54,978 bases of DNA, from the IMG/VR virus record IMGVR_UViG_3300044627_004059, positions 1 through 54,978 of that record; one strand, given 5' to 3'. Source of the stretch: a virus. Its lineage: Duplodnaviria; Caudoviricetes. The position numbers and the translations under genes are program-made. Positions 1 through 54,978 of this stretch are shown here, piece after piece. A model generated the notes under the pieces. The model did not search any database and was not told where the DNA came from. It saw only the letters and a list, made by a program, of their open reading frames with translations. The first letter of the stretch is position 1. Each line of letters opens with the position of its first letter.

Positions 1-693
1 ACTACGGGACGTCCGAGTAATGCGTATCGAGGATTTAATTTTGCAGCCATGAACAAAGAAGATGGTACCCGTGATGCATTTTGTAGTCGATTTGATAATG
101 GCGCGTTAGTAGAAATGGATTTTGATGCATATCACGTTAGATTGATTGCACGTTTAATTGGATACGAATTGCCATCAGAATCTGTACATGAATATTTTGG
201 TCATTTTTATTTTGATACGGATACGTTAACTGAAGAACAGTATGAACAAAGCAAACAAATTACGTTTAGATTGTTATATGGAGGAATAGATCGAGAATTT
301 CTATCAATTCCATTTTTTGCAAAAATCAATGATTTTATTTATTCGTTATGGAATACTTGGAAAACTAAAAAATACATAGAAACTCCCATATTGCAAAGAC
401 GTATAACTTCAGAACAAATTACCAATCCTACGGCTAACAAAGTATTCAATTATTACTTACAGGCATTGGAAACTGAAGTATCTGTAAAAAAATTACAAGC
501 CATATCTGCATTATTAAAATCATACGAAACTAAATTAATATTGTATACGTATGATAGCGTTTTGTTAGATAGTAAATTTGAAGAAGCCAAAGATCTTATT
601 CCACAAATAAAAGAAACGTTGGAACAAGGCAATTTTCCGGTAAAAGTGAAAGTTGCCGATATTTATAGTAAAATGAAAACAGTCTCGTTATGA
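1..693 (+). CDS. polA: Family A DNA polymerase, C-terminal polymerase domain (5'-truncated by the window edge)
   Basis: Frame 1 is open from base 1 (TTGRPSNAYRGFNFAAMNK...). PolA motifs: TGRPS, motif A DFDAYHVRLIA, motif B SKQITFRLLYG, motif C YTYDS. Confidence 0.85.
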   Translation, partial: TTGRPSNAYRGFNFAAMNKEDGTRDAFCSRFDNGALVEMDFDAYHVRLIARLIGYELPSESVHEYFGHFYFDTDTLTEEQYEQSKQITFRLLYGGIDREFLSIPFFAKINDFIYSLWNTWKTKKYIETPILQRRITSEQITNPTANKVFNYYLQALETEVSVKKLQAISALLKSYETKLILYTYDSVLLDSKFEEAKDLIPQIKETLEQGNFPVKVKVADIYSKMKTVSL

Positions 694-1940
694 ACATTGA
701 TATTGATTTAATATTAACAGAATGGTGTTATCGACTACCAAAAGGATATCCCACAACTTCCAGAGATTATGAAACATTGTATGATGTGTTACTTGAAGTT
801 GTAAATATATCCGCTGATGAAGCACGATTAATTGTAGAACGAGCTCGTGGAAACGTTAAACAGACAATTTCCGAATCCGTACAATTTGACTCGATTGAAA
901 ACCAATTATTAATCAATGCGATTCAACAAACAAATAAAACCAATGAATTTCGAGAATTCTTAAATTCATTGCCGACTGAAGCAGATGGTATAACGTTAAA
1001 CTTTTTAAATCAATTAAATTCAGAACAATCTGAAATGTTTGCATCTTTATTATATACGTTAAATGGCGTTAATGAAGATGAATTAAATACTATAAATTTT
1101 AGAACTGGTTTTTATTACGATTTATTTAAATTAGAAACCAAAGGTTTAGGAAAAGGAGAAATTTTATTAGCATCTCTAATAAAAGGATCTAAAATAAATG
1201 GAGGAGGCGTATCATTTGATATGACAGCAAATGGGCAATCCTACGAAATAAAAGATTATACCGGCGGTAAAGGAAATGCTAAATCAATCCGATTAGGTAC
1301 TAAAGGCAGCGTTACTAGATTTAAATTTTGGGATGAAATTGTAACAACTTTAAAAAGATTAGATCAATTACGAGGAACCATTGAAAATCCAAAATTTTCA
1401 TTTCATAAATATTTTAACGAAACTTTGTTAAATTGTATTGCATACTTAGATGAACGGAGAACATTTATTTTAGCCGGAAATTTAAATATGAAAGATAAAC
1501 AGTATTTAATGCAATTTTATCGAGAAGCAAATGCATTAAATTCTGAAATACAAGGTTATACTAACGTTATTTTACGCGGACCAAATGCGACGCCTATAGA
1601 AATGTCAATTCAACCATTAACTCAAGCAATCGATGGTTCTATAACTATAAAACCTATAGATGACGGTAGCCAAGATATTACATATATTAATACGGAACTT
1701 CGTCGATTGAAATACGTAAGAAATCCAGAAATGCTGGATGTTGATTTACAAGAAGCAGTTGATTCAATCATAGGCACTGATTTGCAATTTATCGTTTTCA
1801 GAAAAGATCGTATACGAGTTACAAATGAATTTAGATATGTAGTTATAGATGCCGGAAAAATACGTATAATAGAATCTGCAATTGGTTCAGATAAAATTGA
1901 TTTAAGTGATACGAATATAACTGAGGAATATGAACTTTGA
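690..1940 (+). CDS. Hypothetical phage protein with a possible PD-(D/E)XK nuclease-like core
   Basis: 416-aa ORF. GKGEILL...SFDMTANGQSYEIKD resembles the E...D...ExK catalytic pattern. Confidence 0.45.
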   Translation: MNIDIDLILTEWCYRLPKGYPTTSRDYETLYDVLLEVVNISADEARLIVERARGNVKQTISESVQFDSIENQLLINAIQQTNKTNEFREFLNSLPTEADGITLNFLNQLNSEQSEMFASLLYTLNGVNEDELNTINFRTGFYYDLFKLETKGLGKGEILLASLIKGSKINGGGVSFDMTANGQSYEIKDYTGGKGNAKSIRLGTKGSVTRFKFWDEIVTTLKRLDQLRGTIENPKFSFHKYFNETLLNCIAYLDERRTFILAGNLNMKDKQYLMQFYREANALNSEIQGYTNVILRGPNATPIEMSIQPLTQAIDGSITIKPIDDGSQDITYINTELRRLKYVRNPEMLDVDLQEAVDSIIGTDLQFIVFRKDRIRVTNEFRYVVIDAGKIRIIESAIGSDKIDLSDTNITEEYEL

Positions 1941-2323
1941 AAACACAACTACTTTGCACATTTGCACATCGTACGGATTTAAATATTATAACTGACTACA
2001 TACAAACAAACTATGAAATTCCAGAACGCAGAATATTTGTATTTGCAAATGTAGACTTAACAGATAATTTGTATTGCACTTATAATGCAAATGAAACGGC
2101 ACGAAGAGGACAAAATACAATAAGCATACATCGTAAAAAAGAAACCAATACTTTGTATACGGTTAATGCACTTAACGAAGTTATTCGCAAAGTAAACAAT
2201 GGCATATTAGACAAAACATATCAGTTAGATTGGACGCGTTATCAAAATTCATTTATACTTACAGATGACGTTGGATACCGAGTTATCAATTTGGTTTTCT
2301 TTAAGAAAATTACCTGGAATTGA
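1937..2323 (+). CDS. Hypothetical phage protein (TTG start)
   Basis: 128-aa ORF overlapping the upstream stop (TTGA); no family recognised. Confidence 0.6.
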   Translation: MKTQLLCTFAHRTDLNIITDYIQTNYEIPERRIFVFANVDLTDNLYCTYNANETARRGQNTISIHRKKETNTLYTVNALNEVIRKVNNGILDKTYQLDWTRYQNSFILTDDVGYRVINLVFFKKITWN

Positions 2324-2353
2324 TATTTATTTATATAAATTTAATTAATTATT

Positions 2354-2381
2354 TTGATTTAACGATTTAATTACTTATATT
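2354..2381 (+). promoter_or_regulatory. Class 1 promoter-like motif (TTG-N19-TATATT) upstream of ssb
   Basis: Member of the recurrent TTG-N19/20-TATWWT intergenic motif. Confidence 0.55.
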
Positions 2382-2428
2382 GTAATTAATATTTTATATT
2401 TTATTAACCATTTAAAAGGAGTTAACTA

Positions 2429-3208
2429 ATGGCACTTAATTTAGACGCTATTAAAGCAAAGCTTAATCAGTTGAACAAAGCTGATGACAAAAAACAAAAT
2501 TTGTGGAAACCTGAAGCAGGTAAGACACGTATCCGCATCGTACCGTATGTACATCGCAAAGAAAATCCATTTCTAGAATTGTATTTCCATTATGACATTG
2601 GTAAGCGTTCTATGCTTTCTCCAATAACTTTTGGCAATGCCGATCCAATCGTAGAGTTTTCAGACAAACTTAAAAAGACTGGCGATAAGGATGAATGGCT
2701 AATGGGTCGTAAGATTGAACCAAAAATGAGAACTTACGTTCCTGTAATCATTCGAGGAAAAGAATCTGAAGGTGTTAAGTTTTGGGGATTCGGAAAAACA
2801 ATTTACACAGAATTGCTTTCAATTATTTCAGATCCAGATTATGGAGACATTACGGATCTAATGAATGGACGTGATATCGATGTAGAATTTACTCCAGCAG
2901 ACGCACCGGGAGCATATCCTAAAACAGCAATTCGAGTTAAGCCTAACACACAGCCAGCTACCGAAGACAAATCAATTGCTGAAAAAATCATGAATCAACC
3001 AGAAATTACTGATTTGTTTCCAGAACCAACTTATGAAGAATTGGAACAAGCATTGGCTGAATGGATGAATCCAGAAAATGCAGATTCGGATGTAGCATCA
3101 AACGAAGAAGAAGAAACTCAAAGTGCTCCAGCTCCAGCAAAAGCATCTAAGCCTGTAGCAGGTAAAGTTGATGACGTTGCATCAGCATTCAATGATCTTT
3201 TCAATTAA
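2429..3208 (+). CDS. Single-stranded DNA-binding protein, T4 gp32-like
   Basis: LWKP...RIRIVPY...FHY...VKFWGFGK...GRDI core, acidic/flexible tail ending DDVASAFNDLFN, located next to recA. Confidence 0.8.
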   Translation: MALNLDAIKAKLNQLNKADDKKQNLWKPEAGKTRIRIVPYVHRKENPFLELYFHYDIGKRSMLSPITFGNADPIVEFSDKLKKTGDKDEWLMGRKIEPKMRTYVPVIIRGKESEGVKFWGFGKTIYTELLSIISDPDYGDITDLMNGRDIDVEFTPADAPGAYPKTAIRVKPNTQPATEDKSIAEKIMNQPEITDLFPEPTYEELEQALAEWMNPENADSDVASNEEEETQSAPAPAKASKPVAGKVDDVASAFNDLFN

Positions 3209-3218
3209 GGAGTTGTAA

Positions 3219-4382
3219 ATGGCAAAGAGTAAAAGCAAACTAGAACTGGAAGATGCGTTAGCAAATACCTTGGCGGATAGCATTAACAAGCAATTCAAAG
3301 GTCAAGCATTAAAAACTGCATTCTTCTTAGATGGCGATGATGATGCGCCTAGCAATGTTAAAGATTGGATTTCATCAGGTTGCGACTCACTCGATTTAGC
3401 AATTTCAAATCGACCGAACGGAGGATTCCCAGTAGGTCGAATTACCGAAATTACCGGTTTAGAAGCTTCTGGAAAATCATTGTTGGCATCGCACGCATTA
3501 TCAGAAACTCAAAAGAAAGGCGGATTGGCAGTATATATCGATACAGAGTCTGCAACTAGTACAGAGTTTTTACAAGCTATCGGCGTTGATTTGAAAACGA
3601 TGTTATATGTTCCATTAGAAACCATTGAAGAGATTTTTGAAACCATCGAAACAATTGTAGAACAAGTACGTAAATCGAATAAAGATCGTTTAGTAACGAT
3701 TGTAGTGGATTCGGTAATGGGCGCATCTACAAAAATTGAAATGGCGGCAGAATATGATAAAGATGGTTATGCAACTAGTAAGTCAATCATTCTTTCAAAA
3801 GCAATGCGTAAAGTTACCAATTGGATTGCACGAGAAAATATATGTTTGATATTTACAAATCAGTTACGTACTAAATTAGGCGTTTCGTTCGGAGATGCTT
3901 GGACGACATCAGGAGGTAAAGCTATTCCATTCCACGCATCAGTTAGATTGCGATTGAAAAATACCGGAATGATTAAAGCAAAAATCAACGGAGTTGAACA
4001 AGTAGTCGGAAGCAAAACCGAAGTGCAAGTTGTTAAGAACAGAATGGGACCTCCACACCGCAAAGTGAATTACGATATCTATTATGATTCGGGTATTGAC
4101 AATCATGGCGGTTGGTTAGAAATCATGAAGAAGTTTGATTTAGTTAAACAAGCCGGCGCACATTATACATTGGATGATGTAGATATCGATACCGGTGAAG
4201 TATTTGGCGAAATTAAATTTCAATCAAAAAACTTTGTTGAAAAAGTAATTGACAACAAAGAAATTAAAGATCGATTGTATAAAAGAATTTGCGATGCATA
4301 CATTTTTAAATACCAAGCAGGTATTGATGGTGGCATTGACGATGTAATAATCGATGAAACAGTTATAGATGAAGAAGGCTAA
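3219..4382 (+). CDS. recA: RecA/UvsX-family recombinase
   Basis: Walker A GLEASGKS, YIDTE, Walker B IVVDS, IFTNQLR, SGGKAIPFHASVRL, KNR. Confidence 0.95.
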   Translation: MAKSKSKLELEDALANTLADSINKQFKGQALKTAFFLDGDDDAPSNVKDWISSGCDSLDLAISNRPNGGFPVGRITEITGLEASGKSLLASHALSETQKKGGLAVYIDTESATSTEFLQAIGVDLKTMLYVPLETIEEIFETIETIVEQVRKSNKDRLVTIVVDSVMGASTKIEMAAEYDKDGYATSKSIILSKAMRKVTNWIARENICLIFTNQLRTKLGVSFGDAWTTSGGKAIPFHASVRLRLKNTGMIKAKINGVEQVVGSKTEVQVVKNRMGPPHRKVNYDIYYDSGIDNHGGWLEIMKKFDLVKQAGAHYTLDDVDIDTGEVFGEIKFQSKNFVEKVIDNKEIKDRLYKRICDAYIFKYQAGIDGGIDDVIIDETVIDEEG

Positions 4383-5446
4383 TGAATAAGTATCAAGAGC
4401 TGTTCAAAAAGTTACAACAAGAAAAAGTAAACGGTCCATCGGATGTCAATGATCATGTCATGGTATTCGATGGATTGAATACTTTCATTAGGGCTTTTGG
4501 AGCGACGCCATCCACAAATGAAGATGGTGACCATATTGGCGGTATTACGGGATTTTTATTTTCTATAGGAAAAGTAGTTCGAGATTTTCGTCCTAGTAGA
4601 TGCGTAATTGTATTTGACGGTCGCGGAGGGTCTGCACGACGTAAGAAAATTAACGGCGACTACAAAGCAAATAGAGCCAATAAAACTAGATTACGTAGAC
4701 ACGATCATCAACAATTTGCTACAATAGAAGATGAACAAGAAGCTATGCGTTGGCAATTTAGTAGATTGGTATCGTATTTAGATAATTTGCCAGTTACATT
4801 TTTAGCAATCGATGGCATTGAAGCAGATGACACAATTGCGTATATTGCGGATATGTATCAGGACGTTGCTAAAAAAATTACAATTGTATCTACGGATCGC
4901 GATTTTTATCAATTAATAGATAGCAAGTTACAAGTTTGGTCTCCCATTAAAAAGAAGATGTATGACGAAGCTGCAATAATAGAAGAATTTGGCGTTCATC
5001 CGATTAATTATGTAGTTTATAGAACATTTACGGGAGATGCATCTGATAATATTGCCGGCGTAGATGGAATTGGTCCAAAGACTATTTTAAAGACATTTCC
5101 AGAATTAGCAAATAATACGGAATTTACATTGGAAGATTTACGAAATAAATGCAATGATAAACGTGTATTAAAAGAAGGTAAATCTTATCAAAAAGTATTG
5201 GATAATTACGATACTATTGAAATGAATTATCGTTTAATGAACATTAAACTTTTAAATATTCCAGCACAAAATTGTAGTACTATACGAGGTATTATGCAAC
5301 AACCAATTCCAATGTTAAACAGACAAGAATTTCAAAGATTGTTTATGCAAGATAAAATGTGGAATACCATGAAAAATCTTCCGGAGTGGTTAACTAATAC
5401 TTGGCTTTCATTAAATGCATTTGCACAACAAACTCACAAAAAATAA
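4382..5446 (+). CDS. 5'-3' exonuclease / flap endonuclease (PolI 5' nuclease, T4 RNase H-like)
   Basis: FDGLN, VFDG, YKANR, EADD, STDRDFYQL, GDASDNIAGVDGIGPKT (H3TH) motifs. Confidence 0.92.
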   Translation: MNKYQELFKKLQQEKVNGPSDVNDHVMVFDGLNTFIRAFGATPSTNEDGDHIGGITGFLFSIGKVVRDFRPSRCVIVFDGRGGSARRKKINGDYKANRANKTRLRRHDHQQFATIEDEQEAMRWQFSRLVSYLDNLPVTFLAIDGIEADDTIAYIADMYQDVAKKITIVSTDRDFYQLIDSKLQVWSPIKKKMYDEAAIIEEFGVHPINYVVYRTFTGDASDNIAGVDGIGPKTILKTFPELANNTEFTLEDLRNKCNDKRVLKEGKSYQKVLDNYDTIEMNYRLMNIKLLNIPAQNCSTIRGIMQQPIPMLNRQEFQRLFMQDKMWNTMKNLPEWLTNTWLSLNAFAQQTHKK

Positions 5447-5447
5447 T

Positions 5448-5476
5448 TTGGATAATAAGTATCTTTTTAATATTAT
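5448..5476 (+). promoter_or_regulatory. Class 1 promoter-like motif (TTG-N20-TATTAT) upstream of the helicase
   Basis: Recurrent motif; ATG lies 6 nt downstream. Confidence 0.6.
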
Positions 5477-5482
5477 TGTTAC

Positions 5483-6850
5483 ATGACAGATAAATTAAGT
5501 GAATATGGTTGGGGCTTTCAAGTAAAAGTAATAGCCGCTATGTTTACAGATAGAATATTTTTACAACAAATTGCAGATATTATTCGTCCGGATTATTTTG
5601 AATCAGACGCAAACAGCTGGTTATTAGAAATAATTTTAAATCATTTTAATGAATACAAGACGCCTCCATCAAAAGATGTATTAAAGGTTAAATTAACTGA
5701 ATTAAGTGATGATGGTCCAGAATCCATTTTAAAGACTGCAATATTAGAACAACTTAAAGATGTATTCCGATACATGGAATCGGATGATTTAACATTTGTA
5801 AAAGATGAAATTTTAAATTTTTGTAAGAATCAAGAAATCAAACGAGCAATAATGGATTCGGTAAATTTGCTTCAAAGAGGCAATTACGATGAAATTAAAA
5901 GTAAGATTGATACGGCAATGAAAGCTGGTGCAGATACCAATATTGGATTAGAATACAAAAGCAATATATCTGCACGTTATGCCGAAGCATCTAGACATAC
6001 TATTACTACAGGTTGGGATGTTATTGATGATTTAATGGATGGAGGATTAGCACCGGGAGAATTAGGTGTAGTAATGGCACCGGCTGGTATTGGTAAATCT
6101 TGGATGCTTATTAATATCGGTGCAAATGCAGTTAAAGCCGGACATTGCGTTATACATTATACATTAGAACTCAATGAAAATTACGTAGGTCAACGTTATG
6201 ATTCAGTATTAACCGGAATCAATGCACAGACTTTGAAACATCATCAAGATACCGTTGAAGAAAAAATGAAAACACTTCAAGGCGATTTGATTGTTAAATA
6301 TTTTCCAACTAAGTCAGTAGGAGTTATGGGACTCAAAGCTCATTTAGAAAAAACAATTATGCTAGGAAATAAACCTGCATTAGTAATTGTGGATTACGGC
6401 GATTTGTTGAAAATTAATGCAAAAAAGGACAAACACGAAGCATTAGAAGAGTTGTACGAAGAGTTACGAGGAATGGCAGGGGAATATGATATTCCGGTTT
6501 GGACCGCGTCACAAGCAGGTAGAAGTGCCTTAGAAGAAGACGTCATCGAAGCAGATAAAATTGCATCATCATACGGTAAAGTGATGGTGGCTGATTTCTT
6601 AATGTCACTTTCTAGAAAAGTAGAAGATAAAATGTCTGGTACTGGTAGAGGGCATGTTATTAAGAATAGATTCGGTCCAGATGGTATTACGTTACCTAGT
6701 AAAATTAATACTAATAATGGACAATTTCAATTCTTTGAACCGCAAACTAGTCAAGGTAAACAAACCACTCAAACTATGAAAACCGGTGAGAATATTTTAA
6801 AGAAAAATTTAGCACAAAGATTCAAAGATATGGGCGGAACTTTAGGCTAA
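5483..6850 (+). CDS. Replicative DNA helicase (DnaB / T4 gp41-like)
   Basis: Walker A APAGIGKS, TLE, IVDYGD, WTASQ, KNRFG SF4 motifs. Confidence 0.92.
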   Translation: MTDKLSEYGWGFQVKVIAAMFTDRIFLQQIADIIRPDYFESDANSWLLEIILNHFNEYKTPPSKDVLKVKLTELSDDGPESILKTAILEQLKDVFRYMESDDLTFVKDEILNFCKNQEIKRAIMDSVNLLQRGNYDEIKSKIDTAMKAGADTNIGLEYKSNISARYAEASRHTITTGWDVIDDLMDGGLAPGELGVVMAPAGIGKSWMLINIGANAVKAGHCVIHYTLELNENYVGQRYDSVLTGINAQTLKHHQDTVEEKMKTLQGDLIVKYFPTKSVGVMGLKAHLEKTIMLGNKPALVIVDYGDLLKINAKKDKHEALEELYEELRGMAGEYDIPVWTASQAGRSALEEDVIEADKIASSYGKVMVADFLMSLSRKVEDKMSGTGRGHVIKNRFGPDGITLPSKINTNNGQFQFFEPQTSQGKQTTQTMKTGENILKKNLAQRFKDMGGTLG

Positions 6851-6868
6851 AACATATTTATACTAAAT

Positions 6869-6900
6869 AAGGTCCGGATGCTAAATTCGGTCCTTTTTTT
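6869..6900 (+). terminator. Probable intrinsic terminator after the helicase gene
   Basis: AAGGtCCGGAT-gctaa-ATTCGGtCCTT imperfect hairpin followed by a T-run. Confidence 0.55.
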
Positions 6901-6942
6901 ATCTAAGAAACATTTATATTAATAACAAGGAGATTACAAAAA

Positions 6943-8799
6943 ATGGAGATTTCAAACAAAATTTTGAGTGAAATTACGGTGTATATGAAATATGCCAAGT
7001 ATGTTCCCGAACTCAATCGAAGAGAAACTTGGGAAGAATTAGTTACGAGAAACAAGCAAATGCACATTAAAAAATATCCGCAATTAACTGCAGAAATTGA
7101 AAATGCGTATCAGTTTGTATACAACAAAAAAGTCTTACCTTCAATGCGTAGTTTACAATTCGGAGGAAAACCAATTGAAATCTCCCCTAACCGAATTTAT
7201 AACTGTGCATATTTGCCAATTGACGATTATCGTGCATTTGGTGAAGCAATGTTCTTGTTATTAGGTGGTACTGGAGTAGGATATTCAGTACAAACACATC
7301 ACGTAGAAAAATTACCAGAAATACGTAAACCAAATCCAAAGAAAACTAGAAGATTCCTTATTGCAGATTCAATTGAAGGATGGGCAGATGCAGTAAAAGC
7401 ACTAGTTAAATCTTATTTTGAAGGCGGATCAACATTTACGTTTGATTTTTCGGATATTCGTGCTAAAGGTGCAAGATTGGTTACGTCAGGAGGAAAAGCT
7501 CCAGGTCCACAACCTTTAAAAGAATGTTTGATTAAATTAGCTGGTATTTTAGATGCAAAATCTGAAGGCGATAAATTAACGGCAATCGAAGTGCACGATA
7601 TGGTATGTCACGTTGCCGATGCTGTATTGGCAGGTGGTATTCGCAGAGCGGCTCTTATATCTTTGTTTTCGGCAGATGATGAAGAAATGATTGCGTGTAA
7701 ATCAGGCAATTGGTGGGAAACTAATCCACAACGAGGACGTGCTAATAATTCAGCAACTTTGATGCGACATAAACTCACTAAAGATTTTTTTATGGATCTT
7801 TGGAAACGAGTAGAATTATCAGGAGCAGGAGAACCAGGAATTTATCTTACAAATGATAAAGATTGGGGAACGAATCCATGTTGCGAAATTGCACTACGTC
7901 CATTCCAATTTTGTAACCTTTGTGAAGTAAATGCATCAGATATCGAATCGCAAGAAGATTTAGAAGCACGAGTGAAAGCTGCCGCATTTATCGGAACACT
8001 TCAAGCAGGTTACACTGATTTTCATTATCTACGTCCGGTATGGAAACGTACCACAGAAAAAGACGCACTTATCGGAGTATCAATGACAGGTATTGGATCT
8101 GGAACGGTATTGGGATATGATATGAAAGCTGCGGCTAAAACGGTTAAAGAAGAAAATGAACGAGTAGCAAATATCATTGGCATTAACAAATCAGCACGTA
8201 CTACGACAGTAAAACCGGCAGGAACTACATCATTAGCTTTAGGAACAAGTTCTGGAATACACGCATGGCACAATGATTATTATATTCGCAGAATACGAGT
8301 AGGAAAAAATGAAGCAATTTATTCTTATTTAGCAATCAATCATCCAGAACTAATTGAAGATGAATATTTCCGTCCACACGATACGGCTGTAATTTCTATT
8401 CCACAAAAAGCACCGGAAGGAGCTATCATGAGAACAGAATCTCCATTCCAATTATTGGATCGTATTAAAAAGGTTCATTTAGAATGGGTTAAACCAGGAC
8501 ACAGAAGCGGAAACAATACTCACAATGTATCTGCAACAGTTTCACTTAAAGCAGATGAATGGGAATTGGCTGGAGAATGGATGTGGACTAACAGAGACCA
8601 CTACAACGGATTGTCAGTTTTACCATATGATGGCGGTACATACACTCAAGCACCATTTGAAGATTGTAGCAAAGAAACATATGAAAACATGATGAAGTCT
8701 CTTCATAATATTGATTTGAGTCAAGTAATTGAATTAGATGATAACACCGATCTGTCAGGCGAATTAGCGTGTGCGGGTGGTGCGTGTGAGATTAAATAA
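6943..8799 (+). CDS. nrdJ: Class II (adenosylcobalamin-dependent) ribonucleotide reductase, RTPR-type
   Basis: NCAY, GTGVG, GGIRRAA, TNPCCEI, VKPAGT and C-terminal ACAGGACEIK redox pair; no beta-subunit gene adjacent. Confidence 0.9.
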   Translation: MEISNKILSEITVYMKYAKYVPELNRRETWEELVTRNKQMHIKKYPQLTAEIENAYQFVYNKKVLPSMRSLQFGGKPIEISPNRIYNCAYLPIDDYRAFGEAMFLLLGGTGVGYSVQTHHVEKLPEIRKPNPKKTRRFLIADSIEGWADAVKALVKSYFEGGSTFTFDFSDIRAKGARLVTSGGKAPGPQPLKECLIKLAGILDAKSEGDKLTAIEVHDMVCHVADAVLAGGIRRAALISLFSADDEEMIACKSGNWWETNPQRGRANNSATLMRHKLTKDFFMDLWKRVELSGAGEPGIYLTNDKDWGTNPCCEIALRPFQFCNLCEVNASDIESQEDLEARVKAAAFIGTLQAGYTDFHYLRPVWKRTTEKDALIGVSMTGIGSGTVLGYDMKAAAKTVKEENERVANIIGINKSARTTTVKPAGTTSLALGTSSGIHAWHNDYYIRRIRVGKNEAIYSYLAINHPELIEDEYFRPHDTAVISIPQKAPEGAIMRTESPFQLLDRIKKVHLEWVKPGHRSGNNTHNVSATVSLKADEWELAGEWMWTNRDHYNGLSVLPYDGGTYTQAPFEDCSKETYENMMKSLHNIDLSQVIELDDNTDLSGELACAGGACEIK

Positions 8800-9014
8800 T
8801 GATACAACCAGCAACAAAAGATTGGATACAACAATTATTCGTGAAGGAGTTTGGCAACAAGCTCCTTCCGAGTGATTTCTATTACGAAAATGGCAATCGA
8901 GTAATGACCGAATCATATCATGAAAGACGAGGTTCTTGTTGCGGTAACGGATGCCGGCATTGTCCATATGAACCCCGTCATGAAAAAGGTGTAAAAACTT
9001 TGAAAATTCAATAA
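8799..9014 (+). CDS. Small Cys-rich protein (DUF5522-like)
   Basis: YHERRGSCCGNGCRHCPY signature. Confidence 0.75.
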   Translation: MIQPATKDWIQQLFVKEFGNKLLPSDFYYENGNRVMTESYHERRGSCCGNGCRHCPYEPRHEKGVKTLKIQ

Positions 9015-9027
9015 AATATTCTATATT
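9000..9027 (+). promoter_or_regulatory. Class 1 promoter-like motif (TTG-N19-TATATT) upstream of folE
   Basis: Recurrent motif. Confidence 0.55.
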
Positions 9028-9045
9028 ATAAATAATATTCAAGTT

Positions 9046-9750
9046 ATGACAAAAAAACAAAGAAAAAATTTAGAGTTAGTACATCCTGGTTTTGCTAACG
9101 GCGTTTCGATTCAATTAGCAACGAAGCAGACATTAGAAGGTCCAGATGCAACATTAACTGCAGAAGAAAAGCAAGATATTATTGATAAAGCTGCATATCA
9201 TTACGGGTTATTCTTAACAGCATTAGGCGTAAATTGGGAATCGGATCCTAATTCTTCAGATACTCCGCGTCGAGTAGCAAAAGCATATGTAAATGATTTA
9301 TGGGCTGGACGTTATAATCCAATGTCTGGTATTACTGCGTTTCCTAGTGACGGATATGATGGCATCGTATTTGAAGGAGGTATTCCTTTGACATCGATGT
9401 GTAGTCATCATCACCAGACAATTATGGGTACGGTGCATGTTGCATATATTCCAGGAGATAATAGCAATGTTATCGGATTAAGCAAATTGAATCGAGTAGT
9501 AGAACATTTTGGAAGACGCGGTGCTATTCAAGAACAATTGACAGTAGCAATTCATCACGCAATTGACGAACTTATCGAAAACAATAAAGGTGTAGCAGTA
9601 ATGATTGAAGCTACTCATAATTGTGTACAATGTAGAGGCGTTAAGCACGGCGGAGCTTCAATGAAAACGGCAAAATTATCCGGAGCATTTATGTCTGAAC
9701 CTTCTACTAGAAATGAGTTTTATGAATTCATCAAAGGTTATGGCGGATAA
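9046..9750 (+). CDS. folE: GTP cyclohydrolase I
   Basis: TPRRVAK, SMCSHH, GLSKLNRVV, IQEQLT, HNCVQCRGVK. Confidence 0.95.
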   Translation: MTKKQRKNLELVHPGFANGVSIQLATKQTLEGPDATLTAEEKQDIIDKAAYHYGLFLTALGVNWESDPNSSDTPRRVAKAYVNDLWAGRYNPMSGITAFPSDGYDGIVFEGGIPLTSMCSHHHQTIMGTVHVAYIPGDNSNVIGLSKLNRVVEHFGRRGAIQEQLTVAIHHAIDELIENNKGVAVMIEATHNCVQCRGVKHGGASMKTAKLSGAFMSEPSTRNEFYEFIKGYGG

Positions 9751-10672
9751 AACAGTTTGCATAGTTGGATTAGGTATTGGTAAATTATACGTTTCGGCGT
9801 GTAAATATTACAATTGGGATGTAATTACTGTAGATCAAAACAAAGCATTGAACGCAGATTACTTAAATGTAGACGATATTCCAAAAGACGTTCATATTGA
9901 TTTAGCTGTTATATGTACTCCCAATTATACGCACGAACGAGTAGCACGGCAATTAGGTTCGAGATATGTAACCAATATTGTAGTAGAAAAACCTGGATTT
10001 CAACACGCCGGATCTTGGTTAGGATTTCAACAACAATATCCTAAGTCTCGGTTATGGATGGTTAAAAACAATCAATTTAGAACTTTATTTGCGGATTTGC
10101 AAGGCAAAGAAATTGAAAAGATACAATTGTTTTGGTTGAATAAAAATAGAATTCCAGGAGCAGGAAGCTGGTTTACAGATAAGTATAAATCGTATAGTGG
10201 AGTATCTAGAGACTTAATGCCGCACTTGTTAAGTGTAGCACAAAGAACTTTAGGACACCGCATTGCGACAGAAGAGTTTACGGCACAATGTTATCGACAA
10301 TATGATATGTCGCAACTACAAAATGATTCTACATATGGTAATTATGATGCAAACGGAATCTATGATGTAGACGATTGTGCGTATTTTAAAAGCAAAACAA
10401 ACAACGTCGATATTGAATGTTTTGCTAGTTGGAAATTAGATATCGATGTAGACATCGTAGAATGGAGATTCTTTATTAAAGGAGGTTCTAATTTAACATA
10501 TGGCGTTGGATTATGTCCAGAATCTGCATATGAAACCATGTTACACGAATATATGTATGCAGATGAAGCTACATATCAACAACATCAAAAATATGATGTG
10601 GAAATACATTCAATTATTGATCACTTTGTTGAATCGGAACAAGTTCCATTATTTGCTAAACTATCTATATGA
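9740..10672 (+). CDS. Gfo/Idh/MocA-family NAD(P)-dependent oxidoreductase
   Basis: IVGLGIG Rossmann motif, ICTPNYTH, VEKP, DLMPHL. Start placed at ATG 9740, overlapping the folE end. Confidence 0.85.
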   Translation: MADKTVCIVGLGIGKLYVSACKYYNWDVITVDQNKALNADYLNVDDIPKDVHIDLAVICTPNYTHERVARQLGSRYVTNIVVEKPGFQHAGSWLGFQQQYPKSRLWMVKNNQFRTLFADLQGKEIEKIQLFWLNKNRIPGAGSWFTDKYKSYSGVSRDLMPHLLSVAQRTLGHRIATEEFTAQCYRQYDMSQLQNDSTYGNYDANGIYDVDDCAYFKSKTNNVDIECFASWKLDIDVDIVEWRFFIKGGSNLTYGVGLCPESAYETMLHEYMYADEATYQQHQKYDVEIHSIIDHFVESEQVPLFAKLSI

Positions 10673-11565
10673 AAACACGAATATTGCATAGCTACGGAAA
10701 TCGAGAAATCGAAGAATATGATTTTGTTTTAGGCGAAATGTCTGCAAATCAAATGTTAATCGAATCCGTATATACCGGCATTTGTAGAAGTGACATAGAT
10801 CAATATACGGGAAAAATTGCAATACCGTTTGGCCATTTCGGACATGAATCTTTAGGACGAGTAGTTAAGGTTGGAAAAAACATAAAAGAATTCCACGTAG
10901 GAGACTTAGTTGCATCGCGATGCGATCCGGCATTTTCTAAATGGTTTTATGCAGATGAAGAAAATACAGTACATGTAGATTCTATTTCACCTAACAATAT
11001 CATTGAACCAATTGCATGTTCCGTTAACATAGCATTGCAAGTACTTAAAACGAAATCTAAAAAACAAAGAATTTTATTTGTAGGCACCGGATTTGTTTCT
11101 AACATTACCGCACAATACATAAAACAAGTAGCCCCGAATTTAGACGTTTACGTAATTGGTAGTCACAACAAAGAACAATGGAATCGTTTAGGTGCCAAAT
11201 TTGTTACGTTTGATGAAATAGATTTTAAGTTTAAAACGATTGTAGAATTAAGCGGTAAATCTGAAAATTACGAAAAAGTATTATCAGTAGCCGATGCGGA
11301 AGCTGTGATATGTTTAGCAGCATCCATGGATAAACCAGTTACTACCAATTTTTGGAATTCATTATGGCAAAATCATACATACATATTTCCATCTCCTAGA
11401 ACGTCAGATTTTAAACGAAGTATGCGTATTGCAGCTAATACCGAGTTTGATTTAGATTGGGTATGGACTCACGAATATGATGCTAAAGACTTTAAACGAG
11501 CTTTTGCAGAAACTGAAACGAGAACCGGAGAAGGTCCATTTATACGTAGTTATTTAAAATGGTAA
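10669..11565 (+). CDS. Medium-chain (zinc-type) alcohol/polyol dehydrogenase
   Basis: GICRSD, GHESLGRVVKVG, GDLV, EPIAC, VGTGFV. Confidence 0.85.
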   Translation: MKTRILHSYGNREIEEYDFVLGEMSANQMLIESVYTGICRSDIDQYTGKIAIPFGHFGHESLGRVVKVGKNIKEFHVGDLVASRCDPAFSKWFYADEENTVHVDSISPNNIIEPIACSVNIALQVLKTKSKKQRILFVGTGFVSNITAQYIKQVAPNLDVYVIGSHNKEQWNRLGAKFVTFDEIDFKFKTIVELSGKSENYEKVLSVADAEAVICLAASMDKPVTTNFWNSLWQNHTYIFPSPRTSDFKRSMRIAANTEFDLDWVWTHEYDAKDFKRAFAETETRTGEGPFIRSYLKW

Positions 11566-11566
11566 C

Positions 11567-11595
11567 TTGGAATTTTTTAATTATTTCTTTATATT
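11567..11595 (+). promoter_or_regulatory. Class 1 promoter-like motif (TTG-N20-TATATT) upstream of the hypothetical-queD-queE block
   Basis: Recurrent motif. Confidence 0.62.
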
Positions 11596-11606
11596 AAAAT
11601 AAAACG

Positions 11607-12026
11607 ATGTTTGGAGAAAAATACTTTTATGGCAAAGAAGTAGAAGGTCCGTTAGCGGATGTTGATACTTGCTTTGTTCGCACCGAAATTCCCGGTAATT
11701 TTAAAGCATATCCCCACGTATACATGTGTATTAGTTATGTTGATATACTGATAAAGGAAGCGGATTGGAATAAAATAAACGACATCTTAGACACCAAAGC
11801 GATAGTTACATTAGAAATAACTCCGGAGCAATACAAAAAGATTCCTCCTACGATATTTAATCGTTGCAAAGTAATGTTATCATTAGATTGTCCAGAATTA
11901 GAATTTTTAAAGCAAAATGACATTGTAAAGATAGTTACAAGACCTTTTACTACTTACAATGTAACGAAATGCAATATGCAAACGTCGACAGCAGATGATT
12001 ATAAATTTGATACTAAACAAGGATAA
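11607..12026 (+). CDS. Hypothetical protein in the deazaguanine gene block
   Basis: 139-aa ORF (FYGKEVEG...) with its own upstream promoter-like motif; no family recognised. Confidence 0.6.
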   Translation: MFGEKYFYGKEVEGPLADVDTCFVRTEIPGNFKAYPHVYMCISYVDILIKEADWNKINDILDTKAIVTLEITPEQYKKIPPTIFNRCKVMLSLDCPELEFLKQNDIVKIVTRPFTTYNVTKCNMQTSTADDYKFDTKQG

Positions 12027-12029
12027 TAT

Positions 12030-12170
12030 ATGGCTAAAAAAACAATTACATTTTGCACTGGAGTAGGATTGAACATGTTCTTTCCGGAATATGTTACAAT
12101 TGAAGTTCCTATTAAAACAGATACAGAAATTAAAAAACCTAAAAAATCAAAGAAAAATGGCAATATTTAA
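12030..12170 (+). CDS. Small hypothetical protein (46 aa, not in the ORF track)
   Basis: MAKKTITFCTGVGLNMFFPEYVTIEVPIKTDTEIKKPKKSKKNGNI fills the gap exactly, follows AAGGA and overlaps the queD start. Confidence 0.55.
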   Translation: MAKKTITFCTGVGLNMFFPEYVTIEVPIKTDTEIKKPKKSKKNGNI

Positions 12171-12621
12171 ATCAACAAAATTATTTGATGGATACTCAAC
12201 GTGTTTCCGTCAATGGCGAGCAGATGGTACGCATTGTCAGTATCTTCACGGATATGCTGTATCGTTTAGAGTATGGTTTGAAGGAGAATTAGATCATAGA
12301 AATTGGGTATGGGATTTTGGTGGTATGAAACGAGCAAAAACTAAAATACTTGGAATGTCTCCAAAAGACTATTTTGCTTGGTTGCTAGATCATACAACAG
12401 TTGTAGCTAGCGATGACCCATACTTGGAGAATTTTCATCAAATGAATGACAATGGTATCATACAATTACGCATACTTCCAGCAACGGGATGTGAAAAATT
12501 TGCAGAGCATTTGTACAAAATAATCAACAAATTTTTAAAAGAAGAAACCGAAGGCAGAGTTAGAGCTATTAAAGTAGAAGTATACGAACACGAAAGAAAT
12601 TCGGCAAGTTATGAAGAGTAA
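12157..12621 (+). CDS. queD: 6-carboxy-5,6,7,8-tetrahydropterin synthase (QueD/PTPS family)
   Basis: RQWRA...HCQYLHGY, WVWDFGG, LDHT, GCEKFA, EHERNSA. Start moved to ATG 12157. Confidence 0.85.
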   Translation: MAIFKSTKLFDGYSTCFRQWRADGTHCQYLHGYAVSFRVWFEGELDHRNWVWDFGGMKRAKTKILGMSPKDYFAWLLDHTTVVASDDPYLENFHQMNDNGIIQLRILPATGCEKFAEHLYKIINKFLKEETEGRVRAIKVEVYEHERNSASYEE

Positions 12622-12955
12622 TGAACAATACATGTCCTTATATGATTATCGAGGTATATCATCGCGAGAAACCGGATTAGGTCAAAAAGTCTATGAATCT
12701 GCTAAGAAAAAAGATGTTCATGTTATATACACCGATTTACCTCAGGAACGAGCAACGACAGAATATAATCGAGTAGCTACATATCCTAAATCGTTTTTAG
12801 ATGAATATTTTGGTAAAACTATTAATACTAATATGTCTATAAACGATGTATATTTACAACTAGTTGAATTGAAGAACCAGTTTGATCAATTAATTTCTAA
12901 TTTAGAATCCGATGCTGCCGATAACGTTGAGCAAGATGATGACTTACCATTTTAA
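12611..12955 (+). CDS. Hypothetical protein with coiled coil and SSB-like acidic tail (DDDLPF)
   Basis: 114-aa ORF; C-terminus EQDDDLPF. Confidence 0.6.
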   Translation: MKSNEQYMSLYDYRGISSRETGLGQKVYESAKKKDVHVIYTDLPQERATTEYNRVATYPKSFLDEYFGKTINTNMSINDVYLQLVELKNQFDQLISNLESDAADNVEQDDDLPF

Positions 12956-12962
12956 GGAATTT

Positions 12963-13739
12963 ATGAAACCAGGAAGAATTACAGACTACAACAAAGTCTT
13001 ACCAATTGTTGAATTATATAGATGTGTACAGAGTGAAGGTTCTCGCTTCGGAAGACCTACAATTGCGGTAAGAACTACCGGATGCACTCATCGATGCTAC
13101 TTTGGAGAAGGAGGATGGTGCGACTCTTGGTATACAAGCATTCATCCGGAAAAAGGAACATTTACATTTAATGATATTGTAGATATTTATAATAAAAATC
13201 CACATATCAAAGAAATGATGTTAACGGGAGGTTCTCCTACAATGCATCCCGCTTTGGTTAATGAGTTGACGCATTTTGCACATGAAAGAGGCATTCTTAT
13301 TACTATTGAAACTGAAGGTTCGCATTTTATTGAGACTGATTATCCTATTGGGGTTATCTCTCTTAGCCCTAAGTTTAGCAATAGCGTTCCCGTTGTGGGC
13401 ATTTCTACGCCACAAGGCACGATTACGGATGAAAAAATGGTTACGCAACATAATAAATTTAGGTTGAACTATGACGCAATTGAAAAAATGATTGCATATC
13501 ATGCAGATTATCATTATAAACCAGTATGGGATGGTTCTTTAGAAAATTTACATGAAATTGAAGAATTTCGAGTAAAGTTAAATATTCCAAAAGATAAAAC
13601 ATATGTAATGCCGGCGGGAGATACAAGAGAAGAATTAATTAAAATGTATCCGTTAGTATTTGAAATGTGCGCACAATTTGGATATAACATGACAGGACGA
13701 GATCATATCATTGCATTTGATACTAAACGAGGAGTATAA
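12963..13739 (+). CDS. queE: 7-carboxy-7-deazaguanine synthase (radical SAM)
   Basis: CVQSEG, RTTGCTHRC...WCDS, LTGGSP, IETEG, SLSPK. Start moved to ATG 12963 after AAGGA. Confidence 0.9.
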   Translation: MKPGRITDYNKVLPIVELYRCVQSEGSRFGRPTIAVRTTGCTHRCYFGEGGWCDSWYTSIHPEKGTFTFNDIVDIYNKNPHIKEMMLTGGSPTMHPALVNELTHFAHERGILITIETEGSHFIETDYPIGVISLSPKFSNSVPVVGISTPQGTITDEKMVTQHNKFRLNYDAIEKMIAYHADYHYKPVWDGSLENLHEIEEFRVKLNIPKDKTYVMPAGDTREELIKMYPLVFEMCAQFGYNMTGRDHIIAFDTKRGV

Positions 13740-13797
13740 TGAATTGGACAACGACAACGACATTTGGCAATTACGAAATTAAATACATTATAACAAA

Positions 13798-14046
13798 ATG
13801 AAACAAGTACTTTATTTTTCAGCAGAATGGTGCGGACCATGCAAAATGATAAAACCGCAAATGCAACAATTACAGTCTCAAATGACAATTACATTTATCG
13901 ATGCTGATACTAGTCCAGATACGTGTAGCAAATACAACGTAAGAAATGTTCCTACATTGTTGGTAATTAAAAATGGTATGGAAGCAGGTCGATTAGTAGG
14001 CACTGCAATAACCAAAGATGCAGTAATAAATTTGTATAATAAATAA
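13798..14046 (+). CDS. trxA: Thioredoxin
   Basis: WCGPC active site and VPT cis-Pro motif. Confidence 0.92.
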   Translation: MKQVLYFSAEWCGPCKMIKPQMQQLQSQMTITFIDADTSPDTCSKYNVRNVPTLLVIKNGMEAGRLVGTAITKDAVINLYNK

Positions 14047-14058
14047 AAGGAATAAGTT

Positions 14059-14358
14059 ATGAATTGGAAACCAATTGGAGATCAAGTACTCCTTAAAGAA
14101 CTAGAAAAACAAGAAAAAACTAAAAGTGGTATCATCATGATGGCAGGTATGGATGAATACATTGAATGCGATGTGATGGCAGTAGGCGATGGGTTGTTTA
14201 CTCAAACTGGTAATAAAATACCAATGACAGTAAAAGTAGGAGACCGAGTAAAAATCTATTCCGGAAATTTAGGTTCGCAAAAGAAAGTACAATTAGAGTC
14301 CGACGAATTTGTTTTAGTTCGTGAACATGAAATTGCAATGATAAATACGCGTCCATGA
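14059..14358 (+). CDS. groES: Co-chaperonin GroES
   Basis: KPIGDQVL, KTKSGII, VMAVGDG, VKVGDRV, VREHEI. Confidence 0.9.
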   Translation: MNWKPIGDQVLLKELEKQEKTKSGIIMMAGMDEYIECDVMAVGDGLFTQTGNKIPMTVKVGDRVKIYSGNLGSQKKVQLESDEFVLVREHEIAMINTRP

Positions 14359-14591
14359 TTGAGACGTTAGGATGGGTCTGTACGGCATTGGTATTGATTG
14401 GTTTCATTGTCAATGCCAACGGACGTTTTCTTCCAGCATTAATTTGGTGGATTGTAGGCGATATTGGTTGGATTATATATGATATTTACATACATAATAT
14501 TAGCCATATGGTTTTAGGATTAGTTATAATAGCAATAAATAGTTACGGTATCATACGATACTATAAAAATAAACGATGTATCAAGCAATAA
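14355..14591 (+). CDS. Small membrane protein (about 3 TM helices)
   Basis: Hydrophobic 78-aa ORF overlapping both neighbours. Confidence 0.6.
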   Translation: MIETLGWVCTALVLIGFIVNANGRFLPALIWWIVGDIGWIIYDIYIHNISHMVLGLVIIAINSYGIIRYYKNKRCIKQ

Positions 14592-17080
14592 ATTACGATA
14601 AAAAAACAGGCACGATGCACGTCTGGGATGATGAAATTGGGCATCAAAAGTTTGCATTTAAACCATATGCATTTTTACCAGACGATAACGGTCAATATCA
14701 ATCATTAGATGGAACTAAACTCTCTAAAGTTTCAGGAAATCATAAAGACAATTCAAAAGCATTTGAATCGGATTTAAATGAAGAAGTTCGAACGCTTATT
14801 GATTTGTATTACGATTCAGATTTAGTTTCAAAAGGACATCGCGATTTCTTTTTTGATATTGAAACGGAACGAGATGAAAACGGATATTCTACTGCTGAAG
14901 AAGCACGTGCACGTATAACATCGATTGCATATTTCGATAAAGCCGGTAAAAGAAAAGGCGTATTGCTATTAGACGAAGAACGCAGACTTACACAAAAAAT
15001 ATCAGTTGATAATGTAGAAGTATTTGACAATGAGTCGAACATGTTAACTCGATTTATTAATTTATTTGCAGAAATACAACCTACCGTTATAACGGGATGG
15101 AATACGGATAATTACGATATTCCGTACATGGTTAATCGCATTAAAAAATTATTAGGATCTGGTGCTGTTAAAAAACTATCTCCTGCAGGTATTGTAGAAT
15201 GGAATAAACATCGAGAACGATACAAAATATTTGGAGTATCTAGTTTAGATTATTTAACATTATACAAGAAATTTACATATACAGAACTTGCAAATTATCG
15301 TTTAGATACGGTTGCTAAAAAAGAATTGGGTCGAGGTAAAGTTGAATACGAAGGAGATTTAAATTATTTGTTTGCAACTGACATTGAAAAATTCGTAGAA
15401 TATAACATGACCGACGTTGATTTGGTTTATGAATTAGACGAAAAGTTACAAATGCTTAATCTTGCAAGAACTATATGCCATAAAGGACACGTTCCGTATG
15501 AAGATGTATATTATGCATCTAAATACTTGGATGGTGCTGCTATTGTAGATTTAAAACGTAAAGGATTGGTTGCTCCACCTAAAGCATTTAGATTTGTTGA
15601 AGATGAATCAATCGAAGATTTAGCAGGTGCATATGTAATGGCTCCCGTTCCTGGATTGTATAAATGGATATATGACTTAGATTTAACTTCTCTGTATCCA
15701 AGCATCATCATGACATTAAATATATCTCCGGAAACTAAAGTAGGAGTAATAGAAAAATGGAATCAAGAAGTATTGTTAAAGCCAGAACCGCAACAAGTTA
15801 AATTTACAGATGGAACGTTTGTACAAAACGTTAAACAATGGTTAACCGATAATAAATATACAGTAGCTAGTAACGGTACAGTGTATCGAACCGATATTAA
15901 AGGATTTTTACCGGCAATATTAGAAACATGGTTTGATGAACGCGTTACATATAAAAATAAACGCGATGAATATGAAGTTGGTTCTGAAGATTATAAATTT
16001 TACGATGCATTACAAAATACACAAAAAGTATTGCTTAATTCATTTTATGGAGTATTAGGATTAAAAACGTTTCGTTTTCACGATTTAGATAACGCAGGTG
16101 CTATTACGGCAACTGGACAAAATGTTATTAAATTTTCACAACGAGTAATCAATTCGTATTATACTAAAGAAATTGGTAAGTCGCATTTTATTAATGCAAC
16201 CGGAGGACAAGCAGAATTTGCATTTTATACAGATACAGATTCCGCATTTATTTCGGCTCTTCCTTTGATACAACATAGATATCCGAATTGCGATGAATCC
16301 GATGAAAAGTTCATGGTAGATAAAACCAATGAAATTGCATCCGAAATACAACGTCATGTAAATCGTATGTATGATCAATATGCTTTGGCATTTCATAACA
16401 CCGCAACACATCGTTGGCAAATTAAACAAGAATATGTTGCAAAATCTGGTTTATGGATTGCCAAGAAACGATATGCACAATGGGTAATTTACAAAGAAGG
16501 AAAACCTACGGATAAATTAGATATAAAAGGTTTAGATGTAGTTCGTTCATCATTTCCAGAAGATTTCAAAATGATAATGAAAGAAACACTTTGGCATATT
16601 CTTAAAGAAAAAGATAAAACAGAAACATCGAATATGATTCATGCATTTAAAAAACAAATACAATCTTCCGATGTATTAAATGTAATGAAAAACTCCGGAG
16701 TAAAAGAAATATCAAAATTCATAAAAGGACGAAAGCCATTCACCGGATATCTTAAAGGAACTCCCGCACATGTTAAGGCTGCAATTAATTTTAACGATTT
16801 CTTGCATATGTACGAAGTTAAAGATGTAACTGCTATACAAAATGGAGAAAAGGTGAAATGGGCATATTTAGCAGATAATCCATATGGAATGGATACGATG
16901 GCACTTCGAGGATATCAAGATCCTAAACCTATCATAGAATTTGTAGAACAATACATAGACAGAAATAAAATCTTTGAAAAAGAATTGAAAAATAAATTGG
17001 ATGATTTTTATGCGGCTATGAATTGGGGCGCATTTCCAGAAAATAATTCAGTTGCAAAGTTTTTTAGTTTTGGAAAATAA
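14576..17080 (+). CDS. Family B DNA polymerase (T4 gp43-like)
   Basis: Exo I FDIET, Exo II GWNTDNYDIPY, DLTSLYPSI, KVLLNSFYG, YTDTDS, KKRY. Confidence 0.96.
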   Translation: MYQAINYDKKTGTMHVWDDEIGHQKFAFKPYAFLPDDNGQYQSLDGTKLSKVSGNHKDNSKAFESDLNEEVRTLIDLYYDSDLVSKGHRDFFFDIETERDENGYSTAEEARARITSIAYFDKAGKRKGVLLLDEERRLTQKISVDNVEVFDNESNMLTRFINLFAEIQPTVITGWNTDNYDIPYMVNRIKKLLGSGAVKKLSPAGIVEWNKHRERYKIFGVSSLDYLTLYKKFTYTELANYRLDTVAKKELGRGKVEYEGDLNYLFATDIEKFVEYNMTDVDLVYELDEKLQMLNLARTICHKGHVPYEDVYYASKYLDGAAIVDLKRKGLVAPPKAFRFVEDESIEDLAGAYVMAPVPGLYKWIYDLDLTSLYPSIIMTLNISPETKVGVIEKWNQEVLLKPEPQQVKFTDGTFVQNVKQWLTDNKYTVASNGTVYRTDIKGFLPAILETWFDERVTYKNKRDEYEVGSEDYKFYDALQNTQKVLLNSFYGVLGLKTFRFHDLDNAGAITATGQNVIKFSQRVINSYYTKEIGKSHFINATGGQAEFAFYTDTDSAFISALPLIQHRYPNCDESDEKFMVDKTNEIASEIQRHVNRMYDQYALAFHNTATHRWQIKQEYVAKSGLWIAKKRYAQWVIYKEGKPTDKLDIKGLDVVRSSFPEDFKMIMKETLWHILKEKDKTETSNMIHAFKKQIQSSDVLNVMKNSGVKEISKFIKGRKPFTGYLKGTPAHVKAAINFNDFLHMYEVKDVTAIQNGEKVKWAYLADNPYGMDTMALRGYQDPKPIIEFVEQYIDRNKIFEKELKNKLDDFYAAMNWGAFPENNSVAKFFSFGK

Positions 17081-17098
17081 GATTTATTTTCTTATATT
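17070..17098 (+). promoter_or_regulatory. Class 1 promoter-like motif (TTG-N20-TATATT) upstream of the cytidylyltransferase-dpdL-GT-dpdA block
   Basis: Recurrent motif; ATG lies 5 nt downstream. Confidence 0.62.
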
Positions 17099-17103
17099 AT
17101 AGT

Positions 17104-17517
17104 ATGAAACAAGGAGTTATAGCTGGCAATTTTGATGTAATACATCCGGGTTATATTAAAATGTTTAAAGAATGTAAAGAAAATTGCGACGATCTTGTAG
17201 TATTATTACATACCGATCCGACAATAGAACGACCGGAAAAATGTAAACCTATTTTATCCGTTGAAGAACGGCAAGAAATGTTATTTGAATTAGGTATTTC
17301 GGCAGTTATTCCATACACATATGAAAATGAATTATATGAATTACTTAAACATGGAAATTACGATGTTAGATTCTTAGGAGACGATTATATAGGAAAGTCG
17401 TTTACAGGGGATGATTTAGATATTCCAATACATTACTTAAATAGAGACCACGGTTGGTCTACAACTAAATTTAAAAAGTTAATAGCAGATGAAGTACAGC
17501 GTAGTAGTAACATTTAG
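17104..17517 (+). CDS. Cytidylyltransferase-family nucleotidyltransferase (TagD / RfaE domain II-like)
   Basis: GNFDVIHPGY (HxGH-like), KPILSVEER, LGDDY, RDHGWSTT. Confidence 0.85.
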   Translation: MKQGVIAGNFDVIHPGYIKMFKECKENCDDLVVLLHTDPTIERPEKCKPILSVEERQEMLFELGISAVIPYTYENELYELLKHGNYDVRFLGDDYIGKSFTGDDLDIPIHYLNRDHGWSTTKFKKLIADEVQRSSNI

Positions 17518-17839
17518 TATCGAAGGGTTTCATTGTTGGCCAGATGCCAAAGATGTATTTCCAGAAGTAGCATTTTTATCATACAGGCATCGGCATATGT
17601 TTGGATTTCGATGTTATGCATCCGTAACACATACAGATCGCGATGAGGAATTTATCTTGTTGAATCGCAAAATACAAAAAGCATTGCGAATTGGGTTTAC
17701 ATCTCCAATAACTAATGTATTAGAATTTGATTCAATGTCATGTGAAATGATCGGAGAATGGTTGTTAAATGAATTTCCTGCATTATACAAAGTTGAAGTT
17801 TGGGAAGATTGGGAAAATGGAGCAATTGTAGAAAAATGA
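17489..17839 (+). CDS. QueD-paralogous T-fold protein, probable CDG decarboxylase (DpdL-like)
   Basis: FHCWP...LSYRHRHMF matches the LxxxHRHxF motif I recall for DpdL; also DRDEEFI, SCEMI, EDWENGA. Lies two genes upstream of the TGT-fold gene. Confidence 0.7.
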   Translation: MKYSVVVTFSIEGFHCWPDAKDVFPEVAFLSYRHRHMFGFRCYASVTHTDRDEEFILLNRKIQKALRIGFTSPITNVLEFDSMSCEMIGEWLLNEFPALYKVEVWEDWENGAIVEK

Positions 17840-18864
17840 AAATATTTTTAGTAGACATAGAATCGGTACCGACTCGTTATACTTGCGAATGGAAAACTCA
17901 TGTACCACAATTGCTTCGCAATAACGGATTTGATGTTGTAGTTGTAGAAGGAGATAATTCAATTCCGGAAGCAACAACTCCAGGAGCCTTTTTAAACTTT
18001 GGCGGTACTAATATGTATAAAGCAACGCAAGTACATCAATTATCGGAAATGTTTACCAAAGGCGAAATTGAAGCAGGCGATCATATTATTTTTACAGATG
18101 CTTGGCATCCAGGCATTATCAATGTAAAATACATGAGTGAACTCCTAAATATTCCCGTTGTACTGCATGGACTTTGGCACGCGGGTTCATATGACCCGTA
18201 TGACTTTTTAGGGCGTCTCGTGGGAAGTAAACCATGGATTCGCCATGCTGAAACATCGATGATGGAATGTTATAACTACAATTGGATAGCAACTCGAGCA
18301 CATTATGACTTAATCGATAAAACGTATGATGTTATATTTGATACGAGATGGCATAGAACCGGTTGGCCAATGGAATATACAAAAGATTTAATTGCACCGA
18401 AACTTTGGACTCTTAAAGAAAACATTATAGTATTTCCACACCGAATTGCTCCAGAGAAGCGTTTAGATTTATTTCAAAGATTAGCAAAGCATCCAGATTT
18501 GCAACATTATCAATTTTGTGTTGCTATGGAAATGAATTTAAACAAACAAGAATATCATGAATTGCTTCAGCGAGCTAAATTTGCAGTATCATTTGCAGAT
18601 CAAGAAACATTGGGAATATCAATGTATGAGTCAGCGTGTGCAGGAGCATGTCCCATAGTTCCTAATCGGTTATCATATACGGAAATGTATGATCCGATGT
18701 TTAAGAGAGCTGACAGCGTTGCTAGTGCAGCAAATGCAATATTAGAATACGAAGACCAAGCAATGGATCAACCAATAGCACAATTGGTCGAAACATTACA
18801 TGAAAACTTTTTTTCAGCAACACAATTAATTAATAAACTAAAGGAATACGATGAGCGAAGCTAA
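17836..18864 (+). CDS. GT-B fold (GT4-like) glycosyltransferase
   Basis: FPHRIAPEKR and QETLGISMYES (Ex7E) signature. Start moved to ATG 17836 (ATGA overlap with the upstream stop). Confidence 0.85.
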   Translation: MKIFLVDIESVPTRYTCEWKTHVPQLLRNNGFDVVVVEGDNSIPEATTPGAFLNFGGTNMYKATQVHQLSEMFTKGEIEAGDHIIFTDAWHPGIINVKYMSELLNIPVVLHGLWHAGSYDPYDFLGRLVGSKPWIRHAETSMMECYNYNWIATRAHYDLIDKTYDVIFDTRWHRTGWPMEYTKDLIAPKLWTLKENIIVFPHRIAPEKRLDLFQRLAKHPDLQHYQFCVAMEMNLNKQEYHELLQRAKFAVSFADQETLGISMYESACAGACPIVPNRLSYTEMYDPMFKRADSVASAANAILEYEDQAMDQPIAQLVETLHENFFSATQLINKLKEYDERS

Positions 18865-20107
18865 AAGATTCATATACTTTCCATCTTTATCTGCAGGATC
18901 TATGGTATCTGCATTTAAGAAAGATATGAAATTTGCAAATGGAGATCCAGTTAAGTTTTTTGATTCCCGTTATCCAAAAGAATGGAGACATCCGTATTTT
19001 TTGATTACAGCGGGACATCATTACAAAAAAATGGATTTTCGAGATCAACTAGGATTAGAAAAAGATGTATTAGTATTTGGAGATTCGGGAGGATACCAAA
19101 TAGCAACTGGGGCTTTGCCTTATAGCAATGAATTACGAGAAAAGATTTTTCATTGGTTAGAAGCTAATAGCGATGTAGCAGCTAATTTAGATATTCCACC
19201 TAAAACGAAATATAGAAATAAATTTGCAGAATGTGCGGATATTAGTTTTGATAACTTTGCTTGGTTTGAAAAGCATCAAAGTGGTAAGACTAAATTCTTA
19301 AACATGTTGCAAGGATCTAACTCAGCAGAGTATGCGTGGTGGTACAATAAATTTAAGCATTTTGATTTTCAAGGATGGGCAATTGGAGGTCCGCAACGAT
19401 TAGTAGATTTTATGTTTGCTATTTCATTGCTTCTTAAAGAAAAAGAATTTGAAAATAAAAGAAACCAATACGTTCACTTATTAGGTATTAGTAAGATTTC
19501 GGATTTCTTTATTTTAGCAACATTGCAAAAATTAATGAACAAATATTATGGAAATAGAATCTATATAACTACGGATTCATCGTCTCCAGGACAATATCCG
19601 GTGTTTGGAACATATTTGCATTCTACTAATTATAAAACGCAAACATTCTCGGAATTATATTTTCCAAAGAATGCGGAATATCGAAGAAAGAATCATGTTA
19701 AACAAGGACGAGTAGGAATCGATATGGATTTGACTCAACATGTTCCGTGTAGCTTAGGATGTCCTGCTTGTAGCGATTTTACTTATGAATTGTTAGGTGG
19801 ACAAACTCCGACAGGATTAGATAGATATTCGCAAGAAGCTATGCCAAGAATGGTGGTTCATAATACGCATTTATATGTAGATGCGGCAAATGAAATCAAT
19901 CAAATGGTAGATAGTCACGTTGAATTGTTAGAAACGGTGGTACCTAAAGATTTGTATGATGTAATATTATCATTGCATGAAATGTTTGCAGATCCAGATG
20001 CAGCTCCGCATATCTACGAAAAATACATTAAAACATATAAAAAATTCGGCGGTGATAGTATATCTACTACGGATGCTGAAAACTTTAATAAATTCTTTAA
20101 ATTTTAA
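18851..20107 (+). CDS. dpdA: tRNA-guanine transglycosylase-fold protein, probable DNA-guanine transglycosylase DpdA
   Basis: DSGGYQ, LDIP, QG, AIGG, HLLG, DSSS and Zn site CSLGCPAC...HN. Context of folE/queD/queE and replisome genes favours a DNA substrate (inference). Confidence 0.78.
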   Translation: MSEAKRFIYFPSLSAGSMVSAFKKDMKFANGDPVKFFDSRYPKEWRHPYFLITAGHHYKKMDFRDQLGLEKDVLVFGDSGGYQIATGALPYSNELREKIFHWLEANSDVAANLDIPPKTKYRNKFAECADISFDNFAWFEKHQSGKTKFLNMLQGSNSAEYAWWYNKFKHFDFQGWAIGGPQRLVDFMFAISLLLKEKEFENKRNQYVHLLGISKISDFFILATLQKLMNKYYGNRIYITTDSSSPGQYPVFGTYLHSTNYKTQTFSELYFPKNAEYRRKNHVKQGRVGIDMDLTQHVPCSLGCPACSDFTYELLGGQTPTGLDRYSQEAMPRMVVHNTHLYVDAANEINQMVDSHVELLETVVPKDLYDVILSLHEMFADPDAAPHIYEKYIKTYKKFGGDSISTTDAENFNKFFKF

Positions 20108-20118
20108 TCAGGATAAAA

Positions 20119-20829
20119 ATGGAAAAAAGTAAATTACAATCATTAATCAATCGTTATTATTTAGCAGGTAATTGTGAAGCTGTTAAATTGAAAGAAAATG
20201 CAGAAGGAATTAATTGCGAATTGATTGATATGGATCAAACGGTTGTAGGAAAAATACAATGGAAAACAACTCCGTTCATGAAAGGTGAATTAGGAATCAA
20301 TCATACCGGAGCATTAATTAAAATGTTGTCTGCATTAGGCGAAAACATAGAAATTGATGTAAAAGATGCAGCAGGTAAAAATTATGCAATGAAAATTAGC
20401 GAAGGTAAAACAGAAGCGACGTTCATGTTAGCAGATACAACGGTTATTCCTGCAGTTCCATCAATCAATGCAGAACCTGCATATCAAATTGAAATTCCAG
20501 TTAATGAAGAATTTATAACTAGATTTATCAAAGCAAAAAATGCGTTACCTGATGCAAAGAATTTTGCAGTACAAGTAAAAAGCGGAACAATTCGTTTTAT
20601 TATTAATTATAGCACGGTTAATGCGGATAATATTACATTTGAAGTAGGATCAACAACAGCAGCTGATATGGAACCTGTTTGTTTCTCTGCAGATAAATTG
20701 AAAGAAGTACTTGTAGCAAACAGAGGTGATTCTGGTAAGCTTCACGTATCTCCAGATGGGTTAGCTCGTATTGAATTTACTGGAGCTGATTTTGATTCGG
20801 CATATTGGTTAGTAATGTTGCAAAATTAA
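20119..20829 (+). CDS. DNA polymerase sliding clamp (gp45/PCNA-like)
   Basis: 236 aa, two-domain beta-rich pattern ending GLARIEF...YWLV; close to clamp-loader genes. Confidence 0.75.
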   Translation: MEKSKLQSLINRYYLAGNCEAVKLKENAEGINCELIDMDQTVVGKIQWKTTPFMKGELGINHTGALIKMLSALGENIEIDVKDAAGKNYAMKISEGKTEATFMLADTTVIPAVPSINAEPAYQIEIPVNEEFITRFIKAKNALPDAKNFAVQVKSGTIRFIINYSTVNADNITFEVGSTTAADMEPVCFSADKLKEVLVANRGDSGKLHVSPDGLARIEFTGADFDSAYWLVMLQN

Positions 20830-20831
20830 TT

Positions 20832-21260
20832 ATGATAGTAGCTGTAGTAAATAAATCAGACAATGCACTTCCTGAATATGAAACACCGGGAAGTGCCGGT
20901 TTAGATGTTCGATGTACCCATGCATTTGCGATTGATCCGACAGGACGTACATTAGTACCAACCGGATTGTTTGTAGAAATACCAAAAGGTTATGAAATAC
21001 AAGTAAGACCTAGAAGTGGTTTAGCACTTAAGCATGGCATTACGGTATTAAATACGCCAGGAACTATCGATGCAGATTATCGTGGAGAAATTGGAGTAAT
21101 TTTAATTAATCATGGTCCTAGGACAGTTGAATTTGCAAAAGGAGATCGCATCGCACAATTGGTTTTATGCAAAGTAGAACATATCGAATGGTTGCCAACG
21201 GGAGCATTAACTGGAACAAAGCGAGGAGAAAAAGGATTCGGTTCAACGGGAGGAAAATAA
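20832..21260 (+). CDS. dut: dUTPase (trimeric)
   Basis: SAGLD, RPRSGLA, GTIDADYRGE, RIAQL, RGEKGFGSTG. Confidence 0.96.
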   Translation: MIVAVVNKSDNALPEYETPGSAGLDVRCTHAFAIDPTGRTLVPTGLFVEIPKGYEIQVRPRSGLALKHGITVLNTPGTIDADYRGEIGVILINHGPRTVEFAKGDRIAQLVLCKVEHIEWLPTGALTGTKRGEKGFGSTGGK

Positions 21261-21266
21261 ATATTT

Positions 21267-22193
21267 ATGTTTAATACACAAGAAAACACACTTTGGGTTG
21301 AATCGTTTCGCCCAGATACATTAGAAGGATACATTGGTAATGAACACATCATTGAAAAGGTTCGTATTTTTATTAATAACGGTGACGTACCTCATTTGTT
21401 GTTTTATGGTACCGCCGGCACTGGCAAGACCACGTTGGCAAAAATTATCGCCAATAGTGTGGATGCCGATGTCATGTATATAAACGCATCCGATGAAAAC
21501 TCAGTTGATGCAGTACGAGATAAAATTAAACGTTATGCATCGACAGTTGGATTTCGTCGTTGGAAGATTATCATTTTAGATGAAGCAGATTATTTGACTC
21601 CAAATGCACAAGCAGCATTGCGTAATCTTATGGAGACTTATAGCAAAACTACGCGTTTCATATTAACATGTAATTATGTTGAAAAGATTATTGATCCAAT
21701 TCAATCTCGTTGTCAGACATTTGCAATTACGCCTCCTAATAAAACGGATGTAGCAAAACGATTAGTGCAAGTATTAGAAGAAAATCAAGTTCAATACGAT
21801 ATCAAAGATATTGCTGCAATTATCAATGCATCATATCCAGACATTCGCCGTGCTATTAATGCATCGCAAGCATCCGTAGTTAATGGAGTATTGCAATTAG
21901 ATAAAGCAAGTGCAATTCAAGCAAATTACATGACTGAAATATTGGATGTTTTAAAAAATCCAAAAGACAAAAAAGCATCATTTGGTAAAATTAGACAAAT
22001 TATCGCGGATAGCAAAGTTAGAGATTTTACTCCAATGTATACTTTTTTATTTGATAATCTAGATGAATTTGCACATGGCCATATTGCTCCTTGTATATTA
22101 ATTATCGCAGAATCGCAATACAAAGATGCTAGTGTAGTTGATAAAGAAATTAACATAATGGCAATGTTTGTCAATATTTTAGGAGAAATATGA
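21267..22193 (+). CDS. Clamp loader AAA+ subunit (RFC small / gp44-like)
   Basis: WVESFRP, GTAGTGKT, INASDE, LDEAD, SRC. Confidence 0.93.
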   Translation: MFNTQENTLWVESFRPDTLEGYIGNEHIIEKVRIFINNGDVPHLLFYGTAGTGKTTLAKIIANSVDADVMYINASDENSVDAVRDKIKRYASTVGFRRWKIIILDEADYLTPNAQAALRNLMETYSKTTRFILTCNYVEKIIDPIQSRCQTFAITPPNKTDVAKRLVQVLEENQVQYDIKDIAAIINASYPDIRRAINASQASVVNGVLQLDKASAIQANYMTEILDVLKNPKDKKASFGKIRQIIADSKVRDFTPMYTFLFDNLDEFAHGHIAPCILIIAESQYKDASVVDKEINIMAMFVNILGEI

Positions 22194-22408
22194 GTAAATT
22201 AAATGTAAATATCGGTCCAAACGATATGCAACCGATACAATGCAAAGAATGTGACGGATTATACTTTCGTCAAGTAATGGCAATCAACAAAGTATCAAAA
22301 TTCTTAACCGGTGGCGATAAAGATACAATGGTACCGGTACCAGTATTTAGATGCGACGATTGTGGTGCTATTCCGGAAGAGTTTCAACCGATTAAAATGA
22401 AGAAATAA
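22190..22408 (+). CDS. Small zinc-ribbon protein
   Basis: CKEC...CDDC pairs. Confidence 0.65.
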   Translation: MSKLNVNIGPNDMQPIQCKECDGLYFRQVMAINKVSKFLTGGDKDTMVPVPVFRCDDCGAIPEEFQPIKMKK

Positions 22409-22620
22409 TGTCCATACCATATCATAAGTCTAATATAACTATAGTATTTAAGACATCAAATCGTAGCAATGCAAAAACAAAAATGAAAACTCTTAGAAAC
22501 AAGAGTATCGATGATGTATTAGAACGAAAGATACCAGGAATTCCGGATAATGCAGTTATTTTGGAAATTGCTATGGGAGAATTATTCGAAACCAAATTGA
22601 AACACAAATATAAACTATAA
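22408..22620 (+). CDS. Hypothetical protein
   Basis: 70-aa ORF in tight operon packing. Confidence 0.55.
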   Translation: MSIPYHKSNITIVFKTSNRSNAKTKMKTLRNKSIDDVLERKIPGIPDNAVILEIAMGELFETKLKHKYKL

Positions 22621-22621
22621 A

Positions 22622-23074
22622 ATGGCAGAAGAAAAAAAGAGTGCAACTATTTTTGATTTAATCAACGGAGTAACTAGCAAAAAACGAGAATGGTCGAAAT
22701 GGTCCGAAACGGATCAATCAAAGTTTTCGGTTTATATGGTTAATCGTTACTTGTCAATGCGGCAGGATCTGATAGACGTAATTAATGAGTTACAGAAATA
22801 TACAATTGGAGTATTACGTCCCAAAGAAACATATCGCCTTTATCATGATTTATTACCTACAAACAATAACTTTGCAAAGTATGTTAAAGGCAAGAAAGAA
22901 GACAAATTTTCAGATAAATTGGTTGAACAAATTGCAGAACATTATAAAGTTGGCAAATCTGAAGCAATCGATTACGCCGATTTATTAAATCAAGATCAAT
23001 GTGCTCATCTTCTGTCACTTTATGGTTATACCGAAAAAGAAATAAAAACAATGATTAAAGGAGTACGTAAATGA
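22622..23074 (+). CDS. Probable clamp loader small subunit (gp62-like)
   Basis: FDLING...FSVYMVNRYLSM...IAEHYKV..SEA..Y pattern and position near the RFC gene. Confidence 0.6.
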   Translation: MAEEKKSATIFDLINGVTSKKREWSKWSETDQSKFSVYMVNRYLSMRQDLIDVINELQKYTIGVLRPKETYRLYHDLLPTNNNFAKYVKGKKEDKFSDKLVEQIAEHYKVGKSEAIDYADLLNQDQCAHLLSLYGYTEKEIKTMIKGVRK

Positions 23075-23307
23075 GTGTGAATACTCAATCTCATTATAAA
23101 GGCAAAGATAGTTTGTATAAATTTGCAGAAGATTGGAAATTAAACAGTTATGAATTTGATATCATTAAAAGAATTGTTAGATGTCGACATAAAGGATCAT
23201 TTTCGGAAGATTTAGAAAAAACCAAAGATTTAATCGATATCTACTTGCAAGAACAAGTTCATAATTACGTAAAATTTGAACCTGATTACTTGGAACTTAA
23301 AAAATAA
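23071..23307 (+). CDS. DUF3310-like protein
   Basis: SHY...IIKRIVRCRHKG...EDLEK pattern. Confidence 0.6.
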   Translation: MSVNTQSHYKGKDSLYKFAEDWKLNSYEFDIIKRIVRCRHKGSFSEDLEKTKDLIDIYLQEQVHNYVKFEPDYLELKK

Positions 23308-23318
23308 ATTCATATATT
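23290..23318 (+). promoter_or_regulatory. Class 1 promoter-like motif (TTG-N20-TATATT) upstream of the exonuclease
   Basis: Recurrent motif; ATG lies 6 nt downstream. Confidence 0.62.
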
Positions 23319-23324
23319 TAATGT

Positions 23325-24284
23325 ATGAAATCTGGAAATTATATCAATCCTGTATACAAGCTATCATTACGAGATGCTAATACGGTACCTAGAAAAATAT
23401 CTTATTCGCAATGGTCAATGTATGATCGTTGTCCGTTATCTTGGAAATTAGCATATATCGACGGATTGGCTCCATTTCAAGCATCAATTGATACTTGCTT
23501 CGGCACGGCATTTCATGAAACGTTTCAATACTTTATTGAAGTTATGTATACTGATTCAGTTAAACGTGCTGAAGCATTAGATTTACGTGGCATATTAACT
23601 AACAAGCTTCGCGAAGAATATGCTAAATGCGTACAAGAAACCGGAGGACATTTTTCCAATCCATTACAGTTAGCAGAATATTTAGAAGATGGTGTTGCTA
23701 TATTGGAATGGTTTAAGAAACGTCGAAAACAATATTTTTCAACTAAGGATTGGGAATTAATAGGTATCGAAGTTGAACTATGTACTCCGGCATCGACAAA
23801 CAATCCTTCAGTATATCTTTACGGATTTATAGATTTGGTTATACGTCACGTACCTACTAATACGATACATGTATTTGATATTAAAACGAGCAGATCTGGT
23901 TGGAATAAATATCAAAAAGCAGATCCTACAAAAGCAGCACAATTGGTAATTTATAAAAATAAATTTTCTGAACAATTTGGTATTCCAAAAGAAAATATTG
24001 TAGTTGAATTCTTCATCGTTAAACGAAAAATGGTTGAAGAGTCAATGTTTCCACAAAAACGCATTCAATTATTCAAACCTAGTTCAGGTACCGTTACACA
24101 ACGCAAAGTTCAGCGCCAAATAGATGATTTTGTAGAACATTGTTTCGATTCAGAAGGCAATAAACTTGCAGATAAACCATATATGGCCATTTCTGGAAAG
24201 GGTGATAAAAATTGCAAGTATTGTCCATTTAAAACTGATTACGTAAATTGTCCTCGCGAAAATAGGATTCGTACGGAAAAATAA
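23325..24284 (+). CDS. PD-(D/E)XK exonuclease (RecB/AddB/Cas4-like, probable Fe-S)
   Basis: SYSQ...CP, GTAFHE, GFIDL, DIKT, QLVIY, CKYCPF...C. Confidence 0.85.
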   Translation: MKSGNYINPVYKLSLRDANTVPRKISYSQWSMYDRCPLSWKLAYIDGLAPFQASIDTCFGTAFHETFQYFIEVMYTDSVKRAEALDLRGILTNKLREEYAKCVQETGGHFSNPLQLAEYLEDGVAILEWFKKRRKQYFSTKDWELIGIEVELCTPASTNNPSVYLYGFIDLVIRHVPTNTIHVFDIKTSRSGWNKYQKADPTKAAQLVIYKNKFSEQFGIPKENIVVEFFIVKRKMVEESMFPQKRIQLFKPSSGTVTQRKVQRQIDDFVEHCFDSEGNKLADKPYMAISGKGDKNCKYCPFKTDYVNCPRENRIRTEK

Positions 24285-24296
24285 TTATAATATAGT

Positions 24297-24515
24297 ATGA
24301 TTGAATTTAAACATAAACACACATACGTATATAAGTTTGAACTACAAAAACGTAGTCCGTTTGTAGGGTGGGAACAATGTGAATATGTTTTATTAACTGA
24401 TATTAGCGATCCCAATCACAAAGAAAATCGAAAACTATTAGAAACTGGATTGCGCCTTGCATATAATAATCACGTTCCAAAAGGTGTTAGATTTTCATAC
24501 GAGAAAACCAAATGA
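24297..24515 (+). CDS. Hypothetical protein
   Basis: 72-aa ORF with an upstream TATAAT-like element. Confidence 0.55.
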   Translation: MIEFKHKHTYVYKFELQKRSPFVGWEQCEYVLLTDISDPNHKENRKLLETGLRLAYNNHVPKGVRFSYEKTK

Positions 24516-24916
24516 CAAAAGTAGCAGTTATAGGAAATACGGGTTGGCAAAATAAACGCAAAGTACAAGAAACGTTGCAAATGTTAAAACGTAAATTTCC
24601 GGAAGATTTAATTATTATCGGTGCTGGAGGCAATGAAGGTGCTAATAGCATGGTTCGCAAATATGCATTAGAATTCGGAATGGATTATCATGAATATAAT
24701 CCTTCATTTTCTGGATATAATTTATATTCAGCAATGCCAGAATCATATTACGGCAAAGCATATCATTTTAGTCAACTTCATCATCGCATGAAACTAATTG
24801 CACAACATTGTGATTACATGATGATTATGACAAATGAAGATGCATTAGATCCTGTGTTAAAAACAGCATATACCAATGTTAACAAGTTAAAAAAGCCAGT
24901 AGTTATACTAGGCTGA
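24512..24916 (+). CDS. SLOG-superfamily (YspA/DUF2493-like) protein
   Basis: KVAVIG...IIGAGG.EGA...YA...KKPV pattern. Confidence 0.6.
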   Translation: MTKVAVIGNTGWQNKRKVQETLQMLKRKFPEDLIIIGAGGNEGANSMVRKYALEFGMDYHEYNPSFSGYNLYSAMPESYYGKAYHFSQLHHRMKLIAQHCDYMMIMTNEDALDPVLKTAYTNVNKLKKPVVILG

Positions 24917-24924
24917 TATTTATA
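24916..24924 (+). promoter_or_regulatory. Class 2 motif ATATTTATA (putative late promoter) heading the glycosyltransferase island
   Basis: The same core occurs at 659, 2323, 6854, 41477, 44922, 46971 and 51479, each shortly upstream of a gene start. Confidence 0.5.
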
Positions 24925-24946
24925 ATAAAGTTATAAGGAATAATAA

Positions 24947-26434
24947 ATGGAGTTACCAAAGTTACAAAAAATCGATCCAAACAAGCCTAAGAAAAAGAAA
25001 ATTTTATTGTTATCTGATGATTTTCGCCTCCCGTCGGGTATTGGTACAATTAGCAAAGAAATTATCTACAATACGGTTAAAGAATTTGACTGGGTGCAAT
25101 TGGGTGCAGCAATTAATCATCCCGATGCGGGAAAAGCATTTGATTTATCTCAAGAAGTATCAAAAGAAACGGGAGTTCATGATGTTTCGGTAAAATTGAT
25201 TCCGTGGAACGGATATGGCGATAGAAACATTTTATTCGCAATATTGAATCAAGAACAACCAGATGCGATTCTTCATTTTACAGATCCAAGATATTGGGTT
25301 TGGTTATATCAATTAGAACATGAAATAAAAACTACGTTCCGAGTTCCAATTACGTATTATTCAATTTGGGATGATTTACCATATCCAATGTGGAACGCTC
25401 CTTTTTACGGTAGTTGTGATATGATCATGGGCATTAGTAAGCAATCCGATAATATCCACAGAGAAGTACTTAAACAGAACGGATTTGGCGTTGTAGATTA
25501 CGATAACGGAGTAGTTTCAAAAAATTTAAAATGGAATCAGGTAGTTACCGGATTCGTACCGCACGGATTAAATCATAACACGTTTAAACCTATACCAAAA
25601 GACGATTCTGTATATCAAACAATGCATGATAAAATTAAAACTGCGAATGGAGTTGATTTTGTAGTATTTTGGAATAACAGAAACATCAGAAGAAAACAAC
25701 CAGGAGATTTAATTATTGCATTCAAGCATTTTGTAGATCAACTTCCTGCAGAAAAACAAAGTAGCGTAGCATTACTAATGCATACCCAAGCAATTGACGA
25801 AAATGGAACGGATTTACGTGCGGTAGCAAAAACATTGGCACCTAATTGTAAAATATTGTTTTCGGAACAAAAATTAAATGCACAAGATTTAAATGCAATG
25901 TACAACGTTGCTGATGTTGTAGTAAATATTGGTAGCAACGAAGGTTGGGGACTTAGTTCAACCGAAGCAATGCTAACCGGTACTCCAATCATTAACAACG
26001 TAACTGGAGGATTGCAAGATCAATGCGGGTTTACGGATGAAAATGGCGAATGGATTCGTTTCAATGGCGAATTTTCAACTAATCATAACGGTAAATACAC
26101 AAAACATGGTAAATGGGCATATCCAGTATTTCCTAGCAACAGATCGCTTCAAGGATCGCCACAAACTCCGTATATTTTTGATGATAGAGTGCGGTTTGAA
26201 GATGTATCTAAAGCAATCATGTATTGGTATAGCATTGTTGAAGATCAACGCACCGAATATGGTTTAGCAGGTAGAGAATTTTGTTTGAATAACGGATTAA
26301 CTGCAGAATCGATGGGTAATAAAATGATTGAAATGTTTAATTATTTATTCAATACCAATAAACAATCTAGAGCATTATACACCGTAACAAAAGTAGAACA
26401 ACCAAAATACGAACAAACAGGAATAGTAGCATAA
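24947..26434 (+). CDS. GT4-like glycosyltransferase
   Basis: SGIG, PHG, NNRNIRRKQ, NEGWGLSSTEA, TGGLQD. Confidence 0.88.
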   Translation: MELPKLQKIDPNKPKKKKILLLSDDFRLPSGIGTISKEIIYNTVKEFDWVQLGAAINHPDAGKAFDLSQEVSKETGVHDVSVKLIPWNGYGDRNILFAILNQEQPDAILHFTDPRYWVWLYQLEHEIKTTFRVPITYYSIWDDLPYPMWNAPFYGSCDMIMGISKQSDNIHREVLKQNGFGVVDYDNGVVSKNLKWNQVVTGFVPHGLNHNTFKPIPKDDSVYQTMHDKIKTANGVDFVVFWNNRNIRRKQPGDLIIAFKHFVDQLPAEKQSSVALLMHTQAIDENGTDLRAVAKTLAPNCKILFSEQKLNAQDLNAMYNVADVVVNIGSNEGWGLSSTEAMLTGTPIINNVTGGLQDQCGFTDENGEWIRFNGEFSTNHNGKYTKHGKWAYPVFPSNRSLQGSPQTPYIFDDRVRFEDVSKAIMYWYSIVEDQRTEYGLAGREFCLNNGLTAESMGNKMIEMFNYLFNTNKQSRALYTVTKVEQPKYEQTGIVA

Positions 26435-27720
26435 TGAGAAAAGTAGTTATAGCGTCGCCGGTAGCGACACAATCGGGTTATGGTCATCATGCACGTGAAA
26501 TCATAACTAATATCATAGAACAACGAGGATCCGACTGGGATGTTAAATTAGTATCATTGCCGTGGGGCGGAACTCCGATGACTTATCCAATTCCTGTGGA
26601 TTGGCAATTAAGAATCATTCCGTTGCCTTTACAATATCAACCAGACATATGGATTCAAATTTCAGTACCAAATGAACTTCAAGCAGTAGGTAAATACAAT
26701 ATTGGAGTAACGGCAGGCACTGAAGGTGATATATGTCCGGAAAAATGGATTGACAATTTAAATGCAATGCAATTAGTAATTGTACCAAGCGAATTCACTA
26801 AAAAAGCATTTGAAGATACGGCTCGACAAAAAAATAAATCGCTCACTACGAGAATTGAAGTAATTCCTGAATATTTTGACGAAACGGTATACAATAACAC
26901 AAACATAACTACGGAAATTGCTGAATTAAATGATATCTCAGAATCATTTGCATTTTTAGCGGTAGGACATTGGTTGCAAGGTGTTATTGGTGAAGACAGA
27001 AAGAATTTAAGCGGATTGATTCATTGTTTTTTCAATACATATAAAAATACAAAAAACACTCCCGCATTAATCATGAAAACGAGTGGTGCAACTTATAGCA
27101 TTGTAGATCGTATGGAGATTGAAAATAAAATTGGACAAATCCGGGAGATGTTCGGTGACGCAAAACTTCCTAATGTGTATTTAATCCATGGAGAATTAAC
27201 AGATGCAGAAATGAATGCTATGTATAATCATTCTAAAATTAAAGCTATGGTATCGTTTACTAAAGCAGAAGGATTCGGAAGACCTTTATTAGAATTTGCA
27301 ACAACCGGAAAACCAATTATTGCACCACATTATTCGGGTCAGGCAGATTTCTTGAAAAAAGATTTTATTTGTGCATTATTAGGTGGATTAACAAACATAC
27401 ATGATTCAGCAAAAAATGACTGGTTGATTAAGGAAGCTAAATGGTTTACTCCGGATTATGGATATGCTAGCAAAATGCTAAAAGATGTTCAAAAGAATTA
27501 CAAGAAATATGTAGATTTAGCTAAACGTCAACGTTATTTTGTAAATTCTGAATTTACTAAAACTGCAATTGCATCAGTATATGAAAAAGTATTAAACATA
27601 GTAGATGGTTCATTAACATCGGTACCGCAACAAGTACAACTTCAACTTCCTAAATTGAAAAAAGCGAAAACGGAAACACCAAAAATTACATTGCCAAAAT
27701 TGAAAAAAATAGAAGCATGA
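26434..27720 (+). CDS. GT4-like glycosyltransferase
   Basis: SGYG, DRKN, AEGFGRPLLE, SGQADF. Confidence 0.88.
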   Translation: MRKVVIASPVATQSGYGHHAREIITNIIEQRGSDWDVKLVSLPWGGTPMTYPIPVDWQLRIIPLPLQYQPDIWIQISVPNELQAVGKYNIGVTAGTEGDICPEKWIDNLNAMQLVIVPSEFTKKAFEDTARQKNKSLTTRIEVIPEYFDETVYNNTNITTEIAELNDISESFAFLAVGHWLQGVIGEDRKNLSGLIHCFFNTYKNTKNTPALIMKTSGATYSIVDRMEIENKIGQIREMFGDAKLPNVYLIHGELTDAEMNAMYNHSKIKAMVSFTKAEGFGRPLLEFATTGKPIIAPHYSGQADFLKKDFICALLGGLTNIHDSAKNDWLIKEAKWFTPDYGYASKMLKDVQKNYKKYVDLAKRQRYFVNSEFTKTAIASVYEKVLNIVDGSLTSVPQQVQLQLPKLKKAKTETPKITLPKLKKIEA

Positions 27721-28346
27721 AAATAAGTTATGCAATTACAGTATGTAATGAGTTCATTGAAATTCAACGACTCATTACATTTCTTCTAGAACGCAAAAGA
27801 CCACAAGATGAGATTGTAGTATTAGTTGATACGACAAAGGCAGTACCTGAGTTAATATCCTACCTAGCGCATTGCGAAAGACACCATGAAGGTCATATGA
27901 CAACATGGAAGGATGAATTTAAAGGTAATTTTGCAGATTGGAAAAATAAACTAACGTCATATTGCAACGGAGACTATATTTTTCAAATTGATGCCGATGA
28001 GATGCCATGCACTCCTATTATGGAAGCATTACCGGGTATATTAAGTGCAAATGATGGCGTTGATATGATATGGGTGCCAAGAGTTAACACGGTGCCTGAT
28101 ATAACCGTAGACCACATTAAAAAGTGGGGGTGGCGTGTTAATAGCGAGGGTTGGATTAATTGGCCGGATTGGCAAGGACGAATCTATAAGAATCATCCAT
28201 CAATTCAGTGGGAGAATAAGGTACACGAAAAGTTAACTGGCATTAAAACATTTGCACAGTTACCAATGGAAGAAGATTATTCTTTATATCATCCAAAAAC
28301 AATTGAACGTCAAGTAAAACAAAACGAATATTACGATACATTATAA
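27717..28346 (+). CDS. GT2-like glycosyltransferase
   Basis: ISYAITVCNE, FQIDADE, KVHE. Confidence 0.85.
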   Translation: MKISYAITVCNEFIEIQRLITFLLERKRPQDEIVVLVDTTKAVPELISYLAHCERHHEGHMTTWKDEFKGNFADWKNKLTSYCNGDYIFQIDADEMPCTPIMEALPGILSANDGVDMIWVPRVNTVPDITVDHIKKWGWRVNSEGWINWPDWQGRIYKNHPSIQWENKVHEKLTGIKTFAQLPMEEDYSLYHPKTIERQVKQNEYYDTL

Positions 28347-29782
28347 TGGCAACTTTTTGGAGAACATACAACAATAAATTATATGATATTGGTCAAACTG
28401 ATCAACTAGGATTTTCAATATCAGATCCTTCTTATATTCCAGATGAATATTTAGAACAACAAAATTTTGTAATATTACGTACATGTTTTGGCATTGGTGA
28501 TTGGGGTATTATATCAGCTATGCCTAGAAAATTAAAAGAACGTTATCCGGATTGCAAAGTTTGGATACCTTCTCCTAAATTATTAAAATCCATGTTCGAA
28601 CATTTAGAACAAAATTGGTCATCGTGGGATGATCCATTTCAAGTAGTTCATACTATATTTGATAACAATCCATGGATCGATGGTTTTATTGATTCTTTCG
28701 AAGAGGATGTGTTTAACGATCATTATCGGATATATTCGGATAATGATGAACCATTATTAGAACAAATTTTAAGATTTTGGCAGTTTAATGATATTAATGA
28801 TATTCAGCCCGAATTGTATTTTTCTAAACAAGAACAAGAATTAGGAAATTCGATAATTAAACACCATGTCGGCAATTCGGAATTTGGTTGTTTTTTGTTA
28901 TCTAATCGATATAATTACGAATCCGATAACGTTTTGATAAATGAATTAAATAAATTTGATGTTCCTTATTTTTATTGGACAAAAGATCCTATAGAAATGA
29001 CGCGTTTTAATTTTATTAATAAAGCGTTAAACATGAGAAACATTGATACTCGTATTCAATTGTATATTAAATCTAAAGCTAAAGTCAACATAGGAAATCA
29101 AACAGGTATGACACAATTAGTAACTAGATATTCGCAAGTAATTGAATTGCAACGGCAATTTCCAATTGGCTCTAATATAATAGAAAATGAAATTTTAATA
29201 TCGGATCCTTTAAAGGTAAAATTATTAAAAAATGTTCCGGATAAATGGGAATCTAAAACTACTACATCTTTAAAATTTAAATCAGAATTAATAGATTTCT
29301 TTAATAAATCTGAATATAAAAATTTAACCGCATTGGAAGTAGGGTCGTCTACGGGGTATACTACAAGAATATTAAGTAATTTATTTAATCGAGTTACTGC
29401 AGTTGACGTATTACCCGATCGACATGAATATTCAAGAAACAACGTAAATTTTGAAAATTCAAATATTACTTATGTAATAGCAGATGTATACAACGAAAAA
29501 TGGATGTTTGGACATCATGATATCGTATTAATCGATTGCATTCATACATATCAACATGTTAAACAAGATATACTTAATGCAATTGAACTTTGTAATAAAC
29601 CAATATTGGTGTTTGATGACTACGGCTTATTTCCAGATATTAAACAAGCTATTGATGAATTTATTGATAATGGCACTTTTGAAGTACTTCAATATATAGG
29701 TCATGCTTTAGGAACGATTATTCCTAAAACGCAAAATAAAATTTTAAAACATTATGAAGGTATAATATGTCAAGTAAAATAG
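28346..29782 (+). CDS. Fusion of a GT9-like glycosyltransferase and a class I SAM methyltransferase
   Basis: N-half GIGD...PELYF...IGNQTG; C-half LEVGSSTGYT, AVD, LIDCIH, VFDDYG. Confidence 0.7.
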   Translation: MATFWRTYNNKLYDIGQTDQLGFSISDPSYIPDEYLEQQNFVILRTCFGIGDWGIISAMPRKLKERYPDCKVWIPSPKLLKSMFEHLEQNWSSWDDPFQVVHTIFDNNPWIDGFIDSFEEDVFNDHYRIYSDNDEPLLEQILRFWQFNDINDIQPELYFSKQEQELGNSIIKHHVGNSEFGCFLLSNRYNYESDNVLINELNKFDVPYFYWTKDPIEMTRFNFINKALNMRNIDTRIQLYIKSKAKVNIGNQTGMTQLVTRYSQVIELQRQFPIGSNIIENEILISDPLKVKLLKNVPDKWESKTTTSLKFKSELIDFFNKSEYKNLTALEVGSSTGYTTRILSNLFNRVTAVDVLPDRHEYSRNNVNFENSNITYVIADVYNEKWMFGHHDIVLIDCIHTYQHVKQDILNAIELCNKPILVFDDYGLFPDIKQAIDEFIDNGTFEVLQYIGHALGTIIPKTQNKILKHYEGIICQVK

Positions 29783-30489
29783 CAATATATACATCCATAT
29801 TTGGAGGATACGATAATTTAATTGAACATGAAATTAAATTTCCTGGCATTGATTTTATTTGTTTTTCAGATCGACAATTTGAATCAAAAACATGGAACGT
29901 AATACAATATCCTAAAATTTATTCGGATTCAAATAGAAATGCAAAAAAATTTAAAATACTTCCGCATCGATATTTAAAAGAATATGATTATAGTATATGG
30001 ATTGACGGAAATATGATAGTTAAAGAAAATCCAATTGAATTAATAAATTTATATTTATCTGATTCAAATGTAGCATTTTTTAGTCATGCTAATAATGTAT
30101 TAGATTCAAGAAATTGTATATATCAAGAAGCTCAATATATTTTAGATATAGGTCATAAAAATTATCAACAACGTCCGGATAGAGGAAATCTTTGTTATAA
30201 AGATAATCCTGCTTTAATTACGAAACAAATGGAAAACTATATACATGCTGGATATCCTTCAAATAATGGATTAATAACTGGAATGGTTATTGCGAGACGT
30301 CACAACGAAACAGACTGTATACAAGCTATGGAAGATTGGTGGACGGAGATTTGCTACAATTCTAAACGAGATCAATTAAGTTTTAATTATTGTGCATGGA
30401 AAAATAATTTAAAATTTAATTACATACCAGGAGATTCTCGAGACAATATCTTTTTTAAGAATTTAGGAAAACATATAGGAAAACAATAA
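29767..30489 (+). CDS. GT-A glycosyltransferase (DUF616/TOD1-like)
   Basis: YTSIFGGYD, KILPH, WIDGN, RDQLSFNY. Confidence 0.8.
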   Translation: MSSKIAIYTSIFGGYDNLIEHEIKFPGIDFICFSDRQFESKTWNVIQYPKIYSDSNRNAKKFKILPHRYLKEYDYSIWIDGNMIVKENPIELINLYLSDSNVAFFSHANNVLDSRNCIYQEAQYILDIGHKNYQQRPDRGNLCYKDNPALITKQMENYIHAGYPSNNGLITGMVIARRHNETDCIQAMEDWWTEICYNSKRDQLSFNYCAWKNNLKFNYIPGDSRDNIFFKNLGKHIGKQ

Positions 30490-30499
30490 TAAAAATAAT

Positions 30500-31210
30500 A
30501 TGATACAAATAGAACAATTAATTAAAACATATCATGAAGATGATATGGGCGGACATGATGTTAATATATTACATATGTCTGAAATACACACGAATTTCGT
30601 TCAGCCTGATTTGAACAAATTTACGTATAATCCAAATGATGATAACGATCAATCTGAATGGTATACAAAACAAAATTTTAATTACGATAATGCTAGAAAG
30701 GAAGAACATAGATTACGTAAATTTAGAATTTTTCATACGTATATGAAAAAGTATAATTGCAAATCTGTTTTAGACGTAGGGTTCGGTAGCGGATATTATA
30801 CTTGGAATTCTGCTATTAATGGATATGATACATTAGGAGCTGACTTTGAAAATGGTGCATATTATACTATGAAAAATATGTTAGAGACTAGTAATATTAA
30901 AAATTTAAGATTGTATAGTTTAAATTCAAATAGTATAGATAATTTAAATGAAACATTCGATGCAGTACTATCTATAGAAGTATTAGAACATATTTTAGAT
31001 CCTATGCCTTTACATGAAAGTCAAATTAAATTATGTAATAAGGTATTTTTTCTTGAAGAGTATTGTGGAGATCGTACAGTCACGGGACATATCGCACCCG
31101 AAGCAGCAAAAAAGCAAATTGTTGAAATGTGTTATGATTATGGTTTTGTAGAAGTACCGATGACATATGGATATCCTCCTCAAATATTTATTAAAAAAGA
31201 ATTACTGTAA
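30500..31210 (+). CDS. Class I SAM-dependent methyltransferase
   Basis: VLDVGFGSG, FDAVLSIEVLEH. Confidence 0.85.
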   Translation: MIQIEQLIKTYHEDDMGGHDVNILHMSEIHTNFVQPDLNKFTYNPNDDNDQSEWYTKQNFNYDNARKEEHRLRKFRIFHTYMKKYNCKSVLDVGFGSGYYTWNSAINGYDTLGADFENGAYYTMKNMLETSNIKNLRLYSLNSNSIDNLNETFDAVLSIEVLEHILDPMPLHESQIKLCNKVFFLEEYCGDRTVTGHIAPEAAKKQIVEMCYDYGFVEVPMTYGYPPQIFIKKELL

Positions 31211-32016
31211 TGAAAAATATAGTTTTTATACCTTTTATTAAACGAGAAGATTCATTTACAACAAGATCTGGTATAGGTAAAGCGGGTCGTACTGACGGAT
31301 ATGAATATGGAATTGATTCATGGAAACAATGGTGTAAAAAACACGATTGCGAATTAGTTATAATGGATCAACTACTTATGCCAGAATCTGAAATGTTAAT
31401 AACTTGGCAACGTTGGTGTGTATTAGATATATTAGAACATAATGAAATTGAATATGACCAAGTTTTAGTAGTAGATGCCGATTCAATTGTACACCCAGAT
31501 TGTCCTAATTTTTTCGAATTAACTGATAATAAATTTTCAAGTCCGTTAACGGATGGAGATTATGAATGGGTATGTCGCGCCATTAATGGATATTCTAAAA
31601 TGTTTTTTAATAAAGAATATTGTTTGCCATCATATGAATTTTTTATGACTGGTTTCGTAATCGTTAATAAAACACATAAAGAATTTTTATCCAAAGTAAC
31701 AAATTGGTATTTAGAAAATAAAGATGCGGTTAAACAATCATATGATATTTTATTAACTGGTAGTGATATTGCTTTAATGAATTGTTTACGTAAAGAATTT
31801 GATATCGAATTAAATATACTTCCTAGAGAATACGGAGTAATGGATTTACATCGTAAAAATTTATTGTATGTATCGAACCAATGTTGGTGGAAAGACGATT
31901 TAACTAATTTATACAATTCCGGATGGGTATATCAATTTAATGCAATACCACAAAACGAACTAGGAAGAACTAGAGCATATTTTATGCAACGTATATACAA
32001 TGATTTATATAAATAA
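31210..32016 (+). CDS. GT-A glycosyltransferase (GT8/GT34-like)
   Basis: SWKQWC, VVDAD (DxD), P..F, TGF pattern. Confidence 0.7.
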   Translation: MKNIVFIPFIKREDSFTTRSGIGKAGRTDGYEYGIDSWKQWCKKHDCELVIMDQLLMPESEMLITWQRWCVLDILEHNEIEYDQVLVVDADSIVHPDCPNFFELTDNKFSSPLTDGDYEWVCRAINGYSKMFFNKEYCLPSYEFFMTGFVIVNKTHKEFLSKVTNWYLENKDAVKQSYDILLTGSDIALMNCLRKEFDIELNILPREYGVMDLHRKNLLYVSNQCWWKDDLTNLYNSGWVYQFNAIPQNELGRTRAYFMQRIYNDLYK

Positions 32017-32017
32017 T

Positions 32018-32046
32018 TTGGTTAACTGTAAAAAAATGATTATATT
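32018..32046 (+). promoter_or_regulatory. Class 1 promoter-like motif (TTG-N20-TATATT) upstream of the NDP-sugar tailoring genes
   Basis: Recurrent motif; ATG lies 6 nt downstream. Confidence 0.62.
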
Positions 32047-32052
32047 CATAAT

Positions 32053-33231
32053 ATGAAAAAAAATAAAATAGAATTTTTAAATTTAGGCAAACAGCCAATA
32101 GCTAATAAATTTATTGAAAAAACAGATATTGATAATGAGTTTTTCTACAATTTATCAGTTGGCTTTGATAATGAAACCAATTTAATAACTCATATGGAAT
32201 ATGTAGATCCGCCATTAATGTTTAACGAAACTTATGCATACAGAGGGTCTATGTCTAAAACAATGCAAACACATTTTAAAAATTTTAGTAAAATGTTAAA
32301 TTTAGACTCAAATAGTAAAGTATTAGAAATTGGAAGTAATGATGGAGTTTTTTTAAAAAATTGGAATCCGTTAACAACATTTGCAGTTGAACCATGTAGT
32401 AATTTTGCAAAAGAAACAAATGACATGGGATACAAAACATATTCAGAATTCTGGACTACTAACTTAGCTAATCGTATTAAATCGGAACATGGTACCATGG
32501 ATTTAATTTTTGCGGCTAATTGTATATGTCATATTCCGGATTTAGATGAAACGTTTAAAGCGGTACATACTTTATTATCCGATACAGGCTTGTTTATTTT
32601 TGAAGACCCATCGTTAGCTCAAATGATAAACACTAATTCATATGATCAGATATATGACGAACATCCTCATATTTTTTCAGTAATAGCATTACGTAATTTA
32701 CTATCAAGAAATGGTTTAACAATTGTTAAAGTAGATAATATACCCGTACATGGCGGTTCTAATCGTATATACGTAATGAAATCTGAATTTGCAAATGTAG
32801 ATTCTAGTGTAGAAAATAATATTCAATTTGAATTAATGTTAGGGTTAGATAAGTTAGAAACGTTTCAAAATTTCGCAAACAGGGTAGCTCAATCAAAAAC
32901 AGATTTAATTGAATTGTTAACTAGATGTAAACGATTAGGTAAAAAAATTATTAGTTATGGAGCAACTTCAAAATCTACTACCGTATTTAATTATTGCGAA
33001 ATCGATACATCATTAATTGATTATGTAATTGATACTACTCCAGAAAAAATAAGAAAATTAACTCCCGGATCGCATATTCCAATTAAAAATTCAAACGGAA
33101 TTGATTCCGATGTTGATGTAGTATATTTAGGTGCATGGAATTTTGCAACAGAAATTATGAATAAAGAATCAGAATTCATCGAACGCGGTGGTAAATTCAT
33201 TACACACGTTCCAATAGTAAAATTTATATAA
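32053..33231 (+). CDS. NDP-hexose C-methyltransferase family protein
   Basis: LGKQPIAN, EIGSNDG, YDEH, HGGS, YGATSK, AWNF. Confidence 0.88.
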   Translation: MKKNKIEFLNLGKQPIANKFIEKTDIDNEFFYNLSVGFDNETNLITHMEYVDPPLMFNETYAYRGSMSKTMQTHFKNFSKMLNLDSNSKVLEIGSNDGVFLKNWNPLTTFAVEPCSNFAKETNDMGYKTYSEFWTTNLANRIKSEHGTMDLIFAANCICHIPDLDETFKAVHTLLSDTGLFIFEDPSLAQMINTNSYDQIYDEHPHIFSVIALRNLLSRNGLTIVKVDNIPVHGGSNRIYVMKSEFANVDSSVENNIQFELMLGLDKLETFQNFANRVAQSKTDLIELLTRCKRLGKKIISYGATSKSTTVFNYCEIDTSLIDYVIDTTPEKIRKLTPGSHIPIKNSNGIDSDVDVVYLGAWNFATEIMNKESEFIERGGKFITHVPIVKFI

Positions 33232-33241
33232 TATAGAATAT

Positions 33242-33625
33242 ATGACATTTCATGAAGATGACAGAGCGCAACGATTTCTGGATGTTTTTAACAACATTGA
33301 CGGGCAGATTAACGTGTCATATGTTAATTCTATAGAACATATAGTAGCGTGGCATAAACATAAAATACAAACAGATTATTGGATTTGTTTAAAAGGATCG
33401 TTTAAGGTTGGATTAGCATATGAAGATGGCACAGTTAAATGGGAATATCTGTCAGATAAAAATCCAAGAGTATTAGAAATTACACCAGGTATTTATCATG
33501 GATATAAAGCATTAGAACCAGGATCGATTTTATTATATTATTTAACAAAAAAATATAATCCCGATGACGAAATGCGCGCTGCGGTCGGTGCATTCAATGA
33601 AAGTTGGGATACTATAAATAAATAA
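33242..33625 (+). CDS. RmlC-like cupin (NDP-4-keto-sugar 3,5-epimerase)
   Basis: DDR, AWHKH, PGIYHGY. Confidence 0.75.
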   Translation: MTFHEDDRAQRFLDVFNNIDGQINVSYVNSIEHIVAWHKHKIQTDYWICLKGSFKVGLAYEDGTVKWEYLSDKNPRVLEITPGIYHGYKALEPGSILLYYLTKKYNPDDEMRAAVGAFNESWDTINK

Positions 33626-33628
33626 CTT

Positions 33629-34042
33629 ATGGTTACATTAAATAACGTTTTAACATTTAGGCTGCGACAATACGTCGAACAGAATGGTAATTTATTGCCG
33701 ATAGAATTCGATAAGACTATTCCATTTAAACCTAAACGTACTTTTTTTGTATGTAATGTCCCTGATCAACAAATACGTGGTTGTCATGCACATTATAAAA
33801 CAAAACAATTAATAATATGTCTTAACGGTGAAATAACAGTTAAATTACATGATGGTAATAATGCACGATCATATGTATTAACAAGTGGCGATGCTATTTA
33901 CATACCAAATTTAATTTGGGACGAACAGATGTATCATTCAGTAGATACCGTGTTAGTATCGTTATGTAGTACACACTACGATACGGATGATTATATTCAT
34001 AATTTCGACGAGTTTGTAAAATTAAAAAAAAATAAAAAATGA
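33629..34042 (+). CDS. FdtA/QdtA-like NDP-sugar 3,4-ketoisomerase
   Basis: GNL..IE, IPF..KR.F, RGCHAH, DDYI. Confidence 0.85.
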   Translation: MVTLNNVLTFRLRQYVEQNGNLLPIEFDKTIPFKPKRTFFVCNVPDQQIRGCHAHYKTKQLIICLNGEITVKLHDGNNARSYVLTSGDAIYIPNLIWDEQMYHSVDTVLVSLCSTHYDTDDYIHNFDEFVKLKKNKK

Positions 34043-34058
34043 ATTTTTTAGAAGAATT

Positions 34059-34700
34059 ATGAATAAATGTAAAATACCGCATCTATCAATAGATAATTTT
34101 ATTCCATCAAATGCATTAGTACGAGCAGCTGCTAATAGTTTCCATCACGGTATGGATTGGGTTAAGTATGATGCTAGTGATAATCAAATACAATATTGTT
34201 CTAAGCTCGGCAGAGAAAACTTACCACTGGCTGCAGCACTTTGTTTGGATTACATAGCAACTAATTTTGACCCTAATACAGCTTTTAACGGTCTGACAAC
34301 AAATGCATTTCCAGACTTAACACATTATGGGGGAGGAATGATGATAACTCCTAATTCAAATAATGAGGGTGGATTCTTAGGAATGCATATAGATGCAGAA
34401 GTCCATGGACTGCATAACGATTGGAAACGAGAATATAGTGCTATACTTTGTTTATCTGAAGAATTTGACGAATCTTTTGATCTTAGACTACATGATGGCG
34501 TAAACCATACTCGAGTACCTTATAAGTTTAATACATTAAATATTTTTAAGTGTAGTGAATATTCATGGCACGGATTTCCAGAAATAACAAACGGCATGGA
34601 TCGTAAAACGTTAGGAGTTATGTTTTGGTCTAAAATGACTGATGAAGATAAAAAGAGAGAGAAGATAAAAGCTAGATTTAATAATAATTTACAGTTTTAG
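34059..34700 (+). CDS. 2OG-Fe(II) oxygenase
   Basis: GGG, HID (HxD), SWHG, RK facial triad plus Arg pattern. Confidence 0.8.
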   Translation: MNKCKIPHLSIDNFIPSNALVRAAANSFHHGMDWVKYDASDNQIQYCSKLGRENLPLAAALCLDYIATNFDPNTAFNGLTTNAFPDLTHYGGGMMITPNSNNEGGFLGMHIDAEVHGLHNDWKREYSAILCLSEEFDESFDLRLHDGVNHTRVPYKFNTLNIFKCSEYSWHGFPEITNGMDRKTLGVMFWSKMTDEDKKREKIKARFNNNLQF

Positions 34701-34710
34701 TATTACTACA

Positions 34711-35418
34711 ATGAAAATTCTTATCTCAGGTGGCGACGGTAAGTTTGCAAAAGAATTGCAAATTCAGAATTCGAATTTTGAATTAATTTTATTGTCTAAA
34801 ACCAAAATGGATATTACTAATTTATCATCGATAAATAATGCTATTGATAAGTATAAGCCTGATGTCTTTATTCATACAGCTGCATTATCTCGTCCAATGA
34901 TAGTACATGATACGAATCCAGATAAAAGTATTCAGTTAAATATCATAGGTACTTCTAATTGTGTATTAGCATGCATGCAGCATAACATTAAAATAGTATA
35001 CATCTCTACCGATTTTATTTATCCTGGGATTAATGGAAATTACAAAGAAACTGATCCGATATATCCCGTCAATAAGTATGCTTGGTCAAAGTTAGGCGGA
35101 GAATGTTCTTGTATGTTGTATGAAAATTCTTTAATATTACGTATAGCAATGTTTGTTAAACCATTTCCGCACGATAAAGCATTTGTAGATAGTTTTAAAA
35201 GTCCTTTATGGAATGATGAAGCTGCAAAAATACTACTAAGATTAATTGAATTAAATGCTACCGGAATTTATAATATCGGAGGAGAAAAAAAATCAATATA
35301 TGATTTTGTAATACGAGAAAATTTCAATATATTAAAAGAAAATAAAGCTAATATCAAAGAAAACGTGCCAACAGATGTTAGTATGAATCTTACTAAATTA
35401 AATGATATTTTGTTATGA
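34711..35418 (+). CDS. RmlD-like NDP-4-keto-sugar reductase
   Basis: ILISGGDG, HTAA, YISTD, YAWSK. Confidence 0.85.
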   Translation: MKILISGGDGKFAKELQIQNSNFELILLSKTKMDITNLSSINNAIDKYKPDVFIHTAALSRPMIVHDTNPDKSIQLNIIGTSNCVLACMQHNIKIVYISTDFIYPGINGNYKETDPIYPVNKYAWSKLGGECSCMLYENSLILRIAMFVKPFPHDKAFVDSFKSPLWNDEAAKILLRLIELNATGIYNIGGEKKSIYDFVIRENFNILKENKANIKENVPTDVSMNLTKLNDILL

Positions 35419-36338
35419 TACAATTATTTAACATTCCAAATTATACAATCGATACTTCGAAGTTTTCGCATTATTTGCATGGCACTAATGTAACAGATTT
35501 TGAACAACGTTTTGCAGAATATGTAGGTGCAAAATATGCAGTTAGCGTTAATAGTGCAACAAATGCTATTTTTTTAATGTTTTTAAACAAAAACTTAACT
35601 ATTAATGTTCCGTCAATGATTCCTCCGGTTGTACTAAATGCGTTAATTACATCTGGAAATAAAATTAATTTTATAGACGATACTGAGTGGATTGGCGGAT
35701 CGTATACATTGCATAAATTTGAAGATTATAAAATTATTGATTCTGCGCAACGAGTAGATGCAAATCAGTTTAAAATAGAAGCTAATGAAAATGATTTAAT
35801 GTTTTTTAGTTTTTATCCTACAAAACCAGTAGGCAGTACGGATGGTGGTATTATAGTTAGTAACGATAAACAAAAAATCGATTATTTACGAATGTTATCA
35901 TTTAACGGAATGTCGTTTGCTGAAAACAATTGGGATAGGAAAATATGTATGCCTGGTTATAAGTTTTATATGAATAGTATTCAAGCATATATTGCAAATG
36001 AAAATTTATCTAAATTAGAACATAAAAAACAACGATTATTTGAAGTACGACATATTTATAATAAAGAATTAGGTTATAATAATACAAGCGAACATTTGTA
36101 TAGAATTAATGTTAAAGATCGCGATGAGTTTATAAAACATATGAAATCCGTCGGTATATTATGTGGTATTCATTACGAATCGCAACATTGCAATGATGTT
36201 TATACTAAATCTGTAAAATTTATTTGTCCAAATTCTGAATTAGAATCATTAACTACCGTCAGTATTCCATTTCACGAATCTTTAACTAAAAACGAAGTAA
36301 TCCACATTATTAAAAATATTAAGTATGCGACTATGTGA
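35415..36338 (+). CDS. DegT/DnrJ/EryC1/StrS sugar aminotransferase
   Basis: NSAT, DSAQ, SFYPTKP (PLP Lys), DGG, SIPFH. Confidence 0.9.
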   Translation: MIQLFNIPNYTIDTSKFSHYLHGTNVTDFEQRFAEYVGAKYAVSVNSATNAIFLMFLNKNLTINVPSMIPPVVLNALITSGNKINFIDDTEWIGGSYTLHKFEDYKIIDSAQRVDANQFKIEANENDLMFFSFYPTKPVGSTDGGIIVSNDKQKIDYLRMLSFNGMSFAENNWDRKICMPGYKFYMNSIQAYIANENLSKLEHKKQRLFEVRHIYNKELGYNNTSEHLYRINVKDRDEFIKHMKSVGILCGIHYESQHCNDVYTKSVKFICPNSELESLTTVSIPFHESLTKNEVIHIIKNIKYATM

Positions 36339-36855
36339 ACAACATAAATATCAAGAAAATGAACGATGTATTCATGAATTTGTAAAAACACATCAACCTA
36401 AAACAATTGTTGAATTAGGCTACGGCTCTGGTGCATTAACGGTTGCTATGAGTTATGCTTGTAGAGAATACAATGGTTTGATTTTTTCTTATGATATGAT
36501 ATCTCCAAATTTAGCTATTTCTAGATTAACGGAACGAAATTTATATGATTTATGTACTATAACTCAAGGAAACGTTTACAAAACGTATTTAGTTGACCCA
36601 ATACCATTTGATATGATATTGATAGATATTGATAATACATGGGAACTGATATTTGATGTTGTTATTAACAATGAATTTATCAATAAACAAATTAAACAAG
36701 GTTCTAAAGTGATTATCGAAGGCGGTGCTGATTTACATCCTCGAATAAATAAAACTACATTGAAACATTTTCATAATACAATTGGAAAAGACGTATTCGA
36801 ATTTACACACATATCAGGCCCTCGAACTAGTTTATCTATTTTAAATTTATTATGA
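36325..36855 (+). CDS. SAM-dependent O-methyltransferase-like protein
   Basis: PKTIVELGYGSG, FDMILIDID. Confidence 0.75.
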   Translation: MRLCEQHKYQENERCIHEFVKTHQPKTIVELGYGSGALTVAMSYACREYNGLIFSYDMISPNLAISRLTERNLYDLCTITQGNVYKTYLVDPIPFDMILIDIDNTWELIFDVVINNEFINKQIKQGSKVIIEGGADLHPRINKTTLKHFHNTIGKDVFEFTHISGPRTSLSILNLL

Positions 36856-37718
36856 AAAAATTAGCAGTTATAGCCTCCGGCTGGCATTATGCATATCAAT
36901 TTTATGAAGGCATCGCTTCGCAGAGTATTCCAGCTGATTTACATGTTGATTTATTTGTTATTAGTCATAGAAAACCTGATGATTTTAATACGATAAATGA
37001 AAAAGAATACATCAGACAGTATAACGGCGATAATTTACTTTATAAATTAGATAAAGAGTTGTATAAAAAAGTTATTACGAAACAAGATTTATCTAATATG
37101 GGTTGGAAATATCTCGAAAAGCCTAATACTATCGGAGATATGGAAGTTTTTAACCAATGGTCAGAAGATTATGATTTTAAAGATTACGATATATTTCTTA
37201 TCACGCACGATGATAATTTAATTTTATCTGACCAACTGTTCGTTGATATTTTTAGTAATGAAATTAAATTATTTAAACCTATATACGAATCTAGATATGG
37301 ATCTACGGGACATCAATTTAAAACCCATATGGTACAAAATGAATTGGATTGGATGTTTTTAGATAATGGATATTCCGAATATATTCCTAAAGCATATACT
37401 CCACGTGGTTCTTTTAGTTTTTATACAAAAGAACTTATAAATTTATTACCAGAACATAAATTTCCAATGGATAATATATCATTAACTAGAGTCGGGTTAA
37501 CTAATTCGGGTGAATACAAAGATTTAACCGAATGGAATACAAATGCTGGAAATTTTAGAAATTTTTTATATAAAGATTCGTTAGTAGAAAAAACTCGATG
37601 GTTATCGGAAACTAAACGAGTTAGTAAATATTGTATCGAAGGCGAACGAGGATTCATTCATAATAACAATAGCAATGAATTTCATTATGAAAACGCCGTT
37701 AAAAACATTATATCATGA
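36852..37718 (+). CDS. Putative GT-A glycosyltransferase
   Basis: LITHDD (DxD-like), RGSF; cluster context. Confidence 0.55.
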   Translation: MKKLAVIASGWHYAYQFYEGIASQSIPADLHVDLFVISHRKPDDFNTINEKEYIRQYNGDNLLYKLDKELYKKVITKQDLSNMGWKYLEKPNTIGDMEVFNQWSEDYDFKDYDIFLITHDDNLILSDQLFVDIFSNEIKLFKPIYESRYGSTGHQFKTHMVQNELDWMFLDNGYSEYIPKAYTPRGSFSFYTKELINLLPEHKFPMDNISLTRVGLTNSGEYKDLTEWNTNAGNFRNFLYKDSLVEKTRWLSETKRVSKYCIEGERGFIHNNNSNEFHYENAVKNIIS

Positions 37719-38446
37719 TAACAAATCCTATAATACATGACAGACACATAGTTAAAAACTATTTTGAAAATATGGTTTTTAATAATATACACAAAAATAA
37801 ATTTATTACGCCAAAAGATCTTACAATTGTAACATGTAGAAACTTAGGTACTATGGAAGATAGAATTATCAATTCTTTATCTGGATATGAACATAAATCA
37901 ATATTAGAATGTAATTTAGAATATTTAGGAATTAATGATTTAGTTGTATTGACTGACAATCGATTGCCATGGCGAAATACTTTTAAAATTGAAATGATTT
38001 ATAATTATCTTCAATCTGGTAAGTGTACTACAAAATACATTATGTATTGCGATGCAATTGATGTAATTTTTATTGACGATCCGAATCGCGTAATAGATAT
38101 TTTTAAAGCACATGAATGTAAAATGTTATTCATGTCAACGCCAGCTAAACATGGTTATGCACTTATGCCACAAATAAAACAATGGGCAGATAAACTTAGT
38201 ACTAGATATTTAAATTCTGGCGTATGGATAGGTGAAACTGATTTCGTATACGATGTATTTCATGAAGCACGTAACTATATAACTCCACATGGTGCTACAA
38301 TGGATAAGTTATCCGAATATTGGAATTCGAAACCAGAAAATTTTCCAATTGGGTCTGATGATCAAGATATACTAAGATTTATTCAACCTAAATTTCATCC
38401 AGAACTTAAAGTTGATTATGATAATATAATAGCATATAGAAATTAA
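37715..38446 (+). CDS. GT-A glycosyltransferase (PLOD-GT-like)
   Basis: KI, YCDAID, YLNSGVWIG, DDQ. Confidence 0.72.
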   Translation: MITNPIIHDRHIVKNYFENMVFNNIHKNKFITPKDLTIVTCRNLGTMEDRIINSLSGYEHKSILECNLEYLGINDLVVLTDNRLPWRNTFKIEMIYNYLQSGKCTTKYIMYCDAIDVIFIDDPNRVIDIFKAHECKMLFMSTPAKHGYALMPQIKQWADKLSTRYLNSGVWIGETDFVYDVFHEARNYITPHGATMDKLSEYWNSKPENFPIGSDDQDILRFIQPKFHPELKVDYDNIIAYRN

Positions 38447-38474
38447 AAAAAAATTTTTTTATTTTAAAAAATAA

Positions 38475-39413
38475 ATGAAAATAGCATTTTTTACAGAAAT
38501 GGGATTTTCTGGTAAAATACCAAGAACCCATGATAACATGAGAACGGAATTTGCATGGATGTGTGCGTTGAATTCTGATCATATTAACATAAATCACGCA
38601 TTGACTGAATTTGAATATATAGAAGCACCAGTTTATGATTTAGGTATAGTTATTATTCCTAAACATGTTAAAGAATTTGATATCAATAAATTAAAAACGA
38701 TTTGTAATAAAATTGCAGTAATGCAAGAAGGTCCAAATTGGCTTTGGCAAGACTATTCATTAGAACAACAAATTTGGTATTTCAATACATTAACATCTGC
38801 AGATATTATTTTTACACACAATGAAACGGATCGAAAATATTATCAAGGATTAACGACTCATCCGGATGTACGCGTATTGCCTAGTTTGATGATTGAAGAT
38901 TCTATAGGAGAATTAAAAATTGAAGAACGCCAAGATGTTATTATAGGTGGAAATTTTGTGTCTTGGTATGGTGGATTCGATTCTATGATTATAGCTAAAG
39001 AACTAGGAGATGTAGTATATGCGCCATCAATGGGTCGAAAACAACCCCTCGAAGACCAATTGGTTACGCATCTTCCATATATGAATTGGAAACAATGGAT
39101 CCATGAATTAAATAAGTTTAAATATGGTATTCATTTAATGCGAACTCACGCTGCCGGTACATTTGCATTGAATTGTTCGTATTTAGGAATTCCGTGTATA
39201 GGATACAAAGGATTAGATACTCAAGAACAACTTCATCCGGATTTAACAGTTGAATTAGGAGACTTAACATCTGCTAGAAAACTTGCGGCAAAACTTAGGA
39301 CGAATGAAGAATTTTATTTATATTGTAGTAATATAACAAAAAGATTATACGAAGAAAAATATCATGAAAATAAGTTTTATACAACCTTCACGGAACAATT
39401 TAAAGTATCTTAA
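38475..39413 (+). CDS. Putative GT-B glycosyltransferase
   Basis: MKIAFF start and AGTFALNCSYLGIPCIG C-terminal pattern. Confidence 0.6.
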   Translation: MKIAFFTEMGFSGKIPRTHDNMRTEFAWMCALNSDHININHALTEFEYIEAPVYDLGIVIIPKHVKEFDINKLKTICNKIAVMQEGPNWLWQDYSLEQQIWYFNTLTSADIIFTHNETDRKYYQGLTTHPDVRVLPSLMIEDSIGELKIEERQDVIIGGNFVSWYGGFDSMIIAKELGDVVYAPSMGRKQPLEDQLVTHLPYMNWKQWIHELNKFKYGIHLMRTHAAGTFALNCSYLGIPCIGYKGLDTQEQLHPDLTVELGDLTSARKLAAKLRTNEEFYLYCSNITKRLYEEKYHENKFYTTFTEQFKVS

Positions 39414-40572
39414 ATGGTCTTACGACGCAATCAGAAAAAATCAAGGCAATCATGAAGTAGAAATTTGCGTTGCAGATGATTTCAGCGATAAAGATGGTAC
39501 TTGGGATTGGTGTGTAGAAATGATGGAAAAAGATCCATTATTCAGAGCAATTCGTAATGAAGGTCCAGCTCGCCTAGGACATACAATATTGTATGATCGT
39601 TTAGTTAATGAAGTAGCATCATTCGATATTTGTATGATATATCATGCGGATATGTATCTATGTCCTGGAGCTTTGGATGCGATTGAAAAACATATTGGTT
39701 CCAAAAAAATTGTATCATTAACACGAATCGAACCTCCATTACATCCACCTGGACCAGAAAAGGTATTATTAAATTGTGGAGTTGAACCGGAACAATTTAA
39801 TGAAGATAAATTACTACATCATTTAGAAATGGAGTATGATATCGTATACGATGATAAAACAACTGAAGGTATATTTGCTCCATGGGCATTCATGAAATAC
39901 GATTTCCAAGAGATAGGAGGACACGATCCATTATATGCTCCGCAGTCAAAGGAAGATTCGGATATATTCAATCGATTTCAATTAAATGGAGTTTCATTCA
40001 TACAAACATGGGAAGGGTTTGTTTATCATATGACTTGCAGAGGTAGTAGATTTAATCCTACGTTAACAACCCCAGGACAAAATTCTCCGGAATGGGAAGC
40101 TCAGAATATAAGATCAACTCGAAACTTTATTCGTAAATGGGGACACTTTTGTAAACACGATACATTAATGAAACCTATAATACCGCCAAAATATAACATA
40201 GCATTTGTTGTTAAAAATTGCAATTCATATTTATTAGAAGCATTAGAACCATGGTGTGATAGAATATACATAGAAGATGATATGCAAGTATTAACGACGC
40301 ATTACATTGATAAGGAACAATCTAACACGGCATTTGACTTAACAAAACGAGTATTTTGTATCGGATACAACGATCCAAATGCAGAAAATGATATCGTTAT
40401 TGAAATCGATAGAAATCGGTTTTCGGAACAAGATTTTCAATACATTCAAATGATGTCAGAAATCATACAAAGTTCCGGAGAAGTAGGAGACTTTAAATTA
40501 GAAAATTTAAAAGTAACAATTAATCATTTAGAAACATACGAAAAAGATTTAATAATATGCGAAATGCAATAG
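39364..40572 (+). CDS. GT2 glycosyltransferase
   Basis: ISFIQP, ADDFSD.DGT, HADM, GGHD, EDSD. Confidence 0.85.
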   Translation: MKISFIQPSRNNLKYLKWSYDAIRKNQGNHEVEICVADDFSDKDGTWDWCVEMMEKDPLFRAIRNEGPARLGHTILYDRLVNEVASFDICMIYHADMYLCPGALDAIEKHIGSKKIVSLTRIEPPLHPPGPEKVLLNCGVEPEQFNEDKLLHHLEMEYDIVYDDKTTEGIFAPWAFMKYDFQEIGGHDPLYAPQSKEDSDIFNRFQLNGVSFIQTWEGFVYHMTCRGSRFNPTLTTPGQNSPEWEAQNIRSTRNFIRKWGHFCKHDTLMKPIIPPKYNIAFVVKNCNSYLLEALEPWCDRIYIEDDMQVLTTHYIDKEQSNTAFDLTKRVFCIGYNDPNAENDIVIEIDRNRFSEQDFQYIQMMSEIIQSSGEVGDFKLENLKVTINHLETYEKDLIICEMQ

Positions 40573-41465
40573 TAACAGGCGGTGCTGGATTTATAGGATC
40601 TACCATGACCGATCGTTTAATAAACGAAGGATACCATGTATTAGTAATTGATAATTTATCAACCGGCAAAGCTGAGAACGTTAATGATTTAGCTGAATTT
40701 CATAGAAAAGATTTAGCAGAAATTGATATACATGAATTAACGGTATTATTCGGAGGAGCGGATGTAGTTTTTCATTTTGCAGCATTAGCACGCGTACAAC
40801 CTTCAATTGAAGATCCGATTACATTTAATACAGCGAATGTACAAGGTACTTTAAAAGTATTATTAGCAGCACATCGTGCAAAAGTTAGACGTGTAGTTTA
40901 CAGTGCATCATCTTCTGCATATGGGAATACTGTTATTTTTCCGACTCCAGAAACCCATGGCACCAATCCGTTGTCCCCATATGGTTTACAAAAATTAATT
41001 GGCGAACAATATTGTAAAATGTTTAGCGAAGTATATGGATTAGATACGGTATCATTGCGTTATTTTAATGTTTATGGCGAACGTATGTCTACCGAAGGTG
41101 CTTATTGTTTGGTTATGGGAATATTTGCAAAACAATTGTTAAACGGGCAACCATTAACAATTACCAATGATGGCAATCAACGAAGAGACTTTACTTATGT
41201 AGATGATGTAGTTGAAGCCAATTGGTTAGCTGCCAATTATTCGGAATCATTAAATGGAGAAATTTTCAACATCGGAAATGGAAGTAACTATTCAGTTAAT
41301 GAAGTAGCAGATATGATGGGTGGAGAAAAAACTTACGGCAATCCTCGTATAGAACCATTTGCAACATTAGCTGATAATTCTAAGGCAAAAGAAATTTTAG
41401 GATGGATTCCAAAAGGACACTTACCTACCTGGATTGAAAAATATAAAGAACAACTAGGTCTTTAA
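40557..41465 (+). CDS. NDP-sugar epimerase/dehydratase (UDP-glucose/GlcNAc 4-epimerase-like)
   Basis: TGGAGFIGS, SASSSAYG, YGLQK, LRYFNVYG, RDFTYVDD. Confidence 0.93.
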   Translation: MRNAIVTGGAGFIGSTMTDRLINEGYHVLVIDNLSTGKAENVNDLAEFHRKDLAEIDIHELTVLFGGADVVFHFAALARVQPSIEDPITFNTANVQGTLKVLLAAHRAKVRRVVYSASSSAYGNTVIFPTPETHGTNPLSPYGLQKLIGEQYCKMFSEVYGLDTVSLRYFNVYGERMSTEGAYCLVMGIFAKQLLNGQPLTITNDGNQRRDFTYVDDVVEANWLAANYSESLNGEIFNIGNGSNYSVNEVADMMGGEKTYGNPRIEPFATLADNSKAKEILGWIPKGHLPTWIEKYKEQLGL

Positions 41466-41476
41466 TTAGTAGTACC

Positions 41477-41485
41477 ATATTTATA
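41477..41485 (+). promoter_or_regulatory. Class 2 motif ATATTTATA heading the lysis block
   Basis: Recurrent motif. Confidence 0.5.
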
Positions 41486-41541
41486 TTAAAGTTACAAGTT
41501 TTTAAAAAGTTACGCCAAGTTACTAACTAAAAAGGAAAAGT

Positions 41542-41814
41542 ATGGCATTTCAAAACTTTAAACAAATCTTTAAAAACTCTAACGATTACAACGAAAAAAC
41601 TATTATCGGATTCATGTCTTTTGCTGTAATGGCAATTGCTATGATAGTTGATTTAGTTACCGGCGCATTTGGAAACGAACTTCGTTTAAATGAATACATT
41701 TACAATTCATTTGTAATTGTTACATTGGGAAGTTTAGGTATAGCTGGTCTAGAAAAATTTGCTAAAGGCGGAGGAGAAACTAAACAAAATAATAATGACG
41801 AAGAAATAGGTTAA
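41542..41814 (+). CDS. Small 2-TM membrane protein, holin-like
   Basis: Two hydrophobic helices and a charged C-tail; lies upstream of the endolysin. Confidence 0.55.
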   Translation: MAFQNFKQIFKNSNDYNEKTIIGFMSFAVMAIAMIVDLVTGAFGNELRLNEYIYNSFVIVTLGSLGIAGLEKFAKGGGETKQNNNDEEIG

Positions 41815-41843
41815 TTTGAAGTAAAATTGAAAGGACTATCGCA

Positions 41844-42962
41844 ATGAAAAACCTATCAAAAGAAGAGTTATTAAGCAGGATAGAAGCAATTAATAGGAGT
41901 AATGCTCTTATTTATTTCGATCTTAATGGTATTATATTAGGCGTTAATGACATTTTTTTGGAAGCAATGGGTTATGGTATAGGCAATCACGAAGAACTTA
42001 TCGGTAAACATCATAGCATTTTTGTATGTGAAGATTATTCAAAATCATATGAGTATGAAAAGTTTTGGGATATCTTAAGAAGCGGAAAGTATTATCAAGG
42101 TGAGTTTGAACGACGAAGAAAAGATGGAAGTCTTATCAATCTGCAAGCAACTTATAACCCTATTTTTGATGAAAGTGGTAAAATAACCAAAATAATGAAA
42201 GTTGCGACTGACATTAGTGCAATTGTCAATAGTAAAAAACAAATAGATGCAATCAACAGAAGTACAGCTCTTATTAGTTTTAACACAGATGGTTTTATAA
42301 CAGAGGTTAATTCTATATTTTTAGAAACGATGGGATACAAAGCCAATGAAAAAGCTAAAGTTATTGGTAAGCATCACAGTGTTTTTGTAAGCTATGAGTA
42401 TTCTAAATCTGACGAGTATGCCAAGTTTTGGGAAAATCTAAGAAAGGGTAAATACTTTGATGGAGTATTTGAAAGAAGAAAAGTAGATGGCTCTATTGTA
42501 TATCTACAAGCATCTTATAACCCCGTACTTGATAGTAAAGGGAATATTACAGATGTAGTTAAGATTGCAACTGATATAACAGAAGCTGTAAATAATAAAA
42601 CAAAAATAGAGGCTCTTACAAAGAATTTACAGGCAGAACTAGACAATTCACAAAAGCTAAAGAATGCAATAGAATTAGAAAAGGATGCAGCTTTGAATGA
42701 CTTAGATGTAATGATGAAAAAAAGTCAGAGTGAGCTAATAAAAATCATTGTAAAAGTTGCCTTGTCTGTTATAGTTGGAGTTGGGCTTGTAACAACACTA
42801 TTATATTGGGTTGCAATTATAACAGAGCAAGACACGCAAATAATAGGATCAACTTGGAGTAATATGTTTAGTGTATTACTAACAAACGCATTTTCAATAG
42901 TAGGTACGATCATGGGTATCAAGTATGCTACTCATGAGCCTGGAAGTAAACAAAAAAAATAA
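41844..42962 (+). CDS. Tandem PAS-PAS sensor domains, coiled coil and two C-terminal TM helices
   Basis: Two 121-aa repeats (AINRS...N.IFL..MGY...IGKHHS.FV...FW..L..G...G.F.R...DGS...LQA.YNP..D..G.IT...K.ATDI) starting at 41886 and 42249. Confidence 0.88.
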   Translation: MKNLSKEELLSRIEAINRSNALIYFDLNGIILGVNDIFLEAMGYGIGNHEELIGKHHSIFVCEDYSKSYEYEKFWDILRSGKYYQGEFERRRKDGSLINLQATYNPIFDESGKITKIMKVATDISAIVNSKKQIDAINRSTALISFNTDGFITEVNSIFLETMGYKANEKAKVIGKHHSVFVSYEYSKSDEYAKFWENLRKGKYFDGVFERRKVDGSIVYLQASYNPVLDSKGNITDVVKIATDITEAVNNKTKIEALTKNLQAELDNSQKLKNAIELEKDAALNDLDVMMKKSQSELIKIIVKVALSVIVGVGLVTTLLYWVAIITEQDTQIIGSTWSNMFSVLLTNAFSIVGTIMGIKYATHEPGSKQKK

Positions 42963-42993
42963 ACATGGTAATAACAAAGAAAAAAGATTGATT

Positions 42994-43797
42994 ATGGTAC
43001 TAAAAAGAGGTGACAACAACGAACTAGTTAAAAAAGTTCAAGCAGTTTTAGGAGTAGAACAAGTAGGTAATTTTGGACCTAAAACGGAAGAAGCAGTTAA
43101 AGCGTGGCAAACTAAAAATGGTTTAACTCCCGATGGAGTAGTTGGACCAGCTACGTTAGCTAAAATGGGAATAGTAGTAGAAACGAAAGCTGCAGCTCCT
43201 GCAAAAGCTACTAAGTTTACTAGAGAACAAATCGAGACTGCAATCAAAGCTAAAGGATATAAATGGTTCGGTGATAAAGATTATGAATTGAATATCATCG
43301 GAATACGAAATGCAGATACCGGACAAAAAGTAACAAATTTGTTTGATGATTGGTTAACGTTATCTTATAAACTAGAAGGAGTTTGGAAATTTCATATATG
43401 GCCAGCAACTACCGATCCTGGAACGAAAGGTGTTATGCAATATGGTAACAAAGCTGGAGTTGCTAGACTAGTAGAAGGACAATATATCGGGTCACACATC
43501 ATGAGACTTCATGCCGGCAAATACGAAGCTTTAGGACAAAATAAACCAGTTAAAGTATTTAGAGATCCAAACAAAGATATGAAGTACGATGAAACCAAAA
43601 TCCAAGAAGGAGTATTTGGTATCAATATTCATAAAGCCGGCGCGGATTCGACATATGTAGAAAATTGGTCAGAAGGATGTCAAGTATTTAAACGTTCAGC
43701 AGACTTCGAAGAGTTTATGGCTATTTGTCGCAAAGCTAAAGCAGCACATGGAAATACATTTAACTATACATTGTTAAAATCAACAGATATTAAATAA
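42994..43797 (+). CDS. Probable endolysin: PG-binding domain plus YkuD/L,D-transpeptidase-like domain
   Basis: FGPKTEEAVKAWQ..NGL..DGVVGP.T (PG_binding_1); NIH...WSEGCQV. Start moved to ATG 42994. Confidence 0.78.
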   Translation: MVLKRGDNNELVKKVQAVLGVEQVGNFGPKTEEAVKAWQTKNGLTPDGVVGPATLAKMGIVVETKAAAPAKATKFTREQIETAIKAKGYKWFGDKDYELNIIGIRNADTGQKVTNLFDDWLTLSYKLEGVWKFHIWPATTDPGTKGVMQYGNKAGVARLVEGQYIGSHIMRLHAGKYEALGQNKPVKVFRDPNKDMKYDETKIQEGVFGINIHKAGADSTYVENWSEGCQVFKRSADFEEFMAICRKAKAAHGNTFNYTLLKSTDIK

Positions 43798-44219
43798 TGA
43801 AAACAACAGTACTTGCAATATATTTTTCGTTATCGACTATGTTAACTTTTATTTGTACTTATTTCTTTAACCTAACAATGAATCATTATGATCAATACTT
43901 GGCATTGATTTCTGTAGTATTCATCGATGGTTTTTTTGGCGTGATTGCAGGAATAAAACGCGAAGGATTTCAAACTCGTAAAGCAATTAAAGTTTTAAAA
44001 ACAGCAGCAGTATGGTGTGCATTCTTAACAGTACTGTTGTCAGTTGAAGATGCATATAAAGGTACTGGTTGGTTAAGTGAAACTATATTGATACCTTTTA
44101 TTGTATTTCAAATCATGAGTGCATTAAAAAATGCATCGATGGCTGGATTTATTAAAGCAAAATTGTTGAATCAAATTCTAGATAAATTTGACGACCATAA
44201 AGGCGTACGAGATAAATAA
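43797..44219 (+). CDS. Phage holin family protein
   Basis: Multi-TM, ID.FFG...K and S.L.N pattern; TAATG-coupled to the endolysin. Confidence 0.7.
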   Translation: MKTTVLAIYFSLSTMLTFICTYFFNLTMNHYDQYLALISVVFIDGFFGVIAGIKREGFQTRKAIKVLKTAAVWCAFLTVLLSVEDAYKGTGWLSETILIPFIVFQIMSALKNASMAGFIKAKLLNQILDKFDDHKGVRDK

Positions 44220-44221
44220 TC

Positions 44222-44536
44222 ATGTATAAAGCTGGCGGAATTGTAATGATAGCAGGAGTGATACTGTCGCTCCTGTTTATTGCCGCATTCGTTTGGTATG
44301 TTAATCGACATATCGGCGAAAAATTAAAAACAAAAGTATGGTTAACACGTTACGTATCTTTGTTATTAACGGCACTAGTTGGATTATTCATCGTTGACAA
44401 AGTAGTTAGTTTTCAAACAAAACTTCTTACCGACGAAATGAGTAATGGGTTATTTGAACTTATCAAAAGTATTGTACTAGTTATATTTGGTTATGAATTC
44501 GGCGGTAGCATAAAAAAAGATAACGATTCCGAATAA
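44222..44536 (+). CDS. Small 3-TM membrane protein
   Basis: Hydrophobic helices; ends IFGYEFG plus a charged tail. Confidence 0.6.
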   Translation: MYKAGGIVMIAGVILSLLFIAAFVWYVNRHIGEKLKTKVWLTRYVSLLLTALVGLFIVDKVVSFQTKLLTDEMSNGLFELIKSIVLVIFGYEFGGSIKKDNDSE

Positions 44537-44571
44537 TTTTGATTCTTATTTTATTTTTTATATCATATAGT

Positions 44572-44919
44572 ATGAACTATAAATACATCTTGTTATCCTT
44601 TTCGTTATTTTTGTTAGGACAGATATTAGTTTGGATACAAGTTAATGGCCCATTAATATGGCCATGGGCAAAAGAATGGCGTTGGGCTCTAATGATACTC
44701 GGAGTTCCTATAACTTGGTTATTCATGGAAGCTACTAGCTATGTTGTACAAGGATTTGGTGGACTTTTCTGGCCAGGACGATTCATATCATTTTGTGCAG
44801 GTATATTCATATTCACTTTGATGACATATATTTTTCGAGATGAAGCTATCAATGTAAAAACTGCAGTATCATTGACATTAGCATTTGCTTTAATTTTAGT
44901 TCAATTGTTTTGGAAATGA
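44572..44919 (+). CDS. Small 4-TM membrane protein (DMT/SMR-like topology)
   Basis: 115 aa with four hydrophobic segments; start moved to ATG 44572 just after a promoter motif. Confidence 0.6.
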   Translation: MNYKYILLSFSLFLLGQILVWIQVNGPLIWPWAKEWRWALMILGVPITWLFMEATSYVVQGFGGLFWPGRFISFCAGIFIFTLMTYIFRDEAINVKTAVSLTLAFALILVQLFWK

Positions 44920-44921
44920 TG

Positions 44922-44930
44922 ATATTTATT
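44922..44930 (+). promoter_or_regulatory. Class 2 motif ATATTTATT upstream of the NTase fusion
   Basis: Recurrent motif; ATG at 44935. Confidence 0.5.
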
Positions 44931-44934
44931 ATAT

Positions 44935-46284
44935 ATGATCCAAGAATACATTACACAGAAAACACTTAATCCAAAGCTTTGGAGCAATGGTAAACTTCGT
45001 AAGAAACTTCGTGCTGGATTCTTAAAAATTGCCAATGAATTTTACAAGTTTCTAGATGTCGATGCAGCTGTAAAAGACATCATAATCATTGGTAGTAGTG
45101 CCAATTACAATTGGACAGAACATAGTGATATAGATTTGCATGTAGTTATTAATTACGGTCAAGTTGGAGACAATTTGCATTTGGTTAAAAATTACATGCA
45201 CGCTAAAAAAAGCATATGGAATGAAAATTATCCATTATCATTAAAAGGCATGAACATTGAATTGTATGCACAAGATGTTAACGAAAAACTACATTCTACA
45301 GTAGCATCTTATTCTTTGATGCAAAATAAATGGTTAACGAAACCAACGGCTGATATGATTTCAATTGATGATGCTATCATACAACAAAAGGCAGAACCGT
45401 ATGAATATGAAATTGATGAATTAAAAGATACAGACCCGCATATCGAAAAGAAAATACAAAGTCTTAAAACCAGACTACGTCATTTACGACAAACCGGATT
45501 AGATGCGGAAGGAGAATATTCTATAGAAAATATGGCGTATAAACATCTACGTAATAAAGGCTATTTAGAACGTTTAAACCGTCTTGAACAAAAGGTTACA
45601 ATGGGTCGCCTTTCTGTAGAAGAAGCTGTAAATGAATTCAATATACCCCAAATGATAGACAAAGGCAAGTCTCAAGTAAAAACTTTCGTGTCAGCCATGA
45701 AAAATGAAACTTTAGAGACAAAACACGCATTAAAAATGATTCTAGATCATTTAAATGGAGAAAAATTAACTCCCGAAGAATGGTCATGGGTTCGTGGCCA
45801 AATGAAAGATGTCGTTAAAATGCTAGGATTAACTACGATGGCAGTAGCTCCAGGAGGAAGTTTAGTAGCACTATTAGCAAAAGCACTTAAGGCCGATAAA
45901 TACATTTTGCCGTCTTCATTTCAAAAACAAGATGAAAAAGAAGTTACCGAATCTTTAGTAATGCACGTTACTGGTAAGAAAACTTTAGATACGGATGGGT
46001 GGGATGATATAATTAAAAAAACCGGGGCTGTTACAACGCATCGGGGACAATGGGATCACCCCGGTCAATGCACAATGATTCCTGGTAATCAAATTACAAT
46101 GAAGAACGTTGCATATCCAGTAATGGGAATAGATGACACCGGACACGCACAAATGATGCACCCGGAACAAGATTATGATTATCCCGGTACTAAAGTTTTT
46201 GAAATACCACATACAGCACAATGGCAAACTATGTTAATGCGGCTTCAAAATGTAATACGTAATGGAACAAACTATGCAAAGTAA
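44935..46284 (+). CDS. Modular protein: Pol-beta-type nucleotidyltransferase, LETM1-like helical domain and a C-terminal module
   Basis: GSSANYNW...SDIDLH...ELY; LTPEE...QMKD...PGGS...LPSSF; GQWDHPG...ITMKNV.YPV.G. Confidence 0.72.
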   Translation: MIQEYITQKTLNPKLWSNGKLRKKLRAGFLKIANEFYKFLDVDAAVKDIIIIGSSANYNWTEHSDIDLHVVINYGQVGDNLHLVKNYMHAKKSIWNENYPLSLKGMNIELYAQDVNEKLHSTVASYSLMQNKWLTKPTADMISIDDAIIQQKAEPYEYEIDELKDTDPHIEKKIQSLKTRLRHLRQTGLDAEGEYSIENMAYKHLRNKGYLERLNRLEQKVTMGRLSVEEAVNEFNIPQMIDKGKSQVKTFVSAMKNETLETKHALKMILDHLNGEKLTPEEWSWVRGQMKDVVKMLGLTTMAVAPGGSLVALLAKALKADKYILPSSFQKQDEKEVTESLVMHVTGKKTLDTDGWDDIIKKTGAVTTHRGQWDHPGQCTMIPGNQITMKNVAYPVMGIDDTGHAQMMHPEQDYDYPGTKVFEIPHTAQWQTMLMRLQNVIRNGTNYAK

Positions 46285-46468
46285 AGGATTAGGCGACGAT
46301 ATTAAACGAATAACTTCGGCAACTGGATTGGATCAACTTGCTAAAAAAATAGCACATCTTCTAGATGAAGATTGTGGATGTGATGACAGACAAGCTTGGT
46401 TAAACGAACAAACAAAAGATTGGTGGCCTTACAAAAAAAGGAATATAGAAAATGGCGATAATAAATAA
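46274..46468 (+). CDS. Small phage protein
   Basis: SKGLGD.I...T..TG...DCGCDDRQAWLN pattern. Confidence 0.65.
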   Translation: MQSKGLGDDIKRITSATGLDQLAKKIAHLLDEDCGCDDRQAWLNEQTKDWWPYKKRNIENGDNK

Positions 46469-46967
46469 AACGGGTATTACCAATGGCGGTACTATTCAAG
46501 CAGAACATGTTACAAGAGCAATTGATGCATTAAGTGGAGGTAGTACAGATACTGTAGTAGCAACTGGATCGTTTTCGGGTTCATTAACTGGAGAAGTATT
46601 AGGTAGTTCGACATCTACATTAACTGTTAATACCGCTGCGGGATCTGATAATAGTACACATTATGTATTATTTGGTGACGCAACAACCGGACAACAAACA
46701 CCATTAACTGATACTACATTTACATATAATCCGTCTACAAATACATTAACGTTAACAGGATCATTAAATGTTAGCGGAAGTACTAACTCAAACATATCAG
46801 CAACGGCTACATCTAAAATTAATTTAAGTGCAATAAGTTCAAGTGGATATTTTGCATTACCATTATCTCAACCTAGCAATCCGGTTACTGGATCTGTATA
46901 TGTTGATTTTACTGCTGGAAATTTTGCAATATGGGATGGGGTTACGTGGAGACTTATATCTTTTTAA
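46452..46967 (+). CDS. Ser/Thr/Gly-rich structural (fibre-like) protein
   Basis: TGSFSGSLTG, TGSLNVSGS, YNPSTN, G..Y.D...WDG..W motifs. Confidence 0.6.
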   Translation: MAIINKTGITNGGTIQAEHVTRAIDALSGGSTDTVVATGSFSGSLTGEVLGSSTSTLTVNTAAGSDNSTHYVLFGDATTGQQTPLTDTTFTYNPSTNTLTLTGSLNVSGSTNSNISATATSKINLSAISSSGYFALPLSQPSNPVTGSVYVDFTAGNFAIWDGVTWRLISF

Positions 46968-46997
46968 TTGATATTTATAATAAAATAAAGGAAAATT

Positions 46998-47165
46998 ATG
47001 AAACTTACAAAAGAACAAATTTTAGGAATCGTTCGTCATGCATTAACATTTGTTGGGGGTATCTTTGTGATGAAAGGATTAATCGAAGAAACCGTAGTAA
47101 CAGAAATCGTAGGTGGTGCAATGACACTTACCGGCGCTATTTGGTCTATCATAGAAAAGGCATAA
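46998..47165 (+). CDS. Small 2-TM holin-like protein (55 aa, not in the ORF track)
   Basis: MKLTKEQILGIVRHALTFVGGIFVMKGLIEETVVTEIVGGAMTLTGAIWSIIEKA, preceded by AAGGA and an ATATTTATA motif. Confidence 0.7.
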   Translation: MKLTKEQILGIVRHALTFVGGIFVMKGLIEETVVTEIVGGAMTLTGAIWSIIEKA

Positions 47166-47166
47166 C

Positions 47167-47637
47167 ATGGCACACTTGAATGAATGTGGTTGTAATTCAG
47201 AAATGGATCATAGCAATACTGATAACTACATGTTTTTTCAAAATTTAAAAACTATTAAGAAAATGGTAGATGCCATGTTGAAGATGGATCCTGCACATGT
47301 AGATCAAATACTTTCAAATGGACATGGTTGGGCAGCAGATCATATTGCAACATCAAAAGATGATGTAGAAGAAGTTGGCGGATTTTTAATGAACTCCGAA
47401 CATACAGATTACGGTCATATGTCTAATGACATTGCATACAATTCACAACAACCACAATTCGTTCCTGTTGGATTTAAGGATCAATTAAAAACTGTCATGC
47501 ATGAAAAAATTCAAAAAGTCGATGGGGGTTGGGCAGTATATCCTAGTAAAGGCGGAAAACGTTTAGGTACGCATCCTACTAAAAAAGCTGCATTGAAACA
47601 ATTAGCAGCAATTGAAATTTCAAAAATGAAAAAATAA
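47167..47637 (+). CDS. Hypothetical two-module protein
   Basis: NYMFFQNL...HGWAADHI module plus EKIQK...KRLGTHPTKKAALKQLAAIEISK module. Confidence 0.6.
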   Translation: MAHLNECGCNSEMDHSNTDNYMFFQNLKTIKKMVDAMLKMDPAHVDQILSNGHGWAADHIATSKDDVEEVGGFLMNSEHTDYGHMSNDIAYNSQQPQFVPVGFKDQLKTVMHEKIQKVDGGWAVYPSKGGKRLGTHPTKKAALKQLAAIEISKMKK

Positions 47638-47640
47638 AGT

Positions 47641-48042
47641 ATGTTTGAACAAATTGTACATAGTATTAATTGCTATGGCAAAACAAAATTAGCTCCGTCG
47701 CTTGTATGTGACGGAGTTGGTGTTTTCGCAATAACAGAAATCGATTCCAATTATGTACTATTTGATGATGTTGAGCCGGATACCATCCATATTCCGTATG
47801 AAATGATTACAGATATATCAGTACGAAAACATTTAACATCTACATGTAATTCAGATGAATTTGGAATTTGGCTTTCTAGAACATATAATAATATTAATAT
47901 GTCTTACTATATAAATCATTCAGACACGCCTAACGTATATCACGATTTAAAACAAGATAAATATGTTACAATACGTAGTATATTGCCAGGCGAAGAATTA
48001 ACTTGTACTTATACTAAAGAGGAGATCGATTGGCTTACTTAA
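47641..48042 (+). CDS. SET-domain lysine methyltransferase
   Basis: S...GVGVFA, YINHSDTPN, I..GEELTCTY. Confidence 0.85.
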   Translation: MFEQIVHSINCYGKTKLAPSLVCDGVGVFAITEIDSNYVLFDDVEPDTIHIPYEMITDISVRKHLTSTCNSDEFGIWLSRTYNNINMSYYINHSDTPNVYHDLKQDKYVTIRSILPGEELTCTYTKEEIDWLT

Positions 48043-48668
48043 ACGCAAACATACCGACAATAACTTGTTACATACGAAACGAGTTTTTATTTAATCATGA
48101 AAAAGGCCATGGCGATTTTACTGCAGCCGATGTGCATTCAGTGGCTTCTATTCAGAAACGATCGCCATTGTTTGAAGCATTTCTAGAAAATGGGGTAAAT
48201 TGGACAAGACGTCCTATACATGCATTTGCTTGGAAGAAAGATGCTGAACGATTACCATTAACAGAACATGTATATTGGGATTGTTTTTCATCATATATTG
48301 ATGTACAAGTTCGAGAAAGAATGGCAGGATTACGGGCTGATTTAATTTCTATAACAGGAGTTAAACGACAAGGAGTATACATGTTTACATTGGATTGGTC
48401 ACATGAAAATCGAAATGTACTGGATACTAATTTTTCAGAAACACCAGAACATAAGTGTGGACATGTATTCAAAATGGATAATGGTAATTATTTTATTTAT
48501 CCTAACAATCGTATTATATGGATGGATAATGCATGGACATATAATAGAATAGAAAAAAATCCAGGTTATCAAATTGATATGACAGTTTATTCGGTTGAAG
48601 GTAAAGCTGGATATGAAACGGATTATTCATATATGACTGAGTTTAACAAAGATAAATCTACTAAGTAA
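48030..48668 (+). CDS. Hypothetical phage protein (TTG start)
   Basis: 212-aa ORF after AGGAG; EHKCGH and PNNR motifs; function unknown. Confidence 0.6.
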   Translation: MAYLNANIPTITCYIRNEFLFNHEKGHGDFTAADVHSVASIQKRSPLFEAFLENGVNWTRRPIHAFAWKKDAERLPLTEHVYWDCFSSYIDVQVRERMAGLRADLISITGVKRQGVYMFTLDWSHENRNVLDTNFSETPEHKCGHVFKMDNGNYFIYPNNRIIWMDNAWTYNRIEKNPGYQIDMTVYSVEGKAGYETDYSYMTEFNKDKSTK

Positions 48669-48679
48669 TATATATTAAT

Positions 48680-49009
48680 ATGAAACTAATAAATTTACTA
48701 TTCGAATCCAAACAAACTAACAATAAGTTTGAGGAATTTGCAGAGACTCGAGGAAAGGGTGCTGCCAAGATAGCTGCGACTGCTGAAGAAAAAGGCGGGT
48801 TAGCATTATTAACATGGCATCACTTTAAAGTAAAAGCTCCATACTATAAACGAGCTACCGCCGGTAAATTTGATATTGATTCTGCAAAAAAAGAATTTGA
48901 TGAAACACTTAAAAAGATTTCATTGGATATGACTGCAATTGAATTTCAACGAGAAGTAGGACGTTTAGAAGTTTTAGGCGAATTGATTATACGAGAACAG
49001 TCTAAGTAG
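48680..49009 (+). CDS. Hypothetical protein with an MKLxxLLxE N-terminus
   Basis: 109-aa ORF. Confidence 0.6.
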   Translation: MKLINLLFESKQTNNKFEEFAETRGKGAAKIAATAEEKGGLALLTWHHFKVKAPYYKRATAGKFDIDSAKKEFDETLKKISLDMTAIEFQREVGRLEVLGELIIREQSK

Positions 49010-49016
49010 GAACGGT

Positions 49017-49904
49017 ATGATACGGTTAAAGTCGTTGTTGAATGAAGATGTCGATTGGTACATAAGAGAAGATGGAGATTGGAATTATTCTAAAATCGAA
49101 TCAAGTAAAAGTGCACGGGATATTGCGCAATTGCTTAGACGTTCCAGAGGCATATTCAACGATGACGAAGCTGTAGCAGAGGCTGCATTTATTGCAATGA
49201 CTAAATCTAATATTTATGATGCAGTAAAAAAGTCATTAAGCCGAGATCCATATGGATATGTTTCATCTTTTATATCAACTGGTAACATGTATCACAAACA
49301 ATCAATTGATACTTCCTATAGAAAAATTCTAGCCAACAAAAAGAAAGCTAGTACTACAGCTGCCGCAACTACTACACCCGCTCCATCCGGTAATCCCATG
49401 ACTCAAAGTTTTAAAAATTTAATTAAAAGTTGGGAAAATAGCAAATCATATAAACCGGGAGGATGGAATCCAAAAAAAGAAAAATGGTATCCACATAAAA
49501 GTCCCGAAGGTGGAACTCCTACTATTGCATATGGACACAAATTAACAGAACAAGATGTACTCACCGGTAAATTTAAAAACGGATTAACTGACAGTGAAGC
49601 ATTGAGATTGTTTGATTCGGATCTATTAACAGCACAAAACAAAGCAATGAAGTTAATTCCAAAATTTGCAAAACTTCCAACAGCAACAAAACAAGCATTG
49701 ATTAATTCATGTTATCGAGGCGAGATGTCTAACGAAAAAATGCCGAAAACATTGAAATTGATGCGCGATGGGAAATGGAAAGAAGCTGCAGCTGAATATT
49801 TAGATAATGAAGAGTATCGCGAAGCTGGTGCTAACGTTCGTGGCAGAATGGAATGGAATGCACGTCAATTTGCGGCAACTAGTAAATTTGGATTCGTTTC
49901 ATAA
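49017..49904 (+). CDS. Lysozyme-like (GH24-type) protein with N-terminal extension
   Basis: LIKSWE...TIAYGH...A..L...D...ALIN..Y...W.EAA.EYL...R. Confidence 0.78.
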   Translation: MIRLKSLLNEDVDWYIREDGDWNYSKIESSKSARDIAQLLRRSRGIFNDDEAVAEAAFIAMTKSNIYDAVKKSLSRDPYGYVSSFISTGNMYHKQSIDTSYRKILANKKKASTTAAATTTPAPSGNPMTQSFKNLIKSWENSKSYKPGGWNPKKEKWYPHKSPEGGTPTIAYGHKLTEQDVLTGKFKNGLTDSEALRLFDSDLLTAQNKAMKLIPKFAKLPTATKQALINSCYRGEMSNEKMPKTLKLMRDGKWKEAAAEYLDNEEYREAGANVRGRMEWNARQFAATSKFGFVS

Positions 49905-49916
49905 AATACTTATTAT
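49888..49916 (+). promoter_or_regulatory. Class 1 promoter-like motif (TTG-N20-TATTAT)
   Basis: Recurrent motif; ATG lies 5 nt downstream. Confidence 0.58.
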
Positions 49917-49921
49917 AAGTT

Positions 49922-50122
49922 ATGGAAACAGAAAATTTTATTAACAAGCTATTGATATCATCTATCAATCACATGAAAACCAATTCTTGGGAATGGCCCG
50001 AACATTGGGACATGTCTCGCAAATTGCGTTTTCTAGATCAATGTTTGAAATATGCTGAACAAAATGAGTTTTATGAACAATGCGCAATTATCCGGGATGT
50101 CCAAAAAACAATCAACATCTAA
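49922..50122 (+). CDS. Small hypothetical protein (UVR-like helical motif)
   Basis: EQNEFYEQCAIIRD. Confidence 0.55.
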   Translation: METENFINKLLISSINHMKTNSWEWPEHWDMSRKLRFLDQCLKYAEQNEFYEQCAIIRDVQKTINI

Positions 50123-50369
50123 ACGAGGTCAATGGCAAATAATATTGCATGACGATGATCGTAATACATTTGATCATGTAATCGATTGTTTAGTTGAAGT
50201 TTGCGGCCATAATTATTATCAGGCAGTTCAATGTGCTACAATCACTCACAACAACAATCAATGTTCTATATTTGTAGATGATTGGTATACTTGTGAAGAT
50301 GTCGGTGATATGCTGCAACGAAATGGCTTAACGATATCAGTTACAAAATTTAAAAACAAAAAACGATGA
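50097..50369 (+). CDS. clpS: ATP-dependent Clp protease adaptor ClpS
   Basis: IILHDDDRNTFDHVIDCL..C.H...QA.QCA...H. Start moved to ATG 50097. Confidence 0.82.
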   Translation: MSKKQSTSKRGQWQIILHDDDRNTFDHVIDCLVEVCGHNYYQAVQCATITHNNNQCSIFVDDWYTCEDVGDMLQRNGLTISVTKFKNKKR

Positions 50370-50542
50370 ATTGGTTTCGTAAGATTAGAATCGGAATGCT
50401 TCATGCAACGTACCACAGAAACATGAAACGTGCTGAAGGTGCAAGACAACAGCAAGATGTCTTGCGTTTTAAAAAATACATTTACCGGGCCGAAGATGCT
50501 TGGAAACGATTGGTTATATTAACAGAAAAAATAAAAAAATAA
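50366..50542 (+). CDS. Small basic hypothetical protein (58 aa, not in the ORF track)
   Basis: MNWFRKIRIGMLHATYHRNMKRAE...KIKK; ATGA overlap upstream and TAATG overlap downstream. Confidence 0.6.
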   Translation: MNWFRKIRIGMLHATYHRNMKRAEGARQQQDVLRFKKYIYRAEDAWKRLVILTEKIKK

Positions 50543-50928
50543 TGGGAAAAAAATCAGCATATTCTGGCGAGTCAGCCAAAGATAGATCCATCAACGCGAT
50601 GGATAAATTTATTTCAAAAAATGCTGCTAAAAAGGCACATGAACAAATGTTACCGGGACGAAGAAAAGATCCTAACATTGCAATGGAATTGTGGCCTTTG
50701 AAAGACCAACTTGAATATTGGGAAAACAGAACCGATGCAGATCGTTTTGATGAAATGTATTCAGCCTATTCTACGTGGTATGCTGAAGTAAAACAACGAA
50801 GCGGAGTATATCATGCAACCTTTTTAGACTTTACAAGCAAGTTAAAAACCGAAATGAAAACGATGTGGGAGACTAAAACAACTCCTAAAGATGCGGTATT
50901 AATGTTGAGAAAACACGGAGTATATTAA
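50542..50928 (+). CDS. Hypothetical protein
   Basis: Start moved to ATG 50542 (TAATG coupling). Confidence 0.55.
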   Translation: MGKKSAYSGESAKDRSINAMDKFISKNAAKKAHEQMLPGRRKDPNIAMELWPLKDQLEYWENRTDADRFDEMYSAYSTWYAEVKQRSGVYHATFLDFTSKLKTEMKTMWETKTTPKDAVLMLRKHGVY

Positions 50929-51479
50929 TGAGCCAACAGTATAAATACGTTTATGGACGAGGTCGATCTGCTTTTGATTTACCGGAATCTGATATTCGTT
51001 ATGCTATGGCTAATACTAAATCAAATGCAGAAGCGGCTAGGTTTTTAAAGATATCATTTACTACCTACAAGAAATATGCTAAGATGTACGTTGATTCGGA
51101 AACGGGACGTACGCTGTATGATTTGCATACCAATCAAGCCGGTGTTGGAATAACAAAGGATGTATGCAAAGCATCGTCAGGCCCTTATTCTATAGACCAA
51201 ATACTTCAAGGAAAATATCCAAACTATCCTACATGGAAACTGCGTAATCGATTATTAGCATTAAACATTTTTCCGGAAGCGTGTGCTTGTTGCGGATATG
51301 CAGAACGCCGAGTAACTGATGATACAGTTCCTTTGTTATTGGATCATATAGATGGAGATGATACTAATCATCGCGTAGAAAATTTGCAAATGCTTTGCTT
51401 GAATTGTTACTATCAACAAGTAGCAAATCCATTTAAACGAGACAAAGAATTGTTTTGGAATTATAATATGTTGGGTTGA
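50928..51479 (+). CDS. HTH plus HNH endonuclease-like protein
   Basis: SNAEAARFLKISFTTYKKY helix-turn-helix; CACCG...DHIDGD.TN...NL..LCLNC. Confidence 0.75.
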   Translation: MSQQYKYVYGRGRSAFDLPESDIRYAMANTKSNAEAARFLKISFTTYKKYAKMYVDSETGRTLYDLHTNQAGVGITKDVCKASSGPYSIDQILQGKYPNYPTWKLRNRLLALNIFPEACACCGYAERRVTDDTVPLLLDHIDGDDTNHRVENLQMLCLNCYYQQVANPFKRDKELFWNYNMLG

Positions 51480-51490
51480 TATTTATTAAT

Positions 51491-52240
51491 ATGATATCAA
51501 TGAAAACTCTTATAATTGAAGGACGTTACGATAGCATAGTGTCGGATTTATCTAACCGATTACTAAGAATCGTAAAAGACAGTTACAGTGCCGTTAATCA
51601 ACGCAATGGAGAGTTTTCCGGACAAAAGATATATTTTAAACGAGGTGAATCTGTACCTAGCATAGATGACGATACAGCATTTCCTCACGTTTATTTTGAA
51701 GAAGTAGAAAACGCTACAATACCATTAGAATTCTATTTGCAATTCAAAATACAATGGATACAAGGATTTGATGATTATCGTGTCGGTGGAGATGCATACA
51801 ACGAAACCAAACGAACTTCGGATGATATGCCTTTGATAGAAATACGATTGGAAATGGATCCGGCAGATTATCCTAAAATACTAAGCACGGTTGCAATGGA
51901 TCTGCGTGACACTTTGCGTCATGAAATAGAACACACAACGCAATCCGGATGGAATACAATTGATAGCAAATACATTCCATCAGATCAAGCACTACGTAAA
52001 AAGATTCAATCAGGCCAATTGCCACCATCGCGATACTTTACATTGCCAAAAGAAACGCCGGCAATGATTCAAGGTTTATACACCAAAGCCAAAAAAAGCA
52101 AACGTCCATTCGCACAAGTAGTGAATGACTATTTGAACTTGTGGGTTAGCAACGGAACTATTACGGAAACGGAAAAACAAAACATACTTAAAACTTGGAA
52201 GACATATCTTCCTAAAATGGGAATACGTCAGGAGTTGTAA
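51491..52240 (+). CDS. Putative zinc metallopeptidase-like protein
   Basis: LRHEIEH (HExxH) with a downstream E in PKETPA. Confidence 0.55.
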   Translation: MISMKTLIIEGRYDSIVSDLSNRLLRIVKDSYSAVNQRNGEFSGQKIYFKRGESVPSIDDDTAFPHVYFEEVENATIPLEFYLQFKIQWIQGFDDYRVGGDAYNETKRTSDDMPLIEIRLEMDPADYPKILSTVAMDLRDTLRHEIEHTTQSGWNTIDSKYIPSDQALRKKIQSGQLPPSRYFTLPKETPAMIQGLYTKAKKSKRPFAQVVNDYLNLWVSNGTITETEKQNILKTWKTYLPKMGIRQEL

Positions 52241-52962
52241 TGACATTAGATGAATTTTTTAAAAACGAAGATTTACGACGTTGGGTCAAAGAAAAATGGG
52301 TTGACCAACATGGCAGACCTTGTGGCAATGACAAAACCAAAGGCGTAAAAAAATGTCGTCCTAGTCGCAAAGTTTCTAAGGATACTCCTAAAACATGGAG
52401 TTCATTTGATAAAAAAGAAAAAGATGCTCTCGTACGGCAAAAGCGTCGTGTTGGAATGGGTAAACGAACTCCGAAGGCTGAGGAAGTGTCATTAGAAGAA
52501 AAGAAAAAAGCAAAACGAGATGCGTGTTATCACAAAGTAAAGGCTCGTTACGATGTTTGGCCATCTGCATATGGATCATTAGCTTTATCAAAATGTCGTA
52601 ATGTCGGAGCAAAAAATTGGGGAAATAAAACAAAGGAATCTATGGAAGAAATGTCAATATGCAATGGATGTGCAATTGCAATGTTAGAAGATATTAAAGC
52701 TGGTAAATTTGATGTAATCTCAGAGGCTAAGTATCAAGGACGTACCGTTAAATTAGGTAAACCAATGCAAGGTGATGTTAAGAAGTTTAAAGTTTATGTT
52801 AAGAATGACAAAGGCAACGTTGTAAAGGTTAACTTTGGTGACCCTAATATGAGAATCCGTAAAAGCAATCCAGCACGTAGACGTTCATTTAGAGCCAGAC
52901 ACCGTTGTGATACTCCAGGACCAAGATGGAAAGCAAGATATTGGTCTTGTAGAAAATGGTAA
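52240..52962 (+). CDS. Basic multi-module hypothetical protein
   Basis: LRRWVKEKWVD..., DACYHKVKARYDVWPSAY... and EAKYQGRTVKL...RRSFRARHRC...ARYWSC modules. Confidence 0.65.
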   Translation: MTLDEFFKNEDLRRWVKEKWVDQHGRPCGNDKTKGVKKCRPSRKVSKDTPKTWSSFDKKEKDALVRQKRRVGMGKRTPKAEEVSLEEKKKAKRDACYHKVKARYDVWPSAYGSLALSKCRNVGAKNWGNKTKESMEEMSICNGCAIAMLEDIKAGKFDVISEAKYQGRTVKLGKPMQGDVKKFKVYVKNDKGNVVKVNFGDPNMRIRKSNPARRRSFRARHRCDTPGPRWKARYWSCRKW

Positions 52963-52963
52963 T

Positions 52964-52992
52964 TTGGAATTTAAATTGTTTATTATTATAAT
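52964..52992 (+). promoter_or_regulatory. Class 1 promoter-like motif (TTG-N20-TATAAT)
   Basis: Recurrent motif; ATG lies 5 nt downstream. Confidence 0.6.
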
Positions 52993-52997
52993 AGGAT

Positions 52998-53180
52998 ATG
53001 GATATGGCAGATCAAATTGAAGAAATAATGATGGAAGCGTACGCGTACGGAATCCATAATGAAGTATTAGATACGGTAACTCAACTACAGCATCAATTCC
53101 TACATGATCGAGTTGCATTGTATGAAACTGCATTTCAACAAACTATGTCACGTTATGAACAACCAAACTCTGAAAATTAA
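52998..53180 (+). CDS. Small hypothetical protein
   Basis: 60 aa, directly after a promoter motif. Confidence 0.5.
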   Translation: MDMADQIEEIMMEAYAYGIHNEVLDTVTQLQHQFLHDRVALYETAFQQTMSRYEQPNSEN

Positions 53181-53307
53181 TTTAGCGGCTTCAAGAGAGT
53201 CACAACGACAACAAGGTTACTTCGATGGCCGGTTTGTTCCGAGAGTCGAACAATCTAAAAAAACATACACCCGCAAACACAAACACAAAAAACATGCACA
53301 TGAATAA
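53155..53307 (+). CDS. Small basic protein, possibly ArfA-like
   Basis: 50 aa from ATG 53155; F..RVE..KK.Y.RK.KH. Confidence 0.45.
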   Translation: MNNQTLKINLAASRESQRQQGYFDGRFVPRVEQSKKTYTRKHKHKKHAHE

Positions 53308-54364
53308 GATATTACTAGTATTTCTATTTTTAACTGGATTTGCAAATGCACAAACAGTTATTCGTTATGATTACATGGAAACATGGAATTGGGCAGGGCT
53401 ATGGTGGACTCCAGCAGCTACAGCCAATTGGTTTACTAATGCATCAGTTACTCCAACTGAAAGTGCTGTGTTGTATGGAATTGGCTCTGGTACTAGTGCT
53501 ATAGAACAAGATTGGTATTCATTACCCAATGTCACCGGATTGGATGCTACAAAACAATATCAATTTAAATTTAGATTAGCTTCATATACATTTTCAAATC
53601 CAACAGCTACGACCCGTGGAGCTGATGTAGCTGACTATGTTTCCGTGCAAGTATCTACCAATGGCGGCGTATCTTACGTTAACGAAATGAGAATAACGGG
53701 AAACAGCAACGCAACATGGCCATACACTGCAACGGGTACTATTACGCATACAGCAAATGGAACATTTACAAATTCAGCAGCACCCGTTGGCGATGTGTAT
53801 CAAGCACCAAGCGGCGCATCCACTACCGGACCATCAACCATTACACTCAATTTACCTGCCGGCATTACGCAGGTTGCAGTTGATTTGTATTGCAGAGCCA
53901 ATTCGGCAGGAGAAGAATGGTGGATTGACAACGTAGAACTAATTGAAGTTATTGCATTGCCGGTTGAGATGATATCATATGAAGCACGAAGCACCAGCTT
54001 AGGCAATTTGTTAATTTGGAAAACTGCTTCCGAACACAACACATCTCATTACGAAATACAAAGAATGCAAGATGGTGACTTTAAAACCATATCGCAAATA
54101 CCTGCGGCAGGTAATAGTACTGAACTTCTTACATATACATTTGTAGACAATGAATTTGATTCGCAAATCAATTACTATCAAATTGTGCAATACGATAATG
54201 ATGGATACTTTGAAATCTATGGACCAATATCAGTTGACAATAGCAAACAACGAGTAGTTGTAAAAGTCGTAAACATGTTAGGACAAACTATCGATCCGCA
54301 ATTTGAATCTGGAGCATACATTGAAATTTATGACGACGGTACCATGAAAAAAGTTATCAAATAA
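53300..54364 (+). CDS. Secreted beta-rich protein with a Bacteroidota T9SS-type C-terminal region
   Basis: Signal peptide MNKILLVFLFLTGFANA|Q; LPVE...W.TASE.N...Y.IQR...YY...Q.D.DG; VVK..NMLGQ...G......DG..KK.IK. Confidence 0.72.
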   Translation: MNKILLVFLFLTGFANAQTVIRYDYMETWNWAGLWWTPAATANWFTNASVTPTESAVLYGIGSGTSAIEQDWYSLPNVTGLDATKQYQFKFRLASYTFSNPTATTRGADVADYVSVQVSTNGGVSYVNEMRITGNSNATWPYTATGTITHTANGTFTNSAAPVGDVYQAPSGASTTGPSTITLNLPAGITQVAVDLYCRANSAGEEWWIDNVELIEVIALPVEMISYEARSTSLGNLLIWKTASEHNTSHYEIQRMQDGDFKTISQIPAAGNSTELLTYTFVDNEFDSQINYYQIVQYDNDGYFEIYGPISVDNSKQRVVVKVVNMLGQTIDPQFESGAYIEIYDDGTMKKVIK

Positions 54365-54365
54365 T

Positions 54366-54394
54366 TTGGTTTCGAACAAATAATTCATTATATT
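54366..54394 (+). promoter_or_regulatory. Class 1 promoter-like motif (TTG-N20-TATATT) upstream of the AAA ATPase
   Basis: Recurrent motif. Confidence 0.6.
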
Positions 54395-54414
54395 TATAGT
54401 ATAAAAAATGAGTT

Positions 54415-54978
54415 ATGAAAAGAAAGATTTTTGGTATTGTTAGAGATAACAAGGTATTTGAAGTGGGAACAGGCAGAGACATTTCAGCAATGTTCCGAGA
54501 TGTTATGATTAAAGCCGCAGTTGAAAACGGCAAAGCATTAGCATTCGATGAAGAAACAGGTCGTGCAAGACAAGTAGAATTGTCAGAAGTACCAACCGAA
54601 CCTATGCAACCTCAACAGAAAGCTGAACCCGTAGAAATGGATCCGGTGATGGCTCTTATTACCAATGCTGCTAACATTAAGCCCAATGATTTAGAAATGT
54701 CTGACATCAAATGGAAGTATCTTGTTAGGTCGGCAGTTCGAGGCAAGAACATCATGATGGTTGGTCCTGCAGGATGTGGTAAGACACAAGCAGCAAAGGC
54801 ACTTCCCGTTGCAACGGATCGTCCATTCTTTTATTTTAACTTGGGTGCGACTCAAGATCCTAGAGCCACTCTTATTGGTAATACGCATTTCAAATCCGGA
54901 GAGACTACCTTTGATGAATCTTCATTTGTTAAAGCAATTCAAACGGAGAATGCAGTTATTCTTCTAGATGAATTGTCC
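54415..54978 (+). CDS. MoxR/CbbQ-type AAA+ ATPase (3'-truncated by the window edge; not in the ORF track)
   Basis: Open frame from ATG 54415 to the end of the window; Walker A GPAGCGKT, LIGN, Walker B VILLDELS. Confidence 0.85.
   Translation, partial: MKRKIFGIVRDNKVFEVGTGRDISAMFRDVMIKAAVENGKALAFDEETGRARQVELSEVPTEPMQPQQKAEPVEMDPVMALITNAANIKPNDLEMSDIKWKYLVRSAVRGKNIMMVGPAGCGKTQAAKALPVATDRPFFYFNLGATQDPRATLIGNTHFKSGETTFDESSFVKAIQTENAVILLDELS

Follow-up and report, generated by a model that had tools for sequence, protein, structure and literature searches.

A 7-deazaguanine DNA-modification locus with a predicted glycosylation branch in an uncultured T4-like phage

Described deazaguanine and glycosylation systems

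The conversion of GTP to 7-carboxy-7-deazaguanine (CDG) through FolE, QueD, and QueE is established chemistry for these enzyme families, with FolE turning GTP into dihydroneopterin triphosphate. Pterins, biosynthetic cousins of deazaguanine, also arise via FolE, and one of them, tetrahydrobiopterin, is glucosylated by the cyanobacterial enzyme BGluT. The alpha- and beta-glucosyltransferases of phage T4 are GT-B enzymes that glycosylate a modified base in DNA and so give protection from restriction.

Phage phiST carries DpdL and DpdA3 without a glycosyltransferase (GT), and its DNA holds plain 2'-deoxy-7-deazaguanine (dDG) in full replacement of G (Cui, Hutinet et al., NAR 2023, PMC10516641), so that DpdL-type pathways function without glycosylation. 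No phiST record appeared among the GT matches of our cultured-phage search. Cui et al. give LxxxHRHxF as the DpdL signature and describe, in the supplement, a DpdL pocket that fits the base only; the DpdA enzymes characterized to date all insert simple bases. Expression of dpdL and dpdA of ACP17 or phiST in Escherichia coli without a GT gave no dDG, and additional enzymes were considered possibly required (PMC10516641). In the supplement table of the same paper, phages PA5oct and ACP17 are classed as DpdL phages and PA5oct QCG76197.1 is entered as DpdA3; that table has no entry for the GT gene lying between DpdA and DpdL, and the word "glycosyl" is absent from the main text. For PA5oct DNA, a modified G was inferred by the authors without naming the base (PMC12191111). 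DgpA from the gut strain PUE (7xr9), a Gfo/Idh/MocA enzyme, works on sugars that are already bound to an aromatic aglycone: it oxidizes aryl C- and O-glycosides at the 3''-OH and begins their catabolic deglycosylation with DgpB/C (PMC11239390, PMC9939296).

Deazaguanine genes of the locus

The stretch analyzed, called the window, comprises 54,978 nucleotides of an uncultured T4-like phage; deazaguanine and sugar-enzyme genes lie at 9046 to 20107 on the plus strand in overlapping runs. The locus rather likely encodes a DpdL/DpdA3-type pathway that modifies DNA with 7-deazaguanine independently of QueC and includes a glycosylation branch of predicted chemistry. All genes named in the earlier note (folE, queD, queE, a second T-fold protein, a TGT-fold protein, four extra enzymes, and a 139-aa protein) are present.

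FolE, GTP cyclohydrolase I (9046..9750, +; PF01227, 9e-45; phrog_2197, 2.3e-61), the T-fold CPH4 synthase QueD (12091..12621, +; PTPS, 1.5e-14; phrog_2389, 4e-36), and the radical-SAM CDG synthase QueE (12912..13739, +; phrog_2076, 9.5e-49; TIGR03365, 4.9e-15) were 66, 56, and 64% identical to their phiST counterparts. The other T-fold protein of the earlier note, encoded by an open reading frame (ORF) of 116 aa at 17489..17839 (+; phrog_17812, 9.6e-25), is DpdL, a QueD-like proposed CDG decarboxylase that carries the signature as LSYRHRHMF and is 40% identical to CGPG_00067 of phiST. Residues H15, H34-R35-H36, H48, E54, and S84-C85-E86 were invariant in its family.

The DpdA3-type DNA guanine transglycosylase (18851..20107, +; 418 aa) ends in a ...NKFFKF tail, and the sliding-clamp gene (20119 to 20829) adjoins it. 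Its family profile matched PA5oct QCG76197.1 at 1.8e-169, the ACP17 DpdA was matched by hhalign at 94.4%, and the motifs GDSGGxQ, LDIP, and D242-S-x-S-P were invariant. The description as a TGT-fold protein holds as a homology-based relationship to DpdA3, whereas the resemblance to TGT itself is weak: TgtA and DpdA models gave weak matches to the window protein, the Pfam TGT family matched 0/15 family members and TgtA 4/15 at E <=0.05, and hhalign against E. coli Tgt gave 11%.

The window and phiST share FolE, QueD, QueE, the DpdL motif, a DpdA-family transglycosylase, a position beside replication genes, and the lack of QueC. In contrast to the window, phiST has no GT and neither of the two oxidoreductases treated below; its 159-aa CGPG_00066, flanked by DpdL and DpdA3, occupies the position that the GT has in the window, and its DpdA3 of 259 aa is only marginally similar to the window protein (hhalign, 33.6%).

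The absence of QueC and QueF from the window, already stated earlier, was upheld by a Pfam scan of 74 plus-strand ORFs of >=70 aa, which gave no match to the QueC, QueF, or ArcS families, and by six-frame searches of the window for QueC and QueF. The window is the entire record, yet it represents only ~32% of a genome, and because of this the absence within it proves little. A wider search for queC, proposed in the earlier note, was run on relatives, and QueC was missing from 5/5 related records, two of them rated 100% complete and one, window-like, rated 86%.

A GT4 glycosyltransferase linked to DpdL and DpdA

A core member of the DpdL-GT-DpdA module is a retaining GT4-type glycosyltransferase of GT-B fold (17836..18864, +). 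Its ORF was called at 17800 to 18864; because alignments of relatives begin at residue 13, translation probably begins at the ATG at 17836, giving a 4-nt overlap with the DpdL stop. The GT overlaps DpdA by 14 nt, so that it is coupled on both sides. The model (pLDDT 87.5) gave a confident GT4 fold with VIA Z scores of 25.8 to 24.1 against sucrose-phosphate synthase, BshA, and MshA, and the EX7E (E257...E265) and HRxxxEK motifs were invariant. The N-terminal acceptor domain has invariant motifs of its own (TRYTxEWKxH, PGAFLNFxxTNxYK, and LWHxGSYD).

The solved structures nearest to it, those of BshA, MshA, and the pterin-glucosylating BGluT, belong to enzymes with small-molecule acceptors; all three share the fold with the window GT at Z 21 to 25 over ~290 to 320 residues, at 11 to 15% identity and with no sequence-level match found. 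Neither T4 AGT nor BGT was among the 50 best structural matches. Glucosyl-hydroxymethylcytosine of T4 is a pyrimidine glycosylated on its hydroxymethyl group by an enzyme acting on DNA, whereas the window is predicted to yield a deazapurine and its GT4 fold is closest to small-molecule glycosyltransferases.

Among the 73 GT-seeded viral loci, which are non-independent samples kept as the closest to the query, DpdL was present in 68, DpdA in 65, and all three genes in 61. In cultured-phage records with DpdL, the GT lay within ~3 kb in 18/29 and was missing from 11/29. Homologues with 37 to 42% identity sit inside the deazaguanine genes of PA5oct (DpdA3-GT-DpdL), ACP17 (DpdA2-GT-DpdL-QueE), and Phosso (DpdL-GT-x-FolE); in these phages, as in the window, the genes for the GT, DpdL, and a related DpdA are neighbors, whereas the flanks examined contained none of the window's accessory genes (Gfo/Idh/MocA oxidoreductase, MDR dehydrogenase, 139-aa protein, or cytidylyltransferase). 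Five of the 23 GT-hit records, from Xanthomonas and Erwinia phages with 26 to 28% identity, were without DpdL; in PhiXhv-12, which has no DpdL anywhere in the genome, the GT has GlmS and a PIG-L-type deacetylase as neighbors. In some other lineages, the gene immediately 3' of the GT encodes an NDP-sugar enzyme, which is an epimerase/dehydratase in L106, L126, and L131 and a DegT aminotransferase in L090, L091, and L093.

Oxidoreductases and a 139-aa protein

The Gfo/Idh/MocA NAD(P) oxidoreductase (Gfo; 9713..10672, +; PF01408, 4.9e-8) and the zinc-dependent MDR dehydrogenase/reductase (MDR; 10669..11565, +; ADH_N, 5.1e-12) are encoded by genes overlapping by 4 nt. The Gfo motifs GxGxG, EKPG, and D167xxxH171 were invariant in five homologues. 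In MDR, the Zn ligands C39 and H59-E60 were invariant, as were two glycines, G139 and G141, of the nucleotide-binding loop, which reads GTGFVS in the window. Within the best 80 of 433 viral Gfo relatives, MDR was next to Gfo in 79/80 loci, DpdL and GT were present in 50/52 loci with >=5 kb downstream, and DpdA in 65/70 with >=3.5 kb upstream. The pair is an optional but module-specific addition.

The best solved match of the Gfo profile was DgpA (7xr9, 1e-12; next match, 2e-7), with an alignment that spans positions 36 to 242 of 300 and extends into the substrate domain. The phage enzyme is predicted to oxidize a sugar hydroxyl of the glycoside; unlike the DgpA system, DgpB/C are absent in the phage and Gfo is paired with MDR.

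The 139-aa protein (11607..12026, +), specific to the module within this phage clade, had no Pfam, NCBIfam, or PHROG match and showed 31 invariant, often polar columns. In the loci retrieved with the cytidylyltransferase, its profile matched 23/24 with the module versus 0/56 without, and in L085 its gene is contiguous with the others (Gfo-MDR-139-aa protein-GT). The co-occurrence with DpdL/DpdA suggested earlier was thus found across many phage lineages for GT, Gfo, MDR, and the 139-aa protein, but not for the cytidylyltransferase.

Cytidylyltransferase and a separate glycan cluster

The cytidylyltransferase-like nucleotidyltransferase (17104..17517, +; PF01467, 2.8e-10; phrog_7878, 5e-31) scored 49.9 bits with the TagD model, for which the cut-off is 165.4. 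No deazaguanine gene was nearby in 56/80 of its closest viral loci, and in L181 it lies inside a glycan cluster homologous to that at 26 to 41 kb of the window. It adjoins the deazaguanine module and yet probably stands outside it, being a better fit to the separate glycan cluster of the phage. The addition of an activated polyol to DNA, put forward in the earlier note, found no support, given this nonspecific distribution.

The sugar/glycan cluster spans ~17 kb (24512 to 41465), beyond the genes listed earlier, and contains six or more additional glycosyltransferase-like genes together with methyltransferases, FdtA-type isomerases, a DegT aminotransferase, and epimerases.

Predicted pathway and alternative explanations

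Judging from gene linkage, we consider it the likelier case that a glycosylated 7-deazaguanine, probably assembled at the free-base stage and tailored on its sugar, is swapped into phage DNA. FolE, QueD, and QueE would convert GTP to CDG, and DpdL would work on the free base to give, by comparison with phiST, 7-deazaguanine. The retaining GT4 encoded beside DpdL would transfer a sugar from a host NDP-sugar onto the deazaguanine, with the free-base stage favored for this step. In a subset of phages including the present one, the DgpA-like Gfo and the MDR reductase may then tailor the sugar, likely by oxidation of a ring hydroxyl to the ketone and subsequent reduction, e.g., an epimerization, with the 139-aa protein presumably acting alongside. 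Finally, the DpdA3-type transglycosylase would insert the completed base in place of guanine in phage DNA; its polymerase-like C-terminal tail would probably bring it to the replisome for this step. If so, phage DNA would hold a sugar-bearing 7-deazaguanine, and restriction resistance is therefore predicted. The earlier view that such a base is undescribed agrees with our literature search, in which no description was found in searchable papers. Against this pathway, 7-deazaguanine lacks a hydroxyl group that could accept the sugar, and we know of no precedent for a retaining GT4 that links a sugar to a purine analogue through C or N.

An unlikely alternative is that the DNA contains plain dDG as in phiST, which makes it with the same FolE, QueD, QueE, and DpdL set and no GT, and that GT, Gfo, and MDR act on a soluble pathway molecule. 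Surplus deazaguanine/CDG or a pterin intermediate might be glycosylated for sequestration or detoxification, or a BGluT-like pterin glycoside might be made. All module enzymes appear to be of the soluble small-molecule type with acidic pI, and BGluT resembles the GT in structure (Foldseek, 8e-9 to 3.2e-8; VIA Z, 21.3 to 22.7), although it is no closer than the other GT4 enzymes. Against a side-product pathway, the GT travels with DpdA and DpdL and not with FolE alone, in phages with hosts including Pseudomonas, Acidovorax, and Sinorhizobium, and its lasting translational coupling to both genes would be unexpected; moreover, ACP17 dpdL and dpdA gave no dDG without the GT.

It is quite improbable that the sugar is attached only after DpdA has put deazaguanine (or CDG) into DNA, with the GT working on the base in the duplex in the manner of T4 and with Gfo and MDR preparing the NDP-sugar donor or acting on the DNA-borne sugar. 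This differs from the favored free-base pathway solely in the order of steps. The T4 enzymes are a precedent for GT-B glycosyltransferases acting on DNA, NDP-sugar-modifying enzymes 3' of the GT in several lineages would fit donor synthesis, and the characterized DpdA enzymes insert simple bases only. Weak arguments against it are the acidity of the GT family (pI 5.2 to 6.4 in 15 members) and the resemblance of Gfo to an enzyme for finished glycosides rather than NDP-sugars. Very little probability is given to the sugar enzymes being general machinery for virion or host-surface glycans that stands among deazaguanine genes by chance. This is the best reading for the cytidylyltransferase, and the ~17-kb cluster in the same window could consume sugar enzymes, which counts against the free-base pathway; on the other hand, the linkage of GT, Gfo, MDR, and the 139-aa protein to DpdL/DpdA recurs in distant lineages and persists with varied gene orders and without a glycan cluster.

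Additional small genes

Immediately 5' of FolE, a 71-aa Cys-rich DUF5522 protein is encoded (8799..9014, +; PF17653, 7.7e-18), with homologues of 72 to 91% identity upstream of folE in 17/73 GT-seeded loci; it may or may not belong to the pathway. A further gene to be added to those listed earlier encodes a 114-aa protein with an acidic C-terminal tail (12611..12955, +) between QueD and QueE; it had no family match in Pfam, NCBIfam, or PHROG, and homologues with 28 to 71% identity occupy the same position in relatives.

Core deazaguanine genes of the window

The window, a whole IMG/VR virus record of 54,978 bases rated at ~32% completeness, carries all its genes on the + strand. Among them is a T4-like replisome consisting of gp32, UvsX/RecA, a DnaB-like helicase, RNR, a family-B polymerase, a sliding clamp and a clamp loader. 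By its polymerase, the nearest cultured phage is Microcystis phage Mel-JY01 (43.6% identity).

Pfam, NCBIfam and PHROG searches gave clear family matches for FolE (9046-9750, + strand), QueD (12091-12621, +) and QueE (12912-13739, +). A second T-fold protein of 116 aa (17489-17839, +) matched phrog_17812 (9.6e-25) and was 40% identical to DpdL of phage phiST. Its motif LSYRHRHMF (residues 30-38), in which LxxxHRHxF replaces CxxxHGH, was invariant in an alignment of 16 homologues, as were the zinc histidines and the SCE motif. According to Cui et al. 2023 (PMC10516641), LxxxHRHxF is the signature that separates DpdL, the proposed decarboxylase of 7-carboxy-7-deazaguanine (CDG), from QueD. All genes named in the earlier note were present, namely FolE, QueD, QueE, the T-fold and transglycosylase (TGT)-like proteins and the extra enzymes. 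Searches within the 54,978-base record also bore out its claim that QueC, QueF, ArcS and Gat-QueC are missing; together with FolE, QueD, QueE, DpdL and a DpdA-family transglycosylase, this is the gene content of a DpdL-type system. QueC was likewise not found in five of five related records, two of them rated 100% complete.

The system is a variation on known DpdL/DpdA deazaguanine systems. In phiST, the deoxynucleoside of 7-deazaguanine (dDG) replaces all G, and the phage has FolE, QueD, QueE, DpdL and DpdA3 and no glycosyltransferase (Cui et al.; PMC10516641). The phiST gene order is QueD-QueE-FolE-MazG-DpdL-159 aa-DpdA3. Both phiST and the window have FolE, QueD, QueE and DpdL, whereas a glycosyltransferase (GT) gene is found in the window only.

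DpdA transglycosylase

The TGT-like protein DpdA (18851-20107, +) was recognized through a profile match to DpdA3 of phage PA5oct; the TgtA and DpdA models gave weak matches (1.4e-3 and 7.7e-3, respectively). A profile of the window DpdA family matched PA5oct QCG76197.1 at 1.8e-169, a protein that Cui et al. enter as DpdA3 in their supplementary table (PMC10516641). The motifs GDSGGxQ, LDIP and D-S/C-x-S-P were invariant in a 15-member alignment. In hhalign comparisons with the family, DpdA2 of phage ACP17 reached a probability of 94.4%, and phiST DpdA3 (33.6%) and E. coli Tgt (11%) were not significant; in the Tgt alignment, the three invariant motifs fall on the known GG, MGVG and FDCV stretches of Tgt. 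None of the 15 family members matched Pfam TGT, and four of them matched the TgtA model at E 0.05 or better; in the TGT-model test, a 72%-identical homologue scored 27.7 bits, the cut-off being 26.3. A six-frame TGT search of the window gave no match, nor did the family profile find anything among PDB sequences.

The gene dpdA abuts the sliding-clamp gene, and its product ends in NFNKFFKF (20077-20107), which resembles the end of the family-B polymerase, VAKFFSFGK (17050-17080). The two look like a shared clamp-docking tail, which, with the position of dpdA next to the clamp gene, would fit DpdA action at the replisome.

Linkage of the glycosyltransferase to DpdL and DpdA

The GT gene (17836-18864) lies between dpdL and dpdA. 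Its true start is probably the ATG at 17836, which results in a 4-nt overlap with the DpdL stop and a 14-nt overlap with the DpdA start. Homologues with 37-42% identity were located inside the deazaguanine genes of cultured phages, with the orders DpdA3-GT-DpdL in PA5oct, QueD-FolE-x-DpdA2-GT-DpdL-QueE in ACP17, and DpdL-GT-x-FolE...QueE in Phosso. Cui et al. tabulate PA5oct and ACP17 as DpdL phages in their supplement, where the accessions flanking the GT gene are given and the GT itself is omitted, and the word "glycosyl" is absent from the main text (PMC10516641).

DpdL matches were present in 29 cultured-phage records; 18 of these had a GT within ~3 kb, and the other 11, the phiST group among them, had none. 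The earlier note had called for a co-occurrence check across phage genomes, and its outcome was positive: DpdL was present in 68, DpdA in 65 and all three genes in 61 of the 73 GT-seeded IMG/VR loci, contig ends accounting for most loci that miss DpdL or DpdA. Five cultured records from Xanthomonas and Erwinia phages had a GT match (26-28% identity) and no DpdL, which speaks against an exclusive link. In Xanthomonas phage PhiXhv-12 (L247, 8255-10821), GlmS, a PIG-L-type deacetylase, a distant GT (profile E 2.5e-25) and a weakly Gfo-like protein follow one another, an arrangement resembling a BshA/BshB-type pathway of GlcNAc transfer and subsequent deacetylation. DpdL was not found anywhere in the PhiXhv-12 genome, and its FolE is far from the GT.

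A sister clade (L158-L160, L170, L171, L174, L185, L188, L193, L195, L203, L210 and L224) has DpdL and DpdA 72-89% and 70-74% identical to those of the window and between them a different 395-aa GT (23-27% identity; ~6700-7900 in L158), which suggests that the GT of this clade may have been swapped or has quickly diverged. DpdL and GT, overlapping in the window, are separated by an insertion of ~650 bp in eight loci of close relatives (L011, L035, L043, L046, L047, L056, L068 and L076). In L052, a 2OG oxygenase gene is located directly 3' of GT. The GT flanks of distant phages with the module of DpdL, GT and DpdA (L072, L074, L052, L069, L058 and L075) encode a phosphoribosyltransferase, MazG, a HIT protein, GMP reductase/IMPDH, an HhH-GPD glycosylase-like protein and peptide deformylase.

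Scanning of genome contigs with the GT yielded eight loci, mostly on short contigs of metagenome bins. Three of them (L238, L239 and L241), binned with Crocinitomicaceae metagenome genomes, contain GT, DpdL and DpdA relatives with up to 79-88% identity, and FolE, QueD and QueE of the window have their closest counterparts in a Cellulophaga phage; these are weak hints of a possible Bacteroidota host.

Fold and family of the glycosyltransferase

The AlphaFold model of the GT (pLDDT 87.5, pTM 0.85) showed a two-Rossmann GT-B fold of the GT4 type. In VIA-align, the model matched sucrose-phosphate synthase 6kih (Z 25.8, rmsd 3.4 over 319 residues), BshA (Z 25.4), MshA (24.1) and the tetrahydrobiopterin glucosyltransferases (21.3-22.7). 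The GT4 family is defined by a C-terminal EX7E motif and diphosphate-binding basic residues, and both E257-TLGISxY-E265 and H202-R203...E207-K208 (HRxxxEK) were invariant in 15 GT sequences. The protein scored 24.8 bits against the Pfam Glycos_transf_1 cut-off of 26.4; its family was assigned by fold and motif instead of the Pfam threshold. Six distant GT homologues had no Pfam match at all, and the family profile found nothing among PDB sequences. T4 AGT and BGT were absent among the 50 VIA-align entries and the Foldseek matches listed, a missing match being no exclusion of a family. At E 1e-30 or better, the GT family comprised 478 representatives at 50% identity.

Gfo/Idh/MocA and MDR dehydrogenases

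The Gfo/Idh/MocA protein (Gfo; 9713-10672) matched PF01408 above the cut-off (4.9e-8). The motifs GxGxG, EKP and D-x3-H define this family, and the corresponding residues G19, G21, G23, K93-P94 (EKPG) and D167...H171 were invariant. In the adjoining MDR dehydrogenase (10669-11565; ADH_N 5.1e-12), C39 and H59-E60, the catalytic zinc ligands, and G139 and G141 of the GxGxxG/A nucleotide loop were invariant; the protein, at 298 aa, is shorter than typical members, and its profile found nothing among PDB sequences beyond dehydrogenases of generic type, for alcohol, threonine and xylitol.

The Gfo-MDR pair was present in only 9 of the 73 GT-seeded loci and is therefore optional. The reverse, Gfo-seeded test shows that the pair is specific to the module. 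It was based on the best 80 of 433 viral relatives, that is, those closest to the query, which are not independent samples. MDR adjoined Gfo in 79 of these 80 loci; DpdL and GT were each found in 50 of the 52 loci with 5 kb or more of downstream sequence, and DpdA in 65 of the 70 with 3.5 kb or more of upstream sequence. The co-occurrence check was thus positive for both dehydrogenases. A large clade usually has the order PolB...DpdA-Gfo-MDR-x-DpdL-GT...FolE; in a smaller group, L078-L086, to which the window belongs, Gfo-MDR-u139 is located between FolE and QueD, u139 being a 139-aa protein.

The best solved relative of the Gfo profile was DgpA (PDB 7xr9; 1e-12), aligned over positions 36-242 of 300 from the Rossmann into the substrate domain; the next match reached 2e-7 over positions 44-171. 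DgpA, a Gfo/Idh/MocA enzyme, is reported to oxidize the glucose of puerarin at its 3''-hydroxyl and to do the same with other C- and O-glycosides (PMC11239390, PMC9939296). This match suggests that the phage Gfo may work on a sugar that an aromatic aglycone already carries.

The 139-aa protein and the cytidylyltransferase

The protein u139 (11607-12026) had no match in Pfam, NCBIfam or PHROG and no usable protein-atlas match, and its model (mean pLDDT 54.9) was too poor for a structure search. In the alignment of its family, 31 columns are invariant, including many polar ones. In the window-like group u139 is always 3' of MDR, and Gfo-MDR-u139-GT are contiguous in L085; in Gfo-less relatives, a u139 paralogue (35-39% identity) is located between PolB and the cytidylyltransferase-like protein (CTase). 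The u139 profile matched module loci only: of the CTase-seeded loci, 23 of the 24 that have the module gave a match and 0 of the 56 that lack it, so that the co-occurrence check for this protein was also positive.

The CTase (17104-17517) was assignable only to the cytidylyl/adenylyltransferase superfamily (PF01467; phrog_7878, 5e-31), scoring 49.9 bits against the TagD cut-off of 165.4. The family motif is HxGH; the CTase has HPGY, with Tyr for the second His. Any module gene was found in only 24 of the 80 closest viral CTase loci (68-81% identity), and a role of this enzyme in supplying the DNA base with an activated polyol was rejected on co-occurrence. The CTase lies among replication genes in L164 and, in L181, inside a glycan cluster homologous to 26-41 kb of the window (GT4b 47%, GT2a 56%, a 312-aa protein 56% and GT2b 65%). 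As it occurs mostly without the module and inside the L181 glycan cluster, it is taken as a probable bystander in the window or as part of the glycan cluster. The reading in the earlier note, a sugar or polyol added to deazaguanine in DNA by a set of extra enzymes, is accordingly supported, as regards the enzymes, for GT, Gfo, MDR and u139, which are linked to DpdL and DpdA, and not for the CTase; the sugar-bearing product is a prediction.

Proposed pathway to a glycosylated deazaguanine

FolE, QueD and QueE are established to produce CDG. By analogy with phiST, DpdL would yield 7-deazaguanine from the free base; its pocket has room for a base only, as stated in the supplement of Cui et al. 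(PMC10516641). The GT, judged by its gene linkage, would add a sugar to the 7-deazaguanine base, Gfo and MDR would oxidize and then re-reduce a sugar hydroxyl, and DpdA would insert the finished base into DNA, probably at the replisome. Sugar addition at the free-base stage is favoured because the GT is nearest in fold to enzymes with small-molecule acceptors, both Gfo and MDR belong to the ordinary soluble dehydrogenases, every protein of the module is acidic, and TGT-family enzymes accept bases with bulky C7 groups, e.g., queuine.

The chemistry is the weakest point of the proposal. The 7-deazaguanine base has no hydroxyl, so that either a C- or N-glycoside would be needed or the real acceptor would be another intermediate. 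A pterin glycoside as the product was kept only as part of a rival explanation, BGluT being no nearer to the GT than other GT4 enzymes. An epimerase or DegT aminotransferase gene is located directly 3' of GT in some loci, and genes for a C-methyltransferase, a cupin and an SDR are 3' of QueE in L058; these lineage-specific genes and the sister-clade GT suggest that the sugar may vary between lineages.

The most detailed form of the proposal, which we consider improbable as a whole, is the first glycosylated purine analogue in DNA. The GT4 enzyme would C-glycosylate the electron-rich C7 of free 7-deazaguanine after DpdL decarboxylation, the DgpA-like oxidoreductase and MDR would reshape C3 of the sugar, and a clamp-riding DpdA3 would insert the bulky base at the fork, as eukaryotic TGT accepts queuine, with lineages varying the sugar through epimerases, aminotransferases and alternative GTs in an arms race with modification-sensing nucleases.

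Full-text searches of papers readable without subscription found none that describes DNA with a glycosylated deazaguanine. To our knowledge, all sugar-bearing DNA bases are pyrimidines, namely, glucosyl- and arabinosyl-hmC, base J and the recently reported thymidine sugar derivatives. If true, a deazapurine bearing a sugar would add a new chemical class to natural DNA. Such a base would account for the failure of DpdL and DpdA alone in E. coli, where, according to Cui et al., dpdL and dpdA from phiST or ACP17 gave no dDG and other enzymes may be required (PMC10516641). It would also put a name to the modified G of jumbo phage PA5oct, the DNA of which resists five restriction enzymes; a 2025 preprint inferred a modified G from this and left the base unnamed (PMC12191111). 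The module occurs in cultured phages, among them PA5oct, Sinorhizobium phage Phosso and Synechococcus phage BUCT-ZZ01, which makes the prediction directly testable. The putative true pathway members (GT, Gfo, MDR and u139) are separated from the presumed bystander CTase, and the dehydrogenase pair is given a testable role in sugar tailoring.

Other genes of the window

A Cys-rich DUF5522 protein of 71 aa (8799-9014) is encoded directly 5' of folE, and 17 of the 73 GT-seeded loci also have a homologue (72-91% identity) on the 5' side of folE. A sugar/glycan cluster of ~17 kb (24512-41465) encodes a SLOG-domain protein, two GT4, two GT2, a TOD1/MUCI70-like GT, a PLOD-type GT, several methyltransferases, among them one for sugar C-methylation, two FdtA-type isomerases, a 2OG-Fe(II) oxygenase, an RmlD-like reductase, a DegT aminotransferase and an epimerase/dehydratase. 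In close relatives, the first genes of this cluster, SLOG-GT4a-GT4b-GT2a, are conserved. Further downstream are genes for a SET-domain protein (47641-48042), a ClpS-like adaptor (50052-50369) and a protein with two PAS domains (41844-42962); a PAS-domain protein is also encoded near DpdA in Phosso.

Follow-up and report, generated by a model that had tools for sequence, protein, structure and literature searches.

Gene organization of the locus

The region studied (17,104–20,107) belongs to the record of an uncultured phage, IMGVR_UViG_3300044627_004059:1-54978. The window, meaning the whole stretch of DNA that was analysed, comprises 54,978 nt, and the phage record is approximately 32% complete. 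Four overlapping open reading frames were found on the + strand, as the first-pass annotation had described, and its names for them (cytidylyltransferase, DpdL-like, glycosyltransferase and DpdA) agree with the motifs, identities, folds and domain scores. The four genes and their two neighbors are as follows.

14576–17080, + strand: family B DNA polymerase (PolB), upstream neighbor (PF00136 at 7e-38), with a C-terminal KFFSF tail.
17104–17517, + strand: small cytidylyltransferase-fold nucleotidyltransferase (TagD / RfaE-domain-II-like), a variable accessory gene of 137 aa (PF01467, 41 bits against a cut-off of 21; phrog_7878 at 5e-31).
17489–17839, + strand: DpdL, QueD-paralogue family, proposed 7-carboxy-7-deazaguanine decarboxylase of 116 aa (motif; identity to phiST; phrog_17812 at 1e-24).
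17836–18864, + strand: predicted GT-B, GT4-like retaining-type glycosyltransferase (GT), 342 aa from the ATG (AF2 model, structural neighbors and conserved residues).
18851–20107, + strand: DpdA-type guanine transglycosylase of 418 aa (TGT fold; DSGGxQ), with a C-terminal KFFKF tail.
20119–20829, + strand: sliding-clamp-like processivity factor, downstream neighbor (phrog_223 at 7.4e-9; no Pfam match).

Successive genes overlap by 29 nt (17489–17517), through an ATGA (17836–17839) and by 14 nt (18851–18864), and these positions place the GT directly between DpdL and DpdA. The longest frame of the GT opens at a TTG at 17800, and homologues of 341–349 aa align with the ATG form from residue 1. 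The large island of sugar and GT genes starts at 24947, 4.8 kb downstream, in agreement with the distance of about 5 kb first noted. A blastn search of 17000–20200 against GenBank phages returned only one match, of 259 nt, within the cytidylyltransferase gene.

The four genes had also been assigned to one transcription unit behind a single promoter, based on the following motif.

17070–17098, + strand: sigma-70-like motif TTGGAA-17-TATATT, named in the first-pass annotation, which matches at 9 of 12 positions.

The first hexamer of this motif is contained in the final part of PolB, which stops at 17080. Motifs of the same kind occurred 53 times in 13700–24600, compared with 56.9 ± 7.1 times in shuffled sequences, and the motif is thus no better than chance and no evidence of a promoter. 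The four-gene block is separated from PolB by 23 nt and from the clamp gene by 11 nt, a terminator-like site was found at neither border, and all open reading frames of at least 90 aa that were taken as genes are on the + strand. The overlapping, co-directional arrangement stands, but the four genes are part of a longer, closely packed series on the same strand, from PolB to the clamp loader, that does not set them apart as a unit of their own, and the transcription unit holding them could be larger than four genes.

Deazaguanine pathway genes in the window

The genes putatively supplying the deazaguanine base, and the genes interspersed with them, are as follows.

9046–9750, + strand: FolE, GTP cyclohydrolase I, first step to the deazaguanine base (PF01227 at 9e-45).
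9713–10672, + strand: GFO/IDH/MocA-like oxidoreductase, an optional module companion (PF01408 at 4.9e-8).
10669–11565, + strand: Zn-ADH-like oxidoreductase, an optional module companion (PF08240 at 5.1e-12).
11607–12026, + strand: 139-aa protein, probable member of a module-linked family (synteny; no Pfam, PHROG, PDB or Atlas lead).
12091–12621, + strand: QueD, 6-carboxytetrahydropterin synthase family (PF01242 at 1.5e-14).
12912–13739, + strand: QueE, 7-carboxy-7-deazaguanine synthase, radical SAM (TIGR03365 at 4.9e-15, below the cut-off; PF04055 at 1e-5).

The QueE copies in related loci are 70–87% identical. No match to QueC was obtained in the phage record, an absence that is provisional since the record is incomplete. 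The gene set of a DpdL system, namely DpdA, FolE, QueD and QueE without QueC, was thus found in this record.

DpdL and DpdA

The hallmark of DpdL is LxxxHRHxF, which replaces CxxxHGH of QueD (PMC10516641). The window protein reads LSYRHRHMF, fitting this pattern (PMC10516641 section 16), and is 40% identical over 117 aa to phiST gp040 (CGPG_00067; E 6e-26). The motif was kept across an alignment of 17 sequences, with F for R in PA5oct as given in the supplement of PMC10516641, and H15, H34, H36, H48, E54, C85 and E86 were invariant. In regards to the T-fold, the window DpdL gave no Pfam match at E 0.1, hhalign against the window QueD gave a probability of 28% over 38 columns only, and the DpdL profile had no match at E 1 or better among PDB sequences; phiST DpdL was matched to a QueD-like T-fold by HHpred at 99.89% (PMC10516641). 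DpdL has been proposed to convert 7-carboxy-7-deazaguanine (CDG) to 7-deazaguanine and is modelled as working on the free base; heterologous tests of the conversion failed (PMC10516641).

The AF2 model of DpdA (pLDDT 65.7, pTM 0.74) was compared with the PDB using Foldseek, and the top 50 matches were all TGT, archaeosine TGT or DpdA (E about 1e-7; 7ui4 at rank 5). DSGG(F/Y)Q is the catalytic-Asp motif of TGT. D78-S-G-G-x-Q83, D114, D242 and H337 were invariant in 14 sequences having 23–89% identity to the window protein. The protein is not the bacterial DpdA equivalog (NF041059, 15.1 bits against a cut-off of 200). Its relatives include the proteins listed as DpdA3 in PA5oct (E 3e-13) and as DpdA2 in ACP17 (E 2e-8), and no BLASTP similarity was detected between its 418 aa and the 259-aa DpdA3 of phiST. 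The DpdA profile had no match among PDB sequences at E 1 or better. Its family and context suggest that DpdA exchanges guanine in DNA for the deazaguanine base.

Structure and conserved residues of the glycosyltransferase

The AF2 model of the GT (pLDDT 96.2) comprises two Rossmann-like domains in a GT-B fold. Its nearest structures are retaining GT4/GT5 enzymes with Z scores of 21–27; the neighbors found by VIA include sucrose-phosphate synthase (6kih, Z 26.6, rmsd 3.2 over 316 residues), BshA (Z 25.4), MshA, GlgM and BGluT. The hallmark of retaining GT-B enzymes is an E-x7-E pair together with basic phosphate-binding residues in the C-terminal domain. The GT possesses a pair of this type (E257/E265) and the basic residues R203 and K208 in that domain. 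Among 59 sequences, down to 30% identity, H115, R203, K208 and E265 were invariant and E257 was near-invariant (90% or more). PF00534 and PF13524 were the only Pfam families matched at E 0.1; the PF00534 score of 25.0 bits is just below the cut-off of 26.4, and many homologues at 67–84% identity carry a precomputed PF00534 match. The model and these residues predict that the GT is a catalytically intact retaining-type GT-B enzyme.

The nearest solved structures are mostly small-molecule enzymes (BshA, MshA, LmbT, BGluT and sucrose-phosphate synthase), which counts against the role proposed below for the GT. The acidic character of the family (pI 5.2–6.3) also counts against it and is a weak hint against DNA as the acceptor. 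The prediction of a GT–DpdA complex (score 0.00, mark 0.32) counts neither for nor against binding. Among 1567 candidates, none was a fused form of the GT (600–2000 aa) at E 1e-10 or better, which is weak evidence.

These structural data bear on an alternative that we consider unlikely, in which the GT acceptor is an intermediate of the pathway or a cofactor, no sugar is left in the DNA, and the DNA ends as plain dDG or dCDG. The product could be a pterin glycoside from the FolE/QueD branch, as with cyanobacterial BGluT and tetrahydrobiopterin, or a transient glycosyl-CDG that aids the chemistry of DpdL or DpdA. BGluT is among the structural neighbors (9v0l, Z 22.3; 5zes, Z 21.6), most of the top neighbors take small-molecule acceptors, FolE and oxidoreductases are encoded nearby, the family is acidic, and the tightest linkage in phages is with DpdL, whose substrate is modelled as the free base (PMC10516641). 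However, BGluT ranks below generic GT4 enzymes (Z 22 against 26.6), indicating no specific likeness to BGluT. Furthermore, phiST makes dDG without the GT, and the gene neighborhoods in bacteria described below tie the GT to the transglycosylase.

Conservation of the GT beside DpdL and DpdA

We collected 73 IMG/VR loci by GT similarity, 48 close and 25 distant. DpdL was present in 70 of the 73 with a median GT–DpdL gap of 7.5 nt, and the other three loci end 2 nt upstream of the GT. DpdA was present in 68, the five loci without it being cut on the DpdA side. Since GT similarity was the basis of selection and many of the loci nearly duplicate one another, these counts do not represent independent events.

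Of the 48 close loci, 41 encode homologues of the 139-aa protein in the interval separating PolB from DpdL, and a family termed c4, which has a 133-aa member in ACP17, occurred in 23 of the 25 distant loci. The profiles of the two sets were linked with a probability of 64% (E 6e-5, 71 columns), suggesting that the 139-aa protein probably belongs with a family travelling with the module. Neither a match of the c4 profile to PDB sequences at E 1 or better nor a usable ESM Atlas match of the 139-aa protein was obtained. Eight of the 25 distant loci carry oxidoreductase homologues between DpdA and DpdL, and none turned up in the covered flanks of the 48 close loci.

Among the 23 GenBank phage records with a GT match, 18 also match DpdL; they include PA5oct, ACP17, Phosso, BUDD, X1, BCSR5 and BUCT-ZZ01, which infect unrelated hosts. 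The GT gene of PA5oct and of ACP17 is flanked by those encoding the DpdA and DpdL listed in PMC10516641. The gene order is DpdL–GT–DpdA here and DpdA–GT–DpdL in ACP17, PA5oct and BUDD, and Phosso has DpdL–GT with a distant DpdA. Whether GT homologues are common in phages without dpdA had been set beforehand as a test of the association, and the answer was negative: only 5 of the 23 GenBank matches lack both DpdL and DpdA. The five phages, PhiXhv-12, PhiXhv-15, PhiXhv-16, Ep026 and Ep032 of Xanthomonas/Erwinia, were considered as counter-examples and set aside as carrying remote paralogues (27% identity over 63%). In PhiXhv-12, the one inspected, the paralogue lies amid GlmS-like and deacetylase genes.

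Bacterial and archaeal assembly loci were found by a contig profile search seeded with a 12-row GT alignment; a contig scan seeded with the single GT protein gave 11 pattern matches, none of which was a relative. The GT lies within 8 kb of DpdA in 32 of 36 such loci, 10 of them without DpdL, and 10 bacterial loci keep the GT and DpdA without DpdL, FolE or QueD within 8 kb. This arrangement ties the GT to the transglycosylase rather than to pterin chemistry. Two bacterial islands were inspected, and in both the gene immediately upstream is a weak YhhQ-like match (PF02592). Sugar-tailoring genes also recur close to the module, such as an epimerase-like gene in PA5oct and C-methyltransferase and cupin genes in the locus L056.

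The first-pass annotation had placed the GT in deazaguanine chemistry rather than virion glycosylation, and the synteny supports this placement: every phage locus that could be assessed has an orthologue next to DpdL and/or DpdA, and such neighbors also occur in the bacterial islands. The link between the GT and deazaguanine is thus strongly supported by gene neighborhoods. No paper linking this GT to DpdA or DpdL was found in the literature searched.

We consider it very improbable that the GT serves an unrelated acceptor, for instance a protein of the virion or host, a glycan of the envelope, or a different modified base such as hydroxymethyl-pyrimidine, and that its position only reflects packed early genes. 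The window encodes six or more additional GT-like genes and an extensive sugar pathway in 24947–41465, indicating that some target is heavily glycosylated by the phage, and other base-modification genes could lie outside the incomplete record. However, no thymidylate-synthase-like hydroxymethylase was found in the phage record, and the linkage persists in unrelated phages whose gene orders are wholly rearranged, as well as in bacterial islands that have no phage replication genes.

The cytidylyltransferase-fold gene

The first-pass annotation had raised the possibility that the neighboring cytidylyltransferase-fold enzyme supplies the NDP donor of the GT, which could be a CDP- or ADP-linked sugar or polyol. 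The two genes belong to the same overlapping gene block in 35 of the 48 close loci, where the genes are adjacent, and membership in the family is above the cut-offs of Pfam and of TIGR00125 (44.1 bits against 27.7). In contrast, the scores against the TagD and RfaE-II equivalogs (49.9 against 165.4 and 42.6 against 181.5 bits, respectively) are far under the cut-offs. The signature of the family is HxGH, and the protein reads HPGY, as do 35 of 35 relatives in the loci. The gene is truly absent from 8 close loci that retain PolB, DpdL, the GT and DpdA, was found in none of the 25 distant loci, and occurs in 1 of the 36 assembly loci (L084). Its relatives in 121 phage records are mainly from Streptomyces phages and cyanophages rather than from the other phages that have the GT and DpdL, and the organism tally contained no Pseudomonas, Xanthomonas or Acidovorax phage. 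This clade-specific distribution does not support the donor-supplying role, which we regard as quite unlikely, and points to an accessory gene, optional within this phage clade, rather than a core part.

Proposed role of the GT

The gene identities, folds, conserved catalytic-type residues and gene linkage observed here are best described by a QueC-less 7-deazaguanine DNA-modification system with the GT as a fixed member, in which the GT most likely glycosylates the deazaguanine base; we give this reading about an even chance. In the proposed mechanism, FolE, QueD and QueE would make CDG, DpdL would convert CDG to 7-deazaguanine (as proposed in PMC10516641), and the TGT-fold DpdA would swap the deazaguanine base for guanine in DNA. 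The GT would transfer a sugar from a nucleotide sugar onto deazaguanine, either as the free base before insertion by DpdA or as the base already in DNA. The phage DNA would then carry a sugar-bearing deazaguanine, not plain dDG. We infer both the acceptor and the presence of the product in DNA.

The chemistry of the base speaks against a sugar on it, in that plain 7-deazaguanine has no hydroxyl; the candidate sites are N2, O6, a ring carbon and the CDG carboxyl. phiST, without this GT, reaches full replacement by dDG (PMC10516641), and the GT is therefore not needed for dDG itself. When E. coli was given just dpdL and dpdA of ACP17, no dDG was obtained, and the authors consider that further enzymes may be required (PMC10516641 section 16); a role of the GT may explain this failure. 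PA5oct DNA resists several restriction enzymes having G in their sites (PMC12191111). No nucleoside mass data for GT-carrying phages were found in the literature.

More broadly, and with somewhat less confidence than an even chance, we suggest that the phages studied here, cultured relatives such as PA5oct and ACP17, and some alphaproteobacterial islands may carry glycosylated 7-deazaguanine DNA made by a dedicated GT4-like enzyme and a clamp-riding DpdA, possibly extended by the unusual-sugar pathway of the phage. The prediction is testable in phages already cultured, such as PA5oct and ACP17. If true, it bears on restriction evasion, sequencing artefacts, enzyme tools and modification-dependent nucleases, among them the END nucleases, which target PA5oct (PMC12191111).

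Comparison with known systems

The best structural matches of the GT, the GT4 small-molecule enzymes BshA, MshA, LmbT, BGluT and sucrose-phosphate synthase, share its two-domain fold (Z 21–27 over 284–321 residues) and a pair of the E-x7-E type (E257/E265 in the GT). The GT differs from them in its low identity (10–15%), in its DNA-modification gene context, and in the conserved set of its own in the N-terminal acceptor domain (E9, R14, Y15, W19, F52, K62, Q65, D88, W90, Y99 and H115).

T4 AGT and BGT, which act on hydroxymethylcytosine DNA, are likewise phage GT-B enzymes decorating a non-canonical base from a dedicated pathway, and T4 AGT is a retaining enzyme. The base here, a purine analogue, offers no hydroxymethyl group for attachment, and no sequence match to these enzymes was obtained in Pfam at E 0.1. 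In regards to the comparison suggested by the first-pass annotation, neither AGT nor BGT was among the 50 best matches of Foldseek PDB, VIA or BFVD, a result compatible with a shared GT-B fold. In animal tRNA, mannosyl- and galactosyl-queuosine bear a sugar on a TGT-placed 7-deazaguanine derivative within a nucleic acid. There, the sugar is on the cyclopentenediol of queuosine in tRNA, not DNA, and this group cannot be made here without QueC.

A precedent for the free base as an acceptor is HuiG of the huimycin pathway, a GT that takes a free preQ0-derived 7-deazapurine base with UDP-GlcNAc as the donor (bioRxiv 10.64898/2026.04.15.718813). HuiG belongs to actinobacterial secondary metabolism, its clusters were chosen without dpdA, and the likeness is drawn from its description in that preprint.

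The dDG system of Cellulophaga phage phiST (FolE, QueD, QueE, DpdL and DpdA3; PMC10516641) has in common with the present one a QueC-less CDG pathway, a DpdL with LxxxHRHxF and a transglycosylase of the TGT superfamily. phiST has no GT, and a MazG-like gene and an ATPase lie beside its DpdL, whereas the GT here is fixed between dpdL and dpdA and the 139-aa family travels along.

Among DNA bases, hydroxymethyl-pyrimidines are known to be decorated with sugars. The known 7-deazaguanine modifications of DNA comprise eight small side groups (PMC10516641 abstract). A glycosylated deazaguanine would join these two themes as a new class of hypermodified purine and, if the proposed role is true, would be the first purine analogue in DNA to bear a sugar.

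Gene organization

ORF analysis of the window confirmed the four overlapping ORFs described in the first-pass annotation, with genes of deazaguanine base synthesis upstream of them.

Features of the module
9046–13739: FolE, QueD, and QueE, upstream of genes 1–4
17104–17517, + strand: gene 1, predicted cytidylyltransferase fold, 137 aa
17489–17839, + strand: gene 2, predicted DpdL (QueD paralogue, proposed 7-carboxy-7-deazaguanine (CDG) decarboxylase), 116 aa
17836–18864, + strand: gene 3, predicted glycosyltransferase (GT), 342 aa counted from ATG
18851–20107, + strand: gene 4, predicted DpdA (TGT-fold enzyme swapping guanine for deazaguanine in DNA), 418 aa

Genes 1 and 2 overlap by 29 nt, genes 2 and 3 by the ATGA at 17836–17839, and genes 3 and 4 by 14 nt. 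The ATG at 17836 was adopted as the GT start instead of the TTG at 17800 in the automatic ORF list, because alignments with homologues of 341–349 aa begin at the first residue of the protein read from the ATG.

The four genes had been regarded as one transcription unit behind a promoter-like motif. The motif exists at 17070–17098 (9 of 12 positions fit), its first hexamer lying within the 3′ end of the PolB gene, but such motifs showed no excess in the surrounding 10.9 kb (53 observed against 56.9 ± 7.1 in shuffled sequences). The genes belong to an unbroken co-directional run of PolB, genes 1–4, a clamp-like gene, dUTPase, and the clamp loader; the four-gene block is separated from its neighbours by 23 and 11 nt, with no terminator-like site at either edge. 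These results do not demonstrate a distinct four-gene unit.

The window is the entire IMG/VR record, a contig rated ~32% complete. It opens (1–693) inside a frame weakly matching family-A DNA polymerase (PF00476, 2.7e-7, under the cut-off), 14 kb upstream of a complete family-B polymerase (14576–17080). A PAS-domain protein, a SET-domain protein, a ClpS-like adaptor, and a GroES homologue form unusual cargo (41844–42962, 47641–48042, 50052–50369, and 14059–14358).

Deazaguanine pathway genes and the sliding clamp

By sequence, gene 2 is assigned to DpdL: its motif LSYRHRHMF fits the DpdL signature LxxxHRHxF (Cui, Hutinet et al., PMC10516641), and it shares 40% identity with gp040 of Cellulophaga phage phiST (E = 6e-26). 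In a check for a QueD-like fold, a profile alignment with the QueD of the window reached a probability of 28% over 38 columns, and neither Pfam (E = 0.1) nor PDB sequences gave a match. Gene 4 gave faint sequence matches (arcTGT, 1.4e-3; NCBIfam DpdA, 15 bits where the cut-off is 200). The best 50 matches of its AF2 model (pLDDT 65.7, pTM 0.74) were TGT-superfamily structures only, with the DNA preQ0 insertase DpdA (7ui4) at rank 5, and D-S-G-G-x-Q, D114, D242, and H337 were invariant in a 14-sequence alignment. Gene 4 is related to proteins of phages PA5oct (E = 3e-13) and ACP17 (E = 2e-8), which are DpdA3 and DpdA2, respectively, in table DS1 of PMC10516641; no relationship to the short phiST DpdA3 was detectable. 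The labels of genes 2–4 were upheld by the DpdL motif and identity, the GT-B model, and the TGT-fold model. No match to QueC was found anywhere in this ~32% complete record.

No + strand ORF of at least 60 aa in the window other than PolB (...AKFFSFGK, 17045–17080) and DpdA (...NKFFKF, 20072–20107) has a KFFxF-type tail within its final 14 residues. The clamp-like gene (20119–20829; processivity-factor-like, phrog_223, 7e-9) abuts dpdA. In distant relatives, the gene just upstream of DpdA encodes a protein of phrog_12062, a family that is also weakly matched by the clamp-like protein of the window. Together, the tails common to PolB and DpdA and the clamp-like genes beside DpdA suggest docking of DpdA on the sliding clamp.

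Properties of the glycosyltransferase

Pfam matched only the C-terminal half of the GT (PF00534, 25.0 bits against a threshold of 26.4). The family is large: clustering at 90% identity gave at least 8000 clusters, and at 50% identity 1150 representatives reached E = 1e-3 or better. The AF2 model, computed from a 59-sequence alignment (pLDDT 96.2), predicts a GT-B fold, and the closest structures were retaining GT4/GT5-type enzymes: sucrose-phosphate synthase (Z = 26.6), BshA (25.4), MshA (24.3), GlgM (23.6), glycogen synthase (23.0), LmbT (22.7), and the tetrahydrobiopterin glucosyltransferase BGluT (21.3–22.3). Among viral models, an ACP17 protein nearly superposes on the GT (TM 0.92) and the others were generic family-1 transferases; T4 AGT and BGT were absent among the viral-model and structural matches listed. 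H115, R203, K208, and E265 were invariant and E257 nearly invariant in the 59 sequences, which is the pattern of donor binding and of the E-x7-E pair. The GT therefore looks active.

Linkage to DpdL and DpdA

We found GT relatives in 23 GenBank phage records and DpdL relatives in 29. Both occurred in 18 records: Sinorhizobium phage Phosso, Acidovorax ACP17, the PA5oct group, Xanthomonas BUDD and X1, Burkholderia BCSR5, and Synechococcus BUCT-ZZ01. In the regions inspected (PA5oct, Phosso, ACP17, and BUDD), the GT adjoins DpdL and is surrounded by FolE, QueD, and QueE in differing gene orders; it also adjoins DpdA in all except Phosso. In PA5oct and ACP17 it is the gene exactly between the accessions given as DpdA and DpdL in table DS1 of PMC10516641. 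The five GT-only records gave remote matches (27% identity over 63%), and the one inspected had GlmS/deacetylase surroundings. DpdL occurred without a GT match in 11 records, including phiST.

The locus counts below were obtained via the GT and include many near-duplicates; they state how often a GT locus also has DpdL or DpdA, and not how often DpdL or DpdA loci have the GT. Among 73 IMG/VR loci retrieved by GT similarity, DpdL was present in 70 (the other 3 stop 2 nt upstream of the GT) and DpdA in 68 (the other 5 are cut on the DpdA side), with a median DpdL–GT gap of 7.5 nt. The close set (48 loci, 66–84% identity) has the order PolB, companion family, [cytidylyltransferase], DpdL, GT, DpdA, clamp; the distant set (25 loci, 42–53% identity) has clamp-like, DpdA, companion family, DpdL, GT, FolE. 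Of 36 GT loci in prokaryotic assemblies, 32 had DpdA and 24 had DpdL within 8 kb; several of the MAG contigs also encode PolB and resemble phage DNA. The window holds the full CDG route, DpdL, and a TGT-fold DpdA alongside a GT that looks intact and is inherited with them.

Ten assembly loci, mostly alphaproteobacterial chromosomes, carry the GT and DpdA without DpdL. Integrase and resolvase genes neighbour these islands, ABC-3C genes occur in the Shimia locus, and a HEPN gene with an integrase in one Magnetospirillum locus. The gene immediately upstream of the GT in the Devosia and Shimia loci is weakly YhhQ-like (PF02592, 26.3 and 24.7 bits; cut-off, 27.2). The islands may represent a bacterial modification, and perhaps restriction, system employing the same GT. 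The arrangement YhhQ-like gene (weak), GT, and DpdA without DpdL is seen at relative loci L087:7441–9041, L096:7489–10551, and L107, with uncharacterised proteins nearby.

The cytidylyltransferase-fold gene and other companions

Gene 1 was placed by its scores in the cytidylyltransferase-like superfamily (PF01467, 41 bits where the cut-off is 21; TIGR00125 over the cut-off; phrog_7878, 5e-31), but it fell under the equivalog scores of both TagD and RfaE-II. The family signature is HxGH; the window and 35/35 relatives in fetched loci have HPGY. The gene occurred in 35/48 close, 0/25 distant, and 1/36 assembly loci. In 8 of the 13 close loci lacking it, the flank extends at least 3.3 kb upstream and both PolB and DpdL are present. 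Its 121 phage relatives are chiefly from Streptomyces phages and cyanophages. The gene is an optional passenger. Its suggested role as supplier of the NDP donor was not sustained by these counts; adjacency in one clade is the sole tie.

A companion family (11607–12026 in the window, L048:4794–5300, and relatives; named c4 in distant loci) was present in 41/48 close and 23/25 distant loci. The family has the motifs GxEVE, TLF, and HIY. Apart from a modest match between their profiles (probability 64%, E = 6e-5), nothing links the close and distant sets; Pfam, PHROG, PDB sequences, and Atlas gave no lead. An overlapping oxidoreductase pair (9713–11565; GFO/IDH/MocA-like and Zn-ADH-like) lies between FolE and QueD and recurs between DpdA and DpdL in 8/25 distant loci. 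Relatives also carry sugar-tailoring genes, a phosphoribosyltransferase (none in the window), a protein with a HIT domain, a 2OG-Fe(II) oxygenase immediately 3′ of the GT, and, in PA5oct, an epimerase-like gene near the module; the last four genes are represented by L048:8697–9236, L048:10329–10745, L051:7103–7615, and L001:7800–8315.

Separately, a 16.5-kb sugar island (24947–41465) contains at least six glycosyltransferase-like genes (two GT1-type, two GT2, TOD1/MUCI70-like, and PLOD-GT-like), several methyltransferases (one a sugar C-methyltransferase), two FdtA-like isomerases, a DegT aminotransferase, RmlD-like and epimerase/dehydratase genes, and a 2OG oxygenase.

Proposed role of the glycosyltransferase

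The proposal that the GT acts in the deazaguanine pathway was retained on the DpdL/DpdA linkage in phages and bacterial loci, without the donor role of gene 1. The GT stays with DpdA also in loci that have neither DpdL nor the biosynthetic genes, which points to the 7-deazaguanine handled by DpdA, rather than a pterin, as the probable common element. The GT would add a sugar to the deazaguanine base. The acceptor could be the free base or the base within DNA: structural neighbours that act on small molecules, the acidic pI of the GT, and its close linkage to DpdL lean towards the free base, and its linkage to DpdA in bacteria is compatible with both. Plain 7-deazaguanine has no hydroxyl, so the candidate acceptor atoms for the sugar are N2, O6, a ring carbon, or the CDG carboxyl.

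In the literature searched, DpdL appeared only in PMC10516641 and its preprint; the text of that paper nowhere has "glycosyl", and "glycosyltransferase" is absent from its supplement. Excerpts of publications mentioning DpdA, glycosyltransferase, and 7-deazaguanine together gave no link between the GT and DpdA, and the literature searched contained nothing on glycosylated deazaguanine in DNA. A 2025 preprint (PMC12191111) reports resistance of PA5oct DNA to several enzymes whose sites contain G, and describes the modification as undetermined. Phage phiST, which has DpdL and no GT, shows that the deoxynucleoside of 7-deazaguanine in DNA itself needs no GT; for phages that carry the GT, a sugar-bearing deazaguanine in DNA is predicted.

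Follow-up and report, generated by a model that had tools for sequence, protein, structure and literature searches.

A tandem-PAS protein joined to a conserved membrane hairpin in the lysis gene region of a T4-like lake phage: a candidate signal-gated effector with a putative role in lysis timing

Beyond a few model phages, little is known, to our knowledge, about how lysis is timed by phages in the environment. Lysis inhibition in phage T4 involves the holin T with the antiholins RI and RIII, of which RI senses in the periplasm. The two-component system LytSR controls the holin-like Cid/Lrg proteins, and its LytR is a DNA-binding protein that acts on transcription. Among sensors, MmoS, Aer, NifL and DosP bind FAD or heme. 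A precedent for a phage-encoded sensor kinase is phage phiCDHM1, whose agr genes, according to the accessible part of the report, include a histidine kinase (PMC3901668); the accessible part of a preprint mentions lysis inhibition for both T4 and N4 (bioRxiv 10.1101/2025.11.12.688109). Our literature search turned up no work that ties a two-component system of a phage to lysis or that describes the hairpin family presented below, and the accessible part of PMC7824862 is silent on both. An exact-phrase search for phage- or virus-encoded kinases or two-component systems found no papers.

The window, i.e. the whole stretch of 54,978 nt that was analysed (IMG/VR record IMGVR_UViG_3300044627_004059), is a fragment of a T4-like phage from lake water, in which a gene with two PAS domains and a C-terminal membrane hairpin, hereafter the fused gene, sits among lysis genes. 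The same stretch was found in 18 further lake-water DNA runs, besides two from which it may stem; the listed runs include none of RNA, which is neutral as regards expression. We propose that the product is a one-component, signal-gated membrane effector, born by deletion within a phage signalling operon and with a putative role in lysis timing, a reading that we hold to be somewhat more probable than its opposite. Table 1 lists the features on which the argument is built.

Table 1. Features in and around the fused gene (window coordinates)
Feature	Position	Strand	Basis
Promoter-like word ATATTTATATTAAA ahead of the cassette	41477..41490	+	Copies of the word elsewhere in the window
Small membrane protein of 90 aa, up90	41542..41814	+	Frequent companion of the fused gene
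PAS-PAS-coiled coil-two-helix membrane hairpin gene	41844..42962	+	372 aa, ATG start; Pfam, AF2
Part derived from a phage histidine-kinase sensor, aa 1-256	41844..42611	+	Match to L091 kinase
PAS domain 1, aa 21-123	41904..42212	+	Pfam; AF2 pLDDT about 90
PAS domain 2, aa 142-244, with D-I-T motif at its end (aa 244-246)	42267..42575	+	Pfam, AF2
Coil and hairpin part homologous to the SF family	42561..42938	+	A2 profile, E 2.1e-47, positions 63-192 of 196
Coiled-coil/signalling helix, aa 246-294, unbroken into membrane helix 1	42579..42725	+	AF2
Membrane helix 1, aa 295-326	42726..42821	+	Hydropathy, AF2
Membrane helix 2, aa 332-363	42837..42932	+	Family-wide conservation peak
Endolysin, PG_binding_1 and catalytic domain of phrog_3000/endolysin PHROG type	42925..43797	+	PG_binding_1, 1.3e-13
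Holin, Phage_holin_4_1 family	43797..44219	+	Pfam 2.6e-6, 27.9 bits (cut-off 22.2); phrog_199 holin
Two small membrane proteins, 104 aa and 126 aa	44222..44919	+	Hydropathy

Architecture of the protein and type of sensor

An earlier note, made from the sequence alone, had described two PAS repeats with a period of 121 aa, followed by a coil and two transmembrane helices and by no kinase, MCP or GGDEF domain; Pfam, AlphaFold2 and hydropathy confirm this description. The Pfam matches in the 372-aa protein belong exclusively to PAS families, each with two stretches (PAS_3, E 3.1e-25; PAS_9, 6.2e-21; PAS, 4.6e-17; PAS_4, 9.6e-12), and kinase, MCP and GGDEF domains are absent by Pfam. PAS_3 reaches 88.7 bits against a cut-off of 25.6, and TIGR00229 104.7 bits against 22.9; the sole NCBIfam family above its cut-off is ‘sensory_box’, and none of the NCBIfam equivalog cut-offs is reached. 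The DHp (H-box) and HATPase_c domains of a histidine kinase are found by neither Pfam nor NCBIfam. As in one-component signalling, the sensor and its presumed output stand in one chain, without an HK or REC domain.

Residues 12-130 align with residues 133-251 at 57% identity over 119 aa (E 1e-51), which gives the period of 121 aa. The AlphaFold2 model (mean pLDDT 84.5) has PAS folds at residues 21-123 and 142-244, a helix at 246-326, a loop at 327-331 and a second helix at 332-363. Hydropathy finds two TM-like segments, starting at aa 295 and 341; DIT-like motifs stand at aa 123 and 244, and the C-terminal tail is K-rich. The distribution of charges suggests an N-in/C-in topology for the hairpin. 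Across 63 pairs of sequences, dN/dS lies between 0.055 and 0.079 in the four parts of the protein (hairpin 0.055, other parts 0.058-0.079): selection acts on every part of the fused gene.

The best solved relatives of the PAS pair by sequence are MmoS (3ewk, 6e-12), Aer (8dik) and NifL (2gj3), in a range from 6e-12 to 7e-6; by fold they are MmoS, DosP, NifL, LOV-HK and FixL. The segments aligned to the MmoS/Aer flavin region differ, however (IFVCED / VFVSYE versus IVNSGYH / MVRHPDM).

The hairpin family, its signalling operon and the origin of the fusion

The common PAS-less form of the hairpin is a protein of 180-230 aa, and we have defined these proteins here, in alignment A2, as the short-form (SF) family. 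Their architecture consists of an N-domain of ~60 aa (LEGNILK..RRKRL), a heptad-phased coiled coil and a two-helix hairpin. The SF profile spans aa ~240-366 of the window protein, which has the coil and the hairpin with its near-invariant TM2 motif; it lacks the N-domain, in whose stead the PAS pair stands, and does not follow a kinase (HK) and receiver (RR). The membrane part had been expected to occur alone as a small holin. That expectation fails, since the PAS-less form is the SF protein encoded after a phage kinase and receiver. The few stand-alone hairpin records of 96-141 aa that were read look like fragments, frameshifts or deletion/aberrant variants.

A phmmer search with aa 245-372 gave 101 matches among 1.84 billion representatives. 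The hairpin family is virus-only and is unnamed in Pfam, PHROGs and NCBIfam. The ESM Atlas contains only unnamed hairpin clusters, all 100% viral, with the automatic label ‘GLE1-like’, which is probably a coiled-coil artefact. TM2 is nearly invariant, is rich in small and polar residues and is the best-conserved region of the family: in a 68-sequence alignment, 14 of its 23 columns are at least 90% conserved, versus 0-5 columns elsewhere. The coil is kept in heptad phase. Between two conserved anchors it measures 46, 53, 60, 67, 74, 81 or 88 aa in SF proteins, a length that is always 4 mod 7 (65/65 sequences), so that the steps are heptads. From DIT to DLD, 114 fused relatives measure 43 aa, and a separate single-PAS fusion measures 36 aa, which is 43 minus 7.

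SF genes belong to an operon. Among the best 80 of at least 568 short-form matches, 79 loci have an SF gene call, and 73 of these show HK, RR and SF, all three in this order; in 56 of 76 loci there is an overlap of 1 or 4 nt between the RR stop and the start of SF. By Pfam, the phage HK consists of PAS and HATPase_c and the RR of Response_reg alone, i.e. it is receiver-only. Across 53 kinase sequences the H, N, G1 and G2 boxes show conservation, and across 51 receiver sequences D9, D10, D61, S92-94 and K114 do not vary. The modelled complex of the receiver (A3) with the SF N-domain (A2, aa 1-80) scored 0.21 and 0.19 against a mark of 0.32, a result that is neutral on binding.

One of these loci, L091, bears on the origin of the fused gene. 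Its kinase (474 aa, PAS-PAS-HATPase_c) is collinear over aa 1-257 with aa 1-256 of the window protein, from Met1 onwards, with 48% identity over 260 aa, and aa 110-194 of its SF are 73% identical to aa 280-364 of the window protein. Since the sensor is collinear with that of a phage kinase and the hairpin is 73% identical to an SF, the fused gene is a deletion fusion, in which the core of the kinase, the RR and the N-domain of SF are bypassed. Of 80 phage kinase proteins, 55 have a match to the window protein at E<=1e-5. L091 also shares with the window the catalytic part of the endolysin (71% identity) and the holin (61%). The endolysin-catalytic relative adjoins the kinase and the holin relative lies two places after SF, so that the HK-RR-SF triplet stands between endolysin and holin.

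HATPase_c and Response_reg are found neither in the window nor in two fused-form records whose completeness is estimated at 95% and 91%; of two SF records, both have HATPase_c and one has Response_reg. Exactly one hairpin module is present in each of these five records. The fused-form genomes have lost HK and RR. We propose that the ancestral operon, widespread in uncultured T4-like phages, encoded an HK with a variable sensor, an RR and an SF, and that in the window lineage the PAS-PAS sensor of the kinase became joined at the D-I-T motif to the SF coiled coil, while the rest of the kinase (its core), the RR and the N-domain of SF were lost.

The earlier note favoured another origin, in which a host PAS-PAS sensor of the BdlA type had been captured and grafted on a holin/antiholin-like module, or served as a decoy for host signalling. 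The protein has its PAS families in common with bacterial sensors, and one source names relatives of the protein ‘methyl-accepting chemotaxis protein’. That name is not borne out, as there is no MCP domain: Pfam and NCBIfam have no MCPsignal match, the C-terminus is a coil with two membrane helices, and no domain is present that could dock on host kinases or on CheA/CheW. Codon use also speaks for capture at first sight. The excess of AAG and GAG codons noticed by eye is real, GAG accounting for 10 of 27 Glu codons (0.37; rank 1 of 58 genes, z 3.7) and AAG for 11 of 37 Lys codons (0.30; rank 5 of 58), and yet the bias extends to the phage-derived C-terminal part, with GAG at 0.50 and AAG at 0.42. 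The proposed check of GC content did not go the same way. GC is 0.317 and GC3 0.226 against a mean of 0.223, ordinary and phage-typical values, and therefore there is no compositional sign of recent import. Since the closest full-length match of the PAS pair is moreover a phage kinase sensor, collinear from its first residue, direct capture from a host is very improbable; for a decoy we found nothing in support.

A second fusion arose separately. The GAF-coil-hairpin protein P0131, in a cluster of 7 members on 3 viral contigs, matches a kinase GAF sensor (60%) and, from aa 60, SF (57%), and its loci contain no separate HK, RR or SF. The PAS-PAS and GAF fusions fall in different SF groups in a quick version of the family tree, which has 107 columns and many open forks and leaves out P0130. 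Three of the other variants that join a sensor to the hairpin were each seen once, on contigs of 0.8-1.6 kb, and could be artefacts of assembly. It is tempting to regard the PAS-PAS-hairpin and GAF-hairpin genes as natural short-circuits of the HK-RR-SF pathway, whose kinase sensors would be interchangeable (membrane loops, PAS, GAF) and whose receiver is CheY-like. The two natural fusions would thus single out the hairpin as the output of the pathway, a role suggested by its conservation and by the exchange of its inputs.

Membrane tethering is common among cytoplasmic regulators, and the hairpin matches no channel or holin family. It might be an anchor without activity of its own, with the tethered PAS sensor sequestering or releasing a soluble partner. 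We consider this very improbable. As a rule, conservation is lowest in the anchor of a protein, yet TM2 is the most conserved part of this family; the coil is held in heptad phase relative to the hairpin in every one of the sequences compared; and three inputs (N-domain, PAS-PAS and GAF) have been exchanged on the same hairpin. TM2 conservation, together with the dN/dS values, argues that the hairpin would be an effector.

Linkage to lysis genes and the role of the hairpin

The fused gene had been placed between a holin-like gene and the endolysin. The endolysin is confirmed by its PG_binding_1 domain; for the upstream gene, up90, the label ‘holin-like’ is unproven, since no Pfam or PHROGs holin family matches it. 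It has no family of any kind in Pfam, PHROGs, PADLOC or NCBIfam. By hhalign it has no homology with the hairpin (probability 1.5%). Its association with the fused gene is nevertheless recurrent, with a relative (30-89% identity) within 200 nt in 53 of 80 loci, 15 upstream and 38 downstream. The single holin of the cassette that has family support, by Pfam and PHROGs, stands after the endolysin. The proteins of 104 and 126 aa that follow also lack a family in Pfam, PHROGs, PADLOC and NCBIfam, and relatives of the 126-aa protein are present in fused as well as short-form loci. Between the hairpin family and the four neighbouring membrane-protein families there is no detectable homology (hhalign probabilities 0.3-2.1%).

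A glycosyltransferase/epimerase cluster of about 17 kb directly precedes the cassette in the window. The promoter-like word ATATTTATAnTAAA at 41477 lies 56 nt ahead of the gene for up90. The window has eight copies of ATATTTATA, every one of them on the + strand; most come just after a stop and ahead of a start codon, and all share the extension nTAAA. Their number is not above chance, since 17 of 100 shuffles have eight or more.

The fused form is present on at least 220 viral contigs and the short form on at least 568; for each form, the best 80 matches were examined. Of the 80 fused loci, 76 have an endolysin-like gene no more than 681 nt away, 62 times downstream and 14 times upstream, and four catalytic types are represented (GH19-like 33, T4-lysozyme-like 33, window type 6, M15 4). 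The fused gene is linked to endolysin genes, and the recurrence that the earlier note had envisaged is thus observed; because all loci come from related phages, the counts are not independent events. The link is weaker for SF, with an endolysin-like gene anywhere within 5 kb on either side in 41 of 80 loci, and in 22 of the 46 whose flanks extend for 3 kb or more each way. As the query set comprised only four endolysin types, the true figures may be higher.

It had also been allowed that the architecture might be common in bacterial chromosomes, away from lysis genes. It is uncommon there: a survey of one genome each of 185,579 species, with the C-terminal piece of the window protein as query, found it on 4 contigs only, and on all four the fused gene adjoins an endolysin-like gene. 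By tblastn (low-complexity filter on), the hairpin part and SF have no match in 50,697 GenBank phage records, in which the whole protein has three weak matches, to PAS only. The nearest cultured phages that can be named, Microcystis phage Mel-JY01 (PolB 43.6% identical) and Flavobacterium phage immuto, have neither SF nor HATPase_c by profile search. No cultured phage among those checked carries the fused gene.

What, then, would the hairpin do? On our preferred reading, that of a signal-gated effector with a role in lysis timing, the tandem PAS domains would be cytoplasmic and bind a signal, their nearest solved relatives being redox/O2 sensors. A conformational change would pass along the continuous helix of aa 246-326 into membrane helix 1 and reset the packing or the oligomeric state of the hairpin, whose effect on the cytoplasmic membrane would be that of a gated holin, antiholin or depolariser. 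With the hairpin gated by the sensor, the moment of lysis would then depend on the state of the host. A role in lysis is suggested by the position of the gene and is plausible; the ligand and the direction of the effect are both putative. The direct fusion of a sensor to the hairpin here, versus control through a kinase relay in related phages, points to the sensing of host state, possibly for lysis timing.

The lysis reading has to contend with the absence of any above-threshold match of the hairpin to a holin family and with a cassette that already has a family-supported holin. Below threshold, Phage_holin_9 matches 6 of 68 members of the hairpin family (best E 0.005) and Phage_holin_3_6 a single member (E 0.062). 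PHROGs has no family for the window protein at E<=0.01, so it belongs to neither T4 RI nor RIII; phrog_1544, of unknown function, weakly matches some members of the family (best 3e-5). A Foldseek search of BFVD with the SF model gave one significant match, to an uncharacterised family member, and a row named ‘Holin’ at E 3.1, which is noise.

A signal-gated effector need not act in lysis. It could act on a conserved host membrane function, so as to reprogramme the infected cell or to keep out superinfecting phages, with proton-motive force/respiration, a transporter, or envelope or glycan export as candidate targets, and its adjacency to lysis genes would then be historical. The glycosyltransferase/epimerase cluster ahead of the cassette and the endolysin-like gene near only about half of the SF loci are in its favour, and so is TM2, which stays nearly invariant across phages with differing holins and endolysins. 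Neighbouring holins diverge (55-77% identity, often undetected), which argues against a holin as the direct partner of TM2; its invariance fits a host target or self-assembly equally well. Against a role outside lysis stand the adjacency of an endolysin-like gene in 76 of 80 fused loci, despite four types and both sides, and the position of the L091 triplet between endolysin and holin. PADLOC, which covers defence and superinfection exclusion, has no family for the window protein, SF or RR, and one weak match (E 0.0023) for the phage kinase only. On balance, we regard a non-lysis role as unlikely.

Returning to lysis timing, one may go further and suppose that abundant, uncultured T4-like lake phages possess their own kinase-receiver-hairpin pathway, by which lysis is set according to the redox, energy or other state of the host, and that the hairpin represents a new class of signal-gated holin, antiholin or depolariser. 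We offer this wider proposal tentatively and give it less than an even chance. The module lends itself to testing, with its recognisable sensor, heptad-locked linker and small, highly conserved membrane output, and the heptad-phased linker with swappable sensors makes it attractive as a compact, engineerable membrane switch. If the link to lysis is true, phage-encoded sensing of host physiology would feed directly into the lysis machinery, and the repertoire of one- and two-component signalling would gain a new output domain.

Comparison with known systems

The closest relatives of the window protein are found in other phages. It has the coil and hairpin in common with SF and carries the PAS pair in place of the ~60-aa N-domain; SF is preceded by a kinase and a receiver, whereas the window genome has neither. 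With the phage PAS-PAS kinases it shares a homologous sensor half, down to the D-(I/V)-T motif at the end of PAS2. The output of those kinases is phosphotransfer, while the window protein, with no DHp or HATPase_c, ends in a membrane hairpin. To MmoS, Aer, NifL and DosP it is related by sequence and fold, but the residues aligned to the cofactor region differ and the output domain is unrelated.

In the features generally attributed to them, the class II holins/pinholins, such as S21-68 of phage 21, resemble the window hairpin in having two TMs, a predicted N-in/C-in topology, a charged C-terminal tail, a small-residue face of TM2 (G, S and T about 4 apart) and a place in the lysis cassette. 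Unlike class II holins, whose size is about 65-150 aa, the window protein has 372 aa, with a cytoplasmic extension of about 290 aa, sensor and coil, before the hairpin.

As far as the accessible part of its report goes, the cassette of phage phiCDHM1 is for quorum sensing of the agr type and includes neither a receiver-plus-hairpin module nor a fusion form. The LytSR-Cid/Lrg system is similar in that its holin-like membrane proteins, together with murein hydrolase activity, are tied to a two-component system. LytR, however, binds DNA, whereas the phage RR is receiver-only and directly abuts a membrane protein, and the window does without the relay entirely. Finally, the likeness to T4 lysis inhibition is one of function, since a T4-like phage would adjust the timing of lysis to a signal by means of accessory proteins of the lysis system. 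RI and RIII have no sequence relation to the window protein, and the sensor of RI is periplasmic, as against a cytoplasmic PAS pair. If the pathway proposed above is real, it would match T4 lysis inhibition in function while being assembled from different parts.

The PAS-PAS gene and its setting in the window

PAS families are the sole Pfam matches of the window protein, over two stretches each (PAS_3, 3.1e-25), with no kinase, MCP or GGDEF domain found by Pfam, and in an NCBIfam scan 'sensory_box' alone exceeds the cut-off. The repeats have a period of 121 aa and share 57% identity across 119 aa (E 1e-51). Together with the hydropathy profile, which gives two membrane segments, and an AlphaFold2 model built from a 78-row alignment (mean pLDDT 84.5), these scans bear out the earlier note's description of two PAS repeats, a coil and two TM helices without a kinase, MCP or GGDEF domain. 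With lysines ahead of TM1, an acidic loop and a K-rich tail, the charge pattern suggests that the hairpin is N-in/C-in and that the PAS domains face the cytoplasm.

The enrichment of GAG and AAG, first seen by eye, holds on counting: GAG makes up 10 of the 27 Glu codons (37%; rank 1 of 58 genes, z 3.7) and AAG 11 of the 37 Lys codons (rank 5 of 58). This is no mark of recent import, since neither GC nor GC3 stands out and the bias runs through the sensor part and the C-terminal hairpin part alike.

Features of the PAS-PAS gene, its predicted protein and the surrounding cassette
Feature	Position	Strand	Remarks
PAS-PAS sensor gene	41844-42962	+	372-aa ORF; third in gene order
PAS folds	aa 21-123, aa 142-244		AlphaFold2
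Single continuous helix	aa 246-326		AlphaFold2
Loop, five residues	between helices 246-326 and 332-363		AlphaFold2
Second C-terminal helix	aa 332-363		AlphaFold2
Glycosyltransferase/epimerase cluster			first in gene order, ahead of cassette
90-aa membrane protein			second; without family
Endolysin			fourth; PG_binding_1 + endolysin-PHROG-like domain
Holin			fifth; Phage_holin_4_1
Two further small membrane proteins			sixth and seventh
Nucleotidyltransferase-like gene			eighth
Word ATATTTATAnTAAA	41477	+	ahead of cassette
All copies of ATATTTATAnTAAA	659, 6854, 13183, 24916, 36052, 41477, 46971, 54390	+ in 8/8	mostly between stop and next start

The window is a 55-kb fragment (estimated completeness of the virus record, 32%) in which every ORF of 120 aa or more is on the + strand. 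It codes for a UvsX-like recombinase, a DnaB-like helicase, a ribonucleotide reductase and a family-B polymerase; among cultured phages, Microcystis phage Mel-JY01 has the closest polymerase (43.6%), and T4-like cyanophages come next (~31%). Twenty lake-water metagenome runs contain near-identical DNA, and 2 of them are possibly its source. The word ATATTTATAnTAAA likely represents a phage promoter class; its copy number alone (8 in the window) is not beyond chance. For the T4 late-promoter word TATAAATA, the window has 15 copies against 15 expected, showing no enrichment.

A ~17-kb series of glycosyltransferase and sugar-epimerase genes occupies 24500-41465, with a low GC of 0.27-0.30 at 29-38 kb. 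A glycosyltransferase of Flavobacterium phage immuto has 71% DNA identity to part of one window gene (~39853-40397); this match and two of the four MAG labels given below point to a possible host among the Bacteroidota. A 449-aa gene at 44935-46284, kept 3' of the cassette in several related loci, matches a nucleotidyltransferase family weakly (PF01909, 2.8e-4) and phrog_36119, of unknown function, strongly (3.9e-42). The longest endolysin ORF begins at 42925, so that its first 38 nt are shared with the sensor gene. Because its similarity to the PG-binding protein of viral locus L091 starts only at 42994, translation may in fact begin with the internal Met found there.

The short-form operon and the origin of the fusion

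When window aa 245-372 were searched by phmmer against 1.84 billion representatives, 101 proteins were obtained, most of them of 130-230 aa with the coil and hairpin after a different N-terminus (LEGNILK...RRKRLEITKQ). This short form has no family in Pfam, PHROG, NCBIfam or PADLOC, its clusters in the ESM Atlas are 100% viral, and it occurs on at least 568 viral contigs. In the best 80 of these, the ORFs up to four genes away from it were clustered. A ~438-aa protein with PAS and HATPase_c (Pfam) is present in 74 of the 80 loci, a ~144-aa protein matching Response_reg only in 76, and a short-form gene call in 79; kinase, receiver-only response regulator and short form stand together in that order in 73. 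The H, N, G1 and G2 boxes of the kinase are kept (53 sequences), the acidic pocket, phospho-acceptor Asp, Ser and Lys positions of the receiver are invariant (51 sequences), and in 56 of 76 loci there is an overlap of 1 or 4 nt between the response regulator stop and the short-form start. The membrane part of the window protein corresponds to the probable output module of a two-component pathway carried by phages. The sensor parts of the kinases are highly diverse (235-718 aa, 0-2 membrane segments, 0-2 PAS domains, or GAF). Across the 80 short-form loci the sensors vary while the kinase core, the receiver (81% mean column identity) and TM2 of the hairpin are conserved.

Both halves of the window gene have counterparts in one such operon, that of L091. 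Residues 1-257 of its PAS-PAS kinase align with window aa 1-256 at 48% identity from Met1, and aa 110-194 of its short form, encoded two genes 3' of the kinase, align with window aa 280-364 at 73%; positions 63-192 of the short-form profile cover window aa ~240-366. L091 is also near in other genes (endolysin catalytic domain 71%, holin 61% identical). A ~1.4-kb deletion in an L091-like operon, running from the end of PAS2, just past the D-V-T motif, through the first ~60-100 short-form codons, would produce the window gene and would take out the kinase core, the receiver and the N-terminal codons of the short form. Neither HATPase_c nor Response_reg was found in the window or in two fused-form records (95% and 91% estimated completeness), which is consistent with such a deletion; in two short-form records serving as positive controls, HATPase_c was recovered in both and Response_reg in one. 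Each of these five records has exactly one hairpin module. The earlier note had proposed a captured host sensor grafted on a holin-like module. A sensor on a membrane module within the lysis cassette stands, but the phage-kinase alignment speaks against direct capture from a host, and a free-standing holin gives way to the probable two-component output module. We regard the fusion origin and the signalling architecture as well supported, with little room for doubt.

A second kind of fusion is represented by P0131, a 360-aa protein with a GAF domain (E 2.5e-17). It belongs to a cluster of 7 members, on contigs of up to 17 kb, and three viral contigs (38-182 kb) encode it. Over aa 11-189 it shares 60% identity with a phage kinase's GAF sensor; over aa 194-360 it shares 57% with the short form of that GAF-kinase phage, from short-form aa 60 on. 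No separate kinase, receiver or short form occurs in the three loci, two of which have a GH19-like endolysin nearby. A quick tree built from 86 hairpin modules (107 columns, with many forks left open) places the PAS-PAS fusions in a single clade (support 100) that nests within the short forms, beside L147 and L091, and puts the GAF fusion in another short-form group (support 87). Sequence comparison thus indicates that fusion arose more than once. Hairpin variants headed by a single PAS, a zinc finger, SOUL or a glycosyltransferase are given no weight, since each was found once only, on a contig of 0.8-1.6 kb. Three metagenome records (P0172, P0147 and P0151) are aberrant short relatives, with an internal deletion linking the N-terminus to TM2 or unrelated N- or C-terminal extensions among them; they may be frameshifts or assembly errors.

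Conservation and linkage to lysis genes

In a word-indexed protein search, the best 120 of 4077 matches are all 85-96% identical to the window protein and 367-379 aa long, and at least 220 IMG/VR contigs carry the full gene. In the best 80 of these loci the gene itself is 82-92% identical to the window's, with neighbours 30-89% identical and in shuffled order. Over 63 unique pairs (dS about 1), dN/dS is 0.066 for PAS1, 0.058 for PAS2, 0.079 for the coil and 0.055 for the hairpin.

Endolysins were sought with four Pfam-checked types. The recurrence of the architecture beside endolysins in other phages is confirmed: an endolysin-like gene lies within 681 nt of the fused gene in 76 of the best 80 loci (median gap 103 nt; 62 downstream, 14 upstream), counts that, like those for short forms and holins below, are not independent events because the loci come from related phages. 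The types are GH19-like (33), T4-lysozyme-like (Phage_lysozyme, 33), the window type (6) and M15 (Peptidase_M15_3, 4). That the type was swapped repeatedly beside a near-constant sensor gene argues for a maintained cassette. The slot holds four unrelated catalytic types, including the window's phrog_3000 type, and looks like a case of repeated non-orthologous replacement. The link is weaker for short forms, with an endolysin-like gene in 41 of the best 80 loci (24 of those within 1.5 kb) and in 22 of the 46 with at least 3 kb on either side. A Phage_holin_4_1-like gene is present in 21/80 fused and 11/80 short-form loci. From its position the gene may have a role in lysis timing, to which we would give slightly less than an even chance.

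The architecture could instead have been common in bacterial chromosomes, away from lysis genes. A search of 185,579 species, one genome each, gave just four MAG contigs with the module, labelled Saprospira, Flavobacteriales, Ignavibacteria and Saccharibacteria, and in all four the fused gene (72-87% identical) adjoins an endolysin-like gene; most simply, these are phage contigs binned with bacteria. The MAGs are labelled as four different phyla, and the phage gene and its endolysin neighbour were probably binned with bacterial genomes.

Coil, hairpin and sensor compared with known systems

The short-form coil was measured between two conserved residues, an Arg where the long helix begins and a Leu just before TM1. 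Its length is 46, 53, 60, 67, 74, 81 or 88 residues, 4 mod 7 in 65/65 sequences, so that the angular phase relating input to hairpin is preserved as the length changes, which is the behaviour expected of a signal-transmitting coiled coil. In the fused forms the D-I-T motif lies 43 residues from the pre-TM1 Leu in 114 sequences; three more scored 164, the search pattern having missed the second D-I-T motif. An independent single-PAS fusion has a spacing of 36 there, shorter by one heptad. TM2 is the best-conserved region of the family: 14 of its 23 columns reach 90% conservation or more, compared with 0-5 such columns each for the N-domain, coil, TM1, loop and tail. One face of TM2 bears Asn, Thr, Ser and Gly.

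None of the cultured phages checked has this system, and no description of one was found in the literature searched. Among solved structures, the PAS pair comes closest in sequence to MmoS, Aer and NifL, and in fold to MmoS, DosP, NifL, LOV-kinase and FixL. These are redox, oxygen or light sensors. Residues aligned in the cofactor region differ.
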